A stretch of DNA of 45,393 nucleotides, from the IMG/VR virus record IMGVR_UViG_3300005548_000002, positions 1 to 45,393 of that record. One strand, given 5' to 3'. Numbering within the stretch: position 1 is the first letter of the stretch; each line of letters starts with the position of its first letter. This stretch comes from a virus. The notes beneath the pieces were generated by a model. It did not search any database and was not told the DNA's origin. It worked only from the letters and a program-made list of their open reading frames with translations. The translations under genes were made by a program, and so were the position numbers. Shown here one piece after another: positions 1-45,393 of this stretch.

Positions 1-110
1 GGCGATTCTGAACGGCCGCATCCTGAAGGCCGACGAACTGGACGGCCCGCTCCCCGAAGGATTGAGCGTCAAACGGATTTCATTGGGCGACGTCTGTGTC
101 GACGTCGTCT
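1..110. repeat. Terminal overlap, identical to 45284..45393 (circular assembly closure or terminal redundancy)
   Basis: Base-by-base comparison: ggcgattctgaacggccgc...gtcgacgtcgtct occurs at both window ends. Confidence 0.9.
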
Positions 111-1534
111 CACCCTTCACCTTCTTCCCCGACCCGCTGGCGACCTCCATGCAGGAGTTGACTCAGTGCTTCGAGGAGAAGGTCCGCTCCCCCGACTACC
201 TCAAAGAGCGCTACGGGGTGGAAATGGCGCCGGACACCGAAGCGCCGGTCGGTCCGGTCGAGAGCCGCATCTTCTCGTCGCTCATGCCGGGTCTCGGGAC
301 GGGCTACAAAGGGATCAAGGTCTACGAGTTCTGGTCGCGTCCCTGCGCCACCTACCCGAAGGGCAAACGGGCGGTCTGGGCCCAGGATCAGATCCTGGTC
401 GAGGAAGAGCCGCTGGACCCGATGCCCTACGTGATGTTCTCGGGGATCAAGGTCCCCAATCGCTTCTGGCCCACCGCCGTCACCACCCAGCTACGAGGCC
501 CGCAGATCGCCCTGAACAAGCTGGAGTCCCAGATCCAGGAGAACGCCAACCGGCTCGGCAATCCCTCGATCCTGAAGTCCCGCCAGGCCAACGTCTTCTA
601 CGGCGGCGTCCCGGGCGAGGAAGTCCTCTACGACTCCACCGTCACCGATGCGGTGCCGCAGTTCCTCGTCCCGCCGAACATGCCCGCCTACGTGGATCAG
701 CGTCTCCAGCGCATCCTCGAATCGATGAACGAGATCTCCGGACTGCACGAGGTCTCGAACGCCTCGGTCCCGACCGGTGTCACTGCGGCGTCGGCGATCA
801 ACCTGCTCCAGGAGGCCGACGACACGCGGATCGGACCCGAGGTGCAGGACATGGAGTTCTCCCTGGGGGAAGCCGGGACGAAGCTGGCCCGACTCCTCGC
901 GCGGTACGTCTCCGATGAACGGATACTTCGCATCGCGGGCGAGGACGAAAGCTGGGATATCTTCGCCTTCCGGGGCACGATGATGGGCGAAGAGCCCACC
1001 GTGGAGTGTCAGGCCGGCTCGGCGATGCCGCGCTCCAAGGCCGCCAAGCAGGCGGCGATGCTCGAGGTTCTCCAGACGATGTTCCAGTACGGCCTCGTCC
1101 CCGACCAACGCGACCTGCGCAAGTTCTTCGCCGACTACGAGGTCGGCGCCCTCGATGCACTCTTCGGCGGTCTGACGACGACCGAGCAGCAGATCCAGCG
1201 CGAGAACCGCCGCATGTCCCAGGGTGAAGCGGTGGAAATCAACGCCTACGACGAGGACCAGGAACACATCGACGGGCATGAGGAAGTCCAGCGCTCCGCC
1301 GGCTACGCCTCCTGGCCTCCGGAGGCGAAACAGCTCATGGAAATGCACGTCAGCGCCCACCGCGAAAAACTCGCCAAACAGGCGAACATGCAACTGGAAG
1401 CCCAGGCCCACGCGCAGGCCCAGGCCGCGGCCGGCCAGCAGGAAGCCGCGCTGAACCAGAAAGCCGGCGAAACGGCTCTCGAAGTGGCCAAGGAACATGC
1501 GGCCCCGCAGAAACCGGAAGCCCGACATGGCTAG
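2..1534 (+). CDS. Portal protein, 3' part (continues from 44775..45393 across the circular junction)
   Basis: ORF is open from the window edge. Its frame is continuous with 44775..45393 through the 110-bp overlap, giving about 680 aa in total. It lies upstream of the scaffold and major capsid genes and has an acidic, Gln/Ala-rich C-terminal tail. Confidence 0.7.
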   Translation, partial: AILNGRILKADELDGPLPEGLSVKRISLGDVCVDVVSPFTFFPDPLATSMQELTQCFEEKVRSPDYLKERYGVEMAPDTEAPVGPVESRIFSSLMPGLGTGYKGIKVYEFWSRPCATYPKGKRAVWAQDQILVEEEPLDPMPYVMFSGIKVPNRFWPTAVTTQLRGPQIALNKLESQIQENANRLGNPSILKSRQANVFYGGVPGEEVLYDSTVTDAVPQFLVPPNMPAYVDQRLQRILESMNEISGLHEVSNASVPTGVTAASAINLLQEADDTRIGPEVQDMEFSLGEAGTKLARLLARYVSDERILRIAGEDESWDIFAFRGTMMGEEPTVECQAGSAMPRSKAAKQAAMLEVLQTMFQYGLVPDQRDLRKFFADYEVGALDALFGGLTTTEQQIQRENRRMSQGEAVEINAYDEDQEHIDGHEEVQRSAGYASWPPEAKQLMEMHVSAHREKLAKQANMQLEAQAHAQAQAAAGQQEAALNQKAGETALEVAKEHAAPQKPEARHG

Positions 1535-1733
1535 GGGGCCGTACTCCCGAAAGCAGCAGCGCTTCGAGTTCGCCAAGGCGGCGGAAGGCGCGCCATGGGC
1601 GGTGAAAAAGCTGCGAGACGCCCCGACGATGCGTGTCCGCCGCAAAGGCCAGAAGCAGGCGAAGCCGAAGCCGCAGTACGACCAGGCCAAAGCGGCGATC
1701 GTCAAGGCCGCGCTGAGGCGTCGTCATGGCTGA
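1527..1733 (+). CDS. Small basic hypothetical protein
   Basis: ATG 1527 is preceded by GGAAG and overlaps the portal stop. 68 aa, Lys/Arg-rich. Alternative start at 1497. Confidence 0.5.
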   Translation: MARGPYSRKQQRFEFAKAAEGAPWAVKKLRDAPTMRVRRKGQKQAKPKPQYDQAKAAIVKAALRRRHG

Positions 1734-1956
1734 TCAGTCCGCTGCGATCAAGGCGGCGATGCAACTGCTGATGAAGCAGAACGCCGAAAAGCCCAACTCC
1801 GGCGAACGGCCGCCCAATCTTCGCCAAGGCGACGAACACGAAAACTGCGGCAACTGCGAGCACTTCGACGAAGGCCGCTGCACCCTCTACTCCTACAAAG
1901 TGACGCCCGAACAGGTCTGTGACAGTTGGGCGCCGATCCCAGAAAGCGGGAAGTGA
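1726..1956 (+). CDS. Hypothetical Cys-rich small protein
   Basis: Overlaps the upstream gene end. 'CGNCEHF..C..C' four-Cys pattern, a possible metal site. Confidence 0.55.
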   Translation: MADQSAAIKAAMQLLMKQNAEKPNSGERPPNLRQGDEHENCGNCEHFDEGRCTLYSYKVTPEQVCDSWAPIPESGK

Positions 1957-2174
1957 TGGCAACCAGCAAGCTCGCCGGGAAACTCACGGCGAAGAAGCGC
2001 AACAGCCTCAAGGCTTCGACCTTCGGCCTGCCGGGTCAACGGAAATATCCGATCCCCGACACCAAGCACGCGGTGTTGGCGAAGAGCTACGCGAAAAAAG
2101 AGCTTGCCAAAGGCAACCTCACCGAAGCCCAGTACAACGCGATCGTCACCAAGGCGAATCGGAAACTGGCCTAG
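1956..2174 (+). CDS. Hypothetical protein
   Basis: ATG 1956 shares one base with the upstream TGA (TGATG). 72 aa, Lys-rich. In frame with track ORF 1926..2174. Confidence 0.55.
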   Translation: MATSKLAGKLTAKKRNSLKASTFGLPGQRKYPIPDTKHAVLAKSYAKKELAKGNLTEAQYNAIVTKANRKLA

Positions 2175-2182
2175 GAGGAATC

Positions 2183-2407
2183 ATGGGAATCGAGTACACC
2201 AAGGACGGCGTCACCGAGGAACCGCGGGCGATCCGCGAGAACGACTTCGTCGAGGTCACCAAAGGCGAGCACAAAGGCCGCTACGGCGTCGCTCACAACC
2301 TCGTCGAAGAGGGGAAGTGGGCGATCGTCATGACCCGCGACAACGACTCGGAGAACATCCACGTCGAGGTCAAGAACCTGAAGCCCGCGCAGGCGGGACG
2401 CCGATGA
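2183..2407 (+). CDS. Hypothetical protein
   Basis: GGAGGA lies upstream of ATG 2183. 74 aa, with high third-position GC. This is the internal start of track ORF 1919..2407. Confidence 0.6.
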   Translation: MGIEYTKDGVTEEPRAIRENDFVEVTKGEHKGRYGVAHNLVEEGKWAIVMTRDNDSENIHVEVKNLKPAQAGRR

Positions 2408-2712
2408 GCATCCACGAGCAGAGGCTTCTACAGGCGATCCAGAACTACTCGAACCGCAGCAAGGGCGGAGAACTCCCCAAGGGCGTCGAGGAGGCCATCG
2501 CCGGCCTGACCAAGGCCCTCAGCGCCCCGGCCCCCGGCAAGGACTCCCCAGGCGCGAGGGAGGCCCTGAAGGTCGCTCCCGGCACCACCGGTACCGGGGA
2601 GAGCATCGCCCGCGCAGCCCGCGGGATCGACGGCCCCTCGCCGGGCCAGCGCGAAGCACAGAGCCTCTCGCAGCAGATCGCCGACGCGGCTGCGCAGCTC
2701 GCCAAGCAGTAA
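2404..2712 (+). CDS. Hypothetical Ala/Gly/Pro-rich protein
   Basis: ATGA overlap with the upstream gene. 102 aa. Confidence 0.55.
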   Translation: MSIHEQRLLQAIQNYSNRSKGGELPKGVEEAIAGLTKALSAPAPGKDSPGAREALKVAPGTTGTGESIARAARGIDGPSPGQREAQSLSQQIADAAAQLAKQ

Positions 2713-2835
2713 CCGAACTTCACCCAGCAGTTCAACACGAATCGACCAGGGACCGCCTTCGGGTAGGCCAGGGCTCCGGGCACGGGGTACAGCCGAACGC
2801 AGGGCAAGGTCACAGTCGGAGAATAGGAGCAGTTC

Positions 2836-3621
2836 ATGTCCGACGTACAGCCCGACACGGGCCAGGGCGCCGAGGCAACCGACTCGGGGTATTCCCAATA
2901 CCTCGACTCAGTAGCACCGGAGATACGTGAGCAGGTCGAGCCTCTTTTCAAAGAGTTCGACGGCAACGTGACCAAGAAGTTCCAGGAGCATGCCGAGTAC
3001 CGCAAGGGCTGGACTCCTTATGAAGAGCTCGGGATCAAAGACGTCCCCCCCGAGACCCTTCAGGAGCTTCTCACGTTCGCTCAGATGGCGAACGATCCCG
3101 AGCAGTTCGAGACGTGGCTGAAGAACGTAGCCACGGAACGAGGGCTGCTCGGCGAGTCAGGAGACGATGAGATCGACCTCGAGGAGGACGACTCGTCCAA
3201 GATCGAAGAACGGCTGATCGAGAAAGTCTCCGAACTCATCAACCCCCTCCAGGAGCGTTTCGAGCAGCAGGACCAGCAGAAGATGATCGACGACGCCACG
3301 GCCGAAATCGATGACGCCTTCAAGGAGCTGCTCGGAGACGACAAGAACCTCCCGGAGAACGCGAGGGACACGATCGAAGCCCTCGCCTACCGCTACTCCG
3401 ATGAACCGGGGTTGTCGGCGAAGGAAGTCATCGAGAAAGGCTTCGCCGACTACCAGCAGTTGATCGGGCAGGCGGAGAAAGGGTTGTTCGCCAAGAAGTC
3501 CGACCAGCCCCAGACCCCCGAGGGTCCGGGCGCCGCGTCGATGCAGGACGAGAAATTGACCTCCTTCGGTGACCCGCGCCTGAAGGCGCAGGCACTGGAA
3601 AGGCTCAAGCAGTCCGCATAA
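2836..3621 (+). CDS. Putative scaffolding protein
   Basis: 261 aa, very acidic and helical-looking. GGAG RBS. Immediately upstream of the major capsid gene. Confidence 0.55.
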   Translation: MSDVQPDTGQGAEATDSGYSQYLDSVAPEIREQVEPLFKEFDGNVTKKFQEHAEYRKGWTPYEELGIKDVPPETLQELLTFAQMANDPEQFETWLKNVATERGLLGESGDDEIDLEEDDSSKIEERLIEKVSELINPLQERFEQQDQQKMIDDATAEIDDAFKELLGDDKNLPENARDTIEALAYRYSDEPGLSAKEVIEKGFADYQQLIGQAEKGLFAKKSDQPQTPEGPGAASMQDEKLTSFGDPRLKAQALERLKQSA

Positions 3622-3678
3622 CCCATCTCCGGGGCGACTGGGACATCCCTTGTCCACTCTCACCCCTAGGAGCAACGC

Positions 3679-4935
3679 ATGGCAACGCAGACGCTGTCGA
3701 ATGCCGACGCGATCCTGAAGGATCTCTACGTCGGGCCCATCGTCGAGCAGTTGAACAACAAGACGTACATGCTCGACCAGATCGAGCGTGATTCAGAGCA
3801 CATCGACCTCTACGGTCGGCGCGCGATCATCCCGGTCCACACGAACCGCAACCGCGGCCGTGGGTCCCGGGGAGACGGCGGAGCCCTCCCGGCCGCCGGG
3901 CGTCAGTCCTACCAGGACGCGATCGTGAAGATCAAAGGCCACTTCTCGGGCATCGAGGTCACGGATCAGTCGATCCAGGCTTCGCAGTCCAACGAGGGCG
4001 CCTTCATCAACATCCTGGACTCGGAGTCGCAGAAGTGCGGTGAAGACCTCCGCAAGGACATCAACCGGCAGGTCTTCGGTGAAGGCACCGGAATCCTGAC
4101 CGGAGTCGCGTCGGAAGTCACGTCGACCAAAGTGATCCCGGTCCTCTCCGTCCAGTACGTCTACGTCGGAGATCCGGTGGACATCGTCCTGAAGTCGGAC
4201 GGCACCACCTCGGAAGGCAAGGTCGGAGTCGAAGTCACCAAACGCGAAGGTGGCTCGACGAAGAAGATCGAAGTCTCCGAAACCGTCACCAAAGTCACGA
4301 CCAACTACGGCGTCTACCTCAACGGCTCCTACGGGAACGAGATGGACGGCCTCCGCAACATCATCGCCAAAAGCCGGACCCTCCACGAAATCAACTCGGC
4401 CACGGCCGGGAACGAATTCTGGAACGGCCGGGTGCAGAACGTCGGCGAATCCGAATCGGTGCTGGCCACCGCCGGAGAGACGTCGTTCGAGAAGCTGGCG
4501 GACGAAGTCGGGCTCTCCGGCAACGCGGATGTCGAGGTCTTCCTGACCTCCCGTGGTGTGCGCCGGCGCCTGGCGGACACCTACCAGTCCCAGAAGCGCT
4601 ACAACGATGCAGAAGCGGTCAGGGTCCACGGCGGCTACTCGGCGATCATGGTCAACGAGATCCCCGTCATCGCGGACGACGACTGCCCGCGCACCTACGC
4701 GTTCGGCCTCAACAAAGAGTCGTTCCGCTGGTTCCAGCTCTCGACTCCAGGCTGGATGCAGCAGGGAGGTTCCGGCATCTTCTTCCTCAAGGACGGAAGC
4801 ACCGCCGGTACGAAGGTCGCCACCTGGCAGGCCTTCTTCTCCTGGTACGCAGCCCTCGGCTGCATCGCCCCGAACCGCAACGGCGTCTTGAAGTTCTGCG
4901 AAGACGACGTCCCCACCGGGGAAGGCGAGGTCTAG
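3679..4935 (+). CDS. Major capsid protein (HK97-fold type)
   Basis: 418 aa with an AGGAG RBS. The position and sequence pattern ('LKDLYVGPIVEQLNN...', 'QVFGEGTG') are typical of phage major capsid families. Confidence 0.75.
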   Translation: MATQTLSNADAILKDLYVGPIVEQLNNKTYMLDQIERDSEHIDLYGRRAIIPVHTNRNRGRGSRGDGGALPAAGRQSYQDAIVKIKGHFSGIEVTDQSIQASQSNEGAFINILDSESQKCGEDLRKDINRQVFGEGTGILTGVASEVTSTKVIPVLSVQYVYVGDPVDIVLKSDGTTSEGKVGVEVTKREGGSTKKIEVSETVTKVTTNYGVYLNGSYGNEMDGLRNIIAKSRTLHEINSATAGNEFWNGRVQNVGESESVLATAGETSFEKLADEVGLSGNADVEVFLTSRGVRRRLADTYQSQKRYNDAEAVRVHGGYSAIMVNEIPVIADDDCPRTYAFGLNKESFRWFQLSTPGWMQQGGSGIFFLKDGSTAGTKVATWQAFFSWYAALGCIAPNRNGVLKFCEDDVPTGEGEV

Positions 4936-5001
4936 AGAAAGACGGAAGGAATGGAGGGCTGCCTACGGGTGGCCCTCCATCTTCCAACGGAAAGGAACCA
5001 A

Positions 5002-5466
5002 GTGGAGATCCGCCCTGCCTCATTGGCCCAGATCAGCAAGGGCCGCGACGGCCGCTATATCCAGATCGACGACGACGTACAAGGCGTCGCCAACGGCCTG
5101 AATACGATCGACCCGCACATCAAGCTCCGCTTCTCCGAGGCCGGGGGCTACTTCGTCGTCTACTGGTCGGAGAACCCGAACCGGACCGACGAGGAGGACG
5201 CCGACGACAACACGACGTACCTGATCTTCACCGCGCAGGAGTTGGACCACCGCATCGTCCACAAGATGCAGGAGGTCTACTGGAGGTGCAACAAGCCCGG
5301 CTACTCCTTCGCCGATGAGCTCGACGCCCGGGAGAAAGCCGACAAGAAGGCCGCCGAACACGACCGCCGCGAGAAGCAGGGCGAGATGTGGGAACGCCTC
5401 GCGCATGCGATGAGGAAGGACCTTGGCTACGACCAGGGCCGCATCTATGTCCCGGAGGGCGTATGA
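5002..5466 (+). CDS. Hypothetical head-module protein
   Basis: GTG 5002 has AAAGGA 5 nt upstream. The alternative ATG 4951 adds 17 residues that do not look like coding sequence. Confidence 0.5.
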   Translation: MEIRPASLAQISKGRDGRYIQIDDDVQGVANGLNTIDPHIKLRFSEAGGYFVVYWSENPNRTDEEDADDNTTYLIFTAQELDHRIVHKMQEVYWRCNKPGYSFADELDAREKADKKAAEHDRREKQGEMWERLAHAMRKDLGYDQGRIYVPEGV

Positions 5467-6128
5467 CCGACGTGCTGATAGCCGTCCCTTCCCGAGGCAA
5501 CGTCCGGGTCGAGTGGGCGTCCATGTTGATGACCCTGGAGATGCCGGTCAACCTGACCTATGCGATGAAGATCGTCACGGGGGAGACGGTCGAGGACGCA
5601 CGCAACACCCTCGTCAGGGAGGCCCGTGAGCTGGAGGCCAAGTACATCTTCTTCCTCGACGACGACGTCCTGGTCCCCAACCAGACGATCAGCCGCATGG
5701 TCTACGTCATGGAGAACGACGACTGCGACCTGTTGACGGCGATCGTACCGGTCAAGTCACCCGGTGGGGAACCATGCGTGTTCAGGAAGGGCCATGCCTC
5801 CTCCTACTGGGGCTGGACCTTCAACGAACGCTTCTCGGTCGACTCCTGCGGGATGGCCGCATGCATGATCCGCATGGACGCCTTCGAGAGGGTCCCGGAG
5901 CCCTGGTTCGAGTGGATCAAGGAGAGCAAGGGGCCGGGCCACACCTTCGAGGTCGGCGAGGACGTGGGCTTCTGCGAGCGGCTGAAGGACGCAGGAGGAA
6001 AGCTCCTGGCCGACGGTGGAATCCTCTGCGGCCACATCGACGAGAGCGGGAAGGTCTACACCCTCCCCGACGACTGCGGACCGCTCGAGCGAGGCAAGGA
6101 CAAGCTCGCGGAGTTCGTGAAGCTATGA
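5463..6128 (+). CDS. Glycosyltransferase (GT-A/GT2-like)
   Basis: ATGA overlap with the upstream gene. 'IAVPSRG' start and 'YIFFLDDDVLV' DxD motif. 221 aa. Confidence 0.6.
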   Translation: MTDVLIAVPSRGNVRVEWASMLMTLEMPVNLTYAMKIVTGETVEDARNTLVREARELEAKYIFFLDDDVLVPNQTISRMVYVMENDDCDLLTAIVPVKSPGGEPCVFRKGHASSYWGWTFNERFSVDSCGMAACMIRMDAFERVPEPWFEWIKESKGPGHTFEVGEDVGFCERLKDAGGKLLADGGILCGHIDESGKVYTLPDDCGPLERGKDKLAEFVKL

Positions 6129-6778
6129 CCATCGCCGGTTATACCTACCTCGAACTCCAGAACGAGGTCCTCGAACACCAGTTCAGCGACGGCAAGTACC
6201 GGCCCCTGGTCAAGAAATGGCTGAACCAGGCCCAGCGACGGGCGGTGATCGAATCGGAAAGCCGCACGCAGGAGGAATCCTCGTCGATCACGACGAGCGC
6301 CGGGGACGCGACCTACGAACTGCCGGCGAATTTCGCGCGGATGATCGACCTCTTCAACAGCGAAACGCACCAGCTTCCACAGCCGCTCGACATCCGTGAA
6401 TACGACAACCTCTCGAAATCTGAAGGGCAGCCCTACGCCTACGCCGTGATCGGCAATCAGATCACGTTCTACCCCACGCCGAATGCCGCCTACCCCTTCA
6501 CGCTCCGCTACTGGAGGCTCCCGGCCGACATGGTCGCCGAAACCGACCAGCCGGAAATCCCCGTCCAATACCACGAGCTGCTGATCGCCTACGCGATGAA
6601 GAAAGCCTTCCAGCGAGAGGACGATCTCCAGATGGCCCAGGCGTGGGAAGCGCAGTGGGAAAAAGGCATCCTGAAGATGCGCGGCGAGGTGCAGGCGGAC
6701 GTCTTCGACGGACCCCGCCAGGTGGCAGGAAGCTTCGCCGACGTCCACGGACCGGCTTTCGGCGTCTGGAGGGGTTAG
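6125..6778 (+). CDS. Putative head-tail adaptor / virion structural protein
   Basis: ATGA overlap with the upstream gene. 217 aa. Located between the capsid and tail genes. Confidence 0.4.
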   Translation: MTIAGYTYLELQNEVLEHQFSDGKYRPLVKKWLNQAQRRAVIESESRTQEESSSITTSAGDATYELPANFARMIDLFNSETHQLPQPLDIREYDNLSKSEGQPYAYAVIGNQITFYPTPNAAYPFTLRYWRLPADMVAETDQPEIPVQYHELLIAYAMKKAFQREDDLQMAQAWEAQWEKGILKMRGEVQADVFDGPRQVAGSFADVHGPAFGVWRG

Positions 6779-6781
6779 GCC

Positions 6782-8347
6782 GTGAGGGGATGGCCGATCA
6801 CCTATTCCGACTTCTCCGGCGGCCTCAACACCCAGAGCGGTCCTTACCTCCTCCAGGGAAACGAATGTCGGGAAGCCCTGAACGTCCATACCTCTCTGAC
6901 GGGTGATGTGGAGAAGCGGCCCGGGTTCATCACCCTCTCGGGCTCGACGCTCACCGGCTCCCCCGTGAACGCCACGGGGGTCCATACGCTGTTTCCGTCG
7001 AACACCTCGACCAAGAGCATTATCGGGGTCGCGACGACCTCGACCACGGACACGATCTTCAAGATGACCACGGGGGGAGTCGCATCGGTCCTGAAATCAG
7101 GGATGACCGCCAATACCCGCTGGTGGTTCGCCCAGGCCGAAGTCAACGGGGCGTCGGGGCCGATCTTCGGGCTGAACGGGGTGGACACGCCGAAGCGCTG
7201 GGACGGCTCGGCCGCGGAAATGTCGGACTGGGTCGCGACCACCGGAACGGTCCCGAAAGAAGCGAGGTACCTGACCTACTGGTCCTCCCGGCTCTGGTGC
7301 GCGAAGGGCTCCCGCCTCTACTACTCGGGAATCACCGGATCGACCCCGGACCCGTTGAACTGGGACGCCGAAAACTTCGTCGACCTCGAGCCCAACGACG
7401 GCCAGGAAATCACCGGGATAGGCATCGTCGGTGCCTATCTGATCGTCTTCAAGTCGCGCAAGATCTACAACGTCTACGACCCGAACACGGCAGCTAACCG
7501 GGCCATCTCCAACTCGGTCGGCTGCATCGCCCCGCGTTCGATCGTCCAGACGCCGATCGGCCTCCTCTTCCTCTCCGAGGATCAAGGCATCTGCAAGACG
7601 GACGGCACCGCGGTCACGCCGTTCTCGGACGGGATCAAGCCGGACATCGCCCGTGTCCTCGCGAACCCGACCACCGCCAGGAACGCGGCCGGGACGCTGC
7701 TCGACCGACGCTACATGCTCTCCGTGTCCGTCGGTGGGACGAGGAACGACCGCACCTACGAGTACGACATGATCGCGGGTTCCTGGTGGCCGCACAGTTG
7801 CGCGTCCAATGCCTTCGCCCTCCTCGATCCCCAGGGGACCCCGCAGCTCTACTCGGCCGATTCCCTGGCCTCGGCCCGCGTCTCCAAAGCCTTCGTCGCC
7901 GAAACCTTCTCGGAGAACGGGGCGAGCATGGCCTGGAAGTACGTCACCCCCTACTACGCCTGGGGTTCCTCTGGCTCCTTCCGCTACCAGCGCTACATCG
8001 ACCCGCACAAGGTCAAGCGCGTCAGAGAGGTGCGCGTCGATGGCGAGGGAACCTGGGAAGCCTTCATCGCCGCGGACTTCCGCGAGGAATGGAAGCTGAT
8101 GGACGGCGAGACGTGGAGCGCGTCGGGGGAAGCGGTCTCGGGCTTCTTCGAAACCGTCGAATCCCCCGAAACGACCTTCGAAGGCTCGGGCGCCGGGGTG
8201 TTCGAAGAAGGCGTGGAAATCGTCTCCGAGCGCCGCTACCACACGCCCGGCCTCGGGCGCTCCATCTCCTTCAAATATGAAGGCAACGACAGCAACCCCG
8301 TCAAAATATGGTCGACCACCATCTCAATCGACCAGAGACAAGACTGA
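6782..8347 (+). CDS. Virion structural protein with beta-propeller-like repeats (tail/nozzle candidate)
   Basis: GTG start, 521 aa. 'ITYSDFSGGLN' N-terminus and recurring strand-like blocks (LYYSG, IVFKSRKIYNVY, LLFLSEDQGICKTDG). Confidence 0.5.
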   Translation: MRGWPITYSDFSGGLNTQSGPYLLQGNECREALNVHTSLTGDVEKRPGFITLSGSTLTGSPVNATGVHTLFPSNTSTKSIIGVATTSTTDTIFKMTTGGVASVLKSGMTANTRWWFAQAEVNGASGPIFGLNGVDTPKRWDGSAAEMSDWVATTGTVPKEARYLTYWSSRLWCAKGSRLYYSGITGSTPDPLNWDAENFVDLEPNDGQEITGIGIVGAYLIVFKSRKIYNVYDPNTAANRAISNSVGCIAPRSIVQTPIGLLFLSEDQGICKTDGTAVTPFSDGIKPDIARVLANPTTARNAAGTLLDRRYMLSVSVGGTRNDRTYEYDMIAGSWWPHSCASNAFALLDPQGTPQLYSADSLASARVSKAFVAETFSENGASMAWKYVTPYYAWGSSGSFRYQRYIDPHKVKRVREVRVDGEGTWEAFIAADFREEWKLMDGETWSASGEAVSGFFETVESPETTFEGSGAGVFEEGVEIVSERRYHTPGLGRSISFKYEGNDSNPVKIWSTTISIDQRQD

Positions 8348-8358
8348 AGGAAGATCAA

Positions 8359-8808
8359 ATGGCTTTTCGTCGTAGACGCGATCTCGCGGAACGGTTCTGG
8401 GAAAAGGTCGACCAGGGGCCTGACTGCTGGGAATGGATCGCGGGCAAGAACAACAAAGGCTATGGGTTGATAAGTGTTGGCCATAGCGAACAACGTCTAG
8501 CCCATCGAGTGTCCTACGAATTTGCCTTCGGGGACATCGACGACGGCCTATGCGTGTGCCATTCCTGCGACCATCCAGATTGCGTACGCCCGGATCATCT
8601 CTTCCTAGGGACGCAGCGCGAAAACCTCGAAGATATGTACGCGAAGCGGCGTGATGGGGTGACGAAGCTAAAACCCGCGCAAGTCCGAGAGGTCAGGAGC
8701 TTGGTTGACGACGGCTGGAAACTCCGCGACATCGCCGCCGCCTATGGCGTGGGACATTCAGCGGTCTGGAAAATCGGAAAGCGCATCACCCACAAGGCGG
8801 TCGCCTGA
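8359..8808 (+). CDS. HNH homing-type endonuclease (HNH_3-like)
   Basis: 'RFWEKV...CWEW.G..N.KGYG......RLAHRVSYE' plus 'CHSCDHP.CV.P.HL..GT..EN'. The C-terminal part looks like an HTH. It interrupts the tail module. Confidence 0.8.
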   Translation: MAFRRRRDLAERFWEKVDQGPDCWEWIAGKNNKGYGLISVGHSEQRLAHRVSYEFAFGDIDDGLCVCHSCDHPDCVRPDHLFLGTQRENLEDMYAKRRDGVTKLKPAQVREVRSLVDDGWKLRDIAAAYGVGHSAVWKIGKRITHKAVA

Positions 8809-9446
8809 TGACCGAAGTCGTCTACGAACTTCCTGAAAAAGGCGAAGCGCGTTCTGCCTCGGACGGCAAGATGCGGACCGCCCTCACGAAACTGAAAGAA
8901 ACCGTCAACGGGAAAATCGGCCAGGCCAACTTCGAAGCCAACGCTGCGTTGGCGGGGAAGTGGTACACGCCGGTCGGCATCGCCACTGAAGAGAGTCGGG
9001 AATCGACGTCTTTCGGCACCCTGACGACGAAAGACGAAATCACCGGAGTCGTCGTGCCAGCCAATGCGGTTCTTCTCATCGCAGTTCAGGCACAATGGAA
9101 GTGCTCTGTCGCGGGTGCCGGGCGTGCTGCCGTCTTCATCGGCTCAAACCAGCTCCAATCTGTCAGCGGAAGTGGGTCGACCGCCGTACAGGAAGCAACC
9201 CTGCCGAGCGGTGCTGGATTCGCAATGCTCTCTTCCGGAATCATCGGTCTGGAAAGCTCTAATGGAGGGGGACTGGCGACGATCGCCTCCACCGGAATGG
9301 TCATCGGCGGCGGCGGCGGGGGGGGAGGATTTATCTCCGTTTCTGTTGCGGCGGGCACCTACGCGATAAGCCTTCGGTTCCGCTCGACCTCGGGGAACGT
9401 GACGGCGAAAGAACGAACTTTTAGGGTCGGGGTGCTTGGGACGTGA
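8808..9446 (+). CDS. Tail fibre-like protein
   Basis: ATGA overlap with the upstream gene. 212 aa, Gly/Ser/Ala-rich, with a poly-Gly run encoded by a GGC/G8 tract. Confidence 0.45.
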   Translation: MTEVVYELPEKGEARSASDGKMRTALTKLKETVNGKIGQANFEANAALAGKWYTPVGIATEESRESTSFGTLTTKDEITGVVVPANAVLLIAVQAQWKCSVAGAGRAAVFIGSNQLQSVSGSGSTAVQEATLPSGAGFAMLSSGIIGLESSNGGGLATIASTGMVIGGGGGGGGFISVSVAAGTYAISLRFRSTSGNVTAKERTFRVGVLGT

Positions 9447-10011
9447 GGGACCCGTCGATCACGCGGCAAATCTGCCGCCACCGGATCGGCCCTTCGATCC
9501 AGGTCGGGCCAAACTTCATCGGCAGCACGTGTCTGAGTATCGGAGGCGTGGGGTCGGTCCCGGACGCGGCACATTCGGCATAGGCATCCGCAAAGAACTC
9601 CCGCGGCGACGTCTTGTGGATATCGACGCCCGGTTCGGAGTAGTCCCAGGGGCGCCCCGGTAGGCGGATCAGTTCCAGGAACCGTGCCCTGTCTTCTTCG
9701 GTCAGCACCTGTGCATCGAAGTCATGTCCAAGCTCGTGCCAGAAAGAGAACCGATTGATGAAGTCGGGTCGGGTGATGATGATTCCGTCCGGGAGGATCG
9801 CGCAGGCGGGGGCAGCCTGATCTTCGGTCCCGTAGCCACATTCTCCGGGTGCACCATCCCGCACAGTGATCGGGTCAGGCGGCGTATCGATCTTTGCTTC
9901 GTCGGTCCACCTCTGGAAGACCCCAGATGGATCGCCTTCGATCACGGTCGCCTGCGCCGTCCCCGCCAGCAACCCGGCCAGAACGATCCCGAGTACGAGT
10001 ACGCGCTTCAT
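9421..10011 (-). CDS. Secreted zinc metalloprotease-like protein (HExxH)
   Basis: Signal peptide 'MKRVLVLGIVLAGLLAGTAQA'. 'FWHELGHDF' HExxH motif and a downstream 'EFFADAYAE'. It is on the opposite strand to all its neighbours. Confidence 0.6.
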   Translation of the reverse strand: MKRVLVLGIVLAGLLAGTAQATVIEGDPSGVFQRWTDEAKIDTPPDPITVRDGAPGECGYGTEDQAAPACAILPDGIIITRPDFINRFSFWHELGHDFDAQVLTEEDRARFLELIRLPGRPWDYSEPGVDIHKTSPREFFADAYAECAASGTDPTPPILRHVLPMKFGPTWIEGPIRWRQICRVIDGSLTSQAPRP

Positions 10012-10145
10012 CGTTGTTCACTCCCTACGGCCTGCCGTTCGATTTCGACCGCCTGACCTTCTGAACCGGGGAGACCCATGCCGACGCCTACCCCGGCAGC
10101 CACCAACAGGGCGATCACGATCCAGATCAGATACACACGCCACAC
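10008..10145 (-). CDS. Small transmembrane peptide (45 aa), candidate
   Basis: GTG start. 'VWRVYLIWIVIALLVAAGVGVG' hydrophobic segment. Its TGA overlaps the protease ATG (ATGA). Too short for the ORF track. Confidence 0.35.
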   Translation of the reverse strand: MWRVYLIWIVIALLVAAGVGVGMGLPGSEGQAVEIERQAVGSEQR

Positions 10146-10162
10146 ATGAGGAGCCTAGTCCG

Positions 10163-10573
10163 TTGACCACCGAACCACAAAGTCTTCCCGGCGTCGTATC
10201 CGGAGTCACGCAGCAGAACTTCGATGCGTTGAACGGCCGGGTGCATGGGGTCGAAACGGGAGAAGGCATCCAGGCAGGAGCGATCACCAACGAAAAACTC
10301 GCCAAGCCTCCGATAGCAGGAGCCGTGAGTGCAGAAGGCGCGGTGACGGCGGGAAGCGGATTCACCAGCGAACGCACGGCGACGGGCGTCTACAAGATCA
10401 CGCTGACCACCGAACTCGCGACCGTGGGCGTCCTGATCCCCGCCTCGCAGCTCGTCGGGGCAGAAATCTACGCGGCCAGCGGGCCGGCCAAAAAAGTCTT
10501 CGAAGTCAAGAGCTTCAGCACCGCCCTCGTCGCCAAGAACATGAACTTCAACTTCGTCATCCACCCGACCTAG
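10163..10573 (+). CDS. Tail fibre-like small protein
   Basis: TTG 10163 lies 9 nt after GAGGAG. 136 aa. Sequence upstream in the same frame looks non-coding. Confidence 0.45.
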   Translation: MTTEPQSLPGVVSGVTQQNFDALNGRVHGVETGEGIQAGAITNEKLAKPPIAGAVSAEGAVTAGSGFTSERTATGVYKITLTTELATVGVLIPASQLVGAEIYAASGPAKKVFEVKSFSTALVAKNMNFNFVIHPT

Positions 10574-10579
10574 GAAGAC

Positions 10580-11497
10580 ATGGCCAACGGAATCTCACGC
10601 GCGCGCCTTGCGATCCCCCGCGTAAATCAGAACCCTCAGCCGCCGAGGCTCGGCAATGCCCGGCCGCTTGCGAAGAAGCTGGCCGGGAACGGTGGAACCA
10701 CCGCGCCCGTGCAGGGCCACGGCATCTCGACCCAGCAGGGGGGACATACCTACGTCCCGACCGCAGCTCAGAAGCAGGCTGCGGCTTCCCAGCCCTCCGC
10801 TGCCCTGAAATATGCCGCGGGCGGGATCGCGGAGTCGAATTTCGCCGGGGTGACGGCCGGTGGCTCTACCTCGGCTGCCGCCGCGGCTACCGCCCCTGCT
10901 CCCACGCCACCTTCGAACTCACTCTTCCAGATTCCTTCATGGACCCCGGCCAGCCCGGGCGAAGCAGACCCCCGCGACTCGACCTACTGGGCGAACCTGG
11001 CGAAACTCAAATTCACCGACGAACAGGAATACCAGAAGACCCTCGGTGAAGAAGCTGCCTCCAACAGCGGCTACAACCTCGCTCTTCAACAGGCGATCCG
11101 GGGACGCGGGATACAGGAACGCGAACTCGGTGAAAACGCGATCAAGGGCAACCTCTCCGCCTCGGGCTGGCTGAACCGGAACCAGGCCGAACAGTCGACG
11201 ACCTACGCCGAAGAACGGGGTAAAGCCGCCAGCGGTCACGAAGGGGAACTGCAGGCCTTCGCAGCGGCCCGTGCGGCCCTCCAGCAGGGATTCAGCCTCG
11301 AAGCCGCGCAGGAACTCGCAGAAGCCGCAGGGCGGCGGGCGGAACTGGCCGGGGAAGAAACGGAAACCGGAGCACCCGAGGTAGCAGCATCCACCGGCGC
11401 CGGATCGCGGAGTTCCAACGCCAACAAGAAGCCGGTCGGTGCCTCCCGCTGGGCGAAGATCATCAAGGAAAACCAGCCGAAGAAGAAGGGGAAGTAG
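10580..11497 (+). CDS. Virion-associated hypothetical protein
   Basis: 305 aa, Ala/Gly/Gln-rich. Lies in the internal-protein block upstream of the giant gene. Confidence 0.5.
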   Translation: MANGISRARLAIPRVNQNPQPPRLGNARPLAKKLAGNGGTTAPVQGHGISTQQGGHTYVPTAAQKQAAASQPSAALKYAAGGIAESNFAGVTAGGSTSAAAAATAPAPTPPSNSLFQIPSWTPASPGEADPRDSTYWANLAKLKFTDEQEYQKTLGEEAASNSGYNLALQQAIRGRGIQERELGENAIKGNLSASGWLNRNQAEQSTTYAEERGKAASGHEGELQAFAAARAALQQGFSLEAAQELAEAAGRRAELAGEETETGAPEVAASTGAGSRSSNANKKPVGASRWAKIIKENQPKKKGK

Positions 11498-12763
11498 ATG
11501 GCGATCGGACTCGCGAACGCGATAGCCCTGAGGGCACCCGGCCAGAAGCCGAAACCCCCACCGAAGAAACCTGCCTTCAACCCGAGGAAAGTCCTCGAAG
11601 GGATCGGGAGCACCGAACTTCTGACCCCCGAACAGGAAACCGCCGCCGCCCGTGCGCTGACGGCCCTCGAAGTGCGCCCGGAAGTCAAGGGCTACACCCG
11701 CAACGCGAAGCTCTTCGGCAAGGAAAAGGCACGCGAAGCCAAAGGCCTGGAAACTCTCGGTCAGCGCAACGCGGGCGAAGTGTCGAGCGTCTACCGCAAC
11801 ATCGCCCAGTCCGCCGCCCAGTCCCTCGCCACCGAGAACGCCCTCTCCGGAGCGCTCTCGGGGCAGTCGGCGCAGATCGCCTCCCAGGGAGCCCAGCAGC
11901 TCGGGGCAGAATCGAAAGCCGCCGTGGAACCCCTCACCGCGCAGTTGCAGATGCGCGGGGCGGAAGGGACCGCCGGGACCGCGCAGGCCCAGCTCGCCCA
12001 GGCCGTCGCCGCCCAGTCTGCGGCCCAGGCCTCGCAGGGCACCGCCGCACGGCAGGCCGCCCTCTCGCAGGGGCAGGGCTACTCGGGACTCTTGGCCTCC
12101 GAGGCTCTCGCCACGCAGCAGCGTGGGGGAGAAGGGATCAGTTCCATCGCCCGGGATGCCGCCAACCGGGTCGGCGAATCGAACGCGAAATACAACACGA
12201 ACATCCAACTGGAACGAGGCAAGGCCGCGGAAGCCAAGGCCTCCTCCGGGGAAAAATTCGCCAAGAACCTCCTGGCGATCCGAGGCGAACAGCAGAAGTA
12301 CAGGCTCGGCCAGCAGGCGGTCGCGGGCGAAAAGGCGAAGCTCGGCCTCTCGGCGGCGGAACTCGAAGCCGAAAGAGAACAGAACGCCATCGCCAACAAG
12401 ATCGCTCAGCAGAAAGCGAATGCCTCGACCACCTCGGCAGAAGCCTCGCGGGAATCGGCAGCGGCCTCCGCTCGCAACGCCGCGACGGCGGCCTGGAAAG
12501 CCCGTCACCCGGAAGCCACCCGCAAAGAAGAAAAGAAAGCCGAACAGTACATCGGCGAAGTCAAGGCCTACCTGCCTTCCGCCGTCTCGACCTACGGGCC
12601 GCCGAAAAACAAGAAGCAGCTCAATCAGTTCATCGGTGCGGTCAACAAAGAGGTCTCGGCTCCTCCGCAGATCGTGCGCTCGGTGCTCGAGCGCTGGTTC
12701 GCCAAGCGCTCCAAACGCGAAACCGTCGAAAAGGCCGGCAAAGCGGTAACGCCGTTCCCCTAG
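11498..12763 (+). CDS. Putative internal virion protein (Ala/Gln-rich)
   Basis: 421 aa, low-complexity and helical-looking. The start abuts the upstream stop. Confidence 0.5.
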   Translation: MAIGLANAIALRAPGQKPKPPPKKPAFNPRKVLEGIGSTELLTPEQETAAARALTALEVRPEVKGYTRNAKLFGKEKAREAKGLETLGQRNAGEVSSVYRNIAQSAAQSLATENALSGALSGQSAQIASQGAQQLGAESKAAVEPLTAQLQMRGAEGTAGTAQAQLAQAVAAQSAAQASQGTAARQAALSQGQGYSGLLASEALATQQRGGEGISSIARDAANRVGESNAKYNTNIQLERGKAAEAKASSGEKFAKNLLAIRGEQQKYRLGQQAVAGEKAKLGLSAAELEAEREQNAIANKIAQQKANASTTSAEASRESAAASARNAATAAWKARHPEATRKEEKKAEQYIGEVKAYLPSAVSTYGPPKNKKQLNQFIGAVNKEVSAPPQIVRSVLERWFAKRSKRETVEKAGKAVTPFP

Positions 12764-12766
12764 GTC

Positions 12767-15700
12767 ATGGCAGGATCTCTCGGCAAAACGCGCGGGGCCA
12801 ATTCCTACGGCCCGAAGAAGAAGACGGTCGCGGAAAAGCTCGCTCCGGGCCCGGCTGCCACCAAGGCCGCCGCGACCACTCCTCCTCCGAGTCATAGCGG
12901 CGGGACCAGCGGCGATCTGACCATCCCCGGCTACACGCCGGAAACGCCGACCGGTGCCCCGTACAGCCCGACCGAACCGGGTCACAGCGCAGAAGACTTC
13001 GCCACCGCCTTCGCGGCGAAGGAACGGCACGAAGCGAAGGTGCGGAGAGCCGAAGAACGCCAACGCCGCATCGTCGACCGCTACGTCACCAGGGCCTATT
13101 CCCCCAAGCAGCCGAAGTCCCGAACCTTCTCGCTCGGGTCGACCTCCAACCGGGTCAAGAAGGCCAAAAGCAACGTCAGCGCGACGAGGGAAAAACTTCT
13201 CAGTCATCCGGCGGTCCAGAAGGCCAACGAAGAAGGCAAGGTGGTCGGAGCCAAGGGGCTCACCCAGATCCGCCGTGAGTCCAAGGCACTGGGCCCATCG
13301 GGGCCGCTGACGCACGCGAGGGCCGAACAACCCGGTGAAGCGAACAAGCTCGCGAAGAAATACCCCGGCCTCACGAAGCTCGAAGAAGCCAAGACGGTCA
13401 AACAGGAGGAAGGCGGTCTCGGCCCGGGAGACATCGGAGGCGCCATCTCCTCCGTGGCATCAGGGGCGAAGAACCTCTACGAAGGGATCAGGGAGCGCGA
13501 AAACCCGAATCCCGTCGCGAAGGCCGTGGGCCACGAAGTCGAGAACATCGCCGAACTGGCCAAGAAGCGCCTACCCGGGAACGCCGTCCCCGAATTGGCC
13601 CACGCGCCGACCACGCAGGAACTCGAAGTCGCCTCCAACCTCGCCATCCCTTCGACCGGGGGCGCCGCCGCGAGAGTGGCCGAGGAGGCCGGTCCGGCGC
13701 TCGCCGTCAAAGCCCTACGTGTCCTCGATGCCGCCAAAGCGGCCCCCGACGCGGCCCGTACGCTCCCGGATGTCCTGCGGAGCGCCCCTGCGGTCGCGCG
13801 GCAGGCGGTAAAAGAGGCGCCCGCAGCCGCCAGGCAGGCCGTCAAAGAGGCTCCTGCCGTGGCGAGGACCGCAGCGAGAGCGGCGCCGGGGGTTGCGGGG
13901 CGTCAGGCGGCGAAAGGAGCCGAGGGCGGCTTCTATTCGATCGGCGGTCTGGCGGCCCTGGGGGCACTCCACAAAGGCGGCCTGAACGTCCCCGGCGGCG
14001 CGATCCTCGAAGGACAGGCCAAGGCCATCGGTAAAGACCCGCTGAAAGTCCTCTCTTCGACCGCGAATCTCGCCCCCGGCTTCCTGACGGGTGCCTTCCA
14101 GCTACCCGTCGCCGCCGGCGCCTCGGTGATCCAGGGCAGTCCCGCCCCACTGGAAGGTGCGCTGAAGGAACAGGGCAACTTCTTCAAGCACTTCGCCGAA
14201 ACCTACGGGTCGAGCGACGCGTCCAAAATCGAAAAGGCCACCCTCGAAGAAGGCCTGCTGCCCGAGGTCCTGGCCGCCCCGCTCTTCGCCAAGGGTGTTC
14301 AGCATCTAGGCGGGGGTGCCCTGAAGGGCAAGGTCGCGGACGTGCTCGACTCTCGCCGTGCCCCCTTGACCGATGCGAGCGGGAACGTCCTCACCCATGA
14401 GCACGGAGGCCCCGTCAAGAAGGGCCGTCTGCGCACGGGGGAGGAAACCAAACTCACCCGCACCGCCGAACAGGCCAACCACCGCCGCGAAGAGGCCTTC
14501 CACGCCGCGACCACCAACGACCTGACCGAACTTGACTACGCGAAACGCCGGGCCGAAGTCGACAAGTACGCCCGCAAGGCAGCCGGGGAAAAGGTCCCGG
14601 TCCGCAAGGGTCTCGGCCCGAAGGGCAAGGACACGCTCTACGCCCGCTCGCCCGACTTCATCCCGTTCCTCGTGCGGGCAGGGATCGACCTGACGAAGCC
14701 CGAGGCCGCAGCGAAGGAGATCGCCCACTACGCCGAGCTCTACAAGGGCGCGAAGCTCCCCCACGAGCTGGGCGCCTCTCCCGAGACCCTGACGGCCCGC
14801 GACGCGATCGACTACTTCCAGGCCTTCCCGGCGAAGCTGAAGGACAAGAACCTCGCCAAGGCCGTCGAGGCATATCGGGCGATGGCCACCGGGGAGAAAG
14901 GCCTGCGAGCGCTCTCGACCTCGGAGCGCAACCGCTACCTCGCCTATGCCACCGCCCACGACCTCCCGCTGCCCGAGGAGCGCGTGCCTCTCGGCGCCCG
15001 AGGCCACACCGACGCCACCACCCGCGCAGGGGCGTGGGAGGACCTGAAAGGACGCGAGAAGGAAGTCAAGAAACTCCGCAAGGAGGCCGCGACGAAACGG
15101 GAGCAGGCGAAAGTGGCTGCCCCGTCACGGGCAGCGAAACTCCGTCGCGAAGCCAAGGACTCCTACGCCAAGGCCAAGACGATCGAGAAAGGCCGCCAGG
15201 AACTTCTCGACGAGTTGAAGCACTACACCCGTCCGTGGGCCAAGGCGAACCCGAACGCGAAGCGCATCCCCTACGACGCGGCACTGGAGAAAGAGTTCGC
15301 CGAAGAGGCACGCAAAGGGCTGACCGAACGGGGCCTGAACCCCGAGCCCGGCTACGTCCCCGACTCCACGGCGGTGATGAAGGCCGCACCGGATCAGTCC
15401 GCCACCGGAGGGAAGAAGCCCCTCGAAGGCGCGCCGAAGATCAACGAGGGCTACGTCTGGAAAAACGGCATCTCGCGTCAGGGCTACGAACACCTGATGA
15501 ACGAGGGCATCTTGCGGCCCGTCTCGCGCGCCTACCAGTGGGAGGACTGGCGTCGGTTCCGCAAAGAACGCGGCATCGCCTACGGGGGCGTCTACCAGCA
15601 CACCGGGGCAGAGTGGCAGAAAGCCTTCGACCAAGGGCTGCTGAACCCCAGAGACGTGGCCTTGGTCCCCAAACAGGTGGTCAACCGTCTGGAGAAGAAC

Positions 15701-18700
15701 GTCAAAGGCGGCGACCCGACCGAGTACGAGCAGGCCCTCGCCGAGGCGATGGCGGCACGCAAGGTGAGCCCCAAGGACGTGCAGTCGGGGACGGTCTATG
15801 AGGCCTACCCGAAGGCCGCCTACGACGAGAAGGTCGCCCAGTCCCAGAAATCCCCGATCTCGCCGATCCTTCGCAAGGCGAACTCCCTGACCTCCCGGAC
15901 GATGCTCTCGACCCCGTCCTTCGTCGGTGCGCAGCTCGTGGCGGAAACCGCGCAGGCCATAGCCGATGTGAACCCGGCCCGCATGATGCAAGGCCTCCGG
16001 GCCTACAGCCGTCTGACCCCCGAGCAAAAGCTTCGGATCAGCGGCGTCTCCGGGGAGACCGCCAAGGCGATCTTCTCCCCCGAAGACCTGAAGACGACTC
16101 TCGGCTCCTATGAGTCCAAGCCCTTCAAGGACTCGCTCAGCTTCTTCCGCCGCAACGTCTTCGCCCGCTCGGCGAAAGACATCGTGACGATGAAATGGGC
16201 CGGCGAGGTCAACCGGGCGACCGGCTCATTCACCCGCAGGGCGGTGCTGACCGGCCAGGTGATGCGGGATGTGAACGGTCTCTGGTCGAAAGGACGCAAG
16301 CTCCTAGGCGTGCAGACCGAGATCCAGAAGAAACTGGACGAGGCAACCAAGGGGTTGCACGGGAAGGCCCGCAAGGACGCCGCTCTCGCCTATCTGGCGG
16401 AAAACCCCGATGTCCTTACGCGCTACGGCAAGAGTCTGAACGACGCGATGGGTGGCTGGACGAACCTGACCCGGACGGGCCATGTCCCCGAGAGCTACCG
16501 GGCGGCGGTGCTGGTCTTCTACCCCTTTCTGCGGATGAGCCTCCAATGGCCGCTGAAGTACGCGATCAATCATCCGATCAAGGCCACTGCCCTCACCTAT
16601 CTCGCCGCCGAGAACAACTTCGCCCTGAAGGAAGCCCTCCACGGGGAACCGAGCTTCCTGAACTACGCCCAGATCCCCGTCTACGGAGTGGGACCGAAAG
16701 GCGAAGGGGTGATCATCAACCTCTCCCGCGTGGCCCCGGGAGGGAACGCCCTGACGGAAGCCGTCCAGGGATCGGGCTCTCCCCTTGGGGCATTGCAGCC
16801 TGTCCTTGCCGCTGGGATCACGGGAGCGACGGGGCAGGGTTCCTTCGGTGAAGTCGAAGGGGGGACCGGAGCACATCTGAAAGCCGGGCTGGCACAGATC
16901 CTCGGCCTCTCCCCCTACGTCAGGGCGGCCGACACGCTGCGTGGCGCGAAGGCATCGGGACAGAGCGAATTCGGCATCCTCGCGGGACGGGCCAACATCG
17001 CCGCCGAACCGCTTGCGGCGCTCGAGGCCAAACTGAAGGGCAGCCCCGGGAGCCAGCTCTCGCGCTCCCTGGTCAACCCTTTCCAGCCGATCCCGATCGA
17101 ACGGGCCAGGGACTCGGCGAAGCTCGGCCGCATCCTCCAGACGCTCTCGGCGAACAGCAAGGACAAGCAGAACAAGACCGAGGACAAAGCAACGGTCCTG
17201 AAGATGCGCGCCACCTCCGAAAAGGCCGAGAACGAACTGAACGCCCTCTACAAGAAATACGGCCTGACGAGTGTCGCCAAACTGGGCGAAGAACAGTACA
17301 ACTACTCGCATCCCTATCCCGGCGCAGGGGAAGGGATCTACGGGAAAAAATCCACGAGCGAATCGATCTACGGTCCTTCGTCGGGGGCGGGCTCTTCGAT
17401 CTACGGCGAAGAAAGCGCCCCGAAGATCCCCCACGAAACGAGCGGTGTCAGCCTGAGTCTCCCGGCGGTCCCGGGGCTCAGTTCCTTGACGGGGGCGATC
17501 GGGTCCCTCGTCGGCGGCGAAGCAGCGCAGGCCGCAGAACCGAAAGGGAAAAGACCCAAAGCGAAAGCGTCCACCCAGGCGCCGAGACCCGTACGCCTTC
17601 CTTTCCTGCCGACGGCCGAACAGCAGCGGAACGCCAAGACCGTCCTGAACATCGCGACGGCCCAGCACGCCTCGAAGAAGGAAAAGCTCGCAGCCATCGA
17701 GACGGGCCTCGTCGAGTCCTACGGCTTCAAAAACCTCCCGGTCGGCCAGAACACGACTGGCGAACCTTCGGGCGGCTGGCGTCAGGAACTCCAGACCTAC
17801 TATCCGAACCCTACGAACGTCAAGCAGGGTGCCCGCAACTTCTTCGAAGAGACCAAAACCGACCCGACGATCCCGGGCGGCGGAGGGGAAACGTCAGGCG
17901 AACTCGCGCAGACCGTCCAAGGTTCGGCCTACCCGGAACGCTACGCCGAACACAAGGCCGAAGCAGCCAAGATCCTCAAGGCCTACGAAACCGGCAAAGG
18001 CATAACCGCCGATCTCAGCAAAGGGAAAGGCAACAAGGTCTACGTCCGGGCCGACGCCAAGGGGATGGTCCAGTGGGCGAAGAACGCCGAAGGGACGCAG
18101 GAGGGCAGCTCCAAACAGTTGAGGTGGGCGGCCAACGAGGGCCTAGGTTCATCTCAGCCCTGGTGCGCGAACTTTGTTTCCAACGGCCTCACCCGACGCG
18201 GCGTACCACTGCCCCCCAATCCGAACTACGTTCCCTCCTACGAATCAGAATGGACCGGCGGGAAGAACATCGGGACGAACCTGGCCAAGGCCAAGCCCGG
18301 TGACCTCGTCGCCTTCTCCGGGGAACACATCGGCCTCTACATCGGCAACGGGGAAATGATCTCGGGCAATTACGGCAATCAGGTCGCCCGATCCTCCGTC
18401 GCCGAAGAGGGAAATGCGCTCACCGCGATCCTGCGCCCGAAGTACAAGGGCGGCAAGGTCGCAGTCGCGGCCGGTAGCCCGCTGCCGGGGAGTGCCTTCT
18501 CGGTTGGTGGTGAAGGTGGGGTTCCCGTCCCTGCCGCCATCGCAGTCTCGACCGGCAGTAACACGACCTCCCCCGTCGAACGCGGCAAGCAGAAGACCCA
18601 GAAGACCACGCGCGAACAGTCGCCGCTCAAACGACTCTCGGAAGTCGAACGCATCTTCGCCGGGCAGACGCCCAAGGCGGGAGTCATCCCCGGTTTCGAA

Positions 18701-18787
18701 AGGACCGCACAGCCCCCCACGATGCCCGACTTGGCCGCGATCGGCGAAGCGGTCGAAAAGTCACGCCGGAAACTTCTCGCGGCATAA
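12767..18787 (+). CDS. Giant internal virion/ejection protein with C-terminal CHAP/NlpC-P60-type peptidase domain
   Basis: 2006 aa. 'QPWCANFVS' (Cys codon 18164..18166) and 'GEHIGLYIG' (His codon about 18326). An upstream 'VQGSAYPERY' block at about 17915..17945. Confidence 0.65.
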   Translation: MAGSLGKTRGANSYGPKKKTVAEKLAPGPAATKAAATTPPPSHSGGTSGDLTIPGYTPETPTGAPYSPTEPGHSAEDFATAFAAKERHEAKVRRAEERQRRIVDRYVTRAYSPKQPKSRTFSLGSTSNRVKKAKSNVSATREKLLSHPAVQKANEEGKVVGAKGLTQIRRESKALGPSGPLTHARAEQPGEANKLAKKYPGLTKLEEAKTVKQEEGGLGPGDIGGAISSVASGAKNLYEGIRERENPNPVAKAVGHEVENIAELAKKRLPGNAVPELAHAPTTQELEVASNLAIPSTGGAAARVAEEAGPALAVKALRVLDAAKAAPDAARTLPDVLRSAPAVARQAVKEAPAAARQAVKEAPAVARTAARAAPGVAGRQAAKGAEGGFYSIGGLAALGALHKGGLNVPGGAILEGQAKAIGKDPLKVLSSTANLAPGFLTGAFQLPVAAGASVIQGSPAPLEGALKEQGNFFKHFAETYGSSDASKIEKATLEEGLLPEVLAAPLFAKGVQHLGGGALKGKVADVLDSRRAPLTDASGNVLTHEHGGPVKKGRLRTGEETKLTRTAEQANHRREEAFHAATTNDLTELDYAKRRAEVDKYARKAAGEKVPVRKGLGPKGKDTLYARSPDFIPFLVRAGIDLTKPEAAAKEIAHYAELYKGAKLPHELGASPETLTARDAIDYFQAFPAKLKDKNLAKAVEAYRAMATGEKGLRALSTSERNRYLAYATAHDLPLPEERVPLGARGHTDATTRAGAWEDLKGREKEVKKLRKEAATKREQAKVAAPSRAAKLRREAKDSYAKAKTIEKGRQELLDELKHYTRPWAKANPNAKRIPYDAALEKEFAEEARKGLTERGLNPEPGYVPDSTAVMKAAPDQSATGGKKPLEGAPKINEGYVWKNGISRQGYEHLMNEGILRPVSRAYQWEDWRRFRKERGIAYGGVYQHTGAEWQKAFDQGLLNPRDVALVPKQVVNRLEKNVKGGDPTEYEQALAEAMAARKVSPKDVQSGTVYEAYPKAAYDEKVAQSQKSPISPILRKANSLTSRTMLSTPSFVGAQLVAETAQAIADVNPARMMQGLRAYSRLTPEQKLRISGVSGETAKAIFSPEDLKTTLGSYESKPFKDSLSFFRRNVFARSAKDIVTMKWAGEVNRATGSFTRRAVLTGQVMRDVNGLWSKGRKLLGVQTEIQKKLDEATKGLHGKARKDAALAYLAENPDVLTRYGKSLNDAMGGWTNLTRTGHVPESYRAAVLVFYPFLRMSLQWPLKYAINHPIKATALTYLAAENNFALKEALHGEPSFLNYAQIPVYGVGPKGEGVIINLSRVAPGGNALTEAVQGSGSPLGALQPVLAAGITGATGQGSFGEVEGGTGAHLKAGLAQILGLSPYVRAADTLRGAKASGQSEFGILAGRANIAAEPLAALEAKLKGSPGSQLSRSLVNPFQPIPIERARDSAKLGRILQTLSANSKDKQNKTEDKATVLKMRATSEKAENELNALYKKYGLTSVAKLGEEQYNYSHPYPGAGEGIYGKKSTSESIYGPSSGAGSSIYGEESAPKIPHETSGVSLSLPAVPGLSSLTGAIGSLVGGEAAQAAEPKGKRPKAKASTQAPRPVRLPFLPTAEQQRNAKTVLNIATAQHASKKEKLAAIETGLVESYGFKNLPVGQNTTGEPSGGWRQELQTYYPNPTNVKQGARNFFEETKTDPTIPGGGGETSGELAQTVQGSAYPERYAEHKAEAAKILKAYETGKGITADLSKGKGNKVYVRADAKGMVQWAKNAEGTQEGSSKQLRWAANEGLGSSQPWCANFVSNGLTRRGVPLPPNPNYVPSYESEWTGGKNIGTNLAKAKPGDLVAFSGEHIGLYIGNGEMISGNYGNQVARSSVAEEGNALTAILRPKYKGGKVAVAAGSPLPGSAFSVGGEGGVPVPAAIAVSTGSNTTSPVERGKQKTQKTTREQSPLKRLSEVERIFAGQTPKAGVIPGFERTAQPPTMPDLAAIGEAVEKSRRKLLAA

Positions 18788-18901
18788 ACCAACGAGCGGG
18801 GCGACGCCGACCTTGGCGGATGACGCCGCCCCTCAGACACGAAGGGAAACGGCCTCCGTGCCCGACACGAACCTAAGAGCGAATCCGAGCGAGGTCAACA
18901 A

Positions 18902-19207
18902 ATGGAGGTAGGCGCCATCGAGATCCGCCTTCGGAACCACGAAACGCGCCTCGACGCAAACCACGACTCCATAGCGAAGATCCGTGATGTCGCCGCCAAC
19001 CACGAGACGCGGATCTCCGTCATCACGACCGAGCTTCGAGAAACTCGCGAGGACATCGCCGACATGCGGCGCGAGCTCGGCGACGCACGGAACGAGCAGA
19101 GAGCAGAAATGACCTGGGTACGCAGGGGCCTCTGGGCCGCGGCCGCCACCTTCACGATCTTCGTCGTCGCCCTGGCGACCCTGATCGCCCAACTCTCCGG
19201 AGGCTGA
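18902..19207 (+). CDS. XhlA-like lysis-associated membrane protein
   Basis: Coiled-coil N-terminus with a repeated 'NHETR' motif, and a C-terminal TM segment 'GLWAAAATFTIFVVALATLIAQL'. Confidence 0.4.
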   Translation: MEVGAIEIRLRNHETRLDANHDSIAKIRDVAANHETRISVITTELRETREDIADMRRELGDARNEQRAEMTWVRRGLWAAAATFTIFVVALATLIAQLSGG

Positions 19208-19209
19208 CA

Positions 19210-19524
19210 TTGGACAGGGTCTCGATCGGCCCCGTAAAGGGCCTCCGCATAGCCGTCGCCGCCTTCGTCCTCAGCATCGTCCTGACGCTGGCGGTCGTCG
19301 CCATCGGTGGTTACCTGCTGAGCCACAAGACCAACGAAGGCTCCGAAACCCACGAAGCCGTCTGCGCCCTCGTCTCCGATCTCGAAGAACGCACCAAAGG
19401 GACGCAGGACTTCCTGGCCGCCCACCCTCACGGCGTCCCTGGCCTCGCCTCCGGCTCCCAACTCCGGGAATCGCTGCATAACCAGGAACGCACGCTCGAC
19501 GCGCTGAACGTCATCACCTGCTGA
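19210..19524 (+). CDS. Membrane protein (N-terminal TM), lysis cassette
   Basis: TTG start. TM segment 'IAVAAFVLSIVLTLAVVAIGGYLL'. Confidence 0.45.
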   Translation: MDRVSIGPVKGLRIAVAAFVLSIVLTLAVVAIGGYLLSHKTNEGSETHEAVCALVSDLEERTKGTQDFLAAHPHGVPGLASGSQLRESLHNQERTLDALNVITC

Positions 19525-19561
19525 AACGCCGCCCAGCGGCCTGAAGAAAGGACTCGCCGAC

Positions 19562-20413
19562 ATGGCGAAGTTGAAGGCTGCCCTCGCGGCGGTCGCAGAG
19601 AAACTCGGCCTGAACCAGAAACTTCTGGCCCGCGCCCAGCGCCGGTATCAGGCCAACCGCAAACGCGCCTACAAGGCCCACGCCCAACAGGTCGCGGCGC
19701 AGGCGAAGGCCGACGAACTGCGCGCCACCGGGGCGGCACGGGCCGAGACGGTCGATCGCGAAGCCCTCCGCCATAGCCACGTCGCCTACAAGAACCACCA
19801 GCGGGCGCAGTACTGGCTCGGGGTGATCAAGCGGCTGACCCAGCGCATCGAAGGTCTCGAGGCCGACCAGGAGAAGATCGGGGCCGAGATCAAGAAGCTG
19901 CGTCCCAAGGTGAAGGGCAACGAAGTCGTGGGGGGGACGCCGAAACAGCGCTGGTTCCTCGCCTGCCTGACCTCCGTCTCCAACTGCTCGAACGGGACCC
20001 GTAGGAACTTCTATTCGCAGGCCGGCGGCTGGGACATCAGCCATGAACTCGTCGGGGGCCCGGAATACGGCGAGCGCTCCGACTGCTCCTCGACCGTCAC
20101 GGGCTGGGCCAAGGCCGCGCAGCTCGGAGACCCGAACGGCACCGAATGGACCGGCGGCTTCACCGGGACCCTCGTCGGAGAGCACAACGGCTGGAAGGAA
20201 GTCTCCCTCGCCGCGATGAGGAAGAAGGGCTGGGGCTTCGTCGTCTACGGCGAAGGCTCAGGCCACCACACCGAGGCCTTCACCCCCTCCAAGGACTCAC
20301 CGGACCGGACCTCCGGGCATGGCTCGGCTCCCGTCGACTTCGGGACCGTCTTCCTCTTCGGCCCGAACGAATACCAGCGCTACTACATCTGGCAAGCACC
20401 AAAGAAAGGCTGA
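19562..20413 (+). CDS. Endolysin candidate (coiled-coil N-terminus plus NlpC/P60-like cysteine peptidase)
   Basis: 'ERSDCSSTVTGW' Cys motif and 'SGHHTEAF' His motif. Flanked by small TM proteins. Confidence 0.5.
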   Translation: MAKLKAALAAVAEKLGLNQKLLARAQRRYQANRKRAYKAHAQQVAAQAKADELRATGAARAETVDREALRHSHVAYKNHQRAQYWLGVIKRLTQRIEGLEADQEKIGAEIKKLRPKVKGNEVVGGTPKQRWFLACLTSVSNCSNGTRRNFYSQAGGWDISHELVGGPEYGERSDCSSTVTGWAKAAQLGDPNGTEWTGGFTGTLVGEHNGWKEVSLAAMRKKGWGFVVYGEGSGHHTEAFTPSKDSPDRTSGHGSAPVDFGTVFLFGPNEYQRYYIWQAPKKG

Positions 20414-20419
20414 TCCACA

Positions 20420-20722
20420 GTGGCAACCAAGAGCAGCAAAAGCACGAAGACGACCACGGCCGCCTCGGCCCCGGATGACCCCACGCTGTTTCCGATCAAG
20501 CACGGCGTCAAGGTCGAGCAGGTCGAGCTCTTCGGCAAAGAACAGGAGCGCGCGCTCGGCTCACAGATCGCCCAGGCGATCGCCGCAGGGCGTGAATTCG
20601 AGGTCCGCTCCAGTGAACGCGGAATCCTCCTCCTGACCTCGGCGGCCGACGATCTCGGACAGGTCTTCTTCATCAACCACAGCGGCGACGTGACCGAAGT
20701 CGGCCACACCGAGAAGGGTTGA
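20420..20722 (+). CDS. Hypothetical protein
   Basis: GTG start, 100 aa, with high third-position GC. Confidence 0.5.
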   Translation: MATKSSKSTKTTTAASAPDDPTLFPIKHGVKVEQVELFGKEQERALGSQIAQAIAAGREFEVRSSERGILLLTSAADDLGQVFFINHSGDVTEVGHTEKG

Positions 20723-20724
20723 AC

Positions 20725-20889
20725 ATGAGCAACGAGACCACCGCAACCTCTGCGACCGCAGGAGCCGCCTTCGGGGCACTGGTCGGTTGGGGCGTCGCCG
20801 CCGTCACCGGGGCCGACACCGCTCCCATCAGCGCCCCTCTGGCAGTCCTCGGGGCGTTCATCTTCGGCCTGCTGTTCCCGACCCGATGA
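20725..20889 (+). CDS. Holin candidate (54 aa, two hydrophobic segments)
   Basis: MSNETTATSATAGAAFGALVGWGVAAVTGADTAPISAPLAVLGAFIFGLLFPTR. Too short for the ORF track. Confidence 0.45.
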   Translation: MSNETTATSATAGAAFGALVGWGVAAVTGADTAPISAPLAVLGAFIFGLLFPTR

Positions 20890-20957
20890 GCGTCGTCTGG
20901 ATTCTCATCGTCATCATCCTCGTCCTGCTGGCCATCGCCCTGATCCGGCGCCTCTGA
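20886..20957 (+). CDS. 23-aa single-TM peptide
   Basis: MSVVWILIVIILVLLAIALIRRL. ATGA overlap with the upstream gene. Confidence 0.35.
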   Translation: MSVVWILIVIILVLLAIALIRRL

Positions 20958-20991
20958 CCATGCACTGGCTCCACGCCCACCACTTCCTCGT

Positions 20992-21216
20992 GTGGGTCGT
21001 GAGGGAACTTCTGTCCACCTGACATCGGATACTCAAGGGGTGGCCACGACCACGGACACCCCCAAGGCCCCGATGCCCGACCTGGTCTGGGTACGCCCCG
21101 TGAGGTTCGAGAAGGGCATCGCCTACGAGCTCGCCCTCGTCCCTCCCGATGCGGAGGCAGTCGCGTACATGCCGGTCCCAGAGTTGCCGAAGGTCGATGG
21201 CGAACACCGCCCGTAA
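20992..21216 (+). CDS. Hypothetical protein
   Basis: GTG ORF of 74 aa. The start position is uncertain. Confidence 0.35.
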   Translation: MGREGTSVHLTSDTQGVATTTDTPKAPMPDLVWVRPVRFEKGIAYELALVPPDAEAVAYMPVPELPKVDGEHRP

Positions 21217-21505
21217 AGGGAACGCCGCGGAGGTCTTCGTCGCCCGCTGGCTCGAGGAACGCGGCTACGTAGTCGGCTCCCGCCGGCACATCGGAGGGGC
21301 CGGGGATCTCCTCGCCGTCCTCCCGTCGACCGGGAAGACGATGTTGATCGAGGTCAAGCACTGCAAGAACGTCTGGCAGCAGTTCAGACGCGAAGACCGT
21401 CAGGCGATGAAGGACACTCCGCTACCCGAGGGCGGGGAACGCTACGTGGTCAACAAGATCGGCAAGGACGAACTGCTCTGGCTCGGAGAGAAGTCCTGGC
21501 CATAG
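21197..21505 (+). CDS. PD-(D/E)xK nuclease, Holliday-junction-resolvase-like
   Basis: 'KGNAAEVFVARWLEERGY', 'GDLLAV' and 'IEVKH' (D...ExK pattern). 102 aa. Confidence 0.5.
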   Translation: MANTARKGNAAEVFVARWLEERGYVVGSRRHIGGAGDLLAVLPSTGKTMLIEVKHCKNVWQQFRREDRQAMKDTPLPEGGERYVVNKIGKDELLWLGEKSWP

Positions 21506-21532
21506 ACTCTCGGCGGTTCTCCCGCCACCCTA

Positions 21533-21566
21533 GCCCCTCAGTGCTCGCGCGCTGGGGGGCTTTTTT
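21533..21566 (+). terminator. Rho-independent terminator ending the structural/lysis operon
   Basis: Stem GCCCCTCAG / CTGGGGGGC (9 bp including one G.T pair), 10-nt loop, followed by TTTTTT. Lies between convergent genes. Confidence 0.7.
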
Positions 21567-21876
21567 ATTGCTCGTCTCGGCCTTCTTCGATGCCCTGCTG
21601 GCGGATCGCCTCCAAGAGGATCAACGCTTCGACCTCGCGGCGACGGATACGGCCCATCAGGAACGTGCCGAGGGCCCCCGCGACGACGACCGTGATCCCA
21701 AGGTAGAGCATGCACTTGCCGTAGCTTGAATAGGTCGTCACCCCTTCTTCGGTCGTAGATGGCGGATAGTGGCCGTTCCAGATTCCGAGCCCGAATACAT
21801 GGTCGGCCGAGACGAGGATCAGCGAAAAGATGCCGACGACGAAAAAGAAGGCGCAGATCTTCAGCCAGAACCGCAT
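21565..21876 (-). CDS. Two-TM membrane protein (moron; superinfection-exclusion candidate)
   Basis: 'ICAFFFVVGIFSLILV' and 'MLYLGITVVVAGALGTFLM' hydrophobic segments. Has its own AT-rich upstream region and sits next to the repressor. Confidence 0.6.
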   Translation of the reverse strand: MRFWLKICAFFFVVGIFSLILVSADHVFGLGIWNGHYPPSTTEEGVTTYSSYGKCMLYLGITVVVAGALGTFLMGRIRRREVEALILLEAIRQQGIEEGRDEQ

Positions 21877-22241
21877 CAGCCCATCCTAAGCGCGTGATCG
21901 GTCTCGCGTAAAGCTGTCGGAAAGTCCGCTCTTTTATCGGACAGCGTTATATAAAGAGGACGGTTATCCAATGGTGGTACGGGGGCGTCTACAACAGATT
22001 GTCCTACGGCGACAAGAAAAGACCGGAGCGGCGGACCGGAGGAGGCGGCGCTCCGCGAGCATAGGAGGGCGGCACGTTGGAGGGACCAGAACATCTGTTC
22101 GTGTCCGGAGCAGGGGGTACCTTGCTTGACCTCTTGAAGGGTGCGCGCCGGCGTATTCGCTGCCCCGGATCGCGTGAGAAGTACAGGGGGGTTCGATGAC
22201 CCAGAAGGAAGCCGAGATTCTCGCCGAGGCGCTGGTGGCGA

Positions 22242-22730
22242 TCAGGAGGACGAGCTTCTGCGTCTCGCTCCCTGGTCACTCTCGAGGCGCTCTAGCAGCG
22301 GCGACAAACGTTCTTGTTCGCTGCGCACCACAGAGACATCTGCAAGCAGTTGAGCCTGCTGATCCAGAACCTCTCGGAGCATCTCCTTCAGCTCTGAGTC
22401 TGGTTCAGCCTGGCTGAAGGCGTCGGATAGGTCGGCGGTGCTGGTCTCGCGGGTGACCAGTTGCTCGGGGTCGACCTCATAGAAGGCGCCGGCCGCTTTC
22501 GCGTTCTCCCATTTGATCGGACCGCCCTTCTCCCAGGTGCGGAGCGTCTTCGCGCTGACGCCGATCTCGTGCGCGGCATCTTCCTGGTTGAGGCGCCGTC
22601 CCTCGCGTAGCTCCTTGAGGTATTCGCCACGGGCGTAGTCGCTCATCTGCTTCCGGAAGCTAGCCAGTAGTTCCGCCCGTGACGAGGGAGTGGGGGGGAA
22701 GTGACGGGTTCGGGGGCTTGACTTCCGCAT
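22242..22730 (-). CDS. XRE/CI-type HTH repressor
   Basis: 'LRKLREGRRLNQEDAAHEIGVSAKTLRTWEKG'-type HTH (read as 'LKELREGRRLNQEDAAHEIGVSAKTLRTWEKG'). Alternative start at ATG 22646 (MSDYARGEY...). Confidence 0.75.
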   Translation of the reverse strand: MRKSSPRTRHFPPTPSSRAELLASFRKQMSDYARGEYLKELREGRRLNQEDAAHEIGVSAKTLRTWEKGGPIKWENAKAAGAFYEVDPEQLVTRETSTADLSDAFSQAEPDSELKEMLREVLDQQAQLLADVSVVRSEQERLSPLLERLESDQGARRRSSSS

Positions 22731-22770
22731 AACTTCCGATTACATTACCGGTAGTGAATCGGAAGCGCAA
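22649..22770. promoter_or_regulatory. Lysis-lysogeny switch: face-to-face promoters plus CTTCCG/CGGAAG operator half-sites
   Basis: Rightward promoter: TTGACT (22718..22723), 17-nt spacer, TACATT (22741..22746). Leftward promoter: TTGCGC (reverse complement of 22765..22770), 17-nt spacer, TAATGT (reverse complement of 22742..22747). Palindrome GCTTCCGGAAGC at 22649..22660. Inverted repeat CTTCCGATT (22733..22741) / AATCGGAAG (22757..22765). Confidence 0.5.
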
Positions 22771-22927
22771 CCTCCCACCCGGAATCAGCGTCATCTCGCT
22801 CCGTTTGCCCGTCGAGCTTCACGAAGCTCTGAAAGAGGCAGCCAAGCAGGAGGAACGGACGGTCTCCCAGGAGGCCCGCCGCGCGATCACTCTCCATGTC
22901 GAGCGCGAGACCGAGAAAGCCGCATGA
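22754..22927 (+). CDS. Ribbon-helix-helix (CopG/Arc-like) DNA-binding protein, Cro-analogue candidate
   Basis: GTG 22754 lies 7 nt after the -10 box, so the transcript is probably leaderless. 'ISLRLPVELHEALKEAAKQEERTVSQEARRAI'. 57 aa. Confidence 0.55.
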   Translation: MNRKRNLPPGISVISLRLPVELHEALKEAAKQEERTVSQEARRAITLHVERETEKAA

Positions 22928-23076
22928 ACCGCAGCCGCCTCGGACCCGCCGTCGACATGACGACCCGGGAGGGCCGCAAGGGGCTGAGCGAACGGCTCGC
23001 CCGTCGAGCAGCCGAACGTGAGCGCCTCCTTCTCCCTGTCCTGAACGTGGCCCAGATGAAGGACCCGAGGAAATGA
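22924..23076 (+). CDS. Hypothetical 50-aa protein
   Basis: ATGA overlap with the RHH gene. Confidence 0.35.
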   Translation: MNRSRLGPAVDMTTREGRKGLSERLARRAAERERLLLPVLNVAQMKDPRK

Positions 23077-23225
23077 TCGTCCTCGTCGCGGTCCTCGCTG
23101 TCGGCTGCATCCTCGTCGGGATGGGCATCGAGGCATGGCTCGGCGGTGCTCATACCGGGTCGCTCGAACACGAAGTCTGGATGTTGGAACTGGAGATCCA
23201 GCGCTTGAAGCGGGGCAAGCTGTGA
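23073..23225 (+). CDS. 50-aa membrane peptide
   Basis: ATGA overlap with the upstream gene. TM segment 'MIVLVAVLAVGCILVGMGI'. Confidence 0.35.
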   Translation: MIVLVAVLAVGCILVGMGIEAWLGGAHTGSLEHEVWMLELEIQRLKRGKL

Positions 23226-23692
23226 TCGCCGCCCCCACCGTCGACCGCTTCATGTCCAAGGTCGTCTGGAACGGCGACGAGGACGAATGCTGGACGTGGG
23301 AGGGCGGCACCGGCTCACACGGCTACGGGCAGATCAGCCTCGGCCGGAAGCAGCGCTTGGCCCACCGCGTCTCTTACGAATTGTTCAAAGGGGAAATCCC
23401 CCACGGCTTGGTCGTCGACCACCTTTGCCGCACCCCACGCTGCGTGAACCCTTCTCATCTGGAAGCGGTGACGCAAGGAGAGAACTGCTTGCGGGGCGTC
23501 GGCGCCTGCGCATCTAACGCTCGCAAGACCCACTGCGTTCGCGGCCATGAGTTCACCCCTGAGACGACCTACATCGTCCCTGCGACTGGTCACCGCACTT
23601 GCACCGTCTGCCGTGATGCCCGGAAGGCACGTTGGGACGCCATGCGTAAGTCCGAAATCGAAAACGCCCGACTGAAACGAGAGGGGAAATGA
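23222..23692 (+). CDS. HNH homing-type endonuclease (HNH_3-like), paralogue of 8359..8808
   Basis: 'RFMSKV...CWTWEGG....GYGQIS....RLAHRVSYE' and 'DHLCR.P.CVNP.HLE.VT..EN'. GTG start overlaps the upstream TGA. Confidence 0.8.
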   Translation: MIAAPTVDRFMSKVVWNGDEDECWTWEGGTGSHGYGQISLGRKQRLAHRVSYELFKGEIPHGLVVDHLCRTPRCVNPSHLEAVTQGENCLRGVGACASNARKTHCVRGHEFTPETTYIVPATGHRTCTVCRDARKARWDAMRKSEIENARLKREGK

Positions 23693-23850
23693 ACTCCATC
23701 CCGATCCTGATCATCGGAGCCCCTGCGGTACTCGCGGTGATCGCTGCGAAGAAGGCACAGAAGCAGCAGCCGAAGGAGGCACCGGTCCGCGTCGAGAACT
23801 GGACGTGGCCGAAGCGCTGGAACCGTCACGCATCCACGGGGAAGCGCTGA
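23689..23850 (+). CDS. 53-aa membrane peptide
   Basis: ATGA overlap with the upstream gene. TM segment 'IPILIIGAPAVLAVIAA'. Confidence 0.35.
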   Translation: MNSIPILIIGAPAVLAVIAAKKAQKQQPKEAPVRVENWTWPKRWNRHASTGKR

Positions 23851-24029
23851 TGGCCAAGGACCTCCTACAGGACTTCGAGGCCCGGGTGGACCTCAACAAC
23901 TTCGACCCCGCCCTGATCCCGTTGCAGAACGACGCCCTCAAGAGGGTCAAGGAGGCACGGGACAACGGCACCGAAGAGGACATCCGCGATGCCGTGAGGG
24001 TCGCCAAAGAGTTGGGAGCCCTTCCGTGA
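23850..24029 (+). CDS. Hypothetical protein
   Basis: The ATG shares one base with the upstream TGA. 59 aa. Confidence 0.45.
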   Translation: MAKDLLQDFEARVDLNNFDPALIPLQNDALKRVKEARDNGTEEDIRDAVRVAKELGALP

Positions 24030-24889
24030 GCGAGACCTACACCGTCCGTGACGTACGCGAGGGGAAGGTGAAGCCCAACCCTCACGGCGGCGGCAACCTC
24101 CAGGCCTTCTACGTGGACTTCGTACGCCCTGACGGCAAACTGGAAATGGGCGTCTACTGGCAGCGCAAGGAGGGCAACGCCCCGCAGCCGGAGGAATCTG
24201 TCTTCGGAGACATCACCGAAGGTGACTACGGCCCTCGCTTCAAGCAGGCGAAAGGTGGTCCTTCACACAACGAATCTTCCACGGGCAATGCTCCGGGGTC
24301 GTCCAGCGGCAGGACTCCGGGTTCTGGACCCGGCAACGGTGGTTCGAATCCATCCCCCGGAACTAACGGGACGGACTGGGAGGTCAGGAACGCCGAAATC
24401 CGCAGGCAGCACTCGCAGGAGATGAGTGTTCGGGTCCATGGCTACGTCGGTGCCTTCTCCGCTGAGCTAAATCAGGCGGGGATCTCGGACCTCACGAAAT
24501 CGAGTATCGCCGTTCTCGCCGACTGGTTCGACCAGGACGCCATAGCCGCCGGCCAGAAGGCGAGTCAGGGCGCAGCATCGACGAGTGGCTCACCACACTC
24601 GTCGCCTCCTCCCCAGGGTGCTGCCCCTGACTCGTTTTCAGCCGGGGAAGAACACCAATGGCTGGAAAACCTCCTGATCCAGGGAGGGGCATCAACCTAC
24701 GGCGCAGGGAAGCTCGCCAACTTCGCATTGGAGGAGTTGAGCCCGGAGAACCTCAAGAAATGCGAGGCCCTCCTGAGCAACCTGGACTCCCAGGTCGAAG
24801 GCCGTGAACGGCTCGAAACGAGCTACACGAAGGCCAAGGGTGAACCGGTCCCGCAGGTCGACCCCATCGACGACGACCTTCTGTTCTGA
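24026..24889 (+). CDS. SSB-like protein candidate (N-terminal domain, Gly/Ser/Pro linker, acidic C-terminal tip)
   Basis: 287 aa. The C-terminus 'DPIDDDLLF' resembles the SSB 'DDDIPF' tip, and the middle is low-complexity. Confidence 0.35.
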   Translation: MSETYTVRDVREGKVKPNPHGGGNLQAFYVDFVRPDGKLEMGVYWQRKEGNAPQPEESVFGDITEGDYGPRFKQAKGGPSHNESSTGNAPGSSSGRTPGSGPGNGGSNPSPGTNGTDWEVRNAEIRRQHSQEMSVRVHGYVGAFSAELNQAGISDLTKSSIAVLADWFDQDAIAAGQKASQGAASTSGSPHSSPPPQGAAPDSFSAGEEHQWLENLLIQGGASTYGAGKLANFALEELSPENLKKCEALLSNLDSQVEGRERLETSYTKAKGEPVPQVDPIDDDLLF

Positions 24890-24892
24890 GCC

Positions 24893-25063
24893 ATGAATCA
24901 GGACGACTACAGGGACAAGGCAGACGTGGCGAAGGCGGAGCGCAAGCCCGATGTCCTCGCGTCGATCCCGATGCCTCCGCCTCCGAAGGAGTGCCCGGCC
25001 TGCGCCGTCTCCTGGGAAGCCACGCACGCGGACTGGTGCCCGTTCCGACTGGATGCCGCATGA
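24893..25063 (+). CDS. Small Cys/His protein
   Basis: 56 aa with 'CPACAVSWEATHADWCPF'. Too short for the ORF track. Confidence 0.4.
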   Translation: MNQDDYRDKADVAKAERKPDVLASIPMPPPPKECPACAVSWEATHADWCPFRLDAA

Positions 25064-25272
25064 AGGTCGACGACCAGATCCCGGAGTACCTCCTGAAGCG
25101 CTGGGAGGAAGAACGGATCGAGCGGGAGTCCTTCGAGGACAGGGAGTTCCTCGGTTGGGAGGACCCCGGAGCAGATTGCTTCGACCGCTCACCCGAACAC
25201 ATCGACCGGCTGACGGACGTGATGGAAGCCGAAGACACGTCCTCGTACTGGGAAGAGGGGCGGGTCTGGTGA
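25060..25272 (+). CDS. Hypothetical acidic protein
   Basis: ATGA overlap with the upstream gene. 70 aa. Confidence 0.45.
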   Translation: MKVDDQIPEYLLKRWEEERIERESFEDREFLGWEDPGADCFDRSPEHIDRLTDVMEAEDTSSYWEEGRVW

Positions 25273-25538
25273 AGGTAGTCATCGAACTGGCCAAGGCCAA
25301 ACGTGCGGGTTACGAGGCCATCCTCTTCCACGAGCTTCCAGACGACGAAAACTGGCAGCGGTGGAGTTGGGAGTGCCTGAAGTGCGGTGCGGTGGGTGGC
25401 TCATCCGAGTACCGCGAGACGCGGCGTGACATGTACGACCACGCGCAGAAGCACATCCGCTTCGAGGAACTACTTACCTGCAAGCCACAGTGGGAGGGCC
25501 TTATCCCGAAGCCCAAGAAGCGGTGGTGGCGCCGATGA
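25269..25538 (+). CDS. Hypothetical protein
   Basis: GTGA overlap with the upstream gene. 89 aa. 'CLKCG' motif. Confidence 0.45.
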   Translation: MKVVIELAKAKRAGYEAILFHELPDDENWQRWSWECLKCGAVGGSSEYRETRRDMYDHAQKHIRFEELLTCKPQWEGLIPKPKKRWWRR

Positions 25539-25948
25539 CCGACGCGACCTCCCTCCGCTCCGGTGCCGAGATCATGCGAGATCTCGATGACGCCGCCCGA
25601 GAGATCCAGGCGGCAGGAGTCGAACTCTCGCGGCTCATCACCACCTTCGGAGAGGCCTTCATAGGTAGCGATGGTGCGATCAAAGAGGGCACCAAGCTCC
25701 GCTACGAGATCGCCGTCAAGGACGAGATCGCCCGTCTCTACGAGTCCGCACTGACGGAGGAACGGAGAGTCCCGCCAGAGGACGTACGGAGCGCCCTGGC
25801 GGAGCGAGCGGTGAGGGCCAAGGACCCGACTCTCTACGCCGAATACAACGCCTCCAAGACGCGGATAGAAGCTCTCCGCCTCTTCATCTCCGGACGCAAG
25901 GCGGTCATCTCCGCCTACCAGAGCCTCCGGAAGGGAGAGGCGGCGTGA
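25535..25948 (+). CDS. Hypothetical protein
   Basis: ATGA overlap with the upstream gene. 137 aa, helical-looking. Confidence 0.5.
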   Translation: MTDATSLRSGAEIMRDLDDAAREIQAAGVELSRLITTFGEAFIGSDGAIKEGTKLRYEIAVKDEIARLYESALTEERRVPPEDVRSALAERAVRAKDPTLYAEYNASKTRIEALRLFISGRKAVISAYQSLRKGEAA

Positions 25949-26310
25949 CGCAGCGCGACCGCATCCTCCGCGCGCTCGAGCTCGCCGGCCCCAAAGGGGT
26001 TCGCTCAGACGCCTTCATCAAAGACTTCATGCCCCGAGCAGCAGCCCGCGTACAGGAGTTGAAAGACGAGGGCTACGACATCACGTCGGAGCGTGAGGGA
26101 AAGTTTTGCCGCTGGACTCTTAACGTCGGAAGCAGCACCGAAGGTCGGGACCAGGCTGAACCGGGCGGCACCTATCAGCCAGTCGATGCGACCTCCGGTG
26201 TTGCTTCGGGCGTTGAAGCCCTGGTGCCTTCCTCGTCTCCCCAGTCTCCCGGGGAAAGCACCACGGGCTCCGCCCGGTCTTCGATGTACGAGACGTGGGT
26301 GGAGGACTGA
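25945..26310 (+). CDS. Winged-helix DNA-binding protein candidate
   Basis: 'RDRILRALELAGPKGVRSDAF...ARVQELKDEGYDI'. Confidence 0.45.
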   Translation: MTQRDRILRALELAGPKGVRSDAFIKDFMPRAAARVQELKDEGYDITSEREGKFCRWTLNVGSSTEGRDQAEPGGTYQPVDATSGVASGVEALVPSSSPQSPGESTTGSARSSMYETWVED

Positions 26311-26891
26311 TGGCAGTCTCCAAACGGCTCCGCTACGAGGTTATGCGCCGGGACGGTTTCCGCTGCCGCTACTGCGGGTTCTCGGCCAGTGAGACCGAAC
26401 TTCAGGTCGATCACGTCCAGCCGATCGCCCTAGGCGGCGGCGATGAGCCGGAGAACTTGGTCACGTCCTGCGCTGATTGCAACGCCGGGAAGTCGGCGAG
26501 CAGTCCCGACCAGGCGATTGTCGAGAGCGTAGCTGACGATTCGTTGCGTTGGGCCAAGGCACTAGAGGAAGCCGCGGCGATCAAAGCGGCTGAGCGAGCG
26601 AAACAAACCCGGTACACCAAGGCCATCGATAAAGCATGGTCGGCGTGGACAAACGGCGCCGACGAACCGCTTCCGCGTCCGCGAGACTGGAAGCAGTCGC
26701 TTGAACAATTCCGTAACTCCGGCCTAGACCAGAAGACTGCCCTTCACATGGTCGATGTGACCATGAACCGACAGGGCCTCCTCAATAACAAGGCTTGGAA
26801 GTACTTCTGCGGTTGCTGCTGGAACGTGATCCGCGAGCAGCAGGCAATCGCTGCGGCATTGATCGAGCGCGACGAGGCAGGGCAGGAGTGA
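26310..26891 (+). CDS. HNH endonuclease (classic HNH/HNHc)
   Basis: 'RDGFRCRYCG......LQVDHVQP.ALGG...PENLVTSCADCNAGK'. Confidence 0.8.
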   Translation: MAVSKRLRYEVMRRDGFRCRYCGFSASETELQVDHVQPIALGGGDEPENLVTSCADCNAGKSASSPDQAIVESVADDSLRWAKALEEAAAIKAAERAKQTRYTKAIDKAWSAWTNGADEPLPRPRDWKQSLEQFRNSGLDQKTALHMVDVTMNRQGLLNNKAWKYFCGCCWNVIREQQAIAAALIERDEAGQE

Positions 26892-27248
26892 ATGTGCCCC
26901 GACGACTTCTACGCGCCCCCGGCGTTTCAGTTCTACCCAACCGACTTCCTCTCGGATGCCCCGGTGCTGGCGATGACGCTGGAGGAGCGCGGCGCCTACA
27001 TCACCCTGCTCTGCATCGCTTGGACGGAGAACGGTCTGCCCGCCGATCACAAACGACTTGCGCGCGTCCTGAATCTCACGCCCCGGAAGTTTGCAGGGGT
27101 CTGGGACGCGCTCGAGGGCTGCTGGGAAATGACCGACGACGGAAGGCTGGTGAGTCCACGCATGGAGAAGGTCCGCGAGGAAGCAAAGGCCAAAAGCTCA
27201 GCCGCCTCCAAGGCTGGCAAGGCCGGTGCGAAGGCAAGGTGGTCGTAA
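26892..27248 (+). CDS. DUF1376 (YdaU-like) protein, replication-associated
   Basis: 'FQFYPTDFLSD..V..MTLEERGAYITLLC.AW..GLP.D' signature. Confidence 0.65.
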   Translation: MCPDDFYAPPAFQFYPTDFLSDAPVLAMTLEERGAYITLLCIAWTENGLPADHKRLARVLNLTPRKFAGVWDALEGCWEMTDDGRLVSPRMEKVREEAKAKSSAASKAGKAGAKARWS

Positions 27249-27273
27249 TGCGGTCGCTATGCGGTCGCTATGG
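27248..27273. repeat. 11-bp tandem repeat ATGCGGTCGCT, about 2.4 copies (iteron-like)
   Basis: Copies at 27248..27258 and 27259..27269, then a partial ATGG. Followed by CGTAC repeats, C7-TAA-C7 and a hairpin. Confidence 0.6.
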
Positions 27274-27366
27274 CAAACGCCTGGCGAACAGATGGCTCTC
27301 CGTACTCCGGTCTTCGTACTTCGTACCTACCCCCCCTAACCCCCCCGACTGCGTCAGGGGGGAATC

Positions 27367-27636
27367 GTGAGTGTCGATCGGGCAACGAGGGTTGCCAACG
27401 GCTCCCGTCGCAAGCGAGACCTCGCAGCCGTTGGCATCGAGCGTCGAGCAGTTCCGGAGGTCGAGGCGACCCGCGAGGAACGCGAAGCATGGGTTGCCCG
27501 CCACCTCCCCGGAGAGAACCACTACTGCGTCACCTCGGCCCGCATCCGGCTTCATGCCGCCGGCCGACCCGTCAACGCCGAGACCGTCCGGGAGTGGCTC
27601 CGGGGCCGCGGCTGGCTGAAGGAGCAGAACTCATGA
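27367..27636 (+). CDS. Hypothetical protein
   Basis: GTG start, 89 aa. Confidence 0.45.
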   Translation: MSVDRATRVANGSRRKRDLAAVGIERRAVPEVEATREEREAWVARHLPGENHYCVTSARIRLHAAGRPVNAETVREWLRGRGWLKEQNS

Positions 27637-27992
27637 GCGTCACCCGCGAGCAACCGCTCGAAGCGCTGGAGCGCGCCAACTACGTCCGCCTCCACCGCGC
27701 CGAGTTGAAACGCCAGGTCAAGCGCGGGGAGGTCACGGTCTCCTCGGTGCTCTCGGGGGAGATCCCGGACTGGCTGGAGCGCATGGCGGTCTACGAGCTC
27801 ATCGACGCCATCCCGCAGATCCGCAAGAGGACCATCGCCCGCATCCTCGCCGAGGTCGGGAACCTCTCCTTCAGCCGCAACGTGGGGATGCTCACCGTCC
27901 GCCAGAGGAACCTCCTCGTCGCCTACGTCGAGGCCTTCGAGAACCGGGCGAAGAAGAGGGCCCGCACCAAGTTCGAAAGGGGAGTGCGATGA
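27633..27992 (+). CDS. Actinobacterial-type integration host factor (mIHF)-like protein
   Basis: 'LERANYVRLHRAELKRQVKRGEVTVSSVL' followed by 'IPQIRKRTIARILAEVGNLSFSRNVGMLTVRQRNLL'. This matches the mIHF architecture. Confidence 0.55.
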   Translation: MSVTREQPLEALERANYVRLHRAELKRQVKRGEVTVSSVLSGEIPDWLERMAVYELIDAIPQIRKRTIARILAEVGNLSFSRNVGMLTVRQRNLLVAYVEAFENRAKKRARTKFERGVR

Positions 27993-28264
27993 GAACCTGG
28001 GAGTTCGAAGGTTGGGAAGAGCGCCTTCGGCCTTTGGAGGGTTCGAGGGGTTCCGGAGTCAAGGCCGGAAAGCCAGGGATTGGCTACTTCTACCGATCCG
28101 GCTACTACCCCGCCTGCTCGAAGCATGGGTCCATGAACTGCGTGAAGGGCCACGGGTCTGACGGGAGCTACTGGCGGTGCCTCGTCGAGGGCTGCAACAT
28201 TGGCGTCAAATGGGCCGGTCTCCTGCTCACCCGTGAGCCGGTCACCTGGTGGGAGGGCGACTGA
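27989..28264 (+). CDS. Hypothetical Cys-rich protein
   Basis: ATGA overlap with the upstream gene. 91 aa. Confidence 0.45.
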   Translation: MRTWEFEGWEERLRPLEGSRGSGVKAGKPGIGYFYRSGYYPACSKHGSMNCVKGHGSDGSYWRCLVEGCNIGVKWAGLLLTREPVTWWEGD

Positions 28265-28527
28265 CTGTGTTCTGGAGAAGGAAGTCCCGGCTTTCCGCGG
28301 AGGGTGTCGAGTCCGTTCTGATCACGCAGCAGAGGAAAATCGACGCCCTTGGCCAGCGCGTCCGAGCGCTGGAGCCGCCCCCTGAAGAGCCCTGGGAAAA
28401 GACGGCCGCGGAAATCGTAGATCTCATCGCCCTGCGTCACGGCTCCGGTGGCGCCAACCACCCCAAGGTCAAGGCGCTCTACCGCCTCGGTGACGAAGCA
28501 GCCGCTCTCCTCAAGGAGCAAGCATGA
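28249..28527 (+). CDS. Hypothetical protein
   Basis: GTG start. Alternative GTG at 28267. Confidence 0.4.
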   Translation: MGGRLTVFWRRKSRLSAEGVESVLITQQRKIDALGQRVRALEPPPEEPWEKTAAEIVDLIALRHGSGGANHPKVKALYRLGDEAAALLKEQA

Positions 28528-28742
28528 ACTCAACCAAGGGCTATGCCAACGATTGGATCGTCGATTCGAGTCTCTTCGATGAGCCCGACTGGAAACCACT
28601 CCTCAAATATCTGGCGCTGCTCGAAGAGGAACCGGATGGCTGGATGTTCATGGAGGGCTACACGAATGGCTGCCGCAACTACAAGCACAAGTTGACGCGC
28701 GAGGGTCTGATGCTGACGCAGGAAGGGAGCGTCTACCGATGA
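28524..28742 (+). CDS. Hypothetical protein
   Basis: ATGA overlap with the upstream gene. 72 aa. Confidence 0.45.
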   Translation: MNSTKGYANDWIVDSSLFDEPDWKPLLKYLALLEEEPDGWMFMEGYTNGCRNYKHKLTREGLMLTQEGSVYR

Positions 28743-28957
28743 GCCACGAATGGAAGACCGCCATGGTCGAAGGGCCGGTGACCGAAGCCGAGAAGGCGAA
28801 GGCACGTCTTGGTGAGGCCGTCGAGATCCTCGCGGAAGCCCTCTATGCCCTGGAAGAGAACAAACATCGATTCCTCCCGACCTCCCACGAAGGCGAGGCC
28901 GCCGAACGGGCACTTGCTAGGTCGAGGCGTTTCCTTGCGCAGGAGCCGCCTCGATGA
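28739..28957 (+). CDS. Hypothetical protein
   Basis: ATGA overlap with the upstream gene. 72 aa. Confidence 0.45.
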   Translation: MSHEWKTAMVEGPVTEAEKAKARLGEAVEILAEALYALEENKHRFLPTSHEGEAAERALARSRRFLAQEPPR

Positions 28958-29022
28958 ACGACCCGATCATCAGCCTCGAGGAAGCAGCCGAGCAGACTCC
29001 TTGGAGCAAGACGACGCCATGA
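28954..29022 (+). CDS. 22-aa micro-ORF resembling the first helix of an excisionase-type HTH
   Basis: MNDPIISLEEAAEQTPWSKTTP. ATGA overlaps at both ends. Confidence 0.25.
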   Translation: MNDPIISLEEAAEQTPWSKTTP

Positions 29023-29219
29023 GCACGGTCACGCAACTGGAGCCTTGGGTCCCCCTCACCGAGCTCGCGAACCACTGCGATTGCTCAGTCCGCTTCCTCA
29101 AGTACCGGGTTGCCGAAGGGATGCCCTCGGCCATCGTCTGCGGCAAGCGGAAGGTTCAACTGCGGGCGGCAATAGATTGGCTCGAAAAGGAGGGCCACAT
29201 CGTGAGGAGTGCTGCCTGA
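29019..29219 (+). CDS. xis: Excisionase / MerR-like HTH protein
   Basis: 'VPLTELANHCDCSVRFLKYRVAEGMP....GKRKV.L..AIDWL'. Directly upstream of int and overlapping it. Confidence 0.55.
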   Translation: MSTVTQLEPWVPLTELANHCDCSVRFLKYRVAEGMPSAIVCGKRKVQLRAAIDWLEKEGHIVRSAA

Positions 29220-30250
29220 TGGCGATTCGCAAAGTCAAGACCAAGAAGCTCGGCATCCGCTACGGGGTCCGGGTGCATGTCGGCGACGGCAAATACGAGA
29301 TGCTCGGGACCTTCCCGTCGAAGGCCGCCGCCAAGGAGGTCGAAGCGAAGTGGATGTTGCGGACGCGAGGGCGCCAGCGGCGGACGGGGAAAGACTGGGC
29401 CGATTTCTACCTGGAGGGCTACGAGGAACGAGTCAAGCGCTCGAGCTACCTCACCGCCTGCACCGCGATCAACTGCTGGCTGAAGACGTTCGGCAGTCGA
29501 ACCCTCGCCAGCATCGAACCGACTGAGGCGGAGACCTGGGCGCGAGCAAATCGCTGGGCGGTGCCGCCCGTCGTGACGATGCTGAACAACGCAGTCAAGA
29601 AAGACGCTCTCGACCGCAACCCTTTCGTCGGCCTGTCAAGTCGCAGCCAGGGTCGAAGGTTCAACGAGCCGTTAAGCGTGGCCGACCTTGAGCGCCTGGC
29701 CGCCGCCGCCGAGAAACATCACGGGTCCATGTTCAAGGCTTTCGTCCTCTTCACGGCGTACACGGGCATGAGGGTGGGGGAGGTCTTCGCGCTCAAGTGG
29801 GAAGACATCGATTTCACCGAGGGGAAGATCCTCGTCCGTCGCCGTCTCTATCGCTCTGAACTGGATCTGCCGAAGGGAAACAAGACGCGGGAGATCGCTC
29901 TGTTCCCTGAGGCCAGGGACGCCATCGCCGCGCTCGACCGCGAGACGGCATGGGTCTTCCTGGCCAAGCGGGGTGGCCAACTGGCGCAATCGACGCTGAA
30001 TCACTACTGGCAGAAGATCGTCGCGACGTTCGGTCGGGAGATCGATCCCCACGAGCTACGGCACTTCTGCGGCCATCATCTCTACGTCACCAAGGGGGTC
30101 CCCGAGCGCATCGTCGCCGCCCAGCTAGGCCACAACGACGGCGGCAAGTTGGTGCGGGAGCTCTACGGTCACGGAGACCACGGCGCGATCGATGAACTGA
30201 AGCGTCTCTACGGCGAGAACGTGGTCCCCTTCGAGAGGAAAGCCTCGTGA
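29219..30250 (+). CDS. int: Tyrosine integrase
   Basis: 343 aa. 'YTGMRVGE' (Arg), 'HELRHFCGH', 'LGHNDG', 'LYGHG' (Tyr). The N-terminal arm-binding-like 'GIRYGVRV' block is present. Confidence 0.85.
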   Translation: MAIRKVKTKKLGIRYGVRVHVGDGKYEMLGTFPSKAAAKEVEAKWMLRTRGRQRRTGKDWADFYLEGYEERVKRSSYLTACTAINCWLKTFGSRTLASIEPTEAETWARANRWAVPPVVTMLNNAVKKDALDRNPFVGLSSRSQGRRFNEPLSVADLERLAAAAEKHHGSMFKAFVLFTAYTGMRVGEVFALKWEDIDFTEGKILVRRRLYRSELDLPKGNKTREIALFPEARDAIAALDRETAWVFLAKRGGQLAQSTLNHYWQKIVATFGREIDPHELRHFCGHHLYVTKGVPERIVAAQLGHNDGGKLVRELYGHGDHGAIDELKRLYGENVVPFERKAS

Positions 30251-30449
30251 AGGCGACACTTCCTAGACAGAATGGGCACCTCACTGGCTTTGTAGAGCCA
30301 AGTGGCAACAATCCGCCCCATCCACTTTCACAGGCATGCAGGCGTATTGCCCCCCGTGAACAGGGATGCACCGCCAGGCACGGGAGACGACTCCCTAGAC
30401 ATTTGCGAGACATTCGGCAACGGCCGGATAGACAGCCGGGGCAGCTTCG
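30251..30449. other. attP candidate region
   Basis: Non-coding gap of about 200 bp 3' of int. Direct CCTAGACA repeats at 30262..30269 and 30394..30401. A tRNA-3'-end-like string AATCCGCCCCATCCAC at 30310..30325. Confidence 0.3.
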
Positions 30450-30857
30450 ATGAAGGCCTCGGTCTATCTCGCCTACAAAGGCGACAAGCTGCTCTACGTC
30501 GGGATCACCGGCACGGGGACCAAGCGCCTGTCTCAGCATCGGCGGAACAGCGAGTGGTGGCTCAAGGCCGATCGCATCGAACTCGAGCACTACCCGACGC
30601 GCTCGCGGGCGATGGCGCGAGAGGCCGACCTGATCGAAGAGAGGAAGCCACGCTTCAACAAGAAGCCTGGCCATCGACGCTGTCGCGAGGATCTCATGTC
30701 GCTCGACGAGCTCTACGCCGGAATGTCTGTCTGGCCTAAGGAGCGCCTTCTCAAATGGGCTGAAAAGGGAAAGCTGCCGGTCGCCGACTGGATCGAAGGC
30801 GCGCCCCTCTTCGACGAAGAAGAGATTCTCAGTTGGGTCAGAGGTGAGGCCTCGTGA
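30450..30857 (+). CDS. GIY-YIG nuclease with C-terminal HTH-like region
   Basis: 'VYLAYKGDKLLYVGIT....KRLSQH' and 'E..LI...KPRFN'. Confidence 0.7.
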   Translation: MKASVYLAYKGDKLLYVGITGTGTKRLSQHRRNSEWWLKADRIELEHYPTRSRAMAREADLIEERKPRFNKKPGHRRCREDLMSLDELYAGMSVWPKERLLKWAEKGKLPVADWIEGAPLFDEEEILSWVRGEAS

Positions 30858-31039
30858 ATCCCCGGAAGTTGGTAGAGCGCAAGCTTCCCAAGCTTGCCTG
30901 CGCGAGAACTGAGGCGAAGCCGACCCCCGTCTCACGCCTGGCAGAGCGCCGATCTGACGTAGGGGTTCGCCTCGGTTACCCACGTTTCGTCTCTTTTAGT
31001 CACAGCGCTGTTCGGGAAACGTTCGGGGAATCGCTGTGA
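30854..31039 (+). CDS. Doubtful ORF (may be a regulatory spacer)
   Basis: GTGA overlaps at both ends, but third-position GC is low. Contains the 19-bp palindrome at 30879..30897. Confidence 0.25.
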   Translation: MNPRKLVERKLPKLACARTEAKPTPVSRLAERRSDVGVRLGYPRFVSFSHSAVRETFGESL

Positions 31040-31158
31040 ATACCAGCGACCGCTACGGCCACACCGACGACGACCTGGCCCGGGAGCGGATCAAGAAGCT
31101 CTTCGAGCAGCCGACCGAACTGCGGCCGGTGGAAGACCAGGAGGCCGCGAATGGCTGA
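31036..31158 (+). CDS. 40-aa acidic peptide
   Basis: GTG start. Overlaps the next gene by 8 nt. Confidence 0.3.
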   Translation: MNTSDRYGHTDDDLARERIKKLFEQPTELRPVEDQEAANG

Positions 31159-31417
31159 GCGGATCGACTTCACGAAGCTGGAGGCCATCTATGCCTACGA
31201 CACCGGCTCTCGCGAATCAGGCATCAAGGATGAGGCTCTGCGGAGCCGCCTTGTCGCTCAGATCGACGCCATGCCAGACGACGCATTTCGCCTGGAATTC
31301 TCTCGCTGGCTCCGGGACAACCTTCTGTCGGAGCAGGCCCTTGCGCAGGGCTATGGCTTCGAGGACGTGATGTCGTTCGCTCGCTGGATCTTCGACGGCG
31401 ACTTTCGGAGCCCGTGA
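31151..31417 (+). CDS. Hypothetical protein
   Basis: 88 aa with high third-position GC. Confidence 0.5.
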   Translation: MAERIDFTKLEAIYAYDTGSRESGIKDEALRSRLVAQIDAMPDDAFRLEFSRWLRDNLLSEQALAQGYGFEDVMSFARWIFDGDFRSP

Positions 31418-31481
31418 GATGGCTGACGGCATCAAGATCGAGGTCGCGCCGAGTGCAACTTCTGAGCAGGAGGGCCGCTAG

Positions 31482-31730
31482 ATGGCTTTCCAGAGCCACG
31501 GTTCGCGCCGCGACAACCAATCTCCCCCATTGGATGTGACGCGCGGAACCCTGTTCCTTGCAGGGGGTTTCGCGCACGGCAGAGGATGTGGCCTGCCGAA
31601 CCTCCCAGGCACGGATCGCCCCGGTCGGGTCCGCCGACTCGTGGGCAATTTCGTGGGCGCCCGCTGTCGCATGATGTGCCGACGGGGCCCAACCCCCATG
31701 AACCACCCCCGTACTGAGGAGGAGCTTTGA
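31482..31730 (+). CDS. Doubtful Arg/Gly-rich ORF in a hairpin-rich segment
   Basis: Its stop overlaps the next start (TTGA), but the protein composition is odd. The region 31417..31726 could instead be structured RNA or DNA. Confidence 0.3.
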   Translation: MAFQSHGSRRDNQSPPLDVTRGTLFLAGGFAHGRGCGLPNLPGTDRPGRVRRLVGNFVGARCRMMCRRGPTPMNHPRTEEEL

Positions 31731-31978
31731 GCGAGCCAAGCCGCGAGGCTTACAAGGTCGGTCAGGAGTTGTACTACCTTCTCGAAAGAGCCGGGAAGCT
31801 CGTGAACCAAGACCGGGCCGCTGCGCAAATCGTTGATGGCTGGGTGCGCAACACGGTCCAGCCGATCATTGACGAACGGGAAGCGGCCGTCTCACGGCAG
31901 TTCGAGCTTGAAGAAGGCTGGCGCGAACGTCTCGGCCGATTCCTTCGTCGTCTCTCGCGGCTCGTGGAGGAATCATGA
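31727..31978 (+). CDS. Hypothetical protein
   Basis: TTG start after GAGGAGGA. 83 aa. Confidence 0.5.
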   Translation: MSEPSREAYKVGQELYYLLERAGKLVNQDRAAAQIVDGWVRNTVQPIIDEREAAVSRQFELEEGWRERLGRFLRRLSRLVEES

Positions 31979-32388
31979 CCCCCCGTCCCCCTCGGTTCCC
32001 CACTGAAAGCAAAAACACGACGAAGGAGAACAACGATGTTCGAAGTGAGCACCGAGGAAGTCGCGCGTCTTTTCGCGGACGCTCATGCCTACGCCCAGAA
32101 CGGGTTCTTCGACGAGGCGTCAATGACGGCGGAGCAGGCCCAGGAGATGTGGGAGGAGATTCGGCCACCCGATTCCGAGGAGCAGCCCGCATAAGCCGTC
32201 CCCCTCGGTTCCCGAAAAGGAAGGAGGCGTGGCCTGAGAACCAGAACGATCTCCTAGGCAAGCTCCAGGCGTCCTTCGAACGGGACTGCGAATGCGGTCA
32301 CGCCCTGGCGGATCACCGTTCGCGTTCATCCAACTGTGAAGCGGCCGGCTGCGAATGCGAGCTGTACGAACCGGAGCACGTCGCGTGA
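31975..32388 (+). CDS. Cys/His-rich small protein gene carrying an in-frame 213-bp insert flanked by direct repeats
   Basis: ATGA overlap with the upstream gene. Codons 10..80 look like out-of-frame filler. The 3' part (32214..32388, 'CECGH...CEAAGCEC') has no start codon of its own. Confidence 0.4.
   Translation: MTPRPPRFPTESKNTTKENNDVRSEHRGSRASFRGRSCLRPERVLRRGVNDGGAGPGDVGGDSATRFRGAARISRPPRFPKRKEAWPENQNDLLGKLQASFERDCECGHALADHRSRSSNCEAAGCECELYEPEHVA
31983..32000 (+). repeat. 18-bp direct repeat, copy 1 (CCGTCCCCCTCGGTTCCC)
   Basis: Identical to 32196..32213. The offset is 213 bp. Confidence 0.9.
32036..32194 (+). CDS. 52-aa acidic protein encoded inside the 213-bp insert
   Basis: AAGGAGA RBS 7 nt upstream of the ATG. 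MFEVSTEEVARLFADAHAYAQNGFFDEASMTAEQAQEMWEEIRPPDSEEQPA. The stop lies 1 nt before repeat copy 2. Confidence 0.5.
   Translation: MFEVSTEEVARLFADAHAYAQNGFFDEASMTAEQAQEMWEEIRPPDSEEQPA
32196..32213 (+). repeat. 18-bp direct repeat, copy 2
   Basis: Identical to 31983..32000. Confidence 0.9.
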
Positions 32389-32594
32389 ACGCCCCCGCGG
32401 CCAACCGTCTGCGTCTCGCCCTCCTCCGTAGCGGCCCGACCGTCTTCGAGCACGAAGAGACGCCCCTCACCTGTAAACGAGGCCACGTCCTCGAGGGGGA
32501 GAACCTCGGAGTCAAGCCCTCCGGGAAGCAGTACTGCCGTCGGTGCGAAATCGAGCGCGGCCGTGAACGTCGAGCCCACAGGAAGGAGGCGTGA
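32385..32594 (+). CDS. Small zinc-ribbon protein
   Basis: GTGA overlap with the upstream gene. 'CKRGH.....N.........YCRRC', similar to the C-terminal module of the HNH_3 genes. Confidence 0.45.
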   Translation: MNAPAANRLRLALLRSGPTVFEHEETPLTCKRGHVLEGENLGVKPSGKQYCRRCEIERGRERRAHRKEA

Positions 32595-32866
32595 TGAGCA
32601 AGGTCGTGTTCCGTGACCGAAGCGGGCGGCGGCTGGAGCGAGGTGCCCGGGTCAAGAACGTTCGGATGCCTATGTTCTCCGGCACCTACAGCGTCGTGGC
32701 GCTCACCGAGTTCGACGGTCGCGCAAGCGTGGGCCTCTATCACGGACCGTTCGAGGAATACCAGCCGAACTTCTGCATCCCGTTCGTCCCCGCCGAACCG
32801 TCCGGTGACGGCTTCACCGCGCGCGACCTGGAACTCGTCGAAGAGAAAGCAGAGGCAACCTCATGA
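32591..32866 (+). CDS. Hypothetical protein
   Basis: GTGATG start. 91 aa. Confidence 0.45.
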   Translation: MMSKVVFRDRSGRRLERGARVKNVRMPMFSGTYSVVALTEFDGRASVGLYHGPFEEYQPNFCIPFVPAEPSGDGFTARDLELVEEKAEATS

Positions 32867-33144
32867 GCCCTGAACAGCAGTCAGGTAGCGAGAGGGTGGA
32901 GTACGCGTCTTGCAGTTGCGGCACGCCGAATTGCCCGGAGCTTGGCTGGCCCCACGAATGGGACCCGATCGCAGCGGGGGATAGCTGCTCCGCCTCGGTT
33001 CCTCCAGCGATCTTCACCTGCTCCATCGAGCAACTGAAGGCCGGCTGGCAACCGCCCGTCCACAAGGTGACGGAGCCTTACGTCCGCTGGGGATCGGGTT
33101 ACGGCTGCGTCGAGTGCGTCGAAGCGGAGTCCGGCGATGACTGA
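32863..33144 (+). CDS. Hypothetical Cys-rich protein
   Basis: ATGA overlap with the upstream gene. Its 3' end overlaps the tnpB start by 8 nt. Confidence 0.45.
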   Translation: MSPEQQSGSERVEYASCSCGTPNCPELGWPHEWDPIAAGDSCSASVPPAIFTCSIEQLKAGWQPPVHKVTEPYVRWGSGYGCVECVEAESGDD

Positions 33145-34336
33145 GCACACCGAGAGCAAGGTGAATCGGATTTACCGCTACAGGCTCTACCCGTCGCGCC
33201 GACAGGCGGCGGCGCTCGAGGCCCAACTCGCCTGGGCCTGCGATCTCTACAACGCGGCGCTCGAGCAGCGCCGCACCGCGTTCCGCGATTTCGGCGTCTC
33301 GGTGCGACTCAAGGATCAGCAGCACGAGCTGACCGCCCTGCGAGGTGACGGCCCGCAAATGAACTACGTCTGCCAGGAGATGGTCCTCCAGCGGTTGAAC
33401 CTCGCCTTCGAAGCGTTTTTCCGGCGCACGAGGAACGGCGAGAGGCCGGGCTTCCCTCGATTCAGAGCAAAATCCCGGTTCAACACGCTCGCCTGGCGCA
33501 GGCGCCAGGGCGGGGCAGCGATCGTCAACGACCGCCTGCGCATCCAAGGCGTCGGCCACCTCAAGGTCAAATGGCATCGCGACCTCCCGAGTGACCCCAA
33601 GCAGACGCGAATCACTCGCAAGAACGGCCGCTGGTACGCCGCGTTCACCGTGGAGGTCGAGCGTCAGCCGCTCACCCCTACGGGTCGTGAAATCGGCGTC
33701 GACCTGGGCGTCCGGCAGTTCGCCACGCTCTCCGATGGTTCACATGTCGTCGGTCCGCGTCCTGGCCGAGTAGCGGCCCCCGCGATCCGGCGGGCCCAGC
33801 GTAAGGTCGCCCGTCGCCACAGAGGTAGTCACCGCCGCCGCAGGGCCGTCGCTGAACTTGCACGCCGTCGCGAGCGGGAGGCGAACCGCCGGCTCGATGC
33901 CGCCCATAAGGCTGCGAAGGGCTTGGTTAATGACTTCGACCTGATCGCCGTCGAGGATCTCCGCCCCGCCAACATGGTCCGGGGCAACCGCGGTCTCGCC
34001 CGCGAAATCAGCGACCAGGGCTGGTCCACCTTCTTGCAGTGCCTCGAAGACAAGGCTGAAAGCGCCGGTCGCCGAGTAGTCCGCGTCAACCCCCGGAACA
34101 CGTCACGTTGCTGCTTCGAATGCGGTGCCGTCGATCGTGACTCCCGCAAGGGGCCGCGCTTCGTCTGCACGACGTGCGGCCACACGGATGACGCTGACGT
34201 AAACGCCGCCAAGAACATCTTGGCCTTGGCCCGGACGGGGCCGTCAGGCGCCAACGCGAATCTAGTTCTCGCGTTGCCTGAGAAGCCGCAGCAGCGGAGT
34301 CGTCACTTCGGCTCAGGAGCAAAGGGGATCGCATGA
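33137..34336 (+). CDS. tnpB: TnpB (IS200/IS605-family OrfB, RuvC-type RNA-guided nuclease)
   Basis: 'RIYRYRLYPS' N-terminus. 'GVDLG' (Asp), 'IAVEDL' (Glu), CxxC...CxxC zinc ribbon, 'DADVNAAKNI' (Asp). 399 aa. No adjacent tnpA. Confidence 0.85.
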   Translation: MTEHTESKVNRIYRYRLYPSRRQAAALEAQLAWACDLYNAALEQRRTAFRDFGVSVRLKDQQHELTALRGDGPQMNYVCQEMVLQRLNLAFEAFFRRTRNGERPGFPRFRAKSRFNTLAWRRRQGGAAIVNDRLRIQGVGHLKVKWHRDLPSDPKQTRITRKNGRWYAAFTVEVERQPLTPTGREIGVDLGVRQFATLSDGSHVVGPRPGRVAAPAIRRAQRKVARRHRGSHRRRRAVAELARRREREANRRLDAAHKAAKGLVNDFDLIAVEDLRPANMVRGNRGLAREISDQGWSTFLQCLEDKAESAGRRVVRVNPRNTSRCCFECGAVDRDSRKGPRFVCTTCGHTDDADVNAAKNILALARTGPSGANANLVLALPEKPQQRSRHFGSGAKGIA

Positions 34337-34340
34337 AGAC
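34200..34340 (+). ncRNA. Candidate omega RNA (reRNA) scaffold overlapping the tnpB 3' end
   Basis: Two abutting hairpins at 34252..34276 (perfect 8-bp stem) and 34277..34317 (6+3 bp). A/T-ending codons are locally enriched. The position matches where omega RNAs lie in characterised TnpB elements. The ends are not defined. Confidence 0.35.
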
Positions 34341-34671
34341 CCGCATCTGGTCAGACGAGGCCCTGGCCAAGAGAGCCGAAGGCTGCCGAGTCTGCGGGAG
34401 GACCGACCGCGTCGAGCTTGCCCACGTCACGGGCCGTATCCACGATCGTCCCCGCACTCCGGGCTCCAAGACGGTCTACGTCGAGCCTGAGTCCGTGGTG
34501 CCCCTCTGCGGCCCTGCGGTGGACCCTGGGACCTGTCACCACGCCCACGACTCGCATCGGCTGGATCTGTTGCCGTACCTCCATCTCGAGGAGCAGATTC
34601 GCGCCGTCGAAGACGCCGGCTCCATAGGCCTAGCCCTCCAGCGGATCAGTCCCGAGAAGGCAGCCGCATGA
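34333..34671 (+). CDS. His-Me finger (HNH-like) protein candidate
   Basis: 'CRVCG......ELAHV.GR', 'VVPLCGP' and 'CHHAHD'. ATGA overlap with tnpB. Confidence 0.45.
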   Translation: MKTRIWSDEALAKRAEGCRVCGRTDRVELAHVTGRIHDRPRTPGSKTVYVEPESVVPLCGPAVDPGTCHHAHDSHRLDLLPYLHLEEQIRAVEDAGSIGLALQRISPEKAAA

Positions 34672-35078
34672 ACTCTTCAGAGAGACCAAGACGAGACGAG
34701 AGAGAGGCAGCCATGAGCACCTGCACTGAAACGCGCTACCCGGAGCACGAGAAGTTGTCGGAGGTCAGCGCGGAGTCCCAGACCATCGGCGAGTTCCTTG
34801 ACCTGGGTCTCCCGCAGATGGGCATCGTCCTCTACGAAGAGCGCCCTTATGACTGCGAATGCTCGGCCTGCGACCGGGGCGAGGGTGAGTTTTCCAAGTG
34901 GCACTCCGACGAGGAGAGGGAGACCATCGTCAACGGCCGCGTCCAGCTTCGCAAGATGTTCCCGACCGGGCGCACGATTCAGCAGATTCTCGCCGCCTAT
35001 TTCGAGATCGACCAGGACCGCATCGACGCGGAGAAGGAGCAGATGCTTGCCGCCCTTCGAGGGGAGCCCCAGTCATGA
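34668..35078 (+). CDS. Hypothetical protein
   Basis: ATGA overlap with the upstream gene. Alternative start at ATG 34713 after GAGAGAGAGG. Confidence 0.5.
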   Translation: MNSSERPRRDEREAAMSTCTETRYPEHEKLSEVSAESQTIGEFLDLGLPQMGIVLYEERPYDCECSACDRGEGEFSKWHSDEERETIVNGRVQLRKMFPTGRTIQQILAAYFEIDQDRIDAEKEQMLAALRGEPQS

Positions 35079-35374
35079 ACCCCACCACCAGAGAAGAGGG
35101 TTGGCCGGTTCTGTACGTCCGAGAGGACCGCTTCCGGGGCGCAGTCGCTGGCTATCACGTTCAGGAGCGCGCAACCAAAGGCGGGGGTGAGCAGCAGACC
35201 TACCACCCCGAGTCGGCTCCCAACGTCTTGACGAAGGATGAGGCACGGCTGGTGACGACGATCGCAGCGGAGTACTACGGGACCCACGGGATGACTGGCG
35301 AGTTGGTGGCCACCGACGACATCCGCTCGTTCTTCGACCGACTCAAGAGCTGGGCCGAAGAGGAGGGGCACTAG
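35075..35374 (+). CDS. Hypothetical protein
   Basis: ATGA overlap with the upstream gene. 99 aa. Confidence 0.5.
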   Translation: MNPTTREEGWPVLYVREDRFRGAVAGYHVQERATKGGGEQQTYHPESAPNVLTKDEARLVTTIAAEYYGTHGMTGELVATDDIRSFFDRLKSWAEEEGH

Positions 35375-35872
35375 ATGGCGACCTATAAGGAGGAAGCTGT
35401 CTACGCCGCCGAGCGCGCTGGGCGGTTGGTCGACCCGACCTGCAACGTCTGCGGTGTCGACTACGTCAGCGACTACTCGGGGCCGTGCCAAGAGCCGGGC
35501 TGCCGAGGGACCGTCGATATCTGGCCGGACTCGATCGCTCGCGCCGCCCTCGACGCAGCCGAGCCCTTCATCCGAGAGGCGGCCCGCAAGGAGATAGAGG
35601 ACCGGCTACTGAGTGACGAGGCGGTCGATGCTTTCTTCGTCGCGTTCGGCAATCCGACCGATCCCGAAGAGTGGGAGAGCCGCGAGGAGATGGCGGCCGA
35701 ACGGCAGGAAATTCGCAAGGCCCTCCGCGCCGCCCTCGCCACCCTGTCCCCATCCGAGGACACGACCGAGGAATGCAACTGCGGCGTCGAGAAGGAGCGT
35801 TCTCTTCGGCATAGCCGCTTCTGCCCGCTCTACGGTGTTCCCGCTGAGGATAAGGAGCCAATCGATGGCTGA
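35375..35872 (+). CDS. Hypothetical protein with C-terminal CxC..H..FCP knuckle
   Basis: 165 aa. 'CNCGVEKERSLRHSRFCPLY'. Ends with 'EPIDG'. Confidence 0.5.
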   Translation: MATYKEEAVYAAERAGRLVDPTCNVCGVDYVSDYSGPCQEPGCRGTVDIWPDSIARAALDAAEPFIREAARKEIEDRLLSDEAVDAFFVAFGNPTDPEEWESREEMAAERQEIRKALRAALATLSPSEDTTEECNCGVEKERSLRHSRFCPLYGVPAEDKEPIDG

Positions 35873-36245
35873 GTCTCACTGCACCTGCCGGTACGCCGTG
35901 GCGACCTACAGCACGCTCCACGAACGCTGGTGCCCGCTCTGGAAGCCCGGCCCAGAAGATACGCCCATGGCATCCGAGGGATCGGGTGCGCCCCTACCTG
36001 AGGCCGCGTGTGAACGGTGCGGGGGCGAGCGGTGGGGCGATCCTGCCGAGCCGGTGGCCAATTCAAACGGCCAGCGATATGTCGAGTGCCTGAAGTGCGG
36101 GCACCGGAAAATTCCACGCCGAAACCCGACCGAGAGCAATGCGGTGACGGACGGTCCACTGGCGTTTCCGGGCACCCACGAACTGCCGGAGTTCGGCGAA
36201 CTGCCTACCCCGAAGCCCCTCACCGAGGACCCAATCGATGCATGA
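35865..36245 (+). CDS. Hypothetical protein with N-terminal CxC..H..WCP knuckle
   Basis: 'CTCRYAVATYSTLHERWCPLW'. Ends with 'PTPKPLTEDPIDA', which is encoded by 34-bp repeat copy A. Confidence 0.5.
   Translation: MAESHCTCRYAVATYSTLHERWCPLWKPGPEDTPMASEGSGAPLPEAACERCGGERWGDPAEPVANSNGQRYVECLKCGHRKIPRRNPTESNAVTDGPLAFPGTHELPEFGELPTPKPLTEDPIDA
36203..36236 (+). repeat. 34-bp perfect direct repeat, copy A (GCCTACCCCGAAGCCCCTCACCGAGGACCCAATC)
   Basis: Identical to 38514..38547. The offset is 2311 bp. Confidence 0.9.
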
Positions 36246-36705
36246 CCTGACCGACGACGACCGTGCACGGCTGGAGCAAATCGCCCGGCAGATCGAGTAC
36301 ACGATCAAGGACGCCGACTGGCCCGAGTTCGAGGAGAACGATCCAGCCGACCCGATGCGAGACGTCCGCTTTCTCCGCAAGCTGGCCCAGCAGTCCTCTG
36401 GGGACCAGGGGCTACGGAGTGAGGACGCAATCGAGGCGGCAGCAGCCTGGCTGAGAGAAGCCGAGCAGGCGCACCCCGGCCCGATGGGAGCGCCGTACGC
36501 CCAGCTTCAACCCCCGCAGCGAAAGGAGCCGTACCGCAAACGCGCCCGCTCGCTGCTCGCCTTCGTCCGCCCAGCTCTCGAAGAGGAGATGCGGAAGCGC
36601 GTCCGCGCCATCCCCAAGGAAGACGGCATCGCGGCCGGGTTTCTTCGTCGCCGAACCGTCGAAGCAGCGCTCTCCGCCCTCACCCACGACAAGCAGGAGG
36701 ACTGA
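36238..36705 (+). CDS. Hypothetical protein
   Basis: 155 aa. The start lies inside the upstream gene end (ATGCATGA). Confidence 0.5.
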   Translation: MHDLTDDDRARLEQIARQIEYTIKDADWPEFEENDPADPMRDVRFLRKLAQQSSGDQGLRSEDAIEAAAAWLREAEQAHPGPMGAPYAQLQPPQRKEPYRKRARSLLAFVRPALEEEMRKRVRAIPKEDGIAAGFLRRRTVEAALSALTHDKQED

Positions 36706-36706
36706 G

Positions 36707-37033
36707 ATGCCTGACAAGGACACGCAATGGCCTGAGGTCGTGCTGTTCCGTCACGAGGCAAAGACGCGACCCAAGTCGATTGCCCAGAAGCACGTCGTGG
36801 CAGACGGCGAGAAGTTCGAACGCTATCTACCGATCTCGTCCATCAGGGCAGCGCTGCTGAGCGATGAGGCTGTTGAAGCAGCGGCGCGCGCTCCGTTCGA
36901 CCACCACGGCTCCGACGAATACTGGGACGTGCTTGAAGACATGGAGCGCGTGGCGATCCGCGAGGACGCCCGGCTGATCCTCGAAGCCGCCCTGAACCGG
37001 GCCTTCCCAGACACCAACGGAGAGCACCGATGA
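36707..37033 (+). CDS. Hypothetical protein
   Basis: 108 aa. The 'LLSDEAVEAA' block also occurs in 35375..35872. Confidence 0.5.
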   Translation: MPDKDTQWPEVVLFRHEAKTRPKSIAQKHVVADGEKFERYLPISSIRAALLSDEAVEAAARAPFDHHGSDEYWDVLEDMERVAIREDARLILEAALNRAFPDTNGEHR

Positions 37034-37407
37034 GCCGTCAGAGAATCCTCGTCTGTGGAAGCCGCGACTGGAGCAACGAGAAAGTGATTCGCGACCGGCT
37101 CAACGAATCCCTGAGCGCGATCGTCATCCACGGCGGAGCAGACGGCGCAGACAAGATGGCGGCGAAAGCTGCCTATGCCCTCTCGATGCACTCCGCCGAA
37201 ATGAGACCACTCTGGGGCCAGTTCGGCAAGCAAGCCGGCTACCTCCGCAACTGCGCCATGCTCGACCTTGAGCCGGATCTCGTCATCGCTTTCAGCACTG
37301 GCTCTCGTGGCACTCAGATGACCATCGACGAAGCCCGCAAGCGCGGCATCCCGGTCGAGATCCACGGCACGGAACTGGTCATCCGGGACAAAGGAGAGCA
37401 CCGATGA
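37030..37407 (+). CDS. DUF2493 / SLOG-family (YspA-like) nucleotide-binding protein
   Basis: 'ILVCGSRDW', 'VIHGGADGADK' and 'VIAF..GS.GT' Rossmann-like signature. Confidence 0.6.
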   Translation: MSRQRILVCGSRDWSNEKVIRDRLNESLSAIVIHGGADGADKMAAKAAYALSMHSAEMRPLWGQFGKQAGYLRNCAMLDLEPDLVIAFSTGSRGTQMTIDEARKRGIPVEIHGTELVIRDKGEHR

Positions 37408-37592
37408 GTGACCGGCGACGCGAAATCATCGAATGGGTCAATCGCGAGCTGCGGAAAGGCCCGACTGATCTCGAAGCGTGGGAGGCGTTCTACCTGCTCA
37501 GTCTTCCCCCGATCGTCGAGGACCGTCACGAGTACAACCGGATTCGTCGTCGCCTCTTGGACGAAGGCGAAACCTGTTGCTGGGAGCGCTGA
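37404..37592 (+). CDS. Hypothetical protein
   Basis: ATGA overlap with the upstream gene. 62 aa. Confidence 0.45.
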   Translation: MSDRRREIIEWVNRELRKGPTDLEAWEAFYLLSLPPIVEDRHEYNRIRRRLLDEGETCCWER

Positions 37593-37621
37593 ACGGTGGC
37601 CGAAAGAAAGAGAGAGCAGCA

Positions 37622-38314
37622 GTGAAGCTGAAGGCGTCAGAGCAGTTGAAGTTGAGTCGTGAGGAGCGCAAAGCGATCTACCGCGGTGAGCGCAAGCTCA
37701 GGCGCCTCGAGCGGCCTGACATCAACGACGGCGACACGTTGATCGTCGCTTGGTCGCGCGGTGGAAAGCGAGTTGTGGATCGCGAGACCGGTGAAGTGGC
37801 GGAAGTCGTGCGCCGCCCGACGATCTGGCTGAAGTTCAAGGAGCCGGAAGAGCTCGAGGACGGCGAATGGCTCCTGAAGTACGCGATCCACGATGAACGT
37901 GAAGTGACCCGGATGCTCGGTTCGGGCGGATCTTCCAACTCCGAACGGGAATTGGGCCTGAACACCCGTTGGAGGCGCCCTGAGAGCGTCCCTGACCGAA
38001 AGAAACAGGCTGCGAGGCTGGAGCAGTTCACCCCTGAGACCGAGCGTGGCTACGTGAGCGGAGGGCGTGTGGTCGACCACCTGACCTGTCTCGGCGACGA
38101 TGACCTGGCCATCCTCAAAGCCGATGCAGACGCACGCTGGATGGCTGATCACCCTGAGGAGGCCAAGGCGGAGAAGCTGCGCCGGCTCAGTAACAAGGCA
38201 CGGCGCCTACAGCGCGAAGCGGAGCGGAAGAACGTCGATATCACCGCGGATCTGGAGGTCTTCATCGCCAGAACCCGCGAAGCCATCGTTGATGCCAAGA
38301 ACGTATCCGTCTGA
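37622..38314 (+). CDS. Hypothetical protein
   Basis: GTG 37622 follows an AGAGAGAG-rich RBS region. 230 aa, charged. Confidence 0.5.
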   Translation: MKLKASEQLKLSREERKAIYRGERKLRRLERPDINDGDTLIVAWSRGGKRVVDRETGEVAEVVRRPTIWLKFKEPEELEDGEWLLKYAIHDEREVTRMLGSGGSSNSERELGLNTRWRRPESVPDRKKQAARLEQFTPETERGYVSGGRVVDHLTCLGDDDLAILKADADARWMADHPEEAKAEKLRRLSNKARRLQREAERKNVDITADLEVFIARTREAIVDAKNVSV

Positions 38315-38401
38315 CGGTGCATAATTCAGATGCGCTTCCTTTGCTGATCGTCGGTTCTCGATTCCAGCGCGGCCCGTGGCCCGAGCGTTTGCGGTAGATG
38401 C

Positions 38402-38584
38402 ATGCCTGATTCCCTTCCCCGCACCGCGCAAGAACAGCTCGCCTATTGGCTTGAGTTCGGCGTCGACAAGTTCGTCTACGTCATCAAGGCGAAGGATGAT
38501 CCGCCGATCAAGGGCCTACCCCGAAGCCCCTCACCGAGGACCCAATCAACCCTGCGCGCCAAGAAGGCCGCTTCTACCTCATAG
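38402..38584 (+). CDS. ORF that runs out of frame into 34-bp repeat copy B (truncated or frameshifted)
   Basis: The first 38 codons look coding ('...LAYWLEFGVDKFVYVIKAKDDPPIKG'). The tail 'LPRSPSPRTQS...' is the wrong frame of the repeat. Confidence 0.3.
   Translation: MPDSLPRTAQEQLAYWLEFGVDKFVYVIKAKDDPPIKGLPRSPSPRTQSTLRAKKAASTS
38514..38547 (+). repeat. 34-bp perfect direct repeat, copy B
   Basis: Identical to 36203..36236. Confidence 0.9.
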
Positions 38585-38591
38585 GACCAGC

Positions 38592-38813
38592 ATGACCAAG
38601 ACCATAGAGAGACGAAGGAATGGCTCAGGCTGGCCTTCCGACGTGATCGGAGCGACTCAGAGGCTCGAGCGCATCAGCGCCCTGGAAGACGCGCTCGAGT
38701 ACATCCCTCCGCCCGGCGAGGACATCGTCATCAGCTACCACTACGGCGGCGAGGAACGCTTCAAGTCCCACGCGCAGGTACGTACGCGGCTCGCAGAGGT
38801 CAAGGCTTCCTGA
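38592..38813 (+). CDS. Hypothetical protein
   Basis: 73 aa. Its ATG forms an ATGA overlap with the stop of a start-less frame (38500..38595). Confidence 0.5.
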   Translation: MTKTIERRRNGSGWPSDVIGATQRLERISALEDALEYIPPPGEDIVISYHYGGEERFKSHAQVRTRLAEVKAS

Positions 38814-39370
38814 TGAGCGACATCCAAAGACGTAAACCGGTCGAATGGGCCGTGTCGGAGCGTGGCAGGGAGATCAGGCACTCCGTCCAGGAGGTCGACC
38901 TGGCCCTGAAGCTGATGGCCCTGAACGGCGGCAAGACGATGGTCACCGAAACCATGCTGCTGGCAGAGAACATCCGGGTCCACCGCAACACCCTGCGGGT
39001 CTGGAGAGACGAGACCTTCCCTAGGAGATACGCCCAGATCAGGGCAGAGATGGGCCAGGAGGTCACCGAGGAGGTGGCGGGCAGAGCACTGGAGCGCGCC
39101 CTCGAGGCAGACGACGCCACCCACGCCTACATCAAGGAAGCCAAGGCCAAGGTCGGTCAGGTCTCCCCGGCGCACCTGGCCAAGAACGCCCAGGCCCTCG
39201 CAAACGCCGAGAGCCAACTCGTCCAGACCGCCCAGCTCCTCAGAGACAGACCGACCTCCATCACCGAAGACAGATCCCTCGGAGACTTGGTAGGCACGCT
39301 GGTCAAACTCGGAGTGGCAGAAGCAGACGGTGTGATCGACGGAGAAGTCGTGGGAGAAGAAGATGTCTAG
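38813..39370 (+). CDS. Small terminase subunit candidate
   Basis: 185 aa. HTH-like N-terminus, helical centre and acidic tail. It is the last sizeable gene before terL, although it does not directly abut it. Confidence 0.4.
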   Translation: MSDIQRRKPVEWAVSERGREIRHSVQEVDLALKLMALNGGKTMVTETMLLAENIRVHRNTLRVWRDETFPRRYAQIRAEMGQEVTEEVAGRALERALEADDATHAYIKEAKAKVGQVSPAHLAKNAQALANAESQLVQTAQLLRDRPTSITEDRSLGDLVGTLVKLGVAEADGVIDGEVVGEEDV

Positions 39371-39566
39371 CTACGAGATTTTCAGAAGTCCCAAGGATGG
39401 GCAGTTCTACTGGCACCTGGAGGCTGACAACGGCGAGGTCGTCGCGCAGTCAGAGGGCTATACCCGGAAGGTCGATGCTCAGCGTGGGGCGCAGGACGCT
39501 CATCGCGCAGCCCTGAGCGCCTCCCAGCCGTTGATCACAGTTCGCAAGGTCAAGAAACGGTCCTAG
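39363..39566 (+). CDS. DUF1508 (YegP-like) protein
   Basis: 'YEIFRSPKDGQFYWHLEADNGEVVAQSEGYTRKVDAQRG' matches the YegP repeat pattern. Confidence 0.6.
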   Translation: MSSYEIFRSPKDGQFYWHLEADNGEVVAQSEGYTRKVDAQRGAQDAHRAALSASQPLITVRKVKKRS

Positions 39567-39622
39567 ATATCCCACGATGGATCACAAGCAGACACCGAGT
39601 AGAAGGGCTTGGGATCGATCTC

Positions 39623-39841
39623 ATGGCCTCGAAATCTTCCCGAAACGCCCTGAAGCAGCTTCTCCGCCCCGAATACGGCTCTGGGACCTTTCGCGTCCAG
39701 CCCAAGCGCTGGTGGAAAAGAAGCGACAGACGCTCAGCGGCGTTCTTGGCGAAGATCCTCGATGCCAGCGATTCTGAGATACGCGAGACCGTGAAAGACC
39801 GTATGCGGCAAGAAGCGATGTCTGCGCTGTTTCCCGAGTAG
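39623..39841 (+). CDS. Small basic hypothetical protein
   Basis: 72 aa. Third-position GC is lower than in neighbouring genes. Confidence 0.35.
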   Translation: MASKSSRNALKQLLRPEYGSGTFRVQPKRWWKRSDRRSAAFLAKILDASDSEIRETVKDRMRQEAMSALFPE

Positions 39842-40250
39842 TCCAAGAGCGAGCGCGTAAGCGCGAGCAGTCGTTAGGTAGCGCGTAGCGCCGTAGGTAC
39901 GTACTGGCGTGGAGATGCGCAGTCGCCAATCCGCTATCACGGACACGCGTACGTAGGACCTCAAGAGTGCCTGTCTTGCAGTCAGTCAATGCGCATGACT
40001 GCGTGAACTTGGCTTGATAGAGCCGTACACACCACGTGGGTGTCTGCGTGAGTGTCGCCAGGCCGGACGATTCCCGAACAGAGAACCGAGAAACAAGGCC
40101 AGGGGTAGGCGGGATCGTGCGCTGTGCGTGCGCGGAGTCCCATGAATTTATCCGTCGGCACCAGCCCTCCGGCCTTACACACGAAGACCCCCCCTCAGAA
40201 AGCCCCGGAGTCCCGGGGCTGGGCCAGAACCACTACGCGCGGGAGGCTCC

Positions 40251-41756
40251 TTGCGCTTCAAGATCGACCGGAAGGCCCTCGCGGGTCTCTCAGGCGAGGA
40301 GAAGGAACAGGCGGAGCTCGCCCTTCGGGAGATCGAGCGAAAGCGCCAGGCCGATCCTCTCGCCTTCTACTTCCCCCATCACCAGCAGCAGGTCTTCCAC
40401 TCCTTCACCGCGAAGACGAAACTCTTCAGCGGCGGCAACCAGTCGGGCAAGACCACGGCAGGGCTTGCGGACGATGTCATCCAGGCCGTCGACAGGGACG
40501 CGCTCCCCGATCACCTGAAGGCCTACAAAAAGTTCGAGGCCCCGTTCCTCTGCCGGATCATGGCCGAGTCCTTCCCGGTGCTCGAGACGACGCTGATCGT
40601 GAAGCTCCAGGAACTCCTCCCGAAGGATCAGCTCCTCGGGGGCAGCTGGAAGACGGCCTACGAAAAGGACCTGCGGGTCCTGCACTTCAAGAACGGCTCC
40701 CGCTTCTTCTTCCAGACCTACGAGATGGACGTGGCGAAGATGGGCGGCGCCACGTTGGACCGGGTGCACTTCGACGAGGAGCCCTCGATGGCGATCTTCA
40801 ACGAGTGCCGGATGAGGGTCGCGGTCAGGGGAGGAGATCTGCTCTTCACCCAGACCCCCGTACAGGGGCTCACCTGGACCTACGACGCCCTCTGGCAGAA
40901 GCGGGGGGACGAAGTCGCACCGAGGGTCTGGAAGGGCCAGGACCTCCAGACGGTGGTCGTGGTGATGGAGGACAACCCGGCCCTCTCCGACGAGGAGATC
41001 CGGCTGGCGGTCGAGGGGATGTCCGAGGAGGAGAAAGCCGCGCGCAAGGAAGGCCGCTACGTCGCCCTCCACGGACTGATCTACGCCGACTTCCGCCGCA
41101 AGACCCACGTCACCCCCGAACGCCCGATCCCCGAGAACGTCAACGTCGTCGTCGGGATCGACCCGGGGATCAGGAACAGGACCGCGGTGGTCTGGATCTA
41201 CCTGACCCCCGACGACCAGATGGTGGTCTTCCAGGAGGGCTACTACGCGGGCTACACGGTGCGCCAGGTCTGCGAACAGATCCACAAGACGAACGACGAG
41301 TTCAACGTCTCGCCGCTCTACTACGTGATCGACCCGGCGGCACGGAACCAGAATCACAACACCGGCCGCTCCGACCAGATGGAGTACGCCGATCACGGCA
41401 TCGTCACGATCGCCGGCCAGCACTCCGTGACCGCCGGGATCAACCGGGTCCGCGAGCGCTTCCAGACCGAGCGGCTCTTCATCCAGGACCACTGCACGAA
41501 CCTGATCGACGAGCTACAGAAGTACCGCTGGAAACAGCCTCCGAGATCGGGGGAAGAACCCAAACAGGCTCCGGTGAAGAAGGACGACCACCTGGTCGAC
41601 GCCCTCCGCTACGCCGTGATGAGCCGCCCCTACCTCCCCAGCGCCGAAGAAGCCCGGGAGGAGAACCAGCTTCAGCGCCTCATGCGTGAACACGTATCCA
41701 GTCTCGAAAACCCGGAAAACATCAACCCAGGCCAGTTCTCGGGACTGGCGGCCTAG
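40251..41756 (+). CDS. terL: Terminase large subunit
   Basis: TTG start after GGGAGG. Walker A 'GGNQSGKT'. 501 aa with a nuclease-type C-terminal half. Confidence 0.85.
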   Translation: MRFKIDRKALAGLSGEEKEQAELALREIERKRQADPLAFYFPHHQQQVFHSFTAKTKLFSGGNQSGKTTAGLADDVIQAVDRDALPDHLKAYKKFEAPFLCRIMAESFPVLETTLIVKLQELLPKDQLLGGSWKTAYEKDLRVLHFKNGSRFFFQTYEMDVAKMGGATLDRVHFDEEPSMAIFNECRMRVAVRGGDLLFTQTPVQGLTWTYDALWQKRGDEVAPRVWKGQDLQTVVVVMEDNPALSDEEIRLAVEGMSEEEKAARKEGRYVALHGLIYADFRRKTHVTPERPIPENVNVVVGIDPGIRNRTAVVWIYLTPDDQMVVFQEGYYAGYTVRQVCEQIHKTNDEFNVSPLYYVIDPAARNQNHNTGRSDQMEYADHGIVTIAGQHSVTAGINRVRERFQTERLFIQDHCTNLIDELQKYRWKQPPRSGEEPKQAPVKKDDHLVDALRYAVMSRPYLPSAEEAREENQLQRLMREHVSSLENPENINPGQFSGLAA

Positions 41757-41767
41757 GAGAAGAATCA

Positions 41768-42094
41768 ATGGCACTCACCGTCAAAAACCTTGGGAACCCG
41801 CGCAACGTGGGCTACGGCTTCATCGCCCTTTCCGAAGTCACCTTCGACAACAGCTACCAGGAAAATGGCGAGCCGGTCACGGCCGCGCAGTTGAACCTCC
41901 AGACCGTGGACTTCTGCAACTGCGACATCGTCGCGGGCTCGGAATCGTCGGTCCTGCGGCCCACCAACGCCTACTACAAGGAAGGCAAGCTCCACCTGAT
42001 CGACTCGGCCACCGGCAAAGAGGTCGAATCGGCCAAAGACATGTCGAAAGTCAAGGTCCAGGTGGCGGCCTTCGGGGAGGCGCGGGTCAAGTGA
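41768..42094 (+). CDS. Hypothetical virion-module protein
   Basis: AGGAGA RBS. 108 aa. Confidence 0.5.
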   Translation: MALTVKNLGNPRNVGYGFIALSEVTFDNSYQENGEPVTAAQLNLQTVDFCNCDIVAGSESSVLRPTNAYYKEGKLHLIDSATGKEVESAKDMSKVKVQVAAFGEARVK

Positions 42095-42537
42095 CGAGGC
42101 TCGCGGGCAAGCCCGCCTACTGCGCCTCCTGCTACCAGCAGGACCCCGTCCGCTACGTGGACTTCGAGGCCGCCTATGACGGCCCCGTGATCCCGGGTGC
42201 CCCGGCGCATATCGCCATCGACGACCTGATCCTCTGTGAGAACTGCCTGAACCAGGCCTTCGCCCTCCTCGACCCCCAGGGGAAGGACGAGACGATCGCC
42301 GAGCTGGTGCAGATCGTCAAGGACCAGCAGGCGGAGATCGCGGCGAAGGACAAGATGCTCACCGGCGCCACGGCGACGATCGAGGAGCTGGTGGATCACC
42401 CGATCACGAAGCCTCCGGGCAAACCCGTGCTGGTCGGTGTGGACCCCGAGGTCCGCAAACAGATCACCAAGGCCCGCTATGAGCGCAACGGGACCAGTGC
42501 GGCGCCGAAGAAACAGAAAGAGAAGGCCACGGCATGA
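42091..42537 (+). CDS. Hypothetical protein (Cys pairs plus coiled coil)
   Basis: GTGA overlap with the upstream gene. 'CASC...CENC'. Confidence 0.45.
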   Translation: MTRLAGKPAYCASCYQQDPVRYVDFEAAYDGPVIPGAPAHIAIDDLILCENCLNQAFALLDPQGKDETIAELVQIVKDQQAEIAAKDKMLTGATATIEELVDHPITKPPGKPVLVGVDPEVRKQITKARYERNGTSAAPKKQKEKATA

Positions 42538-44498
42538 GTCAATGGATATCGGGGTTCGTCAGGGAGCTGAGTGGCGCTCTCACTCTGAGTCCAGAACCCT
42601 CCGGGACCTGGCAGACGGGCTTCCTGCGGGACTCGAAAGGGCGGCTCGTCACCACCGCCGGCACGTCGCCCGTCATCAACATCGAAGAAGCCCCATACAG
42701 CGCGAGACCCGATGCCTTCTTCACCGACGGAGAAGCGACCTCGGCCTCGACGACCTTCAAAAGTGCCACGGCCTCCTTCACCTCCGAAGACGTGGGGAAG
42801 ACCATCGTCGTCCTCCGGGCTGGTGCGTCGAGCGCCCAGGACCACCACTCGACGATCGCCGAAGTCCTGAGCTCTACCGAAGTCAAAATGGCCAACACCG
42901 CCGGCCGGACCCAGACCTCGTGCCGGTTCTACATCAGCCGAGGCGGAGATGCCCTCGCGGCGATCCAGGCGGCCGTCAACGCAGCCTCGGCGGCAGGCGG
43001 TGGGACCGTCGTGCTCAAAGGCCCCGGATATCTCGTCTCCGGCTCGATCGTCCTGAAAGACCGCGTGACGATCGAAGGGTCCGGCATCAGGACCACGATG
43101 ATCCACCTTGCCGCGAGCGCAAATGTCCCTGTCGTCTATTCCGACTACACCGAAAACTTCAGCGCCTCGACCACCGGTATCCGCAGACTGTGGATCGACG
43201 GCAACCGAGGACGCCAGGCGGACATCACGACGACGCTGGCCTCCAACTACACGGCCGGGAACACGACCATCTCCCTGACCAGCGCCGCCGCTTTCCTGCC
43301 GACCGGCGCGATCCTGATCGGGACCAACCGCCTCCACTACACGAAGATCACCGGGAACACGCTCGAAGGCGTGATCGGCGGGCGCGAAGGGACGACCGAC
43401 GCCTCGGCCACCTCCGGCACCACGGTCACCCACAACAAGGCCCACGGGATCTACCTGACCCGCAGGCCGCTGACCGCCGGGAGCAACACCGAGGACACCT
43501 ACGACCCCCACCACCTGGTGGAGAACGTCATGGTCAACAACTGCAAGGGCGACGGGATAAGCGCCTGGGGTCAGTCGGAGATGCGCTTCCACAATGTCTG
43601 GGTCCGCTACGCCGACAACTTCGGTTTCCGCCCGGCCTTCGACTCCTGGCTCTCCAACTGCACCTCCGAGTCCTCGGGTCGGGCGGGCTTCTACCTGCTG
43701 CCGTCGGAGCTGTTGCTCTCCAACTGCAAGGCGTTTTTCTCGGGGGGCAACGTGGCCGCCGAAGGCCACGGCTTCTTCTTCGACACCAACACCCAGCCCG
43801 CCACCGGGATGCAGGTGCTCTCCTCCTGCATCGCCCAGGACAACAAGGCCCACGGCTTCAACCTCTGGAACTGCGACCGCGCCTCGCTGGCGGCCTGCGC
43901 GGCGGACTCGAACAGCACCTCCTCATCGGGAGGTTTCGTCGGGGTGAACCTCCACGGCGCCAACAACTGCGACATCGACGTGATCTGCGTGGAGCGCAAA
44001 CAGGACGGGACGAACAACTGGCAGAAAAACGCCCTCCTGATCGACGCGAACTCCTCGGGGAACCGGATCAGGGTCACCCACGCGGCGTCCTCGACCGGGG
44101 CGGTGGAATCGGCGATCAAGTCCGGTTCTGCCCTCGGCGGAGGAAACGACCTCTCGATCAATGGCATGGGGGGGACCAAAACCCCCATCTTCGCGGCGGA
44201 ATACACCCCCGATCCCTATGCCGCCACGACCCACATCGTCGGTGCGCTGACGGGCAACATCACGATCAAAAAACCCTCCAACGAACACCTCGGCTGCCCG
44301 CTGCGCTTCATCTTCCTCCAGGACGGCACGGGAGGGCGCACCATCACCTGGAACGAAGCCTTCTCCACCACCTACGCCGACACGGGGAACACGCTGAACA
44401 AGAAACTGATCATCGAATTCATCTACAACGCCGTGTCCTCCAAATGGCAGCAGGTCTACATCTCCCAGTCGGCCACCGCCGGGACGTACTGGATCTGA
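42534..44498 (+). CDS. Tailspike with pectate-lyase-like right-handed beta-helix (depolymerase candidate)
   Basis: 'GGDALAAIQAAVNAASAAGGGTVVLKGPGYLVSGSIVLKDRVTIEGSG', followed by repetitive beta-helix-like blocks. 654 aa. Confidence 0.65.
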   Translation: MSQWISGFVRELSGALTLSPEPSGTWQTGFLRDSKGRLVTTAGTSPVINIEEAPYSARPDAFFTDGEATSASTTFKSATASFTSEDVGKTIVVLRAGASSAQDHHSTIAEVLSSTEVKMANTAGRTQTSCRFYISRGGDALAAIQAAVNAASAAGGGTVVLKGPGYLVSGSIVLKDRVTIEGSGIRTTMIHLAASANVPVVYSDYTENFSASTTGIRRLWIDGNRGRQADITTTLASNYTAGNTTISLTSAAAFLPTGAILIGTNRLHYTKITGNTLEGVIGGREGTTDASATSGTTVTHNKAHGIYLTRRPLTAGSNTEDTYDPHHLVENVMVNNCKGDGISAWGQSEMRFHNVWVRYADNFGFRPAFDSWLSNCTSESSGRAGFYLLPSELLLSNCKAFFSGGNVAAEGHGFFFDTNTQPATGMQVLSSCIAQDNKAHGFNLWNCDRASLAACAADSNSTSSSGGFVGVNLHGANNCDIDVICVERKQDGTNNWQKNALLIDANSSGNRIRVTHAASSTGAVESAIKSGSALGGGNDLSINGMGGTKTPIFAAEYTPDPYAATTHIVGALTGNITIKKPSNEHLGCPLRFIFLQDGTGGRTITWNEAFSTTYADTGNTLNKKLIIEFIYNAVSSKWQQVYISQSATAGTYWI

Positions 44499-44782
44499 TG
44501 ACCGTCGCCGTCATCGCGATCTCGGTCGTCTGCCTCCTCCTCGTCACCGCTCTCGTCCACCGGGAGACCCAGCATTCAAGGCACGTCGCCGAACGAGAGA
44601 GGTCATGGGACCTCGAGCGCGGTGCCCTCCTGACGCGCATCCAGCATCCCGAGATCGTCCACCTCCCACGTCCCGTCGAGATCGACGGCGAGCAGTTGGT
44701 CCCCGGATTCGACGAGGAGATCAAGCCCAAGGACGACATAGACCTGGTAGGCACGGTCGTGGACGGAGGCGAGGATGGCTGA
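44498..44782 (+). CDS. Membrane-anchored hypothetical protein
   Basis: The ATG shares one base with the upstream TGA. TM segment 'VAVIAISVVCLLLVTALV'. This is the last 94 codons of track ORF 42437..44782. Confidence 0.45.
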   Translation: MTVAVIAISVVCLLLVTALVHRETQHSRHVAERERSWDLERGALLTRIQHPEIVHLPRPVEIDGEQLVPGFDEEIKPKDDIDLVGTVVDGGEDG

Positions 44783-45393
44783 TTCCGCCGGTCAGCGCGC
44801 CACCCAGGCAGTCGTCAAAAAGCAGGGCGACGATGCGGTCGACGACCTCAAACAGGAATTCGCCAAATTCAAGAACGCCCGGCGACCGATCGAACCGGAC
44901 TGGTTCCTGAACTCGGCCTTCTACATCGGCCAGCAGTGGCTCTACTGGAACCACGGGCGCCTGGACCAGCCGCGACTCTCCAAGTGGCGGGAGACGATCG
45001 TCGACAACCGCATCCTCCCGATCGTCACCGGCCGGGTCGCCAAGAAGGTCAAGAGCCGACCCAACTTCGTCGCCACCCCCTTCACCGGCTCGGAGTCCGA
45101 CGTGGATGCCGCGAAGATCACCGAAAAGGGGATGGAGTACTACTGGACCTACCTCGGCCTCCAGCAGAAGCTCTACCAGGCCGAGCTCTTCGCGGATATC
45201 GCCTGCGCGGGCTTCTGGAAGATCTACTGGGACGCGACCAAGGGCGAATCCCAGGAAGTGGTCGTCGACCAGAGCGGTGAACCGGCGATTCTGAACGGCC
45301 GCATCCTGAAGGCCGACGAACTGGACGGCCCGCTCCCCGAAGGATTGAGCGTCAAACGGATTTCATTGGGCGACGTCTGTGTCGACGTCGTCT
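44775..45393 (+). CDS. Portal protein, 5' part (continues at position 2 across the junction)
   Basis: ATG 44775 follows GGAGGCGAGG. The ORF is open to the window end and in frame with 2..1534 through the overlap. Confidence 0.7.
   Translation, partial: MADSAGQRATQAVVKKQGDDAVDDLKQEFAKFKNARRPIEPDWFLNSAFYIGQQWLYWNHGRLDQPRLSKWRETIVDNRILPIVTGRVAKKVKSRPNFVATPFTGSESDVDAAKITEKGMEYYWTYLGLQQKLYQAELFADIACAGFWKIYWDATKGESQEVVVDQSGEPAILNGRILKADELDGPLPEGLSVKRISLGDVCVDVV
45284..45393. repeat. Terminal overlap, identical to 1..110
   Basis: Direct sequence comparison. Confidence 0.9.

Follow-up and report, generated by a model that had tools for sequence, protein, structure and literature searches.

Introduction

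Morons of lambdoid phages are a known class of extra genes. They have been described as genes with a promoter on one side and a terminator on the other (PMC3029335, introduction), and short conserved boundary sequences, or linkers, have been proposed for module exchange among lambdoid phages (refs 21-22 in PMC3029335). In T4-type phages, PeSLs are considered mobile regulatory cassettes (Arbiol et al. 2010, Genome Biol Evol, PMC2839356). Gene indels flanked by repeats at gene boundaries are already known from mycobacteriophages: in LRRHood, 29-bp repeats enclose genes 43-46 (1.35 kb), and phage Cali has this repeat only once (Pope et al. 2011, PLoS One, PMC3029335), and the repeat at Island3 gene 68 is ~50 bp long (PMC3029335).

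Here we analyse a small repeat-bounded segment in a temperate, uncultured soil phage, whose 45.3-kb genome encodes an integrase and an Xre-type repressor. The window referred to below is the whole stretch of DNA that was analysed (45,393 nucleotides; IMG/VR record IMGVR_UViG_3300005548_000002). A preliminary description of this DNA had proposed that a micro-cassette with its own RBS and ORF was inserted in frame into a small Cys/His gene, and that this may reflect a recurrent way of adding genes in the lineage. The observation itself was confirmed and the interpretation partly supported: the pattern does recur, but it has been published for mycobacteriophages (PMC3029335), and the locus represents no new mechanism.

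Results

The 18-bp sequence CCGTCCCCCTCGGTTCCC occurs in the window as two exact copies, offset by 213 bp or 71 codons (Table 1), just as first described. There is no third copy in the window at ≤3 mismatches on either strand. Exact searches returned 0 matches in IMG/VR and none in the relatives of this phage, while 63 single-copy matches in metagenomes all had unrelated flanks and are consistent with chance. The absence of a third copy in the window and the unrelated metagenome matches rule out the 18-mer as a regulatory motif common upstream of many genes, which the preliminary description had raised against its own reading. Of 100 order-3 Markov simulations, 6 produced a direct repeat with ≥18 identical nt at any genome position; exact repeats of ≥16 nt within 3 kb were observed 5 times against 0.14 expected, so that a chance origin is unlikely given the close spacing. 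RNA folding at the repeats was not significant (z 0.49 and -0.02), and no Rfam family matched positions 31700-32700, even at E<=1.

Table 1 Features of the repeat-bounded locus and of the other brackets in the window
Feature	Coordinates	Strand	Details
Integrase (Pfam Phage_integrase-family tyrosine recombinase)	29219..30250		1.7 kb upstream of the locus
g83 (83-aa gene 5' of the Cys/His gene)	31727..31978	+	codon-position GC 0.72/0.41/0.69
Translation start of the Cys/His gene	31966..31977	+	GGAGG 31966-31970, 4-nt spacer, ATG 31975
137-aa read-through ORF	31975..32388	+	host start, insert in -1 frame of g52, Cys/His tail
18-bp repeat, 5' copy	31983..32000	+	codons 3-9 of the Cys/His gene (RPPRFP)
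Unique 195-bp interior of the cassette	32001..32195	+	no significant similarity to the Cys/His tail beyond the repeat
SD AAGGAGA, 6-nt spacer and g52	32023..32194	+	SD 32023-32029; ORF 32036..32194, TAA
18-bp repeat, 3' copy	32196..32213	+	18/18 identity
Remainder of the Cys/His gene	32214..32388	+	module DCECGHALADHRSRSSNCEAAGCECELYEP, every family-invariant residue; weak match to phrog_6114
34-bp repeat, 5' copy	36203..36236	+	last codons of gene X (35865..36245)
34-bp repeat, 3' copy	38514..38547	+	2311 bp downstream of the 5' copy
16-bp repeat GGAGAGCACCGATGAG, 5' copy	37019..37034	+	last codons GEHR and stop, ATGA overlap, start MS
16-bp repeat, 3' copy	37393..37408	+	374 bp downstream; pair encloses SLOG-family g125 (37030..37407)

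The insert carries a 52-aa ORF, g52, in a frame other than that of the host gene. Its start had been given as AAGGAGA-N7-ATG; the Shine-Dalgarno sequence (SD) and the ATG are both present, with a spacer of 6 nt, not 7, and the TAA ends 1 nt 5' of the 3' repeat copy, as claimed. Codon-position GC shows that the coding frame within the insert is that of g52, where it is coding-like (0.69/0.40/0.79), whereas over the same stretch the frame of the 137-aa read-through ORF has 0.79/0.68/0.40, which is not coding-like. The 137-aa frame is coding only over the Cys/His tail (0.67/0.46/0.74), in agreement with the earlier view that the insert is Arg/Gly-rich filler in the frame of its host gene. An AF2 model of g52 from its single sequence is a helix-loop-helix with pLDDT 75. 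The suggested search for this ORF in other contexts gave nothing, g52 being an orphan among 5.8 billion proteins, and since it has no homologue there, its status as a real gene rests on composition, SD and the single-sequence fold.

Neither the cassette nor g52 was found a second time anywhere, and the insert contains no terminal inverted repeats, no transposase and no Pfam match. The possibility that it arose from the Cys/His gene by tandem duplication and then diverged was rejected by local alignment (9 vs a null mean of ~9.8). By eye, before alignment, GAGAAC..AACGAT and ASF had seemed common to the insert and the Cys/His gene. Separately, a perfect 11-bp inverted repeat pairs the 3' end of g83 (31941-51) with the SD region of g52 (32017-27), which hints that g83 and the insert have possibly been together for some time and fits less well with a recent foreign insertion.

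The start of the Cys/His gene overlaps the TGA of g83 as ATGA, confirming the coupling reported for it. When one repeat unit is deleted, a 66-aa gene beginning MTPRPPRFPKRKEAWPENQ is obtained, as predicted, with a good SD and ATGA coupling to g83. The Cys/His module has few relatives; most of them stand alone, are 62-71 aa long and have the module at their C-terminal end (P0003, 70 aa; P0007, 71 aa; L083, ~62 aa), although P0004 is 238 aa with a long N-terminal extension; P0003 has an acidic helical N-terminus ahead of the module. All 10 of the module's 10 invariant residues are retained in the interrupted gene, and P0007 aligns with residues 17-62 of the restored protein. In both size and layout, the restored 66-aa gene fits the stand-alone members. 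A Cys/His profile scan gave 0 matches in IMG/VR and, among GTDB genomes, one genuine small stand-alone ORF (L083), the further match L084 being spurious; no solved structure was found for the module. Homologues of the 137-aa ORF that are conserved across the insert, named beforehand as counter-evidence, were looked for, and there was none among the family relatives. In the AF2 model of the 137-aa product (pLDDT ~49 overall), the insert part has no predicted secondary structure.

Two canonical in-frame starts could give the Cys/His tail, namely ATG 31975 and a GTG at 32149 within the insert. The latter, which public gene calls use (79-aa P0001), was overlooked when the tail was said to have no start codon of its own, though it is a poor start because its AGGAG lies only 2 nt upstream. 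As for the claim that the cassette was inserted in frame, the segment is indeed repeat-bounded and in frame; the -1 frame of real genes here lacks a stop in 55% of 71-codon stretches, so that ~1/5 of random insertions would look alike and the in-frame join is not evidence of selection.

The design is not confined to this locus. The 3' copy of the 34-bp repeat, read in the frame of gene X, continues to TEDPINPARQEGRFYLIGPA and a stop codon that is ATGA-coupled to a 73-aa gene at 38592, and removal of the 34 bp/2311 bp unit restores the C-terminus of gene X with ATGA coupling; a search of IMG/VR with the 34-mer gave 0 matches. The likeness to this cassette that had been pointed out therefore holds, and it extends to the 16-bp pair and to three relatives (L003, L006, L009), each of which has one bracket with a spacing of 158-195 bp, against 0.04-0.08 expected. 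Together, this genome has three brackets and the relatives have one apiece, six in all, with repeats of 16, 18, 24 or 34 bp, most of which span SD or start regions. The cassettes have no sequence in common, and the repeat pairs are mutually unrelated with two copies each; in L006 a third copy, 83% identical, lies at the start of the preceding gene.

A Logan contig from SRR5451461, a run of a rhizosphere study, matches window positions 26164-36232 at 100% and a JGI contig matches 29036-35194 at 100%, two sources that are possibly not independent data, SRR5451461 being the only run found with the locus. In the contigs of this run, depth was even across the region with no alternative joint, and k=31 contigs pass both 18-bp copies without a branch; the check for population variants refers to the assembler contigs of this single run. 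Neither an empty site or cassette-free variant nor a close relative was found in IMG/VR, JGI metagenomes, GTDB genomes, the protein collection or SRA contigs, and exact-protein look-up of the flanking g83 and g69 returned the same arrangement only. The proposed search for the uninterrupted gene in related genomes thus produced stand-alone family members but no empty site. Such a site would have 31982 joined directly to 32196, reading ATGACCCCCCGTCCCCCTCGGTTCCCGAAAAGG, and would mark the 66-aa form. Since none was found, we infer the polarity of the event, a gain rather than the ancestral state.

The genomic setting offers several nucleases (two HNH genes, a GIY-YIG gene and TnpB). The recombination-type proteins recognised comprise only a RusA-like resolvase, the HNH and GIY-YIG nucleases, the integrase and TnpB; the genome yielded no recognisable single-strand-annealing recombinase. 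A search for RNA-seq runs returned none. When the concatenated neighbourhood was compared with cultured phages by tblastn, only an 88-aa gene matched, with distant homologues in Arthrobacter jumbo phages, and a blastn search with 31400-32900 gave 0 matches. A scan of 30200-39600 for the sigma-70 consensus found 0 promoter-like sites on both strands, and 0 terminator-like sites were found on the + strand.

Set against the described systems, the locus resembles LRRHood and Island3 in having one or a few small, mostly ORFan genes between short identical direct repeats, in the position of these repeats at the extreme end or start of the flanking genes, and in the tidy gene junction that results when one unit is taken out, with no transposase involved. 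At this locus a complete gene lies within the repeats, removal of a unit restores the genes, and there is no transposase, terminal inverted repeat or second copy. The 34-bp/2311-bp case mirrors LRRHood, and the 16-bp case, like Island3 gp67/gp68, puts the last codons of the upstream gene onto the inserted gene. There are also differences: the 18-bp pair falls within codons 1-9 of its host gene rather than at a 3' end, which deprives that gene of its original start context; the 18- and 16-bp pairs here are shorter than the 29-50 bp repeats described; no sister genome with only one copy was found to prove the indel; and several brackets occur in one genome, with more in three relatives.

PeSLs likewise concern small, dispensable ORFan genes that have direct repeats at their borders and lie in hyperplastic early regions; through recombination between these repeats, one gene at a time can be deleted, inserted or circularised. 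They consist, however, of one common promoter and stem-loop motif at many junctions, whereas each pair here is unique, in two copies, and shows no promoter or terminator consensus and no significant fold; with two-copy, unrelated pairs and fold z values near zero, a PeSL-type regulatory cassette was rejected. Like a moron, the unit is an extra gene between genes adjacent in the inferred ancestral order, but it brings neither a promoter nor a terminator and lies inside the coding sequence of a translationally coupled array; this class was set aside on the empty promoter and terminator scans of the region, the former covering the sigma-70 consensus only. The likeness to linkers is that short identical sequences at gene boundaries serve as crossover points; linkers would be expected in many genomes, whereas the 18-mer occurs in no other phage sequence searched.

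Other candidates were also discarded. A transposable element, MITE or MPME with target-site duplication does not agree with the absence of terminal inverted repeats, the different bracket lengths (16/18/24/34 bp) and the single-copy state, and an integron gene cassette does not agree with the lack of a structured element or with the sole integrase, judged by its Pfam family (Phage_integrase). A self-splicing intron was dismissed on the Rfam result, and an intein on the size of the insert (only 71 codons vs splicing blocks of at least ~130 aa) and its lack of a Pfam match. To judge from the sequence, programmed -1 frameshifting or bypassing also appears unsuited, as the g52 frame contains neither an X XXY YYZ heptamer nor a significant structure.

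Discussion

We consider it probable, with moderate confidence in the full explanation including its origin by recombination, that we are dealing with a gene indel bounded by direct repeats in a mosaic early region. The native gene would have been a 66-aa gene with a C-terminal Cys/His (zinc-type) module, started at ATG 31975 and translationally coupled to g83. A 195-bp segment with an SD and g52 now separates its codons 9 and 10, and 18 bp of the target, codons 3-9, stand on either side. The most likely origin may be a single recombination event between co-replicating phage genomes, with very short or no homology, in which the 18 bp were copied twice; template switching with a staggered return is one candidate route, and a fragment or mini-circle integrating via a common 18-mer another. 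The product would have been tolerated because it is sited at a gene boundary. g52 would be translated from its own SD, and the Cys/His module would be made only as the 137-aa read-through fusion from ATG 31975, or be poorly expressed.

The same arrangement might have been reached with no target duplication, either as a module junction created by homologous recombination at a short conserved boundary, where two parental phages each had one copy of the 18-mer beside different genes and an exchange united g52 with the Cys/His gene, or from an ancestral R-X-R (repeat, gene, repeat) whose X is lost in relatives when the two repeats recombine. Pope et al. could not exclude this option for LRRHood and Island3 (PMC3029335), and it would fit the possibility that repeats spanning SD and start regions are common linkers, as well as the additional L006 copy at a gene start and the joint history suggested by the complementarity between g83 and the g52 leader. 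It is nonetheless somewhat unlikely for this locus, as the 18-mer is absent from the rest of the window, the relatives and IMG/VR and stands in unrelated contexts in metagenomes, and as the gene that resumes after the 3' copy is the one whose apparent first 9 codons contain the 5' copy, as expected of a target duplication. We deem it very unlikely that the 137-aa ORF is instead a real, old gene, with the 52-aa ORF a spurious shadow and the 18-mer an internal RPPRFP duplication. Its ORF is open, well provided with an SD and coupled, and P0004 illustrates that the family tolerates long N-terminal extensions; yet the GC pattern of the insert is wrong for the 137-aa frame and right for g52, homology and predicted structure are both missing across the insert, and a -1 frame open for this length is usual here.

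An autonomous or enzyme-driven mobile element, be it MITE-like, an integron-like cassette or homing-endonuclease cargo, would account for an exact duplication around the insert as a target-site duplication of 18 bp, in a nuclease-rich genome and a lineage in which the pattern repeats. Duplications of such varied length are unlike a fixed staggered cut, however, and with no terminal inverted repeats, no attC-like structure (folds z ~0), single-copy cassette and g52, and cassettes that have no sequence in common, we regard this as highly improbable. It is hardly credible that g52 and the Cys/His tail belong to a single gene, whether a frameshift error has split it or programmed -1 frameshifting or bypassing connects its parts: the tail is in the -1 frame of g52 with no good start of its own, and P0003 does have an acidic helical region ahead of its module, but g52 is unlike the N-termini of P0003, P0004 and P0007, slippery heptamer and RNA structure are both wanting, and the sequence is identical in three assemblies. 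Finally, a chance match or a chimera assembled from two strains, conceivable for a locus of metagenome origin and with an 18-mer pair somewhere in the genome in ~6% of simulations, is extremely unlikely in light of the 213-bp spacing, the position at a gene start, the excess of close repeats, the unbranched contigs at even depth and the identity of the two other assemblies.

Returning to the repeat-bounded indel, one extension of it is that cassettes are actively shuffled, small genes leaving as mini-circles and re-entering via short repeats that usually hold the SD or start region. We find this unlikely. Were it true, R-X-R units would be mobile, reversible gene cassettes, PeSL-like but with unique, target-derived repeats, one of the many nucleases of the phage could drive the process, and the 66-aa zinc-module gene would toggle between intact and interrupted or fused states.

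Regardless, these brackets add new examples beyond cultured actinobacteriophages, and they provide a simple computational signature of recent gene indels in metagenomic phage genomes, namely two exact copies of a 16-34 bp sequence in direct orientation, located at gene junctions and <3 kb apart. The ribosome-binding or start region that is duplicated in most brackets would supply both neighbours with a start signal. With breakpoints readable to the base and an interrupted gene that keeps all its conserved residues, the locus shows cleanly, in what looks like a recent case, how single ORFan genes enter or leave the early regions of phages.

Setting and anatomy of the 18-bp repeat unit

The window begins and ends with the same 110 bases (an exact terminal direct repeat, 1-110 = 45284-45393); the sequence is therefore complete and represents a phage genome of 45,283 bp that is either circular or terminally redundant. 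Its G+C content is ~60-69% across the profiled region (29-40 kb), and the closest cultured relatives of its large terminase are from Microbacterium and Arthrobacter phages, at ≤33% identity. Besides an integrase and an Xre-type protein, the genome encodes TnpB and several HNH and GIY-YIG nucleases. The DNA around the 18-bp repeat had no match in 50,697 cultured-phage records, and the locus was present in a single public run, a rhizosphere metagenome. Given that a Logan contig of this run (over 26164-36232) and a JGI contig (over 29036-35194) both match the window at 100%, that contig depth at the locus is even (12-14) and that no alternative joint was seen in the contigs of the run, the assembled sequences indicate that the structure is not one assembler's product.

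The preliminary description had proposed that a 213-bp cassette with its own ribosome-binding site was inserted in frame into a small Cys/His gene, between copies of an 18-bp direct repeat. The repeat is indeed exact, with no third copy in the window within three mismatches on either strand. The host gene starts at ATG 31975, preceded by GGAGG at a distance of 4 nt; this start codon forms an ATGA overlap with the TGA of g83, an 83-aa gene upstream. Within the unit, the 52-aa ORF g52 has the expected SD (AAGGAGA, 32023-32029), although its spacer to the ATG is 6 nt rather than the 7 first given. The 137-aa frame that reads through the insert is open from ATG 31975 to 32388. Its tail, thought to lack a start codon of its own, has an in-frame GTG at 32149 that had been overlooked; public gene calls use it, yielding the 79-aa P0001, with AGGAG merely 2 nt upstream. 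Of 100 order-3 Markov simulations of the genome, 6 produced a perfect repeat of 18 nt or longer at any spacing, whereas for perfect repeats of 16 nt or longer whose copies lie no more than 3 kb apart, 5 were observed and 0.14 expected; because the copies are so close, a chance origin is unlikely.

Coordinates and properties of the features analysed
Feature	Position	Size or spacing	Remarks
18-mer CCGTCCCCCTCGGTTCCC	31983-32000; 32196-32213	213 bp	exact copies
g52 ORF	32036..32194, +	52 aa	TAA ends 1 base before 3' 18-mer copy
g52 frame	32036-32191		codon-position G+C 0.69 / 0.40 / 0.79, coding-like
137-aa frame, same DNA	32036-32191		codon-position G+C 0.79 / 0.68 / 0.40, not coding-like
137-aa frame, tail	past 3' repeat		codon-position G+C 0.67 / 0.46 / 0.74, coding-like
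34-mer pair	36203-36236; 38514-38547	2311 bp apart	first copy in last codons of gene X (35865..36245)
16-mer GGAGAGCACCGATGAG	37019-37034; 37393-37408	374 bp apart	brackets SLOG-family g125 (37030..37407)
Exact 24-mer, related locus L009	2940-3158	195 bp spacing	in frame; interior codes in host ORF's own frame
18-mer AGAAACGGAGGGCTGATG, related locus L006	6447-7026	163 bp spacing	third copy, 83% identity, at preceding gene start
Exact 16-mer (21-mer at 90%), related locus L003		158 bp spacing	brackets small Cys-rich gene
P0003		70 aa	Cys/His module at residues 32-67
P0007		71 aa	Cys/His family member
P0004	L018 1570-2286	238 aa	Cys/His module C-terminal
Tyrosine integrase	29219..30250
Xre-type HTH protein	minus strand

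Several smaller features lie in or near the unit. A perfect 11-bp inverted repeat, TCCTTCGTCGT (31941-31951) and ACGACGAAGGA (32017-32027), pairs the g83 3' end with the SD region of g52 and forms the outer stem of the minimum-free-energy fold (-37.1 kcal/mol, z -1.76, matched by 10 of 200 shuffled sequences); through this stem, translation of g52 might depend on ribosomes moving along the upstream gene. No slippery heptamer, significant RNA fold or Rfam family was found at the locus. An in-frame ATA in the Cys/His frame (32191) overlaps the g52 TAA as ATAA, with GAGGAG 7 nt upstream (32178-32194); one A-to-G change would give a classic ATGA-coupled start (MSRPPRFP...), and the ATA may be what is left of a restart site, or a weak one. 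The 14-mer AGGAAGGAGGCGTG occurs 4 nt past the 3' 18-mer (32218-32231) and again 362 bp downstream (32580-32593), there as the SD region of a 90-aa gene, and both copies encode RKEA. This pair may be another bracket, around the Cys/His tail and the downstream 69-aa gene g69, or two SD-rich stretches that match by chance. The similarity of g69 (32385-32594) to HNH endonuclease families is confined to their C-terminal part (phrog_826, positions 163-208 of 281); a full-length member lies at 23135..23692, and g69 may be an HNH remnant or mini-domain. TnpB (33137-34336) has OrfB_IS605 and Cas12f1-like TNB domains without TnpA; its start and stop overlap its neighbours, placing it inside a translationally coupled array, and no element ends were identified for it. 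Elsewhere, a tRNA gene (24292-24362; Rfam RF00005, 58.6 bits) lies within a mechanical 287-aa ORF (24026..24889) that is probably not a gene.

The putatively interrupted gene and its coding frames

A word-indexed search with the 137-aa ORF returned solely the window's own gene call. Starting from the 63-aa tail, exhaustive HMMER searching recovered a small family with the motif DCECGH-x4-H-RSRSSNCE-x2-GC-x-CELYEP, whose ten invariant residues are all intact in the window, and PHROGs gave a weak match to a 59-position family. Stand-alone relatives span 62-71 aa, including an ORF of ~62 aa from its first ATG found by profile scan of species genomes (GTDB locus L083). P0007, the product of an ordinary small gene that overlaps its upstream neighbour in small-gene arrays downstream of an integrase, aligns with the restored 66-aa protein over residues 17-62 of the latter, with NDLLGKLQASFE matched to HDLMGPLKASLE. 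Judging from these relatives and this alignment, the natural size of the Cys/His gene is ~60-70 aa, in line with the uninterrupted 66-aa gene originally envisaged. Conservation across the 71 insert codons, which would speak for a genuine 137-aa protein, was found by neither the word-indexed nor the HMMER search.

Codon-position G+C, which in neighbouring genes is roughly 0.60-0.73 / 0.41-0.57 / 0.69-0.80, points to the g52 frame as the coding one in the insert and to the host frame in the tail, bearing out the view that the insert is filler when read in the host frame. Single-sequence AlphaFold models gave a helix-loop-helix for g52 (pLDDT 75) and no secondary structure across the insert part of the 137-aa protein (pLDDT 40s-50s); since both are single-sequence models, they lend the frames weak support. 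No g52 homologues were found among 5.8 billion proteins.

P0004 joins a g108-like N-terminal region (47% over 49 residues), a gene X-like CERCGG motif and the Cys/His module, three parts that the window encodes in separate genes. Within the window, g165 is a paralogue of g108 (39% over 80 aa). In this phage group, small gene modules appear to be commonly fused and split.

Repeat brackets in the window and its relatives

The suggestion that the 34-bp-repeat cassette downstream has the same design held up. Past the second 34-mer copy, the gene X frame continues to ...TEDPINPARQEGRFYLIGPA*, whose TGA overlaps the ATG of a 73-aa gene (38592), and deleting the 2311-bp unit restores the gene X C-terminus, ATGA-coupled to that gene in a tidy junction. 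The unit holds about six genes, the last ORF of which (38402..38584) reads through the 3' 34-mer in another frame; Logan k=31 contigs break at both copies. Nested within it lies the GGAGAGCACCGATGAG pair; its repeat unites the final four codons of one gene (GEHR*), the ATGA overlap and the opening two codons of the following gene (MS), such that GEHR* ends both g125 and its upstream gene and MS starts both g125 and the next gene.

Relatives found via the terminase (45-74% identity) have almost no early genes in common with the window. Early regions were taken from three of them (L003, L006 and L009), and each has one, and only one, exact repeat of 16 nt or more at short range, versus 0.04-0.08 expected. 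The L009 segment is a 65-aa acidic helical domain insertion with PIQEEGEA on both sides. In L006, three SD-containing junction copies lie at consecutive gene starts, and the bracketed coding segment, which has no start of its own past the repeat, apparently uses a GTG located within the terminal part of its upstream neighbour. Most repeats in the window and relatives contain an SD, with or without a start codon, and therefore both junction neighbours keep a translation start, the outcome to be expected if selection acted on random events.

Origin of the unit and comparison with known systems

Several other origins were tested and rejected. Were the insert a diverged tandem copy of the host gene, its interior should resemble the tail, but their local alignment scored below the null mean; nor is g52 similar to the N-termini of the Cys/His homologues, as a displaced N-terminus would be. 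The unit is single-copy and has no terminal inverted repeats, unlike a transposon or MITE, and a sigma-70 consensus scan (30200-39600) showed no promoter consensus on either strand and no terminator consensus on the + strand, of the kind a moron would have. The 18-mer is not, as far as its distribution indicates, a common motif: it is absent from IMG/VR, and its 63 occurrences in 241 million metagenome records, always one per contig with unrelated flanks and many apparently on the antisense strand of unrelated genes, equal the number that chance predicts at that database size. The -1 frame of real genes in this genome is stop-free over 71 codons in 55% of windows and an open in-frame read-through is expected for ~1 in 5 random gene insertions in this orientation, so the in-frame join is not evidence that a 137-aa fusion is selected. 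The Cys/His module can, to judge from the sequence, still be translated from its original, well-placed start, and P0004 illustrates that it tolerates long N-terminal extensions.

We favour, with moderate confidence, a small gene cassette bounded by duplicated 18 bp of the 66-aa Cys/His gene. The anatomy of the proposed insertion was confirmed, but 18-mer searches of IMG/VR and the metagenome records yielded no empty site and exact-protein look-ups of g83 and g69 returned the present arrangement only; because public data hold no cassette-free genome, we infer both polarity (gain versus loss) and recombination route.

The bracketed design does recur, in the window and three relatives, but as a pattern it is already published. 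In the mycobacteriophage LRRHood, a four-gene 1.35-kb block lies between 29-bp direct repeats, one located at the very 3' terminus of a gene and the other ahead of the following gene; phage Cali carries one copy only. In Island3, the last 18 residues (~50 bp) of the 85-aa ORFan gp68 repeat the end of the upstream gene. Pope et al. (2011) put both down to recombination at short sequences and left gain versus loss undecided (PMC3029335). In T4-type phages, repeated promoter/stem-loop cassettes (PeSLs) recombine, shuffle single ORFan genes and yield mini-circles (PMC2839356), whereas each repeat pair here is unique and unstructured. The 18-bp case is of the mycobacteriophage kind, a known phenomenon, and the sole unusual detail is where its repeat pair falls: within the nine codons that open the host gene rather than at a 3' end. 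The case is useful because it is well resolved, and because it supplies a signature by which metagenomic phages can be searched for recent gene indels.

Follow-up and report, generated by a model that had tools for sequence, protein, structure and literature searches.

How a nuclease gene of transposon origin came to reside in a phage operon, and what it does there, is the question raised by a tnpB gene in the stretch of viral DNA analysed here (45,393 nucleotides, referred to as the window). TnpB is the ancestor of Cas12, and to our knowledge a natural role has been established for it only where it is linked to TnpA, in transposons of bacterial chromosomes and plasmids. The gene is present in one copy. 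The temperate phage that carries it is actinobacterial, with a host probably from the Solirubrobacterales to judge by the names on homologues, and tnpB lies in one of its early operons, a long one on a single strand; between 30 and 40.5 kb neither promoter-like sites nor plus-strand terminator-like sites were found. A first-pass annotation had described it as a stand-alone TnpB that looks catalytically intact, and had listed homing, a weapon and a hitch-hiking element as possible functions.

The open reading frame encodes a genuine TnpB, with a match far beyond chance. The features that define the protein are the following.

33137-34336, plus strand: tnpB open reading frame, 399 aa with an ATG start, supported by the mechanical ORF list, profile matches and predicted structure
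33701-33703, plus strand: GAC codon of RuvC-I Asp189, aligned with ISDra2 D191 and invariant in 34 clade proteins
33953-33955, plus strand: GAG codon of RuvC-II Glu273, aligned with ISDra2 E278 and invariant in the clade
34112-34177, plus strand: zinc ribbon C326/C329...C344/C347, with 4/4 Cys invariant in the clade
34196-34198, plus strand: GAC codon of RuvC-III Asp354, aligned with ISDra2 D361 and invariant in the clade

All motifs from which the annotation had deduced a full TnpB layout are present in the translation (NRIYRYRLYPS, IGVDLGV, LIAVEDL, CFEC...CTTC and DADVNAAKNI). Three Pfam profiles exceed their gathering cut-offs, namely Cas12f1-like_TNB (E-value 1.5e-21; 76.7 bits, cut-off 26.3), which spans the zinc-ribbon region at residues 296-361, OrfB_IS605 (1.5e-20; 74.0 bits, cut-off 30.5) and HTH_OrfB_IS605 (1.3e-4; 21.8 bits, cut-off 21). 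The NCBIfam model guided_TnpB (NF040570) scores 257.5 bits against a cut-off of 100, and the product matches PHROG 506 at 1.8e-87. In the alignment with ISDra2 TnpB (E 2e-48, about 30% identity), D189, E273 and D354 are in register with D191, E278 and D361. The triad and the four zinc-ribbon cysteines do not vary across 34 relatives with 60-80% identity, in agreement with the earlier claim that the nuclease is intact, unlike TldR. The AF2 model (pLDDT 83, with tail residues 370-399 below 50) has ISDra2 TnpB as its best match in the PDB, as judged by Foldseek (8h1j, E 3e-25, TM 0.74/0.81, and 8exa). From these sequence and fold comparisons, the protein is apparently functional as an RNA-guided nuclease. 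An alternative start codon, GTG at 33161, may be the native one instead of the ATG at 33137; starts in sister loci read RTGA(A/G)....

The annotation had also stated that no non-coding left or right end is left. This holds for the left end, as described below. A conserved right end, in contrast, is present together with a predicted omega-RNA scaffold, and occupies roughly the 150 nt that lead up to position 34306; it is coding, and lies inside the 3' end of tnpB.

34157-34306, plus strand: right end and predicted omega-RNA scaffold within the 3' end of the tnpB ORF, about 150 nt, with an approximate 5' limit
34228-34242, plus strand: stem A of the predicted scaffold
34245-34280, plus strand: stem B of the predicted scaffold
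34280-34287, plus strand: GAGAAGCC box of the right end
34286-34297, plus strand: terminal hairpin of the right end
34302-34306, plus strand: terminus GTCAC of the right end
34307-34322, plus strand: predicted 16-nt guide TTCGGCTCAGGAGCAA, the first bases past the right-end terminus, with a possible extension to 34326

The right end consists of GAGAAGCC, a CCG/CGG hairpin and AGTCGTCAC, with 34306 as its last base. Across 8 aligned loci DNA conservation breaks off sharply after GTCAC, and the boundary is base-exact in every locus compared. The same motif and boundary are found in the wider family, including Deinococcus elements and a pair of elements from one MAG (L018/L023). The two scaffold stems covary, and compensatory changes keep them: 96% of the cells are paired, where shuffles reach 69% and slid controls 27-49%, 61 cells carry double changes, and none of 500 shuffles equalled the observed pairing. 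Searches with Rfam returned no family in or near tnpB, tRNA being the sole match. By analogy with ISDra2-type systems, positions 34307-34322 would be used as the guide; the window contains no second copy of this sequence when up to 3 mismatches are allowed. The tnpB frame lacks the in-frame stop of canonical relatives (the TGA of CCTGAGAAGCC) and reads past the right end and the guide into the flank. Such read-through occurs in 8 of 9 loci; it was dropped as a clade-defining trait, since the remaining locus (L207) ends at the canonical stop.

The sequences on either side of the cassette suggest how it came to lie where it does.

32863-33144, plus strand: upstream 93-aa Cys-rich phage gene, whose 3' end bears the insertion; homology to L004 and L194 stops near 33117-33121
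34322-34336, plus strand: probably what is left of the 3' end and stop of the interrupted gene of the 93-aa family (AAGGGGATCGCATGA, ..KGIA and stop), which now ends tnpB and is coupled to the gene that follows
34333-34671, plus strand: downstream 112-aa gene, outside the element, its start coupled to the stop used by tnpB

To judge from these comparisons, the tnpB cassette is an insertion in the 3' end of a small phage gene. The overlaps that the annotation had recorded are both there: the ATG at 33137 sits 8 nt inside the upstream ORF, as ATGACTGA, and the TGA at 34334-34336 overlaps the ATG of the downstream ORF, forming ATGA at 34333. The latter overlap exists because tnpB, without an in-frame stop of its own, runs into what appear to be the residual codons and stop of the interrupted gene. 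The segment AAGGGGATCGCATGA matches the gene end of a 79%-identical homologue in L194 (CAGGGGATCGCGTGA, ..QGIA and stop) at 13/15 nt, and this homologue likewise overlaps the start of its next gene. The stop of tnpB appears, if less firmly, to be that of the interrupted gene. Homologues of the 112-aa gene have no adjoining tnpB in two loci (L195 and L196), and in L004 a homologue lies directly upstream of that prophage's own tnpB. The overlaps had been taken to argue against a fresh IS insertion. As an argument against insertion they fail, the stop being apparently borrowed from the interrupted gene; the age that they were meant to convey stands, because dS exceeds 1 to every relative, and the insertion is not recent.

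Two sister loci provide empty alleles. In L189 the reading frame of the interrupted gene is carried on by the tnpB tail (LLD before the junction, ASEE... after it). Prophage L004 has the orthologue without interruption, and the 16-nt guide of L189 matches it at 16/16 positions, where we estimate about 0.007 exact matches by chance in the sequence searched. The reverse is also true, the site of the L004 insertion being empty in L189. Each insert breaks a gene of which the other phage has an intact version, and they are therefore insertions rather than module swaps. The tail is not always in frame with the interrupted gene: this holds for the window and L189, and fails for L004. For the site in the window, no empty allele was found among homologues of the flanking genes, megablast against INPHARED returned no near-identical phages with or without tnpB, and IMG/VR contains one close relative only, which is the same phage as L007. 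As the flanking-gene homologues are only 72-85% identical, have different neighbours and include no uninterrupted allele, the target of the window's guide was not seen.

On the left side of the cassette, no conserved sequence precedes the start codon in 8 aligned loci, and the aligned region upstream of the start yields neither a consensus structure nor covariation that would indicate a left-end hairpin. A hairpin concealed in the 5' coding region was rejected, as no consensus fold (-3 kcal/mol) and no covariation were found. A 9-nt sequence shared by the window's left flank and right end (AGCGGAGTC) was likewise rejected as a left-end relic, matches of 8-9 nt occurring in 9/56 cross-locus controls. 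That no transposase is adjacent, as the annotation had claimed, was confirmed: tblastn with the Y1 domain was negative in the window, no Y1 TnpA Pfam domain occurs among its called genes, and no TnpA was detected by tblastn within about 5 kb of tnpB in the 7/7 sister loci tested. The tyrosine integrase noted about 3 kb upstream is located at 29219-30250, about 2.9 kb from tnpB. The window also encodes GIY-YIG and HNH genes of the free-standing homing endonuclease kind.

These observations bear on the possibility that tnpB is an ordinary hitch-hiking IS1341-type insertion sequence, moved in trans by a host IS605 TnpA, neutral or slightly harmful, with a guide that serves only for restorative homing after excision. 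The right end would suit such an element, as it is of the form canonical in the wider family, among whose members are TnpA-linked ones with tnpA upstream (L011/L015) and one fused to a Y1 fragment (P0075). However, canonical relatives have a left end of 150-190 nt with a hairpin resembling the right-end one, whereas none was found in the 8 aligned loci, and no TnpA was detected in the window or within about 5 kb of tnpB in the 7 sister loci. Further evidence against this reading comes from the insertion sites. IS200/IS605 elements generate no target repeats, yet in both sister loci with an empty allele short direct repeats flank the insert (6 nt, 6/6, and 10 nt, 9/10), so that IS605-type insertion without target duplication was not observed there. 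The window itself has a candidate repeat only, TCCGGC/TTCGGC (5/6). Neither flanking direct repeats as a general property nor a left-hand, diverged target copy rose above the cross-locus background (permutation p 0.25-0.62), and we restrict the claim of direct repeats to the two loci with empty sites.

The distribution of relatives points in both directions. Relatives with 69-80% identity in phage-like contexts (8/8) all lie in a co-oriented same-strand operon with an overlapping start, which argues against a hitch-hiking element, although each occupies a distinct site, which argues for one. A second phage-like contig with tnpB is present in the same sample, and further clade members (P0004-P0040) are located on short contigs. 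The closest protein among the matches listed is 80% identical, scans of JGI metagenomes and GTDB gave relatives of 52% identity or less among the matches listed, and in a pattern scan of 185,579 GTDB species genomes nothing exceeded 48% among the matches listed, which does not fit an element shared with hosts. On the other hand, a 64%-identical relative (L191) has a cellular-looking context with intergenic gaps, TnpB homologues are found in 465 phage records, and some phage copies do not differ from those of host insertion sequences, for example in cyanophage A-1(L) (bioRxiv 10.64898/2026.02.14.705889). On balance we consider a hitch-hiking insertion sequence unlikely. TnpB in phages is common; what differs here is the lineage without transposase and left end.

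Comparison of related phages had been proposed as a way to define left end, right end and TAM; it defined the right end, and gave no left end and no consistent TAM sequence. Immediately 5' of the target copy the sequence reads CTAC, ACCC and possibly GGAG, the first two at the empty sites. YTAC occurs 16-17 nt before the start in 3 loci and at one empty site, which makes it a candidate TAM, but it is missing from the window, L188, L190, L191 and L207. Several positions reported as TAM contacts in ISDra2, such as K76, differ in the window's TnpB, and the TAM is therefore probably not TTGAT.

Close relatives are under purifying selection, with dN/dS values of 0.12-0.28, and dS exceeds 1 between all clade pairs. 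Such old copies could also be expected of an immobile relic, captured once by illegitimate recombination and shuffled among mosaic phages, with no guide-dependent role and with sharp borders that reflect selection on gene borders. The phages are highly mosaic, with different neighbouring genes in every locus, and the left junctions are heterogeneous, as a relic would allow. The base-exact right boundary in all loci, the retention of triad, zinc ribbon and RNA stems with their compensatory changes, and the reciprocal inserts of L189 and L004 all speak against it, and make a relic distinctly improbable. Lasting purifying selection within phage genomes would also be compatible with a domesticated nuclease aimed elsewhere, at a host locus, a defence island or an unrelated competing element, much as TldR was recruited onto host genes; TldR loci have likewise lost tnpA and the left end (PMC10705468), and tnpB belongs to the early operon and would be expressed with it. 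The predicted guide, however, is simply sequence that flanks the insertion in the interrupted gene, different in each phage, and therefore points to an arrangement of transposon type rather than a reprogrammed guide. In addition, the nuclease residues are intact, in contrast to TldR, and no second match to the guide was found in the window or any fetched locus. We regard domestication towards another target as very improbable.

The explanation that we favour, and hold to be slightly more likely than not, is that an ISDra2-like TnpB with its own omega-RNA resides in the 3' end of a phage gene and directs RNA-guided cutting of the empty allele, resulting in homing without TnpA or in exclusion of rivals. 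TnpB would be translated from the operon mRNA through coupling to the upstream gene, and would cut its own transcript, as it is known to process its mRNA into omega-RNA (PMC10278001), to yield an RNA with the guide 34307-34322. The complex would cleave DNA that carries the guide sequence beside a TAM. The target would be the uninterrupted allele of the 93-aa gene, joining GTCGAAGCGGAG to TTCGGCTCAGGAGCAAAGGGG without 33120-34306, in a related phage or prophage that meets this phage in one cell. The occupied allele would be spared, because there the guide sequence is preceded by the scaffold end GTCAC and not by a TAM. The cut rival genome would be either destroyed or repaired from the tnpB-bearing genome, with the cassette copied in. 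Homing by TnpB has been conceived before (PMC10055086), TnpA-independent spread has been described for plasmids (PMC11870625), and phage homing by TnpB is a theoretical case only in PMC13565253. The geometry expected of homing, a target that is the allele without the gene, was seen in L189 against L004 (16/16), and no empty allele was found for the window. This narrows the functions that the annotation had listed without settling them, and makes a role in RNA-guided homing or competition plausible from the sequences at hand.

That each clade member occupies a distinct site, with dS > 1 between all pairs, resembles infrequent moves of a transposition-like kind more than it does repeated homing to a single site. 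Moreover, IS605 transposition would not be expected to leave the 6- and 10-nt repeats and the heterogeneous left junctions, and neither would clean homologous repair. We tentatively propose, while giving it limited credence, that the clade is a self-mobilising RNA-guided homing endonuclease cassette of phages, composed of TnpB and omega-RNA, which has dispensed with TnpA and the left end and spreads between related phages when its guide directs a cut that is then repaired by recombination or end joining. This would explain the exact right junction, the ragged left junctions, the short target duplications and survival only where operon coupling is kept.

A lineage with an intact nuclease, devoid of TnpA and left end and kept in phage operons over long periods, would represent a natural intermediate on the way from a transposon accessory gene to an autonomous RNA-guided nuclease for homing or competition. 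Such a case would further illustrate how tnpB can reside in an operon at low cost, by means of the borrowed stop and the coupling of the interrupted gene. The protein is a compact TnpB with a clearly delimited predicted scaffold and guide. Should the element prove to be an ordinary insertion sequence mobilised in trans, the finding would be routine.

Among known systems, ISDra2 TnpB with its omega-RNA (reRNA; IS200/IS605; PDB 8h1j, 8exa, 8bf8) shares the domain order, the fold (TM 0.74-0.81) and the D-E-D triad. In both, the scaffold, predicted in our case, overlaps the 3' end of the gene and stops at the right end, and Deinococcus relatives of the ISDra2 kind have the same terminal motif, GAGAAGCC-hairpin-GTCAC. 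Unlike ISDra2, the window's tnpB, with about 30% identity, is located in a phage operon without tnpA and without a left end, and its frame runs through the right end and guide instead of ending at the TGA of CCTGAGAAGCC. Of the hallmarks of IS200/IS605 elements, the right-end hairpin and the conserved terminus are present in the window, and the left-end hairpin and a Y1 TnpA in cis are absent. Stand-alone, phage-borne tnpB genes are also found as IS1341-type elements (PHROG 506; mycobacteriophages, Thermus phages and cyanophage A-1(L)). These are usually near-identical, multicopy and common to the host, as in A-1(L), whereas the window's tnpB, to judge by its overlaps, would be coupled in translation to both neighbours, and no close copy of it occurs among the reference-genome matches listed; the canonical tnpB-only pair L018/L023 has a left end of about 190 nt with a hairpin, and the window has none.

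TldR is another TnpB-lineage resident gene of temperate phages without tnpA or a recognisable left end (PMC10705468). It is a prophage-encoded, nuclease-dead TnpB in which RuvC triad and right end are no longer present, with a guide aimed at a host promoter (PMC10705468). The window's gene, in contrast, has kept triad, zinc ribbon and right end, and its predicted guide is the sequence that adjoins it. The locus also resembles free-standing phage homing endonuclease genes of the T4 Seg/Mob type, in that a nuclease gene is wedged into a conserved phage gene region, and, like them and like the TnpA-independent drive of IS605 in plasmids (PMC11870625; reviewed in PMC13565253), it could potentially cut alleles without the gene and so either be copied into a rival or exclude it. 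Unlike in the T4 Seg/Mob genes, recognition would depend on an RNA guide and a TAM and not on the protein.

The ORF at 33137..34336 (+) starts with ATG and encodes a protein of 399 amino acids, in which all TnpB motifs quoted in the first-pass annotation are found. It matches the Pfam families Cas12f1-like_TNB (1.5e-21), OrfB_IS605 (1.5e-20) and HTH_OrfB_IS605 (1.3e-4), each above the gathering score, as well as NCBIfam guided_TnpB (257.5 bits versus a cut-off of 100) and PHROG 506, annotated 'transposase' (1.8e-87). The annotation had proposed profile searches (OrfB_IS605, zinc ribbon, HTH) and a structural comparison with ISDra2 TnpB, and both bear out the assignment. Among solved structures, ISDra2 TnpB (8bf8/8h1j) is the best natural match (E about 2e-48, residues 10-365), with D189, E273 and D354 corresponding to D191, E278 and D361 of ISDra2, as counted along the alignment. 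Neither these residues nor the four cysteines of the zinc ribbon vary among 34 relatives (60-80% identity), and the RuvC triad and zinc ribbon had rightly been described as intact. An AlphaFold2 model built on the alignment of these relatives has a mean pLDDT of 83 and is closest in the PDB to ternary complexes of ISDra2 TnpB, 8h1j (E 3e-25, TM 0.74/0.81) and 8exa. In every testable respect the window protein is a member of the TnpB family, and by itself it is ordinary.

The first-pass annotation held that no non-coding right end was left, but a conserved right end is present within the coding sequence. In a DNA alignment of the window and seven independent relatives (loci L004, L005, L007, L188, L189, L190 and L191; proteins 64-80% identical), conservation extends beyond the RuvC-III motif through GGCCCGGACGGGGCC, a second stem, GAGAAGCC and a small hairpin to (A/G)GTCAC, 3' of which the eight sequences are unalignable. 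The terminus consisting of GAGAAGCC, hairpin and GTCAC also occurs in the wider family, including the Deinococcus loci L011/L015, with tnpA upstream, and L018/L023, a two-copy pair in one MAG; there too the flanks diverge precisely after GTCAC. From this boundary, we place the right end at 34306 and expect the guide from 34307. The omega-RNA scaffold predicted in this region has no Rfam model. Its stems at 34228-34242 and 34245-34280 were examined for covariation in 23 distinct sequences, with column shuffles (500) and slid partners as controls: 96% of cells pair, versus 69% in column shuffles and 27-49% with slid partners. Compensatory double changes occur in 61 cells, and 0/500 shuffles reach the observed pairing.

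In two homologous loci, L207 (70%) and L108 (52%), the ORF terminates at the TGA of CCTGAGAAGCC. The TGA of CCTGAGAAGCC in the window (34279-34281) is out of frame with tnpB, so that the ORF runs on through scaffold and guide, which explains the disordered C-terminal tail (residues 370-399, pLDDT < 50 in the model). At 3169-3200 of L207, the start called for the downstream gene lies inside the right end, 31 nt short of its terminus; either the true start is further downstream, or the right end codes on both sides.

Two small genes flank tnpB in the window:
32863-33144, upstream 93-aa ORF of a conserved small Cys-rich family, CSCG...ELGWPHEWDPIAAGD...GSGYAC.EC
34333-34671, downstream 112-aa ORF with the pattern CxxC...H...C..CHHxH

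The tnpB ATG sits 8 nt within the upstream ORF (ATGACTGA), and the TGA shares ATGA with the start of the downstream ORF. Both overlaps had been noted correctly and taken as an argument against a fresh IS insertion; we read them instead as the result of insertion of the cassette into the 93-aa gene. The 93-aa family has about 40 homologues in metagenomes and is without annotated domain. Homology of the window to this gene in L004 (85% aa) and L194 (79% aa) stops near 33117-33121. The L194 gene ends CAG GGG ATC GCG TGA (..QGIA*) and the window tnpB ends AAG GGG ATC GCA TGA (..KGIA*, 34322-34336), each overlapping the start of the next gene. Because the two ends match at 13/15 positions, the terminal codons of tnpB, its stop and the ATGA coupling probably represent the 3' end of the 93-aa gene as it was before interruption; functional convergence (ribosome-binding site, overlapping start) could account for part of the match. 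The cassette apparently sits within the final few codons of the gene. The 112-aa ORF has no Pfam, PHROG or NCBIfam match; its homologues lie directly upstream of the L004 tnpB (4450-5004), about 1.1 kb downstream of the L007 tnpB (7264-7899), and in L195 and L196, without tnpB.

Two related phages carry reciprocal empty/occupied sites:
L004, 4226-4250 and 4956-5000/6154-6175
L189, 4970-4990/6160-6175 and 6918-6960

Each predicted 16-nt guide was searched against all fetched DNA. The L189 guide, TCGACGCATCAGAGGA, has an exact match in L004 (estimated chance expectation in the sequence searched, about 0.007), located in the orthologue of the gene interrupted by the L189 tnpB. The sequences are ...RLQALLD-EGSS* at the end of the L189 upstream protein, ...RLRLLLDASEDTEKQ... 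in the L004 orthologue and ...SLDASEELTTPGGEH* in the L189 tnpB tail. Reciprocally, the site occupied in L004 is uninterrupted in L189, reading ...GGCACCC AGTGCGTACG TGGAGAGCTT; in L004 the left flank is ...GGCACCC AGTGCTTACG / CCGTTGAGG and the right flank GTCAC / AGTGCCTACG TGGAGCTT. These reciprocal sites identify true insertions into genes of related phages; judged by sequence, a guide carried by one phage can address the uninterrupted allele in another. The initial target nucleotides are repeated on either side of the insert (6 nt in L189; 10 nt, 9/10 matching, in L004), whose left edge differs between the two loci whereas its right edge is exact; target repeats and a ragged left edge are not canonical for IS200/IS605. 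Flanking repeats are reported for these two loci only, given that left/right flank similarity over all nine loci was not above cross-locus background. The bases 5' of the target in the two empty sites, CTAC and ACCC, differ, and the TAM is thus not readable. Of the ends and TAM that genome alignment had been proposed to define, the comparison of related loci yielded the right end, but neither left end nor TAM. An immobile relic shuffled by mosaicism is quite improbable in view of the gene-interrupting insertions and the conserved triad and RNA.

The left end is indeed missing, as the first-pass annotation had stated. Except for a purine-rich ribosome-binding site, no sequence is conserved 5' of the start codon across the aligned loci, and RNAalifold gave no shared left-end hairpin from -45 to +100 nt around the first conserved codons (-3 kcal/mol, 0 covariation). 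At most loci the RTGA start of tnpB doubles as the stop of the upstream gene. The two members of the L018/L023 pair share a left end of about 190 nt, with a hairpin similar to the one in their right end. The reported lack of an adjacent Y1 transposase extends to the entire window, and no Y1 domain was found in the fetched flanks of seven sister loci tested. The relative P0075 (489 aa, protein only; 52% identical) has a Y1 transposase fragment fused or preceding in frame (HVHLF motif, PF01797), which indicates a persisting link to TnpA in the clade's more distant relatives.

In all eight phage-like contexts found (the window, L004, L005/6, L007/L090, L188, L189, L190 and L207) tnpB is co-oriented in an operon of small phage-type genes and its start overlaps the upstream stop. 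L004 lies in a 549-kb contig and is therefore probably a prophage; L191 (64%) is the sole cellular-looking context. Site and neighbours differ at each locus. With pairwise dN/dS over the core of 0.12-0.28 and dS > 1, the copies are old and under purifying selection. As such, TnpB genes are frequent in phages (INPHARED has 465 records); the highest identity is 48% among the matches listed from a pattern scan of 185,579 species-representative genomes. An ordinary IS1341 element mobilised in trans is an unlikely explanation, weakened by the lack of close cellular copies among the matches listed, the constant co-orientation, the missing left end and the target repeats. A second, distinct phage-like contig, L007 (ena:ERZ27251944 k141_2306118, 86.6 kb; tnpB 5001-6164; TnpB 76% identical), shares its metagenome sample and Logan run with the window, and related tnpB carriers thus co-occur. 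Within the parts fetched, the guide of each contig has no match in the other.

The window is a 45.4-kb metagenome contig (ERZ27251944; found also in SRR5451461). Terminase, tyrosine integrase (29219-30250), tRNA-Gln and several HNH and GIY-YIG genes identify it as a temperate tailed phage, and homologues carry source names that suggest a host in Solirubrobacterales. Between about 30 and 40.5 kb, head-to-tail gene overlaps and the lack of any sigma-70-like promoter match or + strand terminator-like site fit a single long operon. Homing-endonuclease-like genes other than tnpB are plentiful in the genome, among them three free-standing ones; these and other features are:
30450-30857, GIY-YIG
23222-23692, HNH_3
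26310-26891, HNH/HNH_5
24292-24363, tRNA-Gln (anticodon CTG), sole RNA gene by Rfam and ARAGORN
12767-18787, single 2006-aa ORF of the structural region, presumed tape-measure protein
33014-33577 (-), 187-aa ORF over tnpB
33829-34254 (-), 141-aa ORF over tnpB

The two reverse-strand ORFs are taken as high-GC artefacts; for a cyanophage tnpB, a recent preprint reported expression of an antisense ORF.

We hypothesize that, as in ISDra2-type systems (PMC8612924, PMC10278001, PMC10055086), TnpB would be made from the operon transcript and would process it into an omega-RNA with guide 34307-34322. It would then cut DNA bearing the guide sequence beside a TAM, that is, the version of the gene free of insertion in related phages or prophages, and its own copy would escape because GTCAC precedes the guide sequence there. 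The rival would be excluded, or the cassette copied. TnpA-independent spread was shown for IS605 in plasmids (PMC11870625) and is mentioned for phages as a theoretical case only (PMC13565253). We are confident of the anatomical part: an intact TnpB and an omega-RNA scaffold, likewise intact and covarying, which ends at 34306; neither left end nor TnpA; and long-term purifying selection in phage operons. Insertion in the 3' end of a phage gene, borrowing its stop, is established less firmly. The explanation as a whole, joining this anatomy to RNA-guided action on the uninterrupted allele, we favour slightly, and a role in homing or competition is a tentative suggestion. A domesticated nuclease with its target elsewhere has a slim chance of being correct, as the guide is the local flank.

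We found no description of this lineage's way of living in phages in the literature searched. Compared with an IS200/IS605 transposon, the window lacks the left end and TnpA, and the sister loci break the no-duplication rule. Its TnpB is not a TldR, since the nuclease is intact (PMC10705468). Functionally the cassette resembles a free-standing phage homing endonuclease gene, from which it differs by RNA-guided recognition.

Follow-up and report, generated by a model that had tools for sequence, protein, structure and literature searches.

A predicted omega RNA overlapping the 3' end of a phage tnpB gene, with its guide placed in the adjoining flank

The 3' end of a tnpB gene in the viral record IMGVR_UViG_3300005548_000002 probably encodes the scaffold of an omega RNA. 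We analysed positions 1 to 45,393 of that record, a stretch of 45,393 nucleotides called the window below. From sequence comparison we put at about 0.8 the probability that nucleotides 34226-34306 encode the scaffold for the TnpB protein of 33137-34336; the scaffold perhaps extends in the 5' direction to about 34208. Omega RNAs in the 3' end of tnpB have been textbook knowledge since 2021, so the finding is expected rather than surprising: this is an ordinary kind of feature, represented by a new member and with its guide corrected. An earlier, sequence-only reading of the same DNA had already proposed an omega RNA at the 3' end of tnpB. That core idea holds, but the scaffold end, the guide and the second of two hairpins that it proposed do not.

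In the mechanism that we propose, the omega RNA would be made from the sense transcript through tnpB and processed from it. It would fold into three helices, P1, P2 and P3, with the loop of P1 and a downstream CGUC forming a 4-bp pseudoknot two bases before the 3' end of the scaffold, and it would carry the next 16-20 or so nucleotides (34307-34322/26) as guide. Together with TnpB, whose RuvC triad is intact, this RNA would form a ribonucleoprotein that would cut DNA bearing a target-adjacent motif (TAM) followed by TTCGGCTCAGGAGCAA. The locus itself would be spared because the target there is preceded by the end of the scaffold, ..GTCAC, instead of a TAM.

Table 1. Positions in the window of tnpB, the predicted RNA and neighbouring features.
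Feature	Position	Strand	Remarks
tnpB ORF, 399 aa	33137..34336	+	ISDra2-like RNA-guided nuclease (predicted)
TnpB RuvC triad	D189 33701-03, E273 33953-55, D354 34196-98 (DADVNAA)	+	
P0 (GCCAAG-AACAT-CTTGGC), tentative extra helix 5' of core	34208..34224	+	read from alignment
Omega-RNA scaffold core (predicted), 81 nt	34226..34306	+	alignment of 17 loci, covariation, covariance model
P1 (GGCCC / GGGCC), loop GGACG 34233-34237	34228..34242	+	loop holds pseudoknot 5' strand
P2	34244..34281; outer 34244-50 / 34275-81, inner 34254-59 / 34269-74, loop 34260-68	+	
P3	34282..34301; inner CCGC 34286-89 / GCGG 34294-97, loop AGCA	+	
Pseudoknot 3' strand CGUC	34301..34304	+	pairs with GACG 34234-34237 in P1 loop, 4 bp
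Predicted guide, 16 nt TTCGGCTCAGGAGCAA, up to 20 nt (..AGGG)	34307..34326	+	first non-conserved DNA after scaffold
3' arm of earlier hairpin 2 (CGGCTCAGG)	34309..34317	+	in guide/flank, outside homology block
Next phage gene, 112 aa	34333..34671	+	starts 26 nt past scaffold end

The protein has both TnpB and zinc-finger (TNB) parts of an OMEGA system: its Pfam domains are HTH_OrfB_IS605, OrfB_IS605 and Cas12f1-like_TNB. The ISDra2 TnpB entries 8H1J and 8EXA of the PDB match residues 10-365 with E ~2e-48, the catalytic D/E/D aligned, and the triad is invariant among 39 aligned homologues. About 1,700 homologues have E <= 1e-20. The best protein matches among the isolated phages of INPHARED are only 32-37% identical. 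As the earlier reading stated, the C-terminal tail follows the last catalytic motif: the codon of D354 occupies 34196-98, and the alignment with ISDra2 goes no further than residue 365. The predicted RNA begins at codon 364, so the overlap is limited to the dispensable tail of TnpB, as in ISDra2. The gene is tightly set among its neighbours. Its ATG overlaps the stop codon of the upstream ORF, and its TGA shares bases with the next ORF's ATG.

What is conserved at the end of the gene is DNA rather than peptide. The scaffold core is conserved at the nucleotide level among about 23 tnpB loci. Its motif GGAGTCGTCAC is translated as RSRH, ESS or GVVT in different homologues (three frames in the 39-protein alignment), and the conservation persists past the early stop codons of three loci (L004, L005 and L014). 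Both facts argue for a nucleotide-level constraint, in line with the RNA-level constraint suspected earlier. The abundance of codons ending in A or T, cited then as a sign of it, is present but modest: GC3 is 0.64 in codons 372-399 against 0.79 for the whole gene and 0.78 for its neighbours, a level as low as is seen in roughly 9.5% of windows of 28 codons.

The right boundary of the element lies at 34306. Homology is lost abruptly after GTCGTCAC in 10 close loci, and the same sequence terminates the element in 6 distant loci and in one solo copy. In all 17 aligned loci the loss comes right after (G/A)TCGTCA(C/T); four further loci, called by covariance model, end in ..CAC. The boundary falls 30 nt upstream of the tnpB stop codon, and those 30 nt differ in every locus. 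All aligned loci thus have the arrangement of an OMEGA system, in which the scaffold ends at the right boundary and a variable, unrelated flank follows.

A covariance model, R1, built from the 17 sequences scores 92.6 bits at the scaffold and finds nothing else in the whole window. It recovers the scaffold at the 3' end of six more distant tnpB genes with E values of 1e-4 to 3e-9. Comparison with published families, which had been suggested as a check, gave no match: at the gathering threshold no Rfam 15 family matches any part of the window, and there is nothing relevant with E up to 10 within 34100-34400. The assignment to the omega RNAs is therefore made by analogy and not through a curated model. 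INPHARED returned zero matches both to the 117-nt scaffold in a distant-mode search and to the 5-kb region in a near-mode search, and a scan of IMG/VR for GAGAAGCC-N3-9-GGAGTCGTCAC found two loci only.

The covariation that the earlier reading had asked for among homologous elements is present. The RNAalifold consensus of 17 loci contains 25 nested pairs, 12 of them with compensatory (double) changes. Consensus positions are paired in 93.6% of cases, compared with 83.3% after shuffling (0/500) and 29-47% in slid controls, and G-U pairs are found on the plus strand only. A conserved, structured RNA of the sense strand is thus predicted to overlap the 3' end of tnpB, as in OMEGA systems. Folding energy, the other check proposed, is weak evidence over wide intervals (z = -1.5 for 34150-34400 and -0.5 for 34245-34335), whereas for the core z is -2.26 and 3/200 shuffles do equally well. 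The single-sequence minimum free energy (MFE) structure of the core is the same as the consensus supported by covariation.

P1 is paired in 100% of 20 distinct sequences and has the compensatory variants GGCTC/GAGCC, GGCGG/CCGCC and GGGCC/GGCCC. The two helices of P2, also present in the MFE structure, are 95% and 87% paired and change on both sides at 8 of 13 pairs (for example, CAGGC/GCCTG to CGAGC/GCTCG). P3 is 96% paired, with invariant closing pairs GA..TC and compensatory variants of the types CCCT/AGGG, CCAC/GTGG and CCTG. Both hairpins of the sequence-only reading can be found where it drew them. The first, CAACGCGA / TCGCGTTG at 34252-34259 / 34269-34276 with a 9-nt loop, survives in large part: six of its eight pairs (34254-59 / 34269-74) are the inner helix of P2, and four of those six show compensatory changes among the 17 loci. 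On the 5' side of the core, the tentative P0 is GCCAAG/CTTGGC in the window, L026 and L027, GCGAGG/CCTCGC in L014 and L033, and GCGAG/CTCGC in L005. These paired changes fall in Lys/Arg, Leu and Ala codons; P0 is missing in L003 and weak in L031 and L032.

The pseudoknot is fully paired in 21 of 23 sequences. Compensatory variants are GACA:UGUC (L007), GACC:GGUC (L027) and GGCU:AGCC (L024), beside a wobble variant, GGCG:CGUC (L006), so that its covariation amounts to just 3-4 independent variants. By itself the helix is 92.5% paired; jointly with P1 the figure is 96.7%, compared with 87.9% after shuffling (0/500) and 19-62% in slid controls. Two distant members, L008 and L018, do not fit if their 3' ends are placed where the covariance model puts them. 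Candidate partners in coding sequence 5' of the core lay at inconsistent positions, and the P1 loop is preferred. The 3' strand occupies nucleotides -6 to -3, directly 5' of the guide as expected of an OMEGA system, and AC (34305-06) separates the two. On sequence comparison, then, P1, P2, P3 and the pseudoknot are all backed by compensatory changes, and their layout mirrors the ISDra2 omega RNA.

In the relatives that carry tnpA, the scaffold is also the right end of the transposon, so some of its conservation could serve TnpA at the DNA level. These relatives (L009-11, L015, L019 and L025; 42-54% identity) have a Y1 tnpA directly upstream of tnpB. Three sequences did not suffice to fix the boundaries of their left ends. 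In the window and the phage loci, tblastn with TnpA gave no true match; a tnpA-like stretch at 33056-33136, upstream of the tnpB start, proved to be a spurious alignment extension containing a stop. No left-end motif was found in the window or the close phage clade, and the close loci share no conserved DNA ahead of the start codon. P3 has 4 bp in the window and 3-5 bp in 11 copies of the close clade, compared with 5-8 bp in distant copies. The distant group includes all copies with tnpA or a left-end motif, and its P3, in this long form, is similar to the hairpin of the left end that lies upstream of tnpA. Judged by sequence, P3 is the shortened counterpart of the right-end subterminal palindrome. 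With no tnpA, no left end and a short P3, the window copy lacks the marks of an IS200/IS605 element that TnpA can mobilise, and has probably ceased to be moved by TnpA.

Could the block be no more than a transposon right end of the IS200/IS605 type, folding as single-stranded DNA into hairpins for TnpA, with no functional RNA? The tnpA genes of the distant relatives and the likeness of their long P3 to the left-end hairpin are what such a DNA end would lead one to expect, and G-T pairs are tolerated in single-stranded DNA too. Yet the close clade, deprived of tnpA, left end and most of P3, has kept P1, P2 and the pseudoknot by compensatory changes. TnpA needs one subterminal hairpin at IS200/IS605 ends; three helices and a pseudoknot exceed that need, and their topology is that of the solved ISDra2 omega RNA. 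Besides, canonical elements combine the DNA-end and RNA roles, and neither excludes the other. We regard a purely DNA-level role as improbable.

We hold it just as improbable that tnpB and its RNA are a decaying, non-functional relic in the phage. The loss of tnpA and the left end would fit decay, as would the ORF, which no longer ends at the ancestral stop but continues into flanking DNA, and the existence of one solo scaffold without tnpB (L035). Against decay, the clade of the window comprises about 40 TnpBs of 61-80% identity in which the ORF is full-length and the catalytic and zinc-finger residues are invariant, and within it the RNA helices are maintained by compensatory changes. In 7/7 phage loci the tnpB ORF ends at the start of the next gene, which points to selection on expression.

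The sequence-only reading had let the scaffold run to near the tnpB stop codon, through its second hairpin (CCTGAG..CCG / CGG..CTCAGG at 34277-34288 / 34309-34317), with ATGAAGACCCGCATCTGG, the start of the next gene, as guide. That hairpin can be drawn, and many IS605 scaffolds do extend past the tnpB stop codon; even so, this version is very unlikely. The homology of all aligned loci ends before the hairpin's 3' arm, which would thus pair the scaffold with the flank or guide. The duplex (-12.8 kcal/mol) is not conserved, 12% of shuffled flanks equal it, and no consistent complementarity between scaffold and flank was found in 20 loci. What is conserved instead is a short hairpin at 34286-34297, CCGC-AGCA-GCGG. 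In ISDra2 a pseudoknot precedes the guide; its counterpart here uses 34301-34304, two bases before the loss of homology. In relatives the tnpB stop even falls inside P2 (the TGA of GCCTGAGAAG), so its position is not tied to the scaffold end. Least credible of all is a conserved C-terminal peptide of TnpB, or an mRNA structure for translational coupling or termination, which would suit a region that is coding in the window and a tnpB tightly coupled to the next gene, but is at odds with the three frames, with conservation after the stops and with equal conservation in chromosomal IS copies with unrelated downstream DNA.

Returning to the omega RNA, we keep the earlier view that the guide is the flank directly 3' of the scaffold, as in ISDra2 (PMC8612924), and move its position. 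Since homology between loci stops at 34306, the predicted guide is 34307..34322/26 (TTCGGCTCAGGAGCAAAGGG) and not ATGAAGACC; the first variable DNA is a spacer and ribosome-binding region, not ATGAAGACCCGC at the start of the next gene. Its length of 16 nt is borrowed from ISDra2. The same nucleotides double as the last nine codons of TnpB and as the ribosome-binding region and spacer before the next gene, whose homologues (59-73% identity) share the N-terminus MK(T/S)RIW and which matched no Pfam or PHROG family. No second copy of the guide with up to three mismatches was found in the window.

The search for a TAM and target in related phages, also proposed earlier, yielded neither. The 16-nt guides of the window and of L003 had only chance 16-mer matches in IMG/VR, none extending beyond 16 nt. 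In phages that carry a homologue of the downstream gene (L036, L037 and L039) or of the upstream gene (L058 and L059), that homologue has other neighbours and there is no empty site, and no empty allele of the tnpB junction was found among the phages examined. A TAM could not be deduced from an empty site for that reason, and all that is common to the left flanks in the phage loci is a GAGG resembling a Shine-Dalgarno sequence and RTGA at the start codon. It is plausible, as first suggested, that TnpB is directed against genomes without the insertion.

Phage genes flank the window copy and its closest relatives on both sides, and the copies of the clade on long contigs are all in phage-like gene arrays. 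In different mosaic phages tnpB lies at differing junctions relative to a dn1-family gene, in operon orientation. The tnpB and omega-RNA cassette probably persists or spreads embedded in a phage early operon. The missing tnpA and left end, the short P3 and the phage context fit a TnpA-independent cassette that might home. We suggest tentatively, as a possibility with the odds against it, that the clade acts as an RNA-guided, free-standing homing endonuclease of phages. Such a cassette would have shed its left end and most of the TnpA-binding palindrome and been worked translationally into the early operon, with an ORF that continues across the scaffold and guide of the cassette itself. It would cut the cassette-free junction and be copied in by recombination, and might so spread between co-infecting mosaic phages or exclude them.

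These results matter in three ways. The guide is corrected to 34307-34322; the one first proposed would have misdirected target searches or reprogramming to the wrong 16-20 nt. A structure backed by covariation, with a pseudoknot and a covariance model, is now available for an uncharacterised family of compact omega RNAs (~81-100 nt) from uncultured Solirubrobacterales and the phages of these bacteria. Finally, here are concrete phage tnpB cassettes that have lost the parts for TnpA transposition and keep nuclease and guide RNA under selection, which makes RNA-guided homing and competition between phages directly testable.

The closest known system is ISDra2 of Deinococcus radiodurans, which takes a 16-nt guide from the flank after its right end (Karvelis 2021, PMC8612924) and whose omega RNA has several stems, a terminal hairpin and a pseudoknot of nucleotides -5..-3 with -105..-103 (Nakagawa 2023, PMC10097598). 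The window protein is homologous to ISDra2 TnpB end to end and keeps the RuvC D/E/D triad. Its predicted RNA likewise lies over the 3' end of tnpB, past the final catalytic motif, and has several stems and a pseudoknot of the bases just before the guide, in the same topology; the likeness is one of architecture, and we claim no similarity of RNA sequence. The differences are a conserved core of 81-100 nt compared with a 116-nt scaffold, a pseudoknot partner in a hairpin loop about 70 nt upstream rather than about 100 nt, the absence of tnpA and a left end, and an ORF that reads through scaffold and guide. The TAM of ISDra2 is TTGAT. The tnpA-bearing relatives, with a Y1 tnpA and an imperfect palindrome at the left end, resemble canonical elements such as IS608 and ISDra2, whereas the window and the close phage clade, with no tnpA or left-end motif and a P3 of 3-5 bp, do not.

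TldR proteins, which are TnpB-like and encoded by phages, are reportedly nuclease-dead. They too pair a TnpB-family protein with an adjacent guide RNA and are carried by temperate phages. Their abstracts describe RNA-guided transcription factors that regulate flagellin (PMC10705468, PMC13418256). The window TnpB differs in that its RuvC triad is intact and invariant, not lost as in TldR, and in that its guide would be simply the adjacent flank. Phages also carry free-standing homing endonuclease genes, such as seg and mob of T4, and a review of them mentions 'transposon non-restorative homing' into co-infecting phages as possible in theory (PMC13565253). Like those genes, the tnpB of the window is a nuclease gene wedged between phage genes, in operon orientation and at varied junctions; unlike theirs, its recognition of DNA would be guided by RNA rather than based on protein.

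The window, a phage contig of 45 kb from a metagenome (ENA ERZ27251944 k141_5945483), encodes an integrase and a terminase and also has HNH and GIY-YIG genes. Its TnpB matches 'transposase' phrog_506 in PHROGs. An end-to-end alignment links it to ISDra2 TnpB, whose structure has been solved (8H1J, 8EXA; E ~2e-48, residues 10-365); in the alignment, RuvC residues D189, E273 and D354 match those of ISDra2 TnpB. The tnpB gene overlaps both neighbouring ORFs, its ATG lying across the upstream stop codon and its TGA across the start codon (ATG, 34333) of the next ORF. The sequence-only reading called the product of that next gene a His-Me finger protein, a label we could not confirm, as no Pfam or PHROG family matched.

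Features of the window, with homologous positions in relatives' loci (L numbers)
Feature	Position	Strand	Remarks
tRNA gene	24292-24362	+	Rfam RF00005, 58.6 bits
tnpB ORF	33137-34336	+	399-aa TnpB; Pfam HTH_OrfB_IS605, OrfB_IS605, Cas12f1-like_TNB
Suggested helix P0	34208-34224
Predicted scaffold core	34226-34306	+	P1 34228-34242; P2 34244-34281; P3 34282-34301
Hairpins of the sequence-only reading	34252-34276; 34277-34317
Conserved short hairpin	34286-34297		CCGC-AGCA-GCGG
Predicted guide	34307-34322/26		TTCGGCTCAGGAGCAAAGGG
Gene downstream of tnpB	34333-34671		112 aa; homologues L026:3645-3965, L028:6525-6857
Inverted repeat	34218-34231 / 34359-34372		TCTTGGCCTTGGCC / GGCCCTGGCCAAGA

Does the 3' end of tnpB also encode an omega RNA? 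The general idea of such an element proved right, on the strength of frame-independent conservation and covariation. A protein search found ~40 homologues at 61-80% identity (the close clade), some named as Solirubrobacterales MAG proteins, and many more at ~50%. After TGPSGANA their C-terminal tails look unrelated in the protein alignment, yet ..RSRH.., ..ESS.. or ..GVVT.. recur, one for each reading frame of a single DNA motif, GGAGTCGTCAC. When the DNA of ten close loci was aligned, anchored at the DADVNAA codons, nucleotide conservation extended through GCCTGAGAAGCC-N-CGGAGTCGTCAC, also past the ORF stop in L004, L005 and L014, and homology then broke off abruptly. The identical motif and the identical break are found in ~50%-identity relatives on MAG chromosomes. 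A search with curated RNA models gave no support, since Rfam has no family matching the scaffold region. The tRNA gene is the sole Rfam match in the window at the gathering threshold.

From 17 loci, RNAalifold predicts a three-helix structure of 25 pairs, and compensatory changes occur at 12 of these. Over these loci 93.6% of the cells counted are paired, compared with 83.3% after shuffling (0/500) and 29-47% when partners are slid. The minimum free energy fold of the window core alone is the consensus structure (z = -2.26). A covariance model built from the same sequences matches the window once. It also detects the element in six tnpB genes that are more distant and were not in the training set, each time at the gene's 3' end. 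Scaffold positions -6 to -3, CGUC, are complementary to the unpaired loop of P1, GGACG. The predicted pseudoknot pairs fully in 21 of 23 sequences, with compensatory changes in L007 (GACA:UGUC), L027 (GACC:GGUC) and L024 (GGCU:AGCC) and a wobble in L006. Counted jointly, P1 and the pseudoknot are 96.7% paired versus 87.9% in shuffled controls (0/500). We conclude that the omega-RNA scaffold of an ISDra2-like TnpB predicted by this comparison is real, a further member of an already known class. Paired Lys/Arg-Leu-Ala codon changes suggest the extra helix P0, absent from some loci.

Two distant members (L008:1592-1700 and L018:1826-1930) have a model-called 3' end unfit for the pseudoknot. Each has, not far from that end, a sequence that could pair with P1-loop positions 8-11 (CGCC, UGCC) and is followed by CG; it lies ~27 nt downstream in L008 and ~7 nt upstream in L018. 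This hints that the two belong to a sub-family in which P3 is longer and the pseudoknot is shifted. The 14-nt inverted repeat in the window (86% complementary) flanks the scaffold and the start of the next gene; as far as checked it is not conserved elsewhere, and it probably reflects chance in GC-rich DNA.

Both hairpins of the sequence-only reading are present in the window. The first is well supported and forms the inner part of P2. The second joins the P2/P3 junction to DNA past the boundary; its duplex (-12.8 kcal/mol) is equalled by 12% of shuffled flanks, its counterpart is missing in most of 20 loci, and the short hairpin in P3 is conserved in its place. Folding alone is unconvincing (z = -1.5 for 34150-34400, -0.5 for 34245-34335). 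The claimed preference for A/T-ending codons exists but is mild: the tail has a GC3 of 0.64 and the gene one of 0.79, and values as low as the tail's occur in ~9.5% of 28-codon windows. Nor does the scaffold end at the stop codon, with ATGAAGACC... as guide. Conservation ends at 34306, 30 nt ahead of the stop and 26 nt ahead of the next gene, and the predicted guide is therefore TTCGGCTCAGGAGCAAAGGG. This stretch doubles as code for the last nine residues of TnpB and as the ribosome-binding region of the next gene.

In what state is the element? Relatives sharing 42-54% identity (L009-11, L015, L019, L025) have a Y1 tnpA directly upstream of tnpB and an imperfect palindrome at the left end, and L006, L016 and L017 share a left-end-like motif just ahead of the start codon. 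Neither motif nor tnpA was found in the window, and upstream of the start codon the close loci have only a Shine-Dalgarno-like motif in common. In distant copies (L009, L015, L019, L007 and others), including all with tnpA or the left-end motif, P3 is a 5-8-bp imperfect palindrome like the left-end hairpin upstream of tnpA, whereas in 11/11 close-clade copies, the window's among them, it has only 3-5 bp. The TnpA-binding part of P3 seems to have been trimmed in the close clade and the remaining RNA kept.

Two tnpB-only chromosomal copies, L016 and L017, carry CCGTCCG(A/T)GCC ~35 nt upstream of tnpB. By eye it is the reverse complement, at 10/11 bases, of the P1 5' arm and loop (GGC(C/T)CGGACGG; window 34228-34238), which gives the element's two ends ~11 nt of complementarity; the window lacks this motif. 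In L035 (IMGVR_UViG_3300036818_000088) a complete scaffold (1256-1333; 84 bits with model R1, the covariance model from 17 scaffolds) directly follows an unrelated ORF of 189 aa; there is no tnpB upstream, and homology to tnpB-bearing copies begins only ~10 nt ahead of P1. A solo or orphan element of omega-RNA-like type is one possibility, a deletion derivative another.

Every long close-clade contig is a phage-like array of genes in which tnpB follows the operon's orientation, and its position varies among phages. The 112-aa gene has homologues near tnpB in L026, directly upstream of it, and in L028, 1.1 kb downstream; this recurrent closeness may reflect co-conversion or merely a shared early-gene module. 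Among phages, three different frames carry the tnpB ORF across the scaffold and on through the guide and flank (window 34307-34336). In 7/7 phage loci (window, L026, L027, L028, L031, L032, L033) the ORF stops -8 to +1 nt from the start of the next gene, which suggests selection for translational coupling, although gene-start calls may bias the count. In chromosomal relatives and three short-contig copies the stop is a TGA inside GCCTGAGAAG. We infer that TnpA no longer moves the cassette, that selection maintains it and that it has become part of phage gene expression.

How might such a cassette act? A sense transcript through tnpB would be processed to the scaffold and ~16 nt of guide; PMC10278001 describes self-processing by TnpB. 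The resulting RNP would cleave TAM-flanked copies of TTCGGCTCAGGAGCAA, sparing the resident copy because ..GTCAC stands where the TAM would be. For a phage, the corresponding junction in a cassette-free relative that infects the same cell would be the natural target, and cutting it would amount to RNA-guided homing or exclusion, which a recent review treats as no more than a theoretical possibility (PMC13565253). Guide 16-mers scanned against IMG/VR gave chance sites only, and phages with homologues of either flanking gene included no empty junction. Guide maturation would sever the polycistronic RNA ~10 nt ahead of the next ATG; guide production and translation of the next gene would therefore be mutually exclusive on one molecule.

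The significance is moderate and lies mainly in the phage-embedded, TnpA-independent state of the cassette, not in the existence of the RNA. In ISDra2, omega-RNA positions -5 to -3 join a pseudoknot right before the guide (PMC10097598), whose 16 nt come from flanking DNA (PMC8612924). The predicted window scaffold has the same topology, with a pseudoknot directly ahead of a flank-derived guide.

Follow-up and report, generated by a model that had tools for sequence, protein, structure and literature searches.

The closest described counterpart of the locus analysed here comes from mycobacteriophages, in which comparison of Island3 gp67/gp68 with Brujita revealed a repeat of about 50 bp of a gene 3' end (Pope et al. 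2011, PLoS One 6:e16329, PMC3029335). The arrangement was attributed to recombination between short identical sequences, and the choice between a deletion and an intermolecular gain was left undecided (PMC3029335). The present locus lies in the complete 45.3-kb genome of an uncultured phage (IMG/VR record IMGVR_UViG_3300005548_000002), all 45,393 nt of which formed the window of the analysis. As with Island3 gene 68, a direct repeat of modest length (34 bp, against ~50 bp in Island3) encloses a gene-sized segment, and the 3' end of the upstream gene is one of the repeat copies; a repeat-flanked segment, a copy that serves as a native 3' end, and a repeat edge at a breakpoint were all found. 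However, in Island3 and Brujita a single gene is involved and the occupied and empty states are both present in sequenced relatives, whereas here five genes and a truncated sixth are enclosed, no empty counterpart is known, and the downstream copy has a left edge that is demonstrably an illegitimate joint inside another gene.

Boundary sequences mediating module exchange in lambdoid phages reportedly figure in the modular theory of Susskind and Botstein and in the HK620 paper. Such short conserved boundary (“linker”) sequences were proposed for the exchange of lambdoid modules (refs 21 and 22 of PMC3029335). Short identical sequences also recur at gene boundaries in the present phage group (CCAATCGATG and a 16-mer in the studied genome, an 11-mer in the viral contig L001), and unequal crossover between them would add or remove genes. 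Unlike the lambdoid linkers, the downstream repeat copy is situated off a gene boundary, 45 nt upstream of one, where it abuts a truncated gene, and the genome-wide enrichment of boundary repeats was not significant (2 observed vs 0.96 expected, P = 0.25). In the Hendrix/Hatfull model, illegitimate recombination is the main source of phage mosaicism and of moron acquisition (refs 23 and 24 of PMC3029335). A homology-free join inside a gene, the gain of an ORFan (gene 38592) beside the packaging genes and the remnant of a donor upstream gene carried along with it would agree with this model; however, the usual examples have no repeat, whereas the remnant here duplicates 34 bp of a gene present in the recipient.

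The minimal loxP and FRT sites are 34 bp long, and target duplications of transposons typically measure 2–15 bp. The present repeat shares its length with the former sites, and identical short flanking sequences with attL/attR, lox/FRT and integron attC sites in general, but it has no inverted recombinase-binding arms (4/13 matching positions), no recombinase is encoded in or beside the block, and the block terminates on one side in a broken gene. An attB-like empty site was found in none of the collections searched. The view of the initial annotation that the repeat is not a transposon target duplication is upheld by its length of 34 bp and by the lack of transposase domains in the block genes and of inverted repeats at the block ends.

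We consider the repeat to be a recombination scar at a phage mosaic junction, and not the end of a mobile element, with a probability of roughly 0.55. Most likely a remnant of ordinary phage gene shuffling, it adds a case to a kind already known and does not represent a new mobile cassette. The result opens no new mechanism; the locus is of value as a base-resolved case of phage genome rearrangement, and joints resolved this well are rare.

The 34-bp repeat and its representation in the assemblies

The perfect direct repeat reported previously was confirmed and brackets five genes of the uncultured phage. The sequence GCCTACCCCGAAGCCCCTCACCGAGGACCCAATC occurs exactly twice, on the + strand, with an offset of 2311 bp and 34/34 identity between the copies, designated A and B; 0 of 100 shuffles gave two matches. 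No third copy was detected in the genome even with 3 mismatches allowed, and the repeat is the sole perfect internal repeat of at least 20 nt in it. On both sides, identity between the copies drops to random at once. The exact 34-mer gave zero matches in viral contigs, as did a version left free at synonymous positions in metagenome and genome contigs. The features of the locus are as follows, all on the + strand:

35858–35867 and 36231–36240, +: CCAATCGATG, a 10-mer flanking gene 35865, each copy over a stop/start overlap
35865–36245, +: gene 35865, whose 126-aa product is small, zinc-ribbon-like and from a very rare family; the D-A-stop end lies two codons past copy A
36203–36236, +: repeat copy A, in native coding context, encoding PTPKPLTEDPI, the linker-like C-terminus of gene 35865
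36238–36705, 36707–37033, 37030–37407, 37404–37592 and 37622–38314, +: the five complete genes of the block, from gene calls on the ENA contig
37019–37034 and 37393–37408, +: GGAGAGCACCGATGAG, flanking the SLOG gene across a ribosome-binding site and ATGA overlap
38402–38513, +: 5' part of ORF 38402, 112 nt or 37 codons, a resident small gene truncated at the copy B junction
38514–38547, +: repeat copy B, exactly at a homology breakpoint, with no translatable gene in the frame of copy A
38548–38594, +: tail NPARQEGRFYLIGPA plus stop, 15 codons after copy B in the frame of 35865, the TGA overlapping the ATG of 38592
38592–38813, +: gene 38592, a 73-aa ORFan in a variable slot that has the ORF 38402 family gene on one side and the terminase module on the other

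The source contig was assembled with MEGAHIT at k = 141 (ena:ERZ27251944 k141_5945483), far above the length of the repeat. Three contigs of the Logan assembly of SRR5451461 (k = 31) are interrupted exactly within the repeat: L017 stops at its position 30; L006, which corresponds to the block, starts at positions 5–34 and ends at positions 1–30; and L004 starts at positions 5–34. Because these contigs break inside the repeat at k = 31, all four repeat junctions exist in the reads. The k = 31 graph fits several forms alike, the repeat being longer than k, whereas the k141 contig proves that the integrated form exists; nothing indicating a circle or an empty site was found in that contig or in the searches of viral, metagenome and genome contigs.

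Gene 35865 and the upstream copy

Copy A encodes the ...PTPKPLTEDPI-DA end of gene 35865, and its right edge lies 1 nt before the start of gene 36238 and two codons before the stop of 35865. Among 5.8 billion proteins, the family of gene 35865 comprises only two members, namely the protein itself and P0002 (233 aa, from L001). The alignment of the two proteins passes through ...ELPTPKPLTED, the peptide of the repeat, and P0002 extends for about 100 aa beyond this linker. At the DNA level, identity to L001 falls from 70% upstream of copy A to 15/34 (44%) within the repeat and to a random level (8/34) directly beyond it. Since the only homolog aligns through the repeat peptide and DNA identity decays in this manner, copy A is the native 3' end of gene 35865, as the initial annotation had read it. 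The linker is a junction in other genomes as well: homology between L001 and the contig L015 begins about 10 nt into the repeat equivalent, and three different continuations after the linker are found in the 35865 family. The possibility that gene 36238 is a split-off C-terminal domain of long 35865 homologs found no support (blastp E = 3.5, hhalign E = 0.54).

ORF 38402 and the downstream copy

In L015, a 37622-family gene is followed by an ORF 38402 homolog of 90 aa; since this order is kept, the sequence to the left of copy B is regarded as resident. The DNA of L015 is 84% identical to ORF 38402 over 112 nt (38402–38513), with 22/24 matches in the last 24 nt, and the homology stops at 38513, one base before copy B, with 5/34 matches in the repeat and 12/44 in the tail. 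It does not resume beyond copy B, and a 14/18 match near the start of 38592 was rejected as chance-level by our own estimate. The homolog P0005 (90 aa) shares 33 of the first 37 residues; no further homologs were found in metagenome and viral contigs. The length of P0005 and the halt of DNA homology at 38513 indicate that ORF 38402 really is a truncated gene, in agreement with the earlier suggestion.

The codon usage switches at the joint from the frame of ORF 38402 to that of gene 35865. The log-likelihood in frame 2 (ORF 38402) reaches +26.6 up to 38513; over copy B it is +3.05 in frame 1 (the 35865 frame) and −7.1 in the ORF 38402 frame, and over the repeat and tail together +6.97 in frame 1 and −10 in frame 2. 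The per-codon value of the repeat and tail in frame 1 (0.28) equals that of the body of 35865, the tail alone being neutral (+0.46). The statement that copy B has no convincing gene in the matching frame holds in that the open stretch in the frame of copy A is confined there to 38500–38594 and lacks a start codon; however, in JGI/IMG copy B falls within an annotated 60-aa gene in another frame, one disfavoured by its codon usage. An exact look-up of this 60-aa ORF in the contig index returned no record. As for a programmed −1 frameshift from frame 2 to frame 1, no slippery heptamer X XXY YYZ was found at 38500–38516 (GAT CCG CCG ATC AAG GGC CTA), and P0005 continues in frame 0 with unrelated sequence. 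No clear microhomology was seen at the joint, apart from a nearby shared CCGAA.

Copy B is located in the largest non-coding gap of the region (277 nt), at the border of the early and packaging genes, where checks for promoters, terminators, Rfam families and RNA folding gave nothing. Homologs of the tail were found nowhere in the collections searched; a search with the collapsed 139-aa product returned only itself and P0002, and no match carried the tail. The 10-mer GAGTTCGGCG, which the initial annotation pointed out upstream of both copies, occurs at exactly two sites, 36189 and 38453. This is a coincidence, as at 38453 it is native sequence of ORF 38402, L015 having GAGCAAGGCG at the matching position; its reading as the mark of a longer ancestral duplication was rejected on the same grounds.

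Genes of the block and their relatives

Gene 37030–37407 belongs to SLOG/YAcAr (Pfam YAcAr, E = 1.1e-10; phrog_289). Gene 37622 shows a weak link to its positional counterparts (blastp 2e-5 to L008, with a chain onward to L011, L014 and L001), and an hhalign comparison (E = 0.004, probability 8%) gives weak support for placing it in the syntenic family. The order of a 35865-family gene, small genes, a 37622-family gene and an ORF 38402 homolog is also found in L001 and L015. As its right part is syntenic with relatives, the block cannot be seen simply as imported DNA. More probably, what came in was the repeat, the tail and gene 38592. This last gene had no match but itself among 5.8 billion proteins and is absent from L001, L008, L011, L014 and L015.

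These comparisons rest on one comparator per side (L001 and L015), both of them distant (70–84% DNA identity). A megablast search of 35300–39400 against cultured phages gave no match. A pattern scan for gene 38813 in viral contigs yielded nothing, but loci anchored on TerL recovered its counterpart, and the region between was unrelated in all of them. A 178-aa gene of L015 proposed as the 38813 counterpart found no support. No TerL was detected in genome contigs, which were searched for prophage relatives or a host.

Short repeats at gene boundaries

The recurrence of short repeats at gene boundaries, noted previously, was borne out at two genes. CCAATCGATG flanks gene 35865 and occurs at exactly these two sites on both strands of the genome, both upstream genes ending E/D-P-I-D-G/A-stop. 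The SLOG gene is flanked by GGAGAGCACCGATGAG, a 16-nt maximal exact repeat at two consecutive gene starts, and both upstream genes end GEHR-stop.

Origin of the repeat

Both junctions of copy B, the truncation of ORF 38402 and the frame switch are observed at the locus. According to the preferred reading, a recombination scar, the linker encoded by copy A would be an inter-domain linker and a recurrent mosaic junction in the small 35865 family. Copy B with its 15-codon tail would then be the leftover 3' end of a second 35865-type gene, directly followed by gene 38592 and derived from an allele in a closely related co-infecting phage or from a lost paralog. An illegitimate (non-homologous) join may have fused this remnant to codon 37 of the resident ORF 38402; ORF 38402 would thereby have lost its 3' part, and 38592 would have come to occupy the variable slot that precedes the terminase module. 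A second, homologous crossover elsewhere may have completed the exchange. The left repeat edge would thus be the illegitimate joint, and the right edge the point at which the two 35865-type gene ends already differed (D-A-stop vs NPARQ...).

We infer the second 35865-type gene and the order of events. The scar reading requires two events, namely an earlier divergence exactly at the right repeat edge and then the illegitimate join, and the postulated parental genome, with a 35865-type gene ending ...NPARQEGRFYLIGPA plus stop and followed by 38592, was not found. As a side effect, homologous recombination can now act on the two 34-bp copies; the predicted loss of 2311 bp would remake the parental 35865–38592 arrangement. 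Of the two joints, one is clearly non-homologous and falls inside a gene, and the other coincides with a domain or gene boundary. Joints resolved to this degree help to weigh the two models of mosaicism, random illegitimate joins followed by selection and exchange at short conserved boundaries, and the locus shows signs of each. For annotation, 38402–38584 is best treated as a truncated pseudogene, and 36203–38547 should not be treated as a mobile element.

The initial annotation had instead read the 2311-bp block as an acquired or excisable cassette. In the form weighed here, the block entered at the 34-bp sequence, by a Campbell-type or site-specific route, and can excise. In the ancestor, 35865 would then have continued past the repeat into the tail, with 38592 coupled to it; the joint of the empty site would be GGCGAACT+repeat+AACCCTGC, and that of a circle or tandem GATCAAGG+repeat+GATGCATG. 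A perfect, sharp-edged repeat is the expected trace of a single crossover between circle and target, and the k = 31 graph is equally compatible with the integrated and the circle-plus-empty forms, although the integrated form is proven by the k141 contig and nothing indicates the other. Collapsing the repeat yields an in-frame product, ...TEDPINPARQEGRFYLIGPA plus stop, with the TGA within the ATGA of gene 38592, an arrangement that had been called unlikely by chance. This was overstated: after copy B all three frames are open until about 10 nt from the start of 38592, so that any frame gives an interpretable fusion, and the in-frame product is weak evidence. Breaks or recombination could be supplied by a tyrosine integrase, TnpB and three homing-type nucleases encoded in the genome, but TnpB (33137–34336) is outside the block, the sole integrase (29219–30250) is about 6 kb upstream, and no recombinase domain was detected in the block genes, consistent with the earlier remark that no dedicated recombinase is nearby. 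A 12-mer of the repeat at 29052, near the integrase, was rejected as an att clue, since it encodes the same in-frame PLTE peptide. Inverted core sites are also lacking: the first 13 nt match the reverse complement of the last 13 nt at 4/13 positions, and the best internal dyad is 4 bp. Moreover, the block ends on its right in a truncated resident gene and not in a cassette end, and the order 35865, 37622-family gene, ORF 38402 common to L001 and L015 makes the block architecture ancestral. The cassette reading is therefore unlikely. Of the collapsed arrangement, its plausibility as a parental form survives, but no collapsed relative, evidence of excision or att-like structure was found; the search for it in relatives gave none in viral, metagenome and genome contigs or among 5.8 billion proteins, within a family with one or two known relatives.

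A different origin of copy B was also weighed, in which a break or deletion in ORF 38402 was repaired with copy A as the template, leaving a 34-bp patch of “filler” DNA. Both edges of copy B would then be repair joints, the tail would be the old upstream region of 38592, and no second 35865-type gene would be needed. A single complex event in one genome suffices for this, and it explains why the copies are perfectly identical and sharply bounded and why the tail has a neutral coding signal and no homologs. L015 downstream of the joint is identical to the repeat at 18/35 positions with a 3-nt shift, which hints at similarity able to prime template switching. However, the right edge of the source would fall at a gene boundary by coincidence, where a pre-existing mosaic boundary is expected to lie, and no L015 homology follows the patch. 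To our knowledge, templated insertions of about 34 bp are poorly documented in phages, and we consider such a patch rather improbable.

Little credence is given to the broader idea that the 34-mer and the shorter boundary repeats are dedicated recombination sequences, perhaps acting with phage nucleases to add or drop genes at defined joints; this would amount to cassette exchange without a classical integrase site, with the 2.3-kb block reversible in populations of uncultured high-GC phages. It is very doubtful that selection maintains two identical copies of the 34-mer as a functional cis element, for example a protein-binding site or a programmed hot spot of block loss. That the genome carries two perfect copies and otherwise lacks long repeats, and that copy B lies in the largest non-coding gap at the early/packaging border, would suit such an element, but the 34-mer has neither dyad symmetry nor further partial copies in the genome, no promoter-like or terminator-like site, RNA family (Rfam) or unusual RNA structure was found with it, and the sequence is not conserved in L001 (44% identity) and is absent from the viral, metagenome and genome collections, synonymous positions freed included. 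Finally, a second copy arising as an assembly artefact or a chimera of two strains is hardly credible in spite of the metagenomic origin and the possible derivation of the ENA and Logan assemblies from one run, given that 34 bp is far under k = 141, that the Logan contigs (k = 31) contain every joint, L006 including the block-end/repeat and repeat/block-start joints with breaks confined to the repeat, as a true repeat predicts, and that a chimera cannot make the 38513/38514 joint unless it is present in the reads.

An occupied/empty pair was observed elsewhere in the same phage group: a 194-nt gene of L001 is flanked by the 11-nt sequence GATGAAGCTGA, and the site is exactly collapsed in L015.

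The 34-bp Repeat and Its Assembly Support

The 34-mer GCCTACCCCGAAGCCCCTCACCGAGGACCCAATC was found in exactly two copies, separated by an offset of 2311 bp (genes are named by their start coordinates):

36203–36236, + strand, copy A, in gene 35865
38514–38547, + strand, copy B, upstream of gene 38592

A third copy was not detected in the window even with three mismatches allowed, and the 34-mer was its sole perfect internal repeat of at least 20 nt. Two matches occurred in none of 100 dinucleotide-preserving shuffles, and identity between the flanks was random directly outside either end. The window represents one complete genome, 45,283 bp long, whose ends overlap by 110 nt. Its source contig (ena:ERZ27251944 k141_5945483) was assembled with MEGAHIT at k141, and because of this k value a 34-bp repeat is unable to confuse the assembly graph. 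In the k=31 Logan assembly of SRR5451461, the upstream contig L017 stopped at repeat position 30, contig L006, which represents the block between the copies, started with positions 5–34 and finished with positions 1–30, and contig L004 started with positions 5–34 and continued into gene 38592. This pattern is expected of a true repeat longer than k, and the contig breaks inside the repeat therefore place all four joints in the reads, although both assemblies were possibly built from the same reads and the k=31 graph fits the integrated form and an empty site plus circle alike. The joint of a deletion or empty site would be GGCGAACT + 34-mer + AACCCTGC, and that of a circle or tandem block duplication GATCAAGG + 34-mer + GATGCATG. 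With exact copies, the shuffling result, and joints in both assemblies, the perfect direct repeat reported in the initial annotation is real.

Origin of the Two Copies

Gene 35865 (126 aa) represents a very rare family, since a search of 5.8 billion proteins returned only itself and P0002, a 233-aa homolog encoded on the related viral contig L001. The alignment continues through the repeat-encoded peptide (...ELPEFGELPTPKPLTED against ...ELPEFGELAQPKPATQE), in agreement with the earlier reading of copy A as the end of this gene, and copy A is thus native sequence of gene 35865. DNA identity between the window and L001 was 70% over 36009–36202, 15/34 in the repeat, and random (8/34) right after it; P0002 extends approximately 100 aa further with a C-terminal domain absent from the gene 35865 product.

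Copy B follows ORF 38402, which was called by JGI/IMG and has no call on the ENA contig. In an exhaustive search, P0005 (90 aa; E=9e-13) was the single clear homolog; its first 37 residues match at 33 positions, and the remainder is unrelated. On the related contig L015, the P0005 gene is located directly downstream of an "MKLKKTD..." gene, and gene 37622 of the window belongs weakly to the same family as the latter. The L015 DNA matches 38402–38513 at 84% (22/24 in the final 24 nt) and stops one base before copy B; past 38513 no homology to L015 resumes, with 5/34 matching positions across the repeat and 12/44 across the tail, i.e., the 15 codons that follow copy B in the 35865 frame. This loss of homology to a 90-aa protein upholds the description of ORF 38402 as truncated. 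A codon-usage log-likelihood test trained on the genes of this genome gave +26.6 for frame 2 over 38402–38513, equal in strength per codon to control genes, whereas within copy B frame 2 was disfavoured (-7.1) and the 35865 frame favoured (+3.05). Repeat and tail together scored +6.97 in the 35865 frame, which per codon equals the score for the body of gene 35865; the tail alone was neutral. No slippery heptamer could be read in the interval in which a -1 frameshift is needed. These comparisons place a breakpoint within the resident gene ORF 38402 at the left edge of copy B.

At its N-terminus, ORF 38402 carries a motif (LPRTAQEQLAYWLEFGVDKF) that weakly resembled a unit tandemly repeated 5–6 times in two long, unrelated proteins, P0006 (420 aa; E=4e-6) and P0007 (714 aa; E=1e-5); a small domain in common or similar composition may account for this.

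Gene Order in Related Contigs and the Collapsed State

On L001, the 35865 homolog is followed by five small genes and a 37622-family gene; on L015, a protein with the C-terminal domain of P0002 is followed by two small genes, a 37622-family gene, and the ORF 38402 homolog. The small genes between the 35865 and 37622 positions differ among the window, L001, and L015. The shared order indicates that the architecture from 35865 to ORF 38402 is ancestral for the group, with gene 37622 assigned to its family by a blastp match of 2e-5 to the related contig L008, a series of transitive links, and an hhalign E=0.004 with low probability. Given this order, the proposal that the block is an acquired cassette lost ground, and the block is not simply an import, subject to the weak 37622 link. 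The elements unique to the window are the repeat, the tail, and gene 38592; the tail had no relative anywhere in the searches, and gene 38592 is an ORFan for which no relative was found.

Recombination between the copies would yield ...TEDPINPARQEGRFYLIGPA*, with its TGA within an ATGA overlap. The coupled product and the overlap proposed initially do follow from a collapse, but they carry little weight because all three frames are open downstream of copy B (frame 0 enters gene 38592, with stops at 38582 in frame 2 and at 38593 in frame 1), and any frame would give an "interpretable" product. The collapsed state was shown by no relative. The 10-mer GAGTTCGGCG, noted before both copies (36189 and 38453), is native ORF 38402 sequence at 38453, where L015 carries GAGCAAGGCG; the match to 36189 is therefore coincidental.

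Proposed Origin of the Repeat

We favour, with a probability of about 0.55, the interpretation that copy B and the tail are the remnant of a second 35865-type gene, illegitimately joined to ORF 38402. Such a gene, followed by gene 38592, would once have existed, and illegitimate recombination would have attached its remnant 3' end at codon 37 of ORF 38402, the resident gene. In this reading the illegitimate joint is the left edge of the repeat, the right edge is the point where the two 35865-type gene ends had already diverged, and the repeat itself is a by-product that forms a latent substrate for deletion. If so, one lineage should possess a full-length (about 90-aa) ORF 38402 straight upstream of a 38813-type gene, without 38592, and another a 35865-type gene finishing ...TEDPINPARQEGRFYLIGPA* and overlapping the 38592 start.

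Integration of an excisable cassette at the 34-mer is unlikely. The gene order from 35865 to ORF 38402 is ancestral, the 34-mer lacks dyad symmetry (4/13 in a lox-like test), and a domain search of the block genes detected no transposase or recombinase, only YAcAr/SLOG. The earlier remark that no dedicated recombinase lies nearby was confirmed, as the following genes are all far from the repeat:

29219–30250, tyrosine integrase
33137–34336, full-length TnpB (OrfB_IS605 + Cas12f1-like_TNB; phrog_506 E=2e-87), amid phage early genes
23135–23692, 26295–26891, and 30450–30857, two HNH endonucleases and a GIY-YIG endonuclease (as a set)

A 34-bp templated patch at a repair joint, which predicts relatives carrying 38548–38591 after an intact ORF 38402, seems rather improbable. 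There is very little likelihood that the 34-mer is a selected cis element; the 277-nt gap yielded neither a promoter-like nor a terminator-like site, and it showed no Rfam family and no unusual RNA fold. An assembly artefact is scarcely credible, with k=141 far above 34 bp and the k=31 contigs behaving as at a true repeat.

The anatomy of the locus matches that of Island3 gp67/gp68 compared with Brujita, where the inserted gene lies between copies of a ~50-bp repeat that corresponds to the 3' end of a gene; that case was ascribed to recombination between short sequences, with an undecidable direction (PMC3029335). Phage mosaicism via illegitimate recombination and via exchange at short boundary sequences is discussed in the introduction of the same paper (PMC3029335). 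The locus fits this general picture and is a further case of an already known type, with one joint well resolved.

Linker and Boundary Repeats

The DNA homology between L001 and L015 starts ~10 nt inside the repeat equivalent, and three continuations follow the "KP.T[QE][ED]" linker in the family, namely the C-terminal domain, "DA*", and the tail, which marks the linker spot as a recurring mosaic junction. The recurring boundary motif was recovered as the short perfect repeat CCAATCGATG on both sides of gene 35865. A further perfect direct repeat spans the ribosome-binding site and the ATGA stop/start overlap on either side of the SLOG/YAcAr gene (37030–37407):

37019–37034 and 37393–37408, 16-bp repeat GGAGAGCACCGATGAG

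The genes upstream of both copies terminate in GEHR*, and the SLOG gene with its repeats looks like a single-gene indel of similar style nested in the block. On L001, a 65-aa gene (194 nt) lies between 11-nt direct repeats GATGAAGCTGA (7574–7584 and 7768–7778), and L015 1509–1558 is exactly its collapsed site; the contigs form an occupied/empty pair for a repeat-bracketed gene within the phage group. Boundary repeats were not significantly enriched (2 observed vs 0.96 expected, P=0.25), and the pattern counts as supporting anecdote, no more.

Genes 35375 and 35865 have the motif C.C...H.R[FW]CPL[YW]..P.ED in common (pairwise E=0.007), located at the C-terminal end of the former (35790–35872) and the N-terminal end of the latter (35865–35960), and both genes terminate in [ED]PID[GA]*, which suggests small-scale duplication or module reuse among neighbouring genes. 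A perfect 18-mer, CCGTCCCCCTCGGTTCCC, occurs at 31983–32000 and 32196–32213, in two consecutive intergenic gaps and each time directly behind the end of a gene; the 18-mer could have a regulatory role or be one more boundary repeat.

Other Features of the Genome

With two HNH nucleases, a GIY-YIG nuclease, and an integrase, the 45-kb genome is unusually rich in break-making and recombining enzymes, given the heavy local gene flux. No TnpA was seen near TnpB. TerL had at most 33% identity to any cultured phage, the nearest being Microbacterium and Arthrobacter phages (about 28–29%), and a search of 185,579 species genomes found no prophage relative; this lineage is as good as uncharacterised. 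Two further features were recorded:

12767–18787, single 2006-aa ORF in the structural region
24292–24363, tRNA-Gln (anticodon CTG), detected by both ARAGORN and Rfam

The tRNA is located inside the mechanical ORF 24026–24889, which is therefore probably no gene. A 28-nt direct repeat with 96% identity (repeat-scan family D10) connects 7811–7838 and 42256–42283, 34 kb apart.
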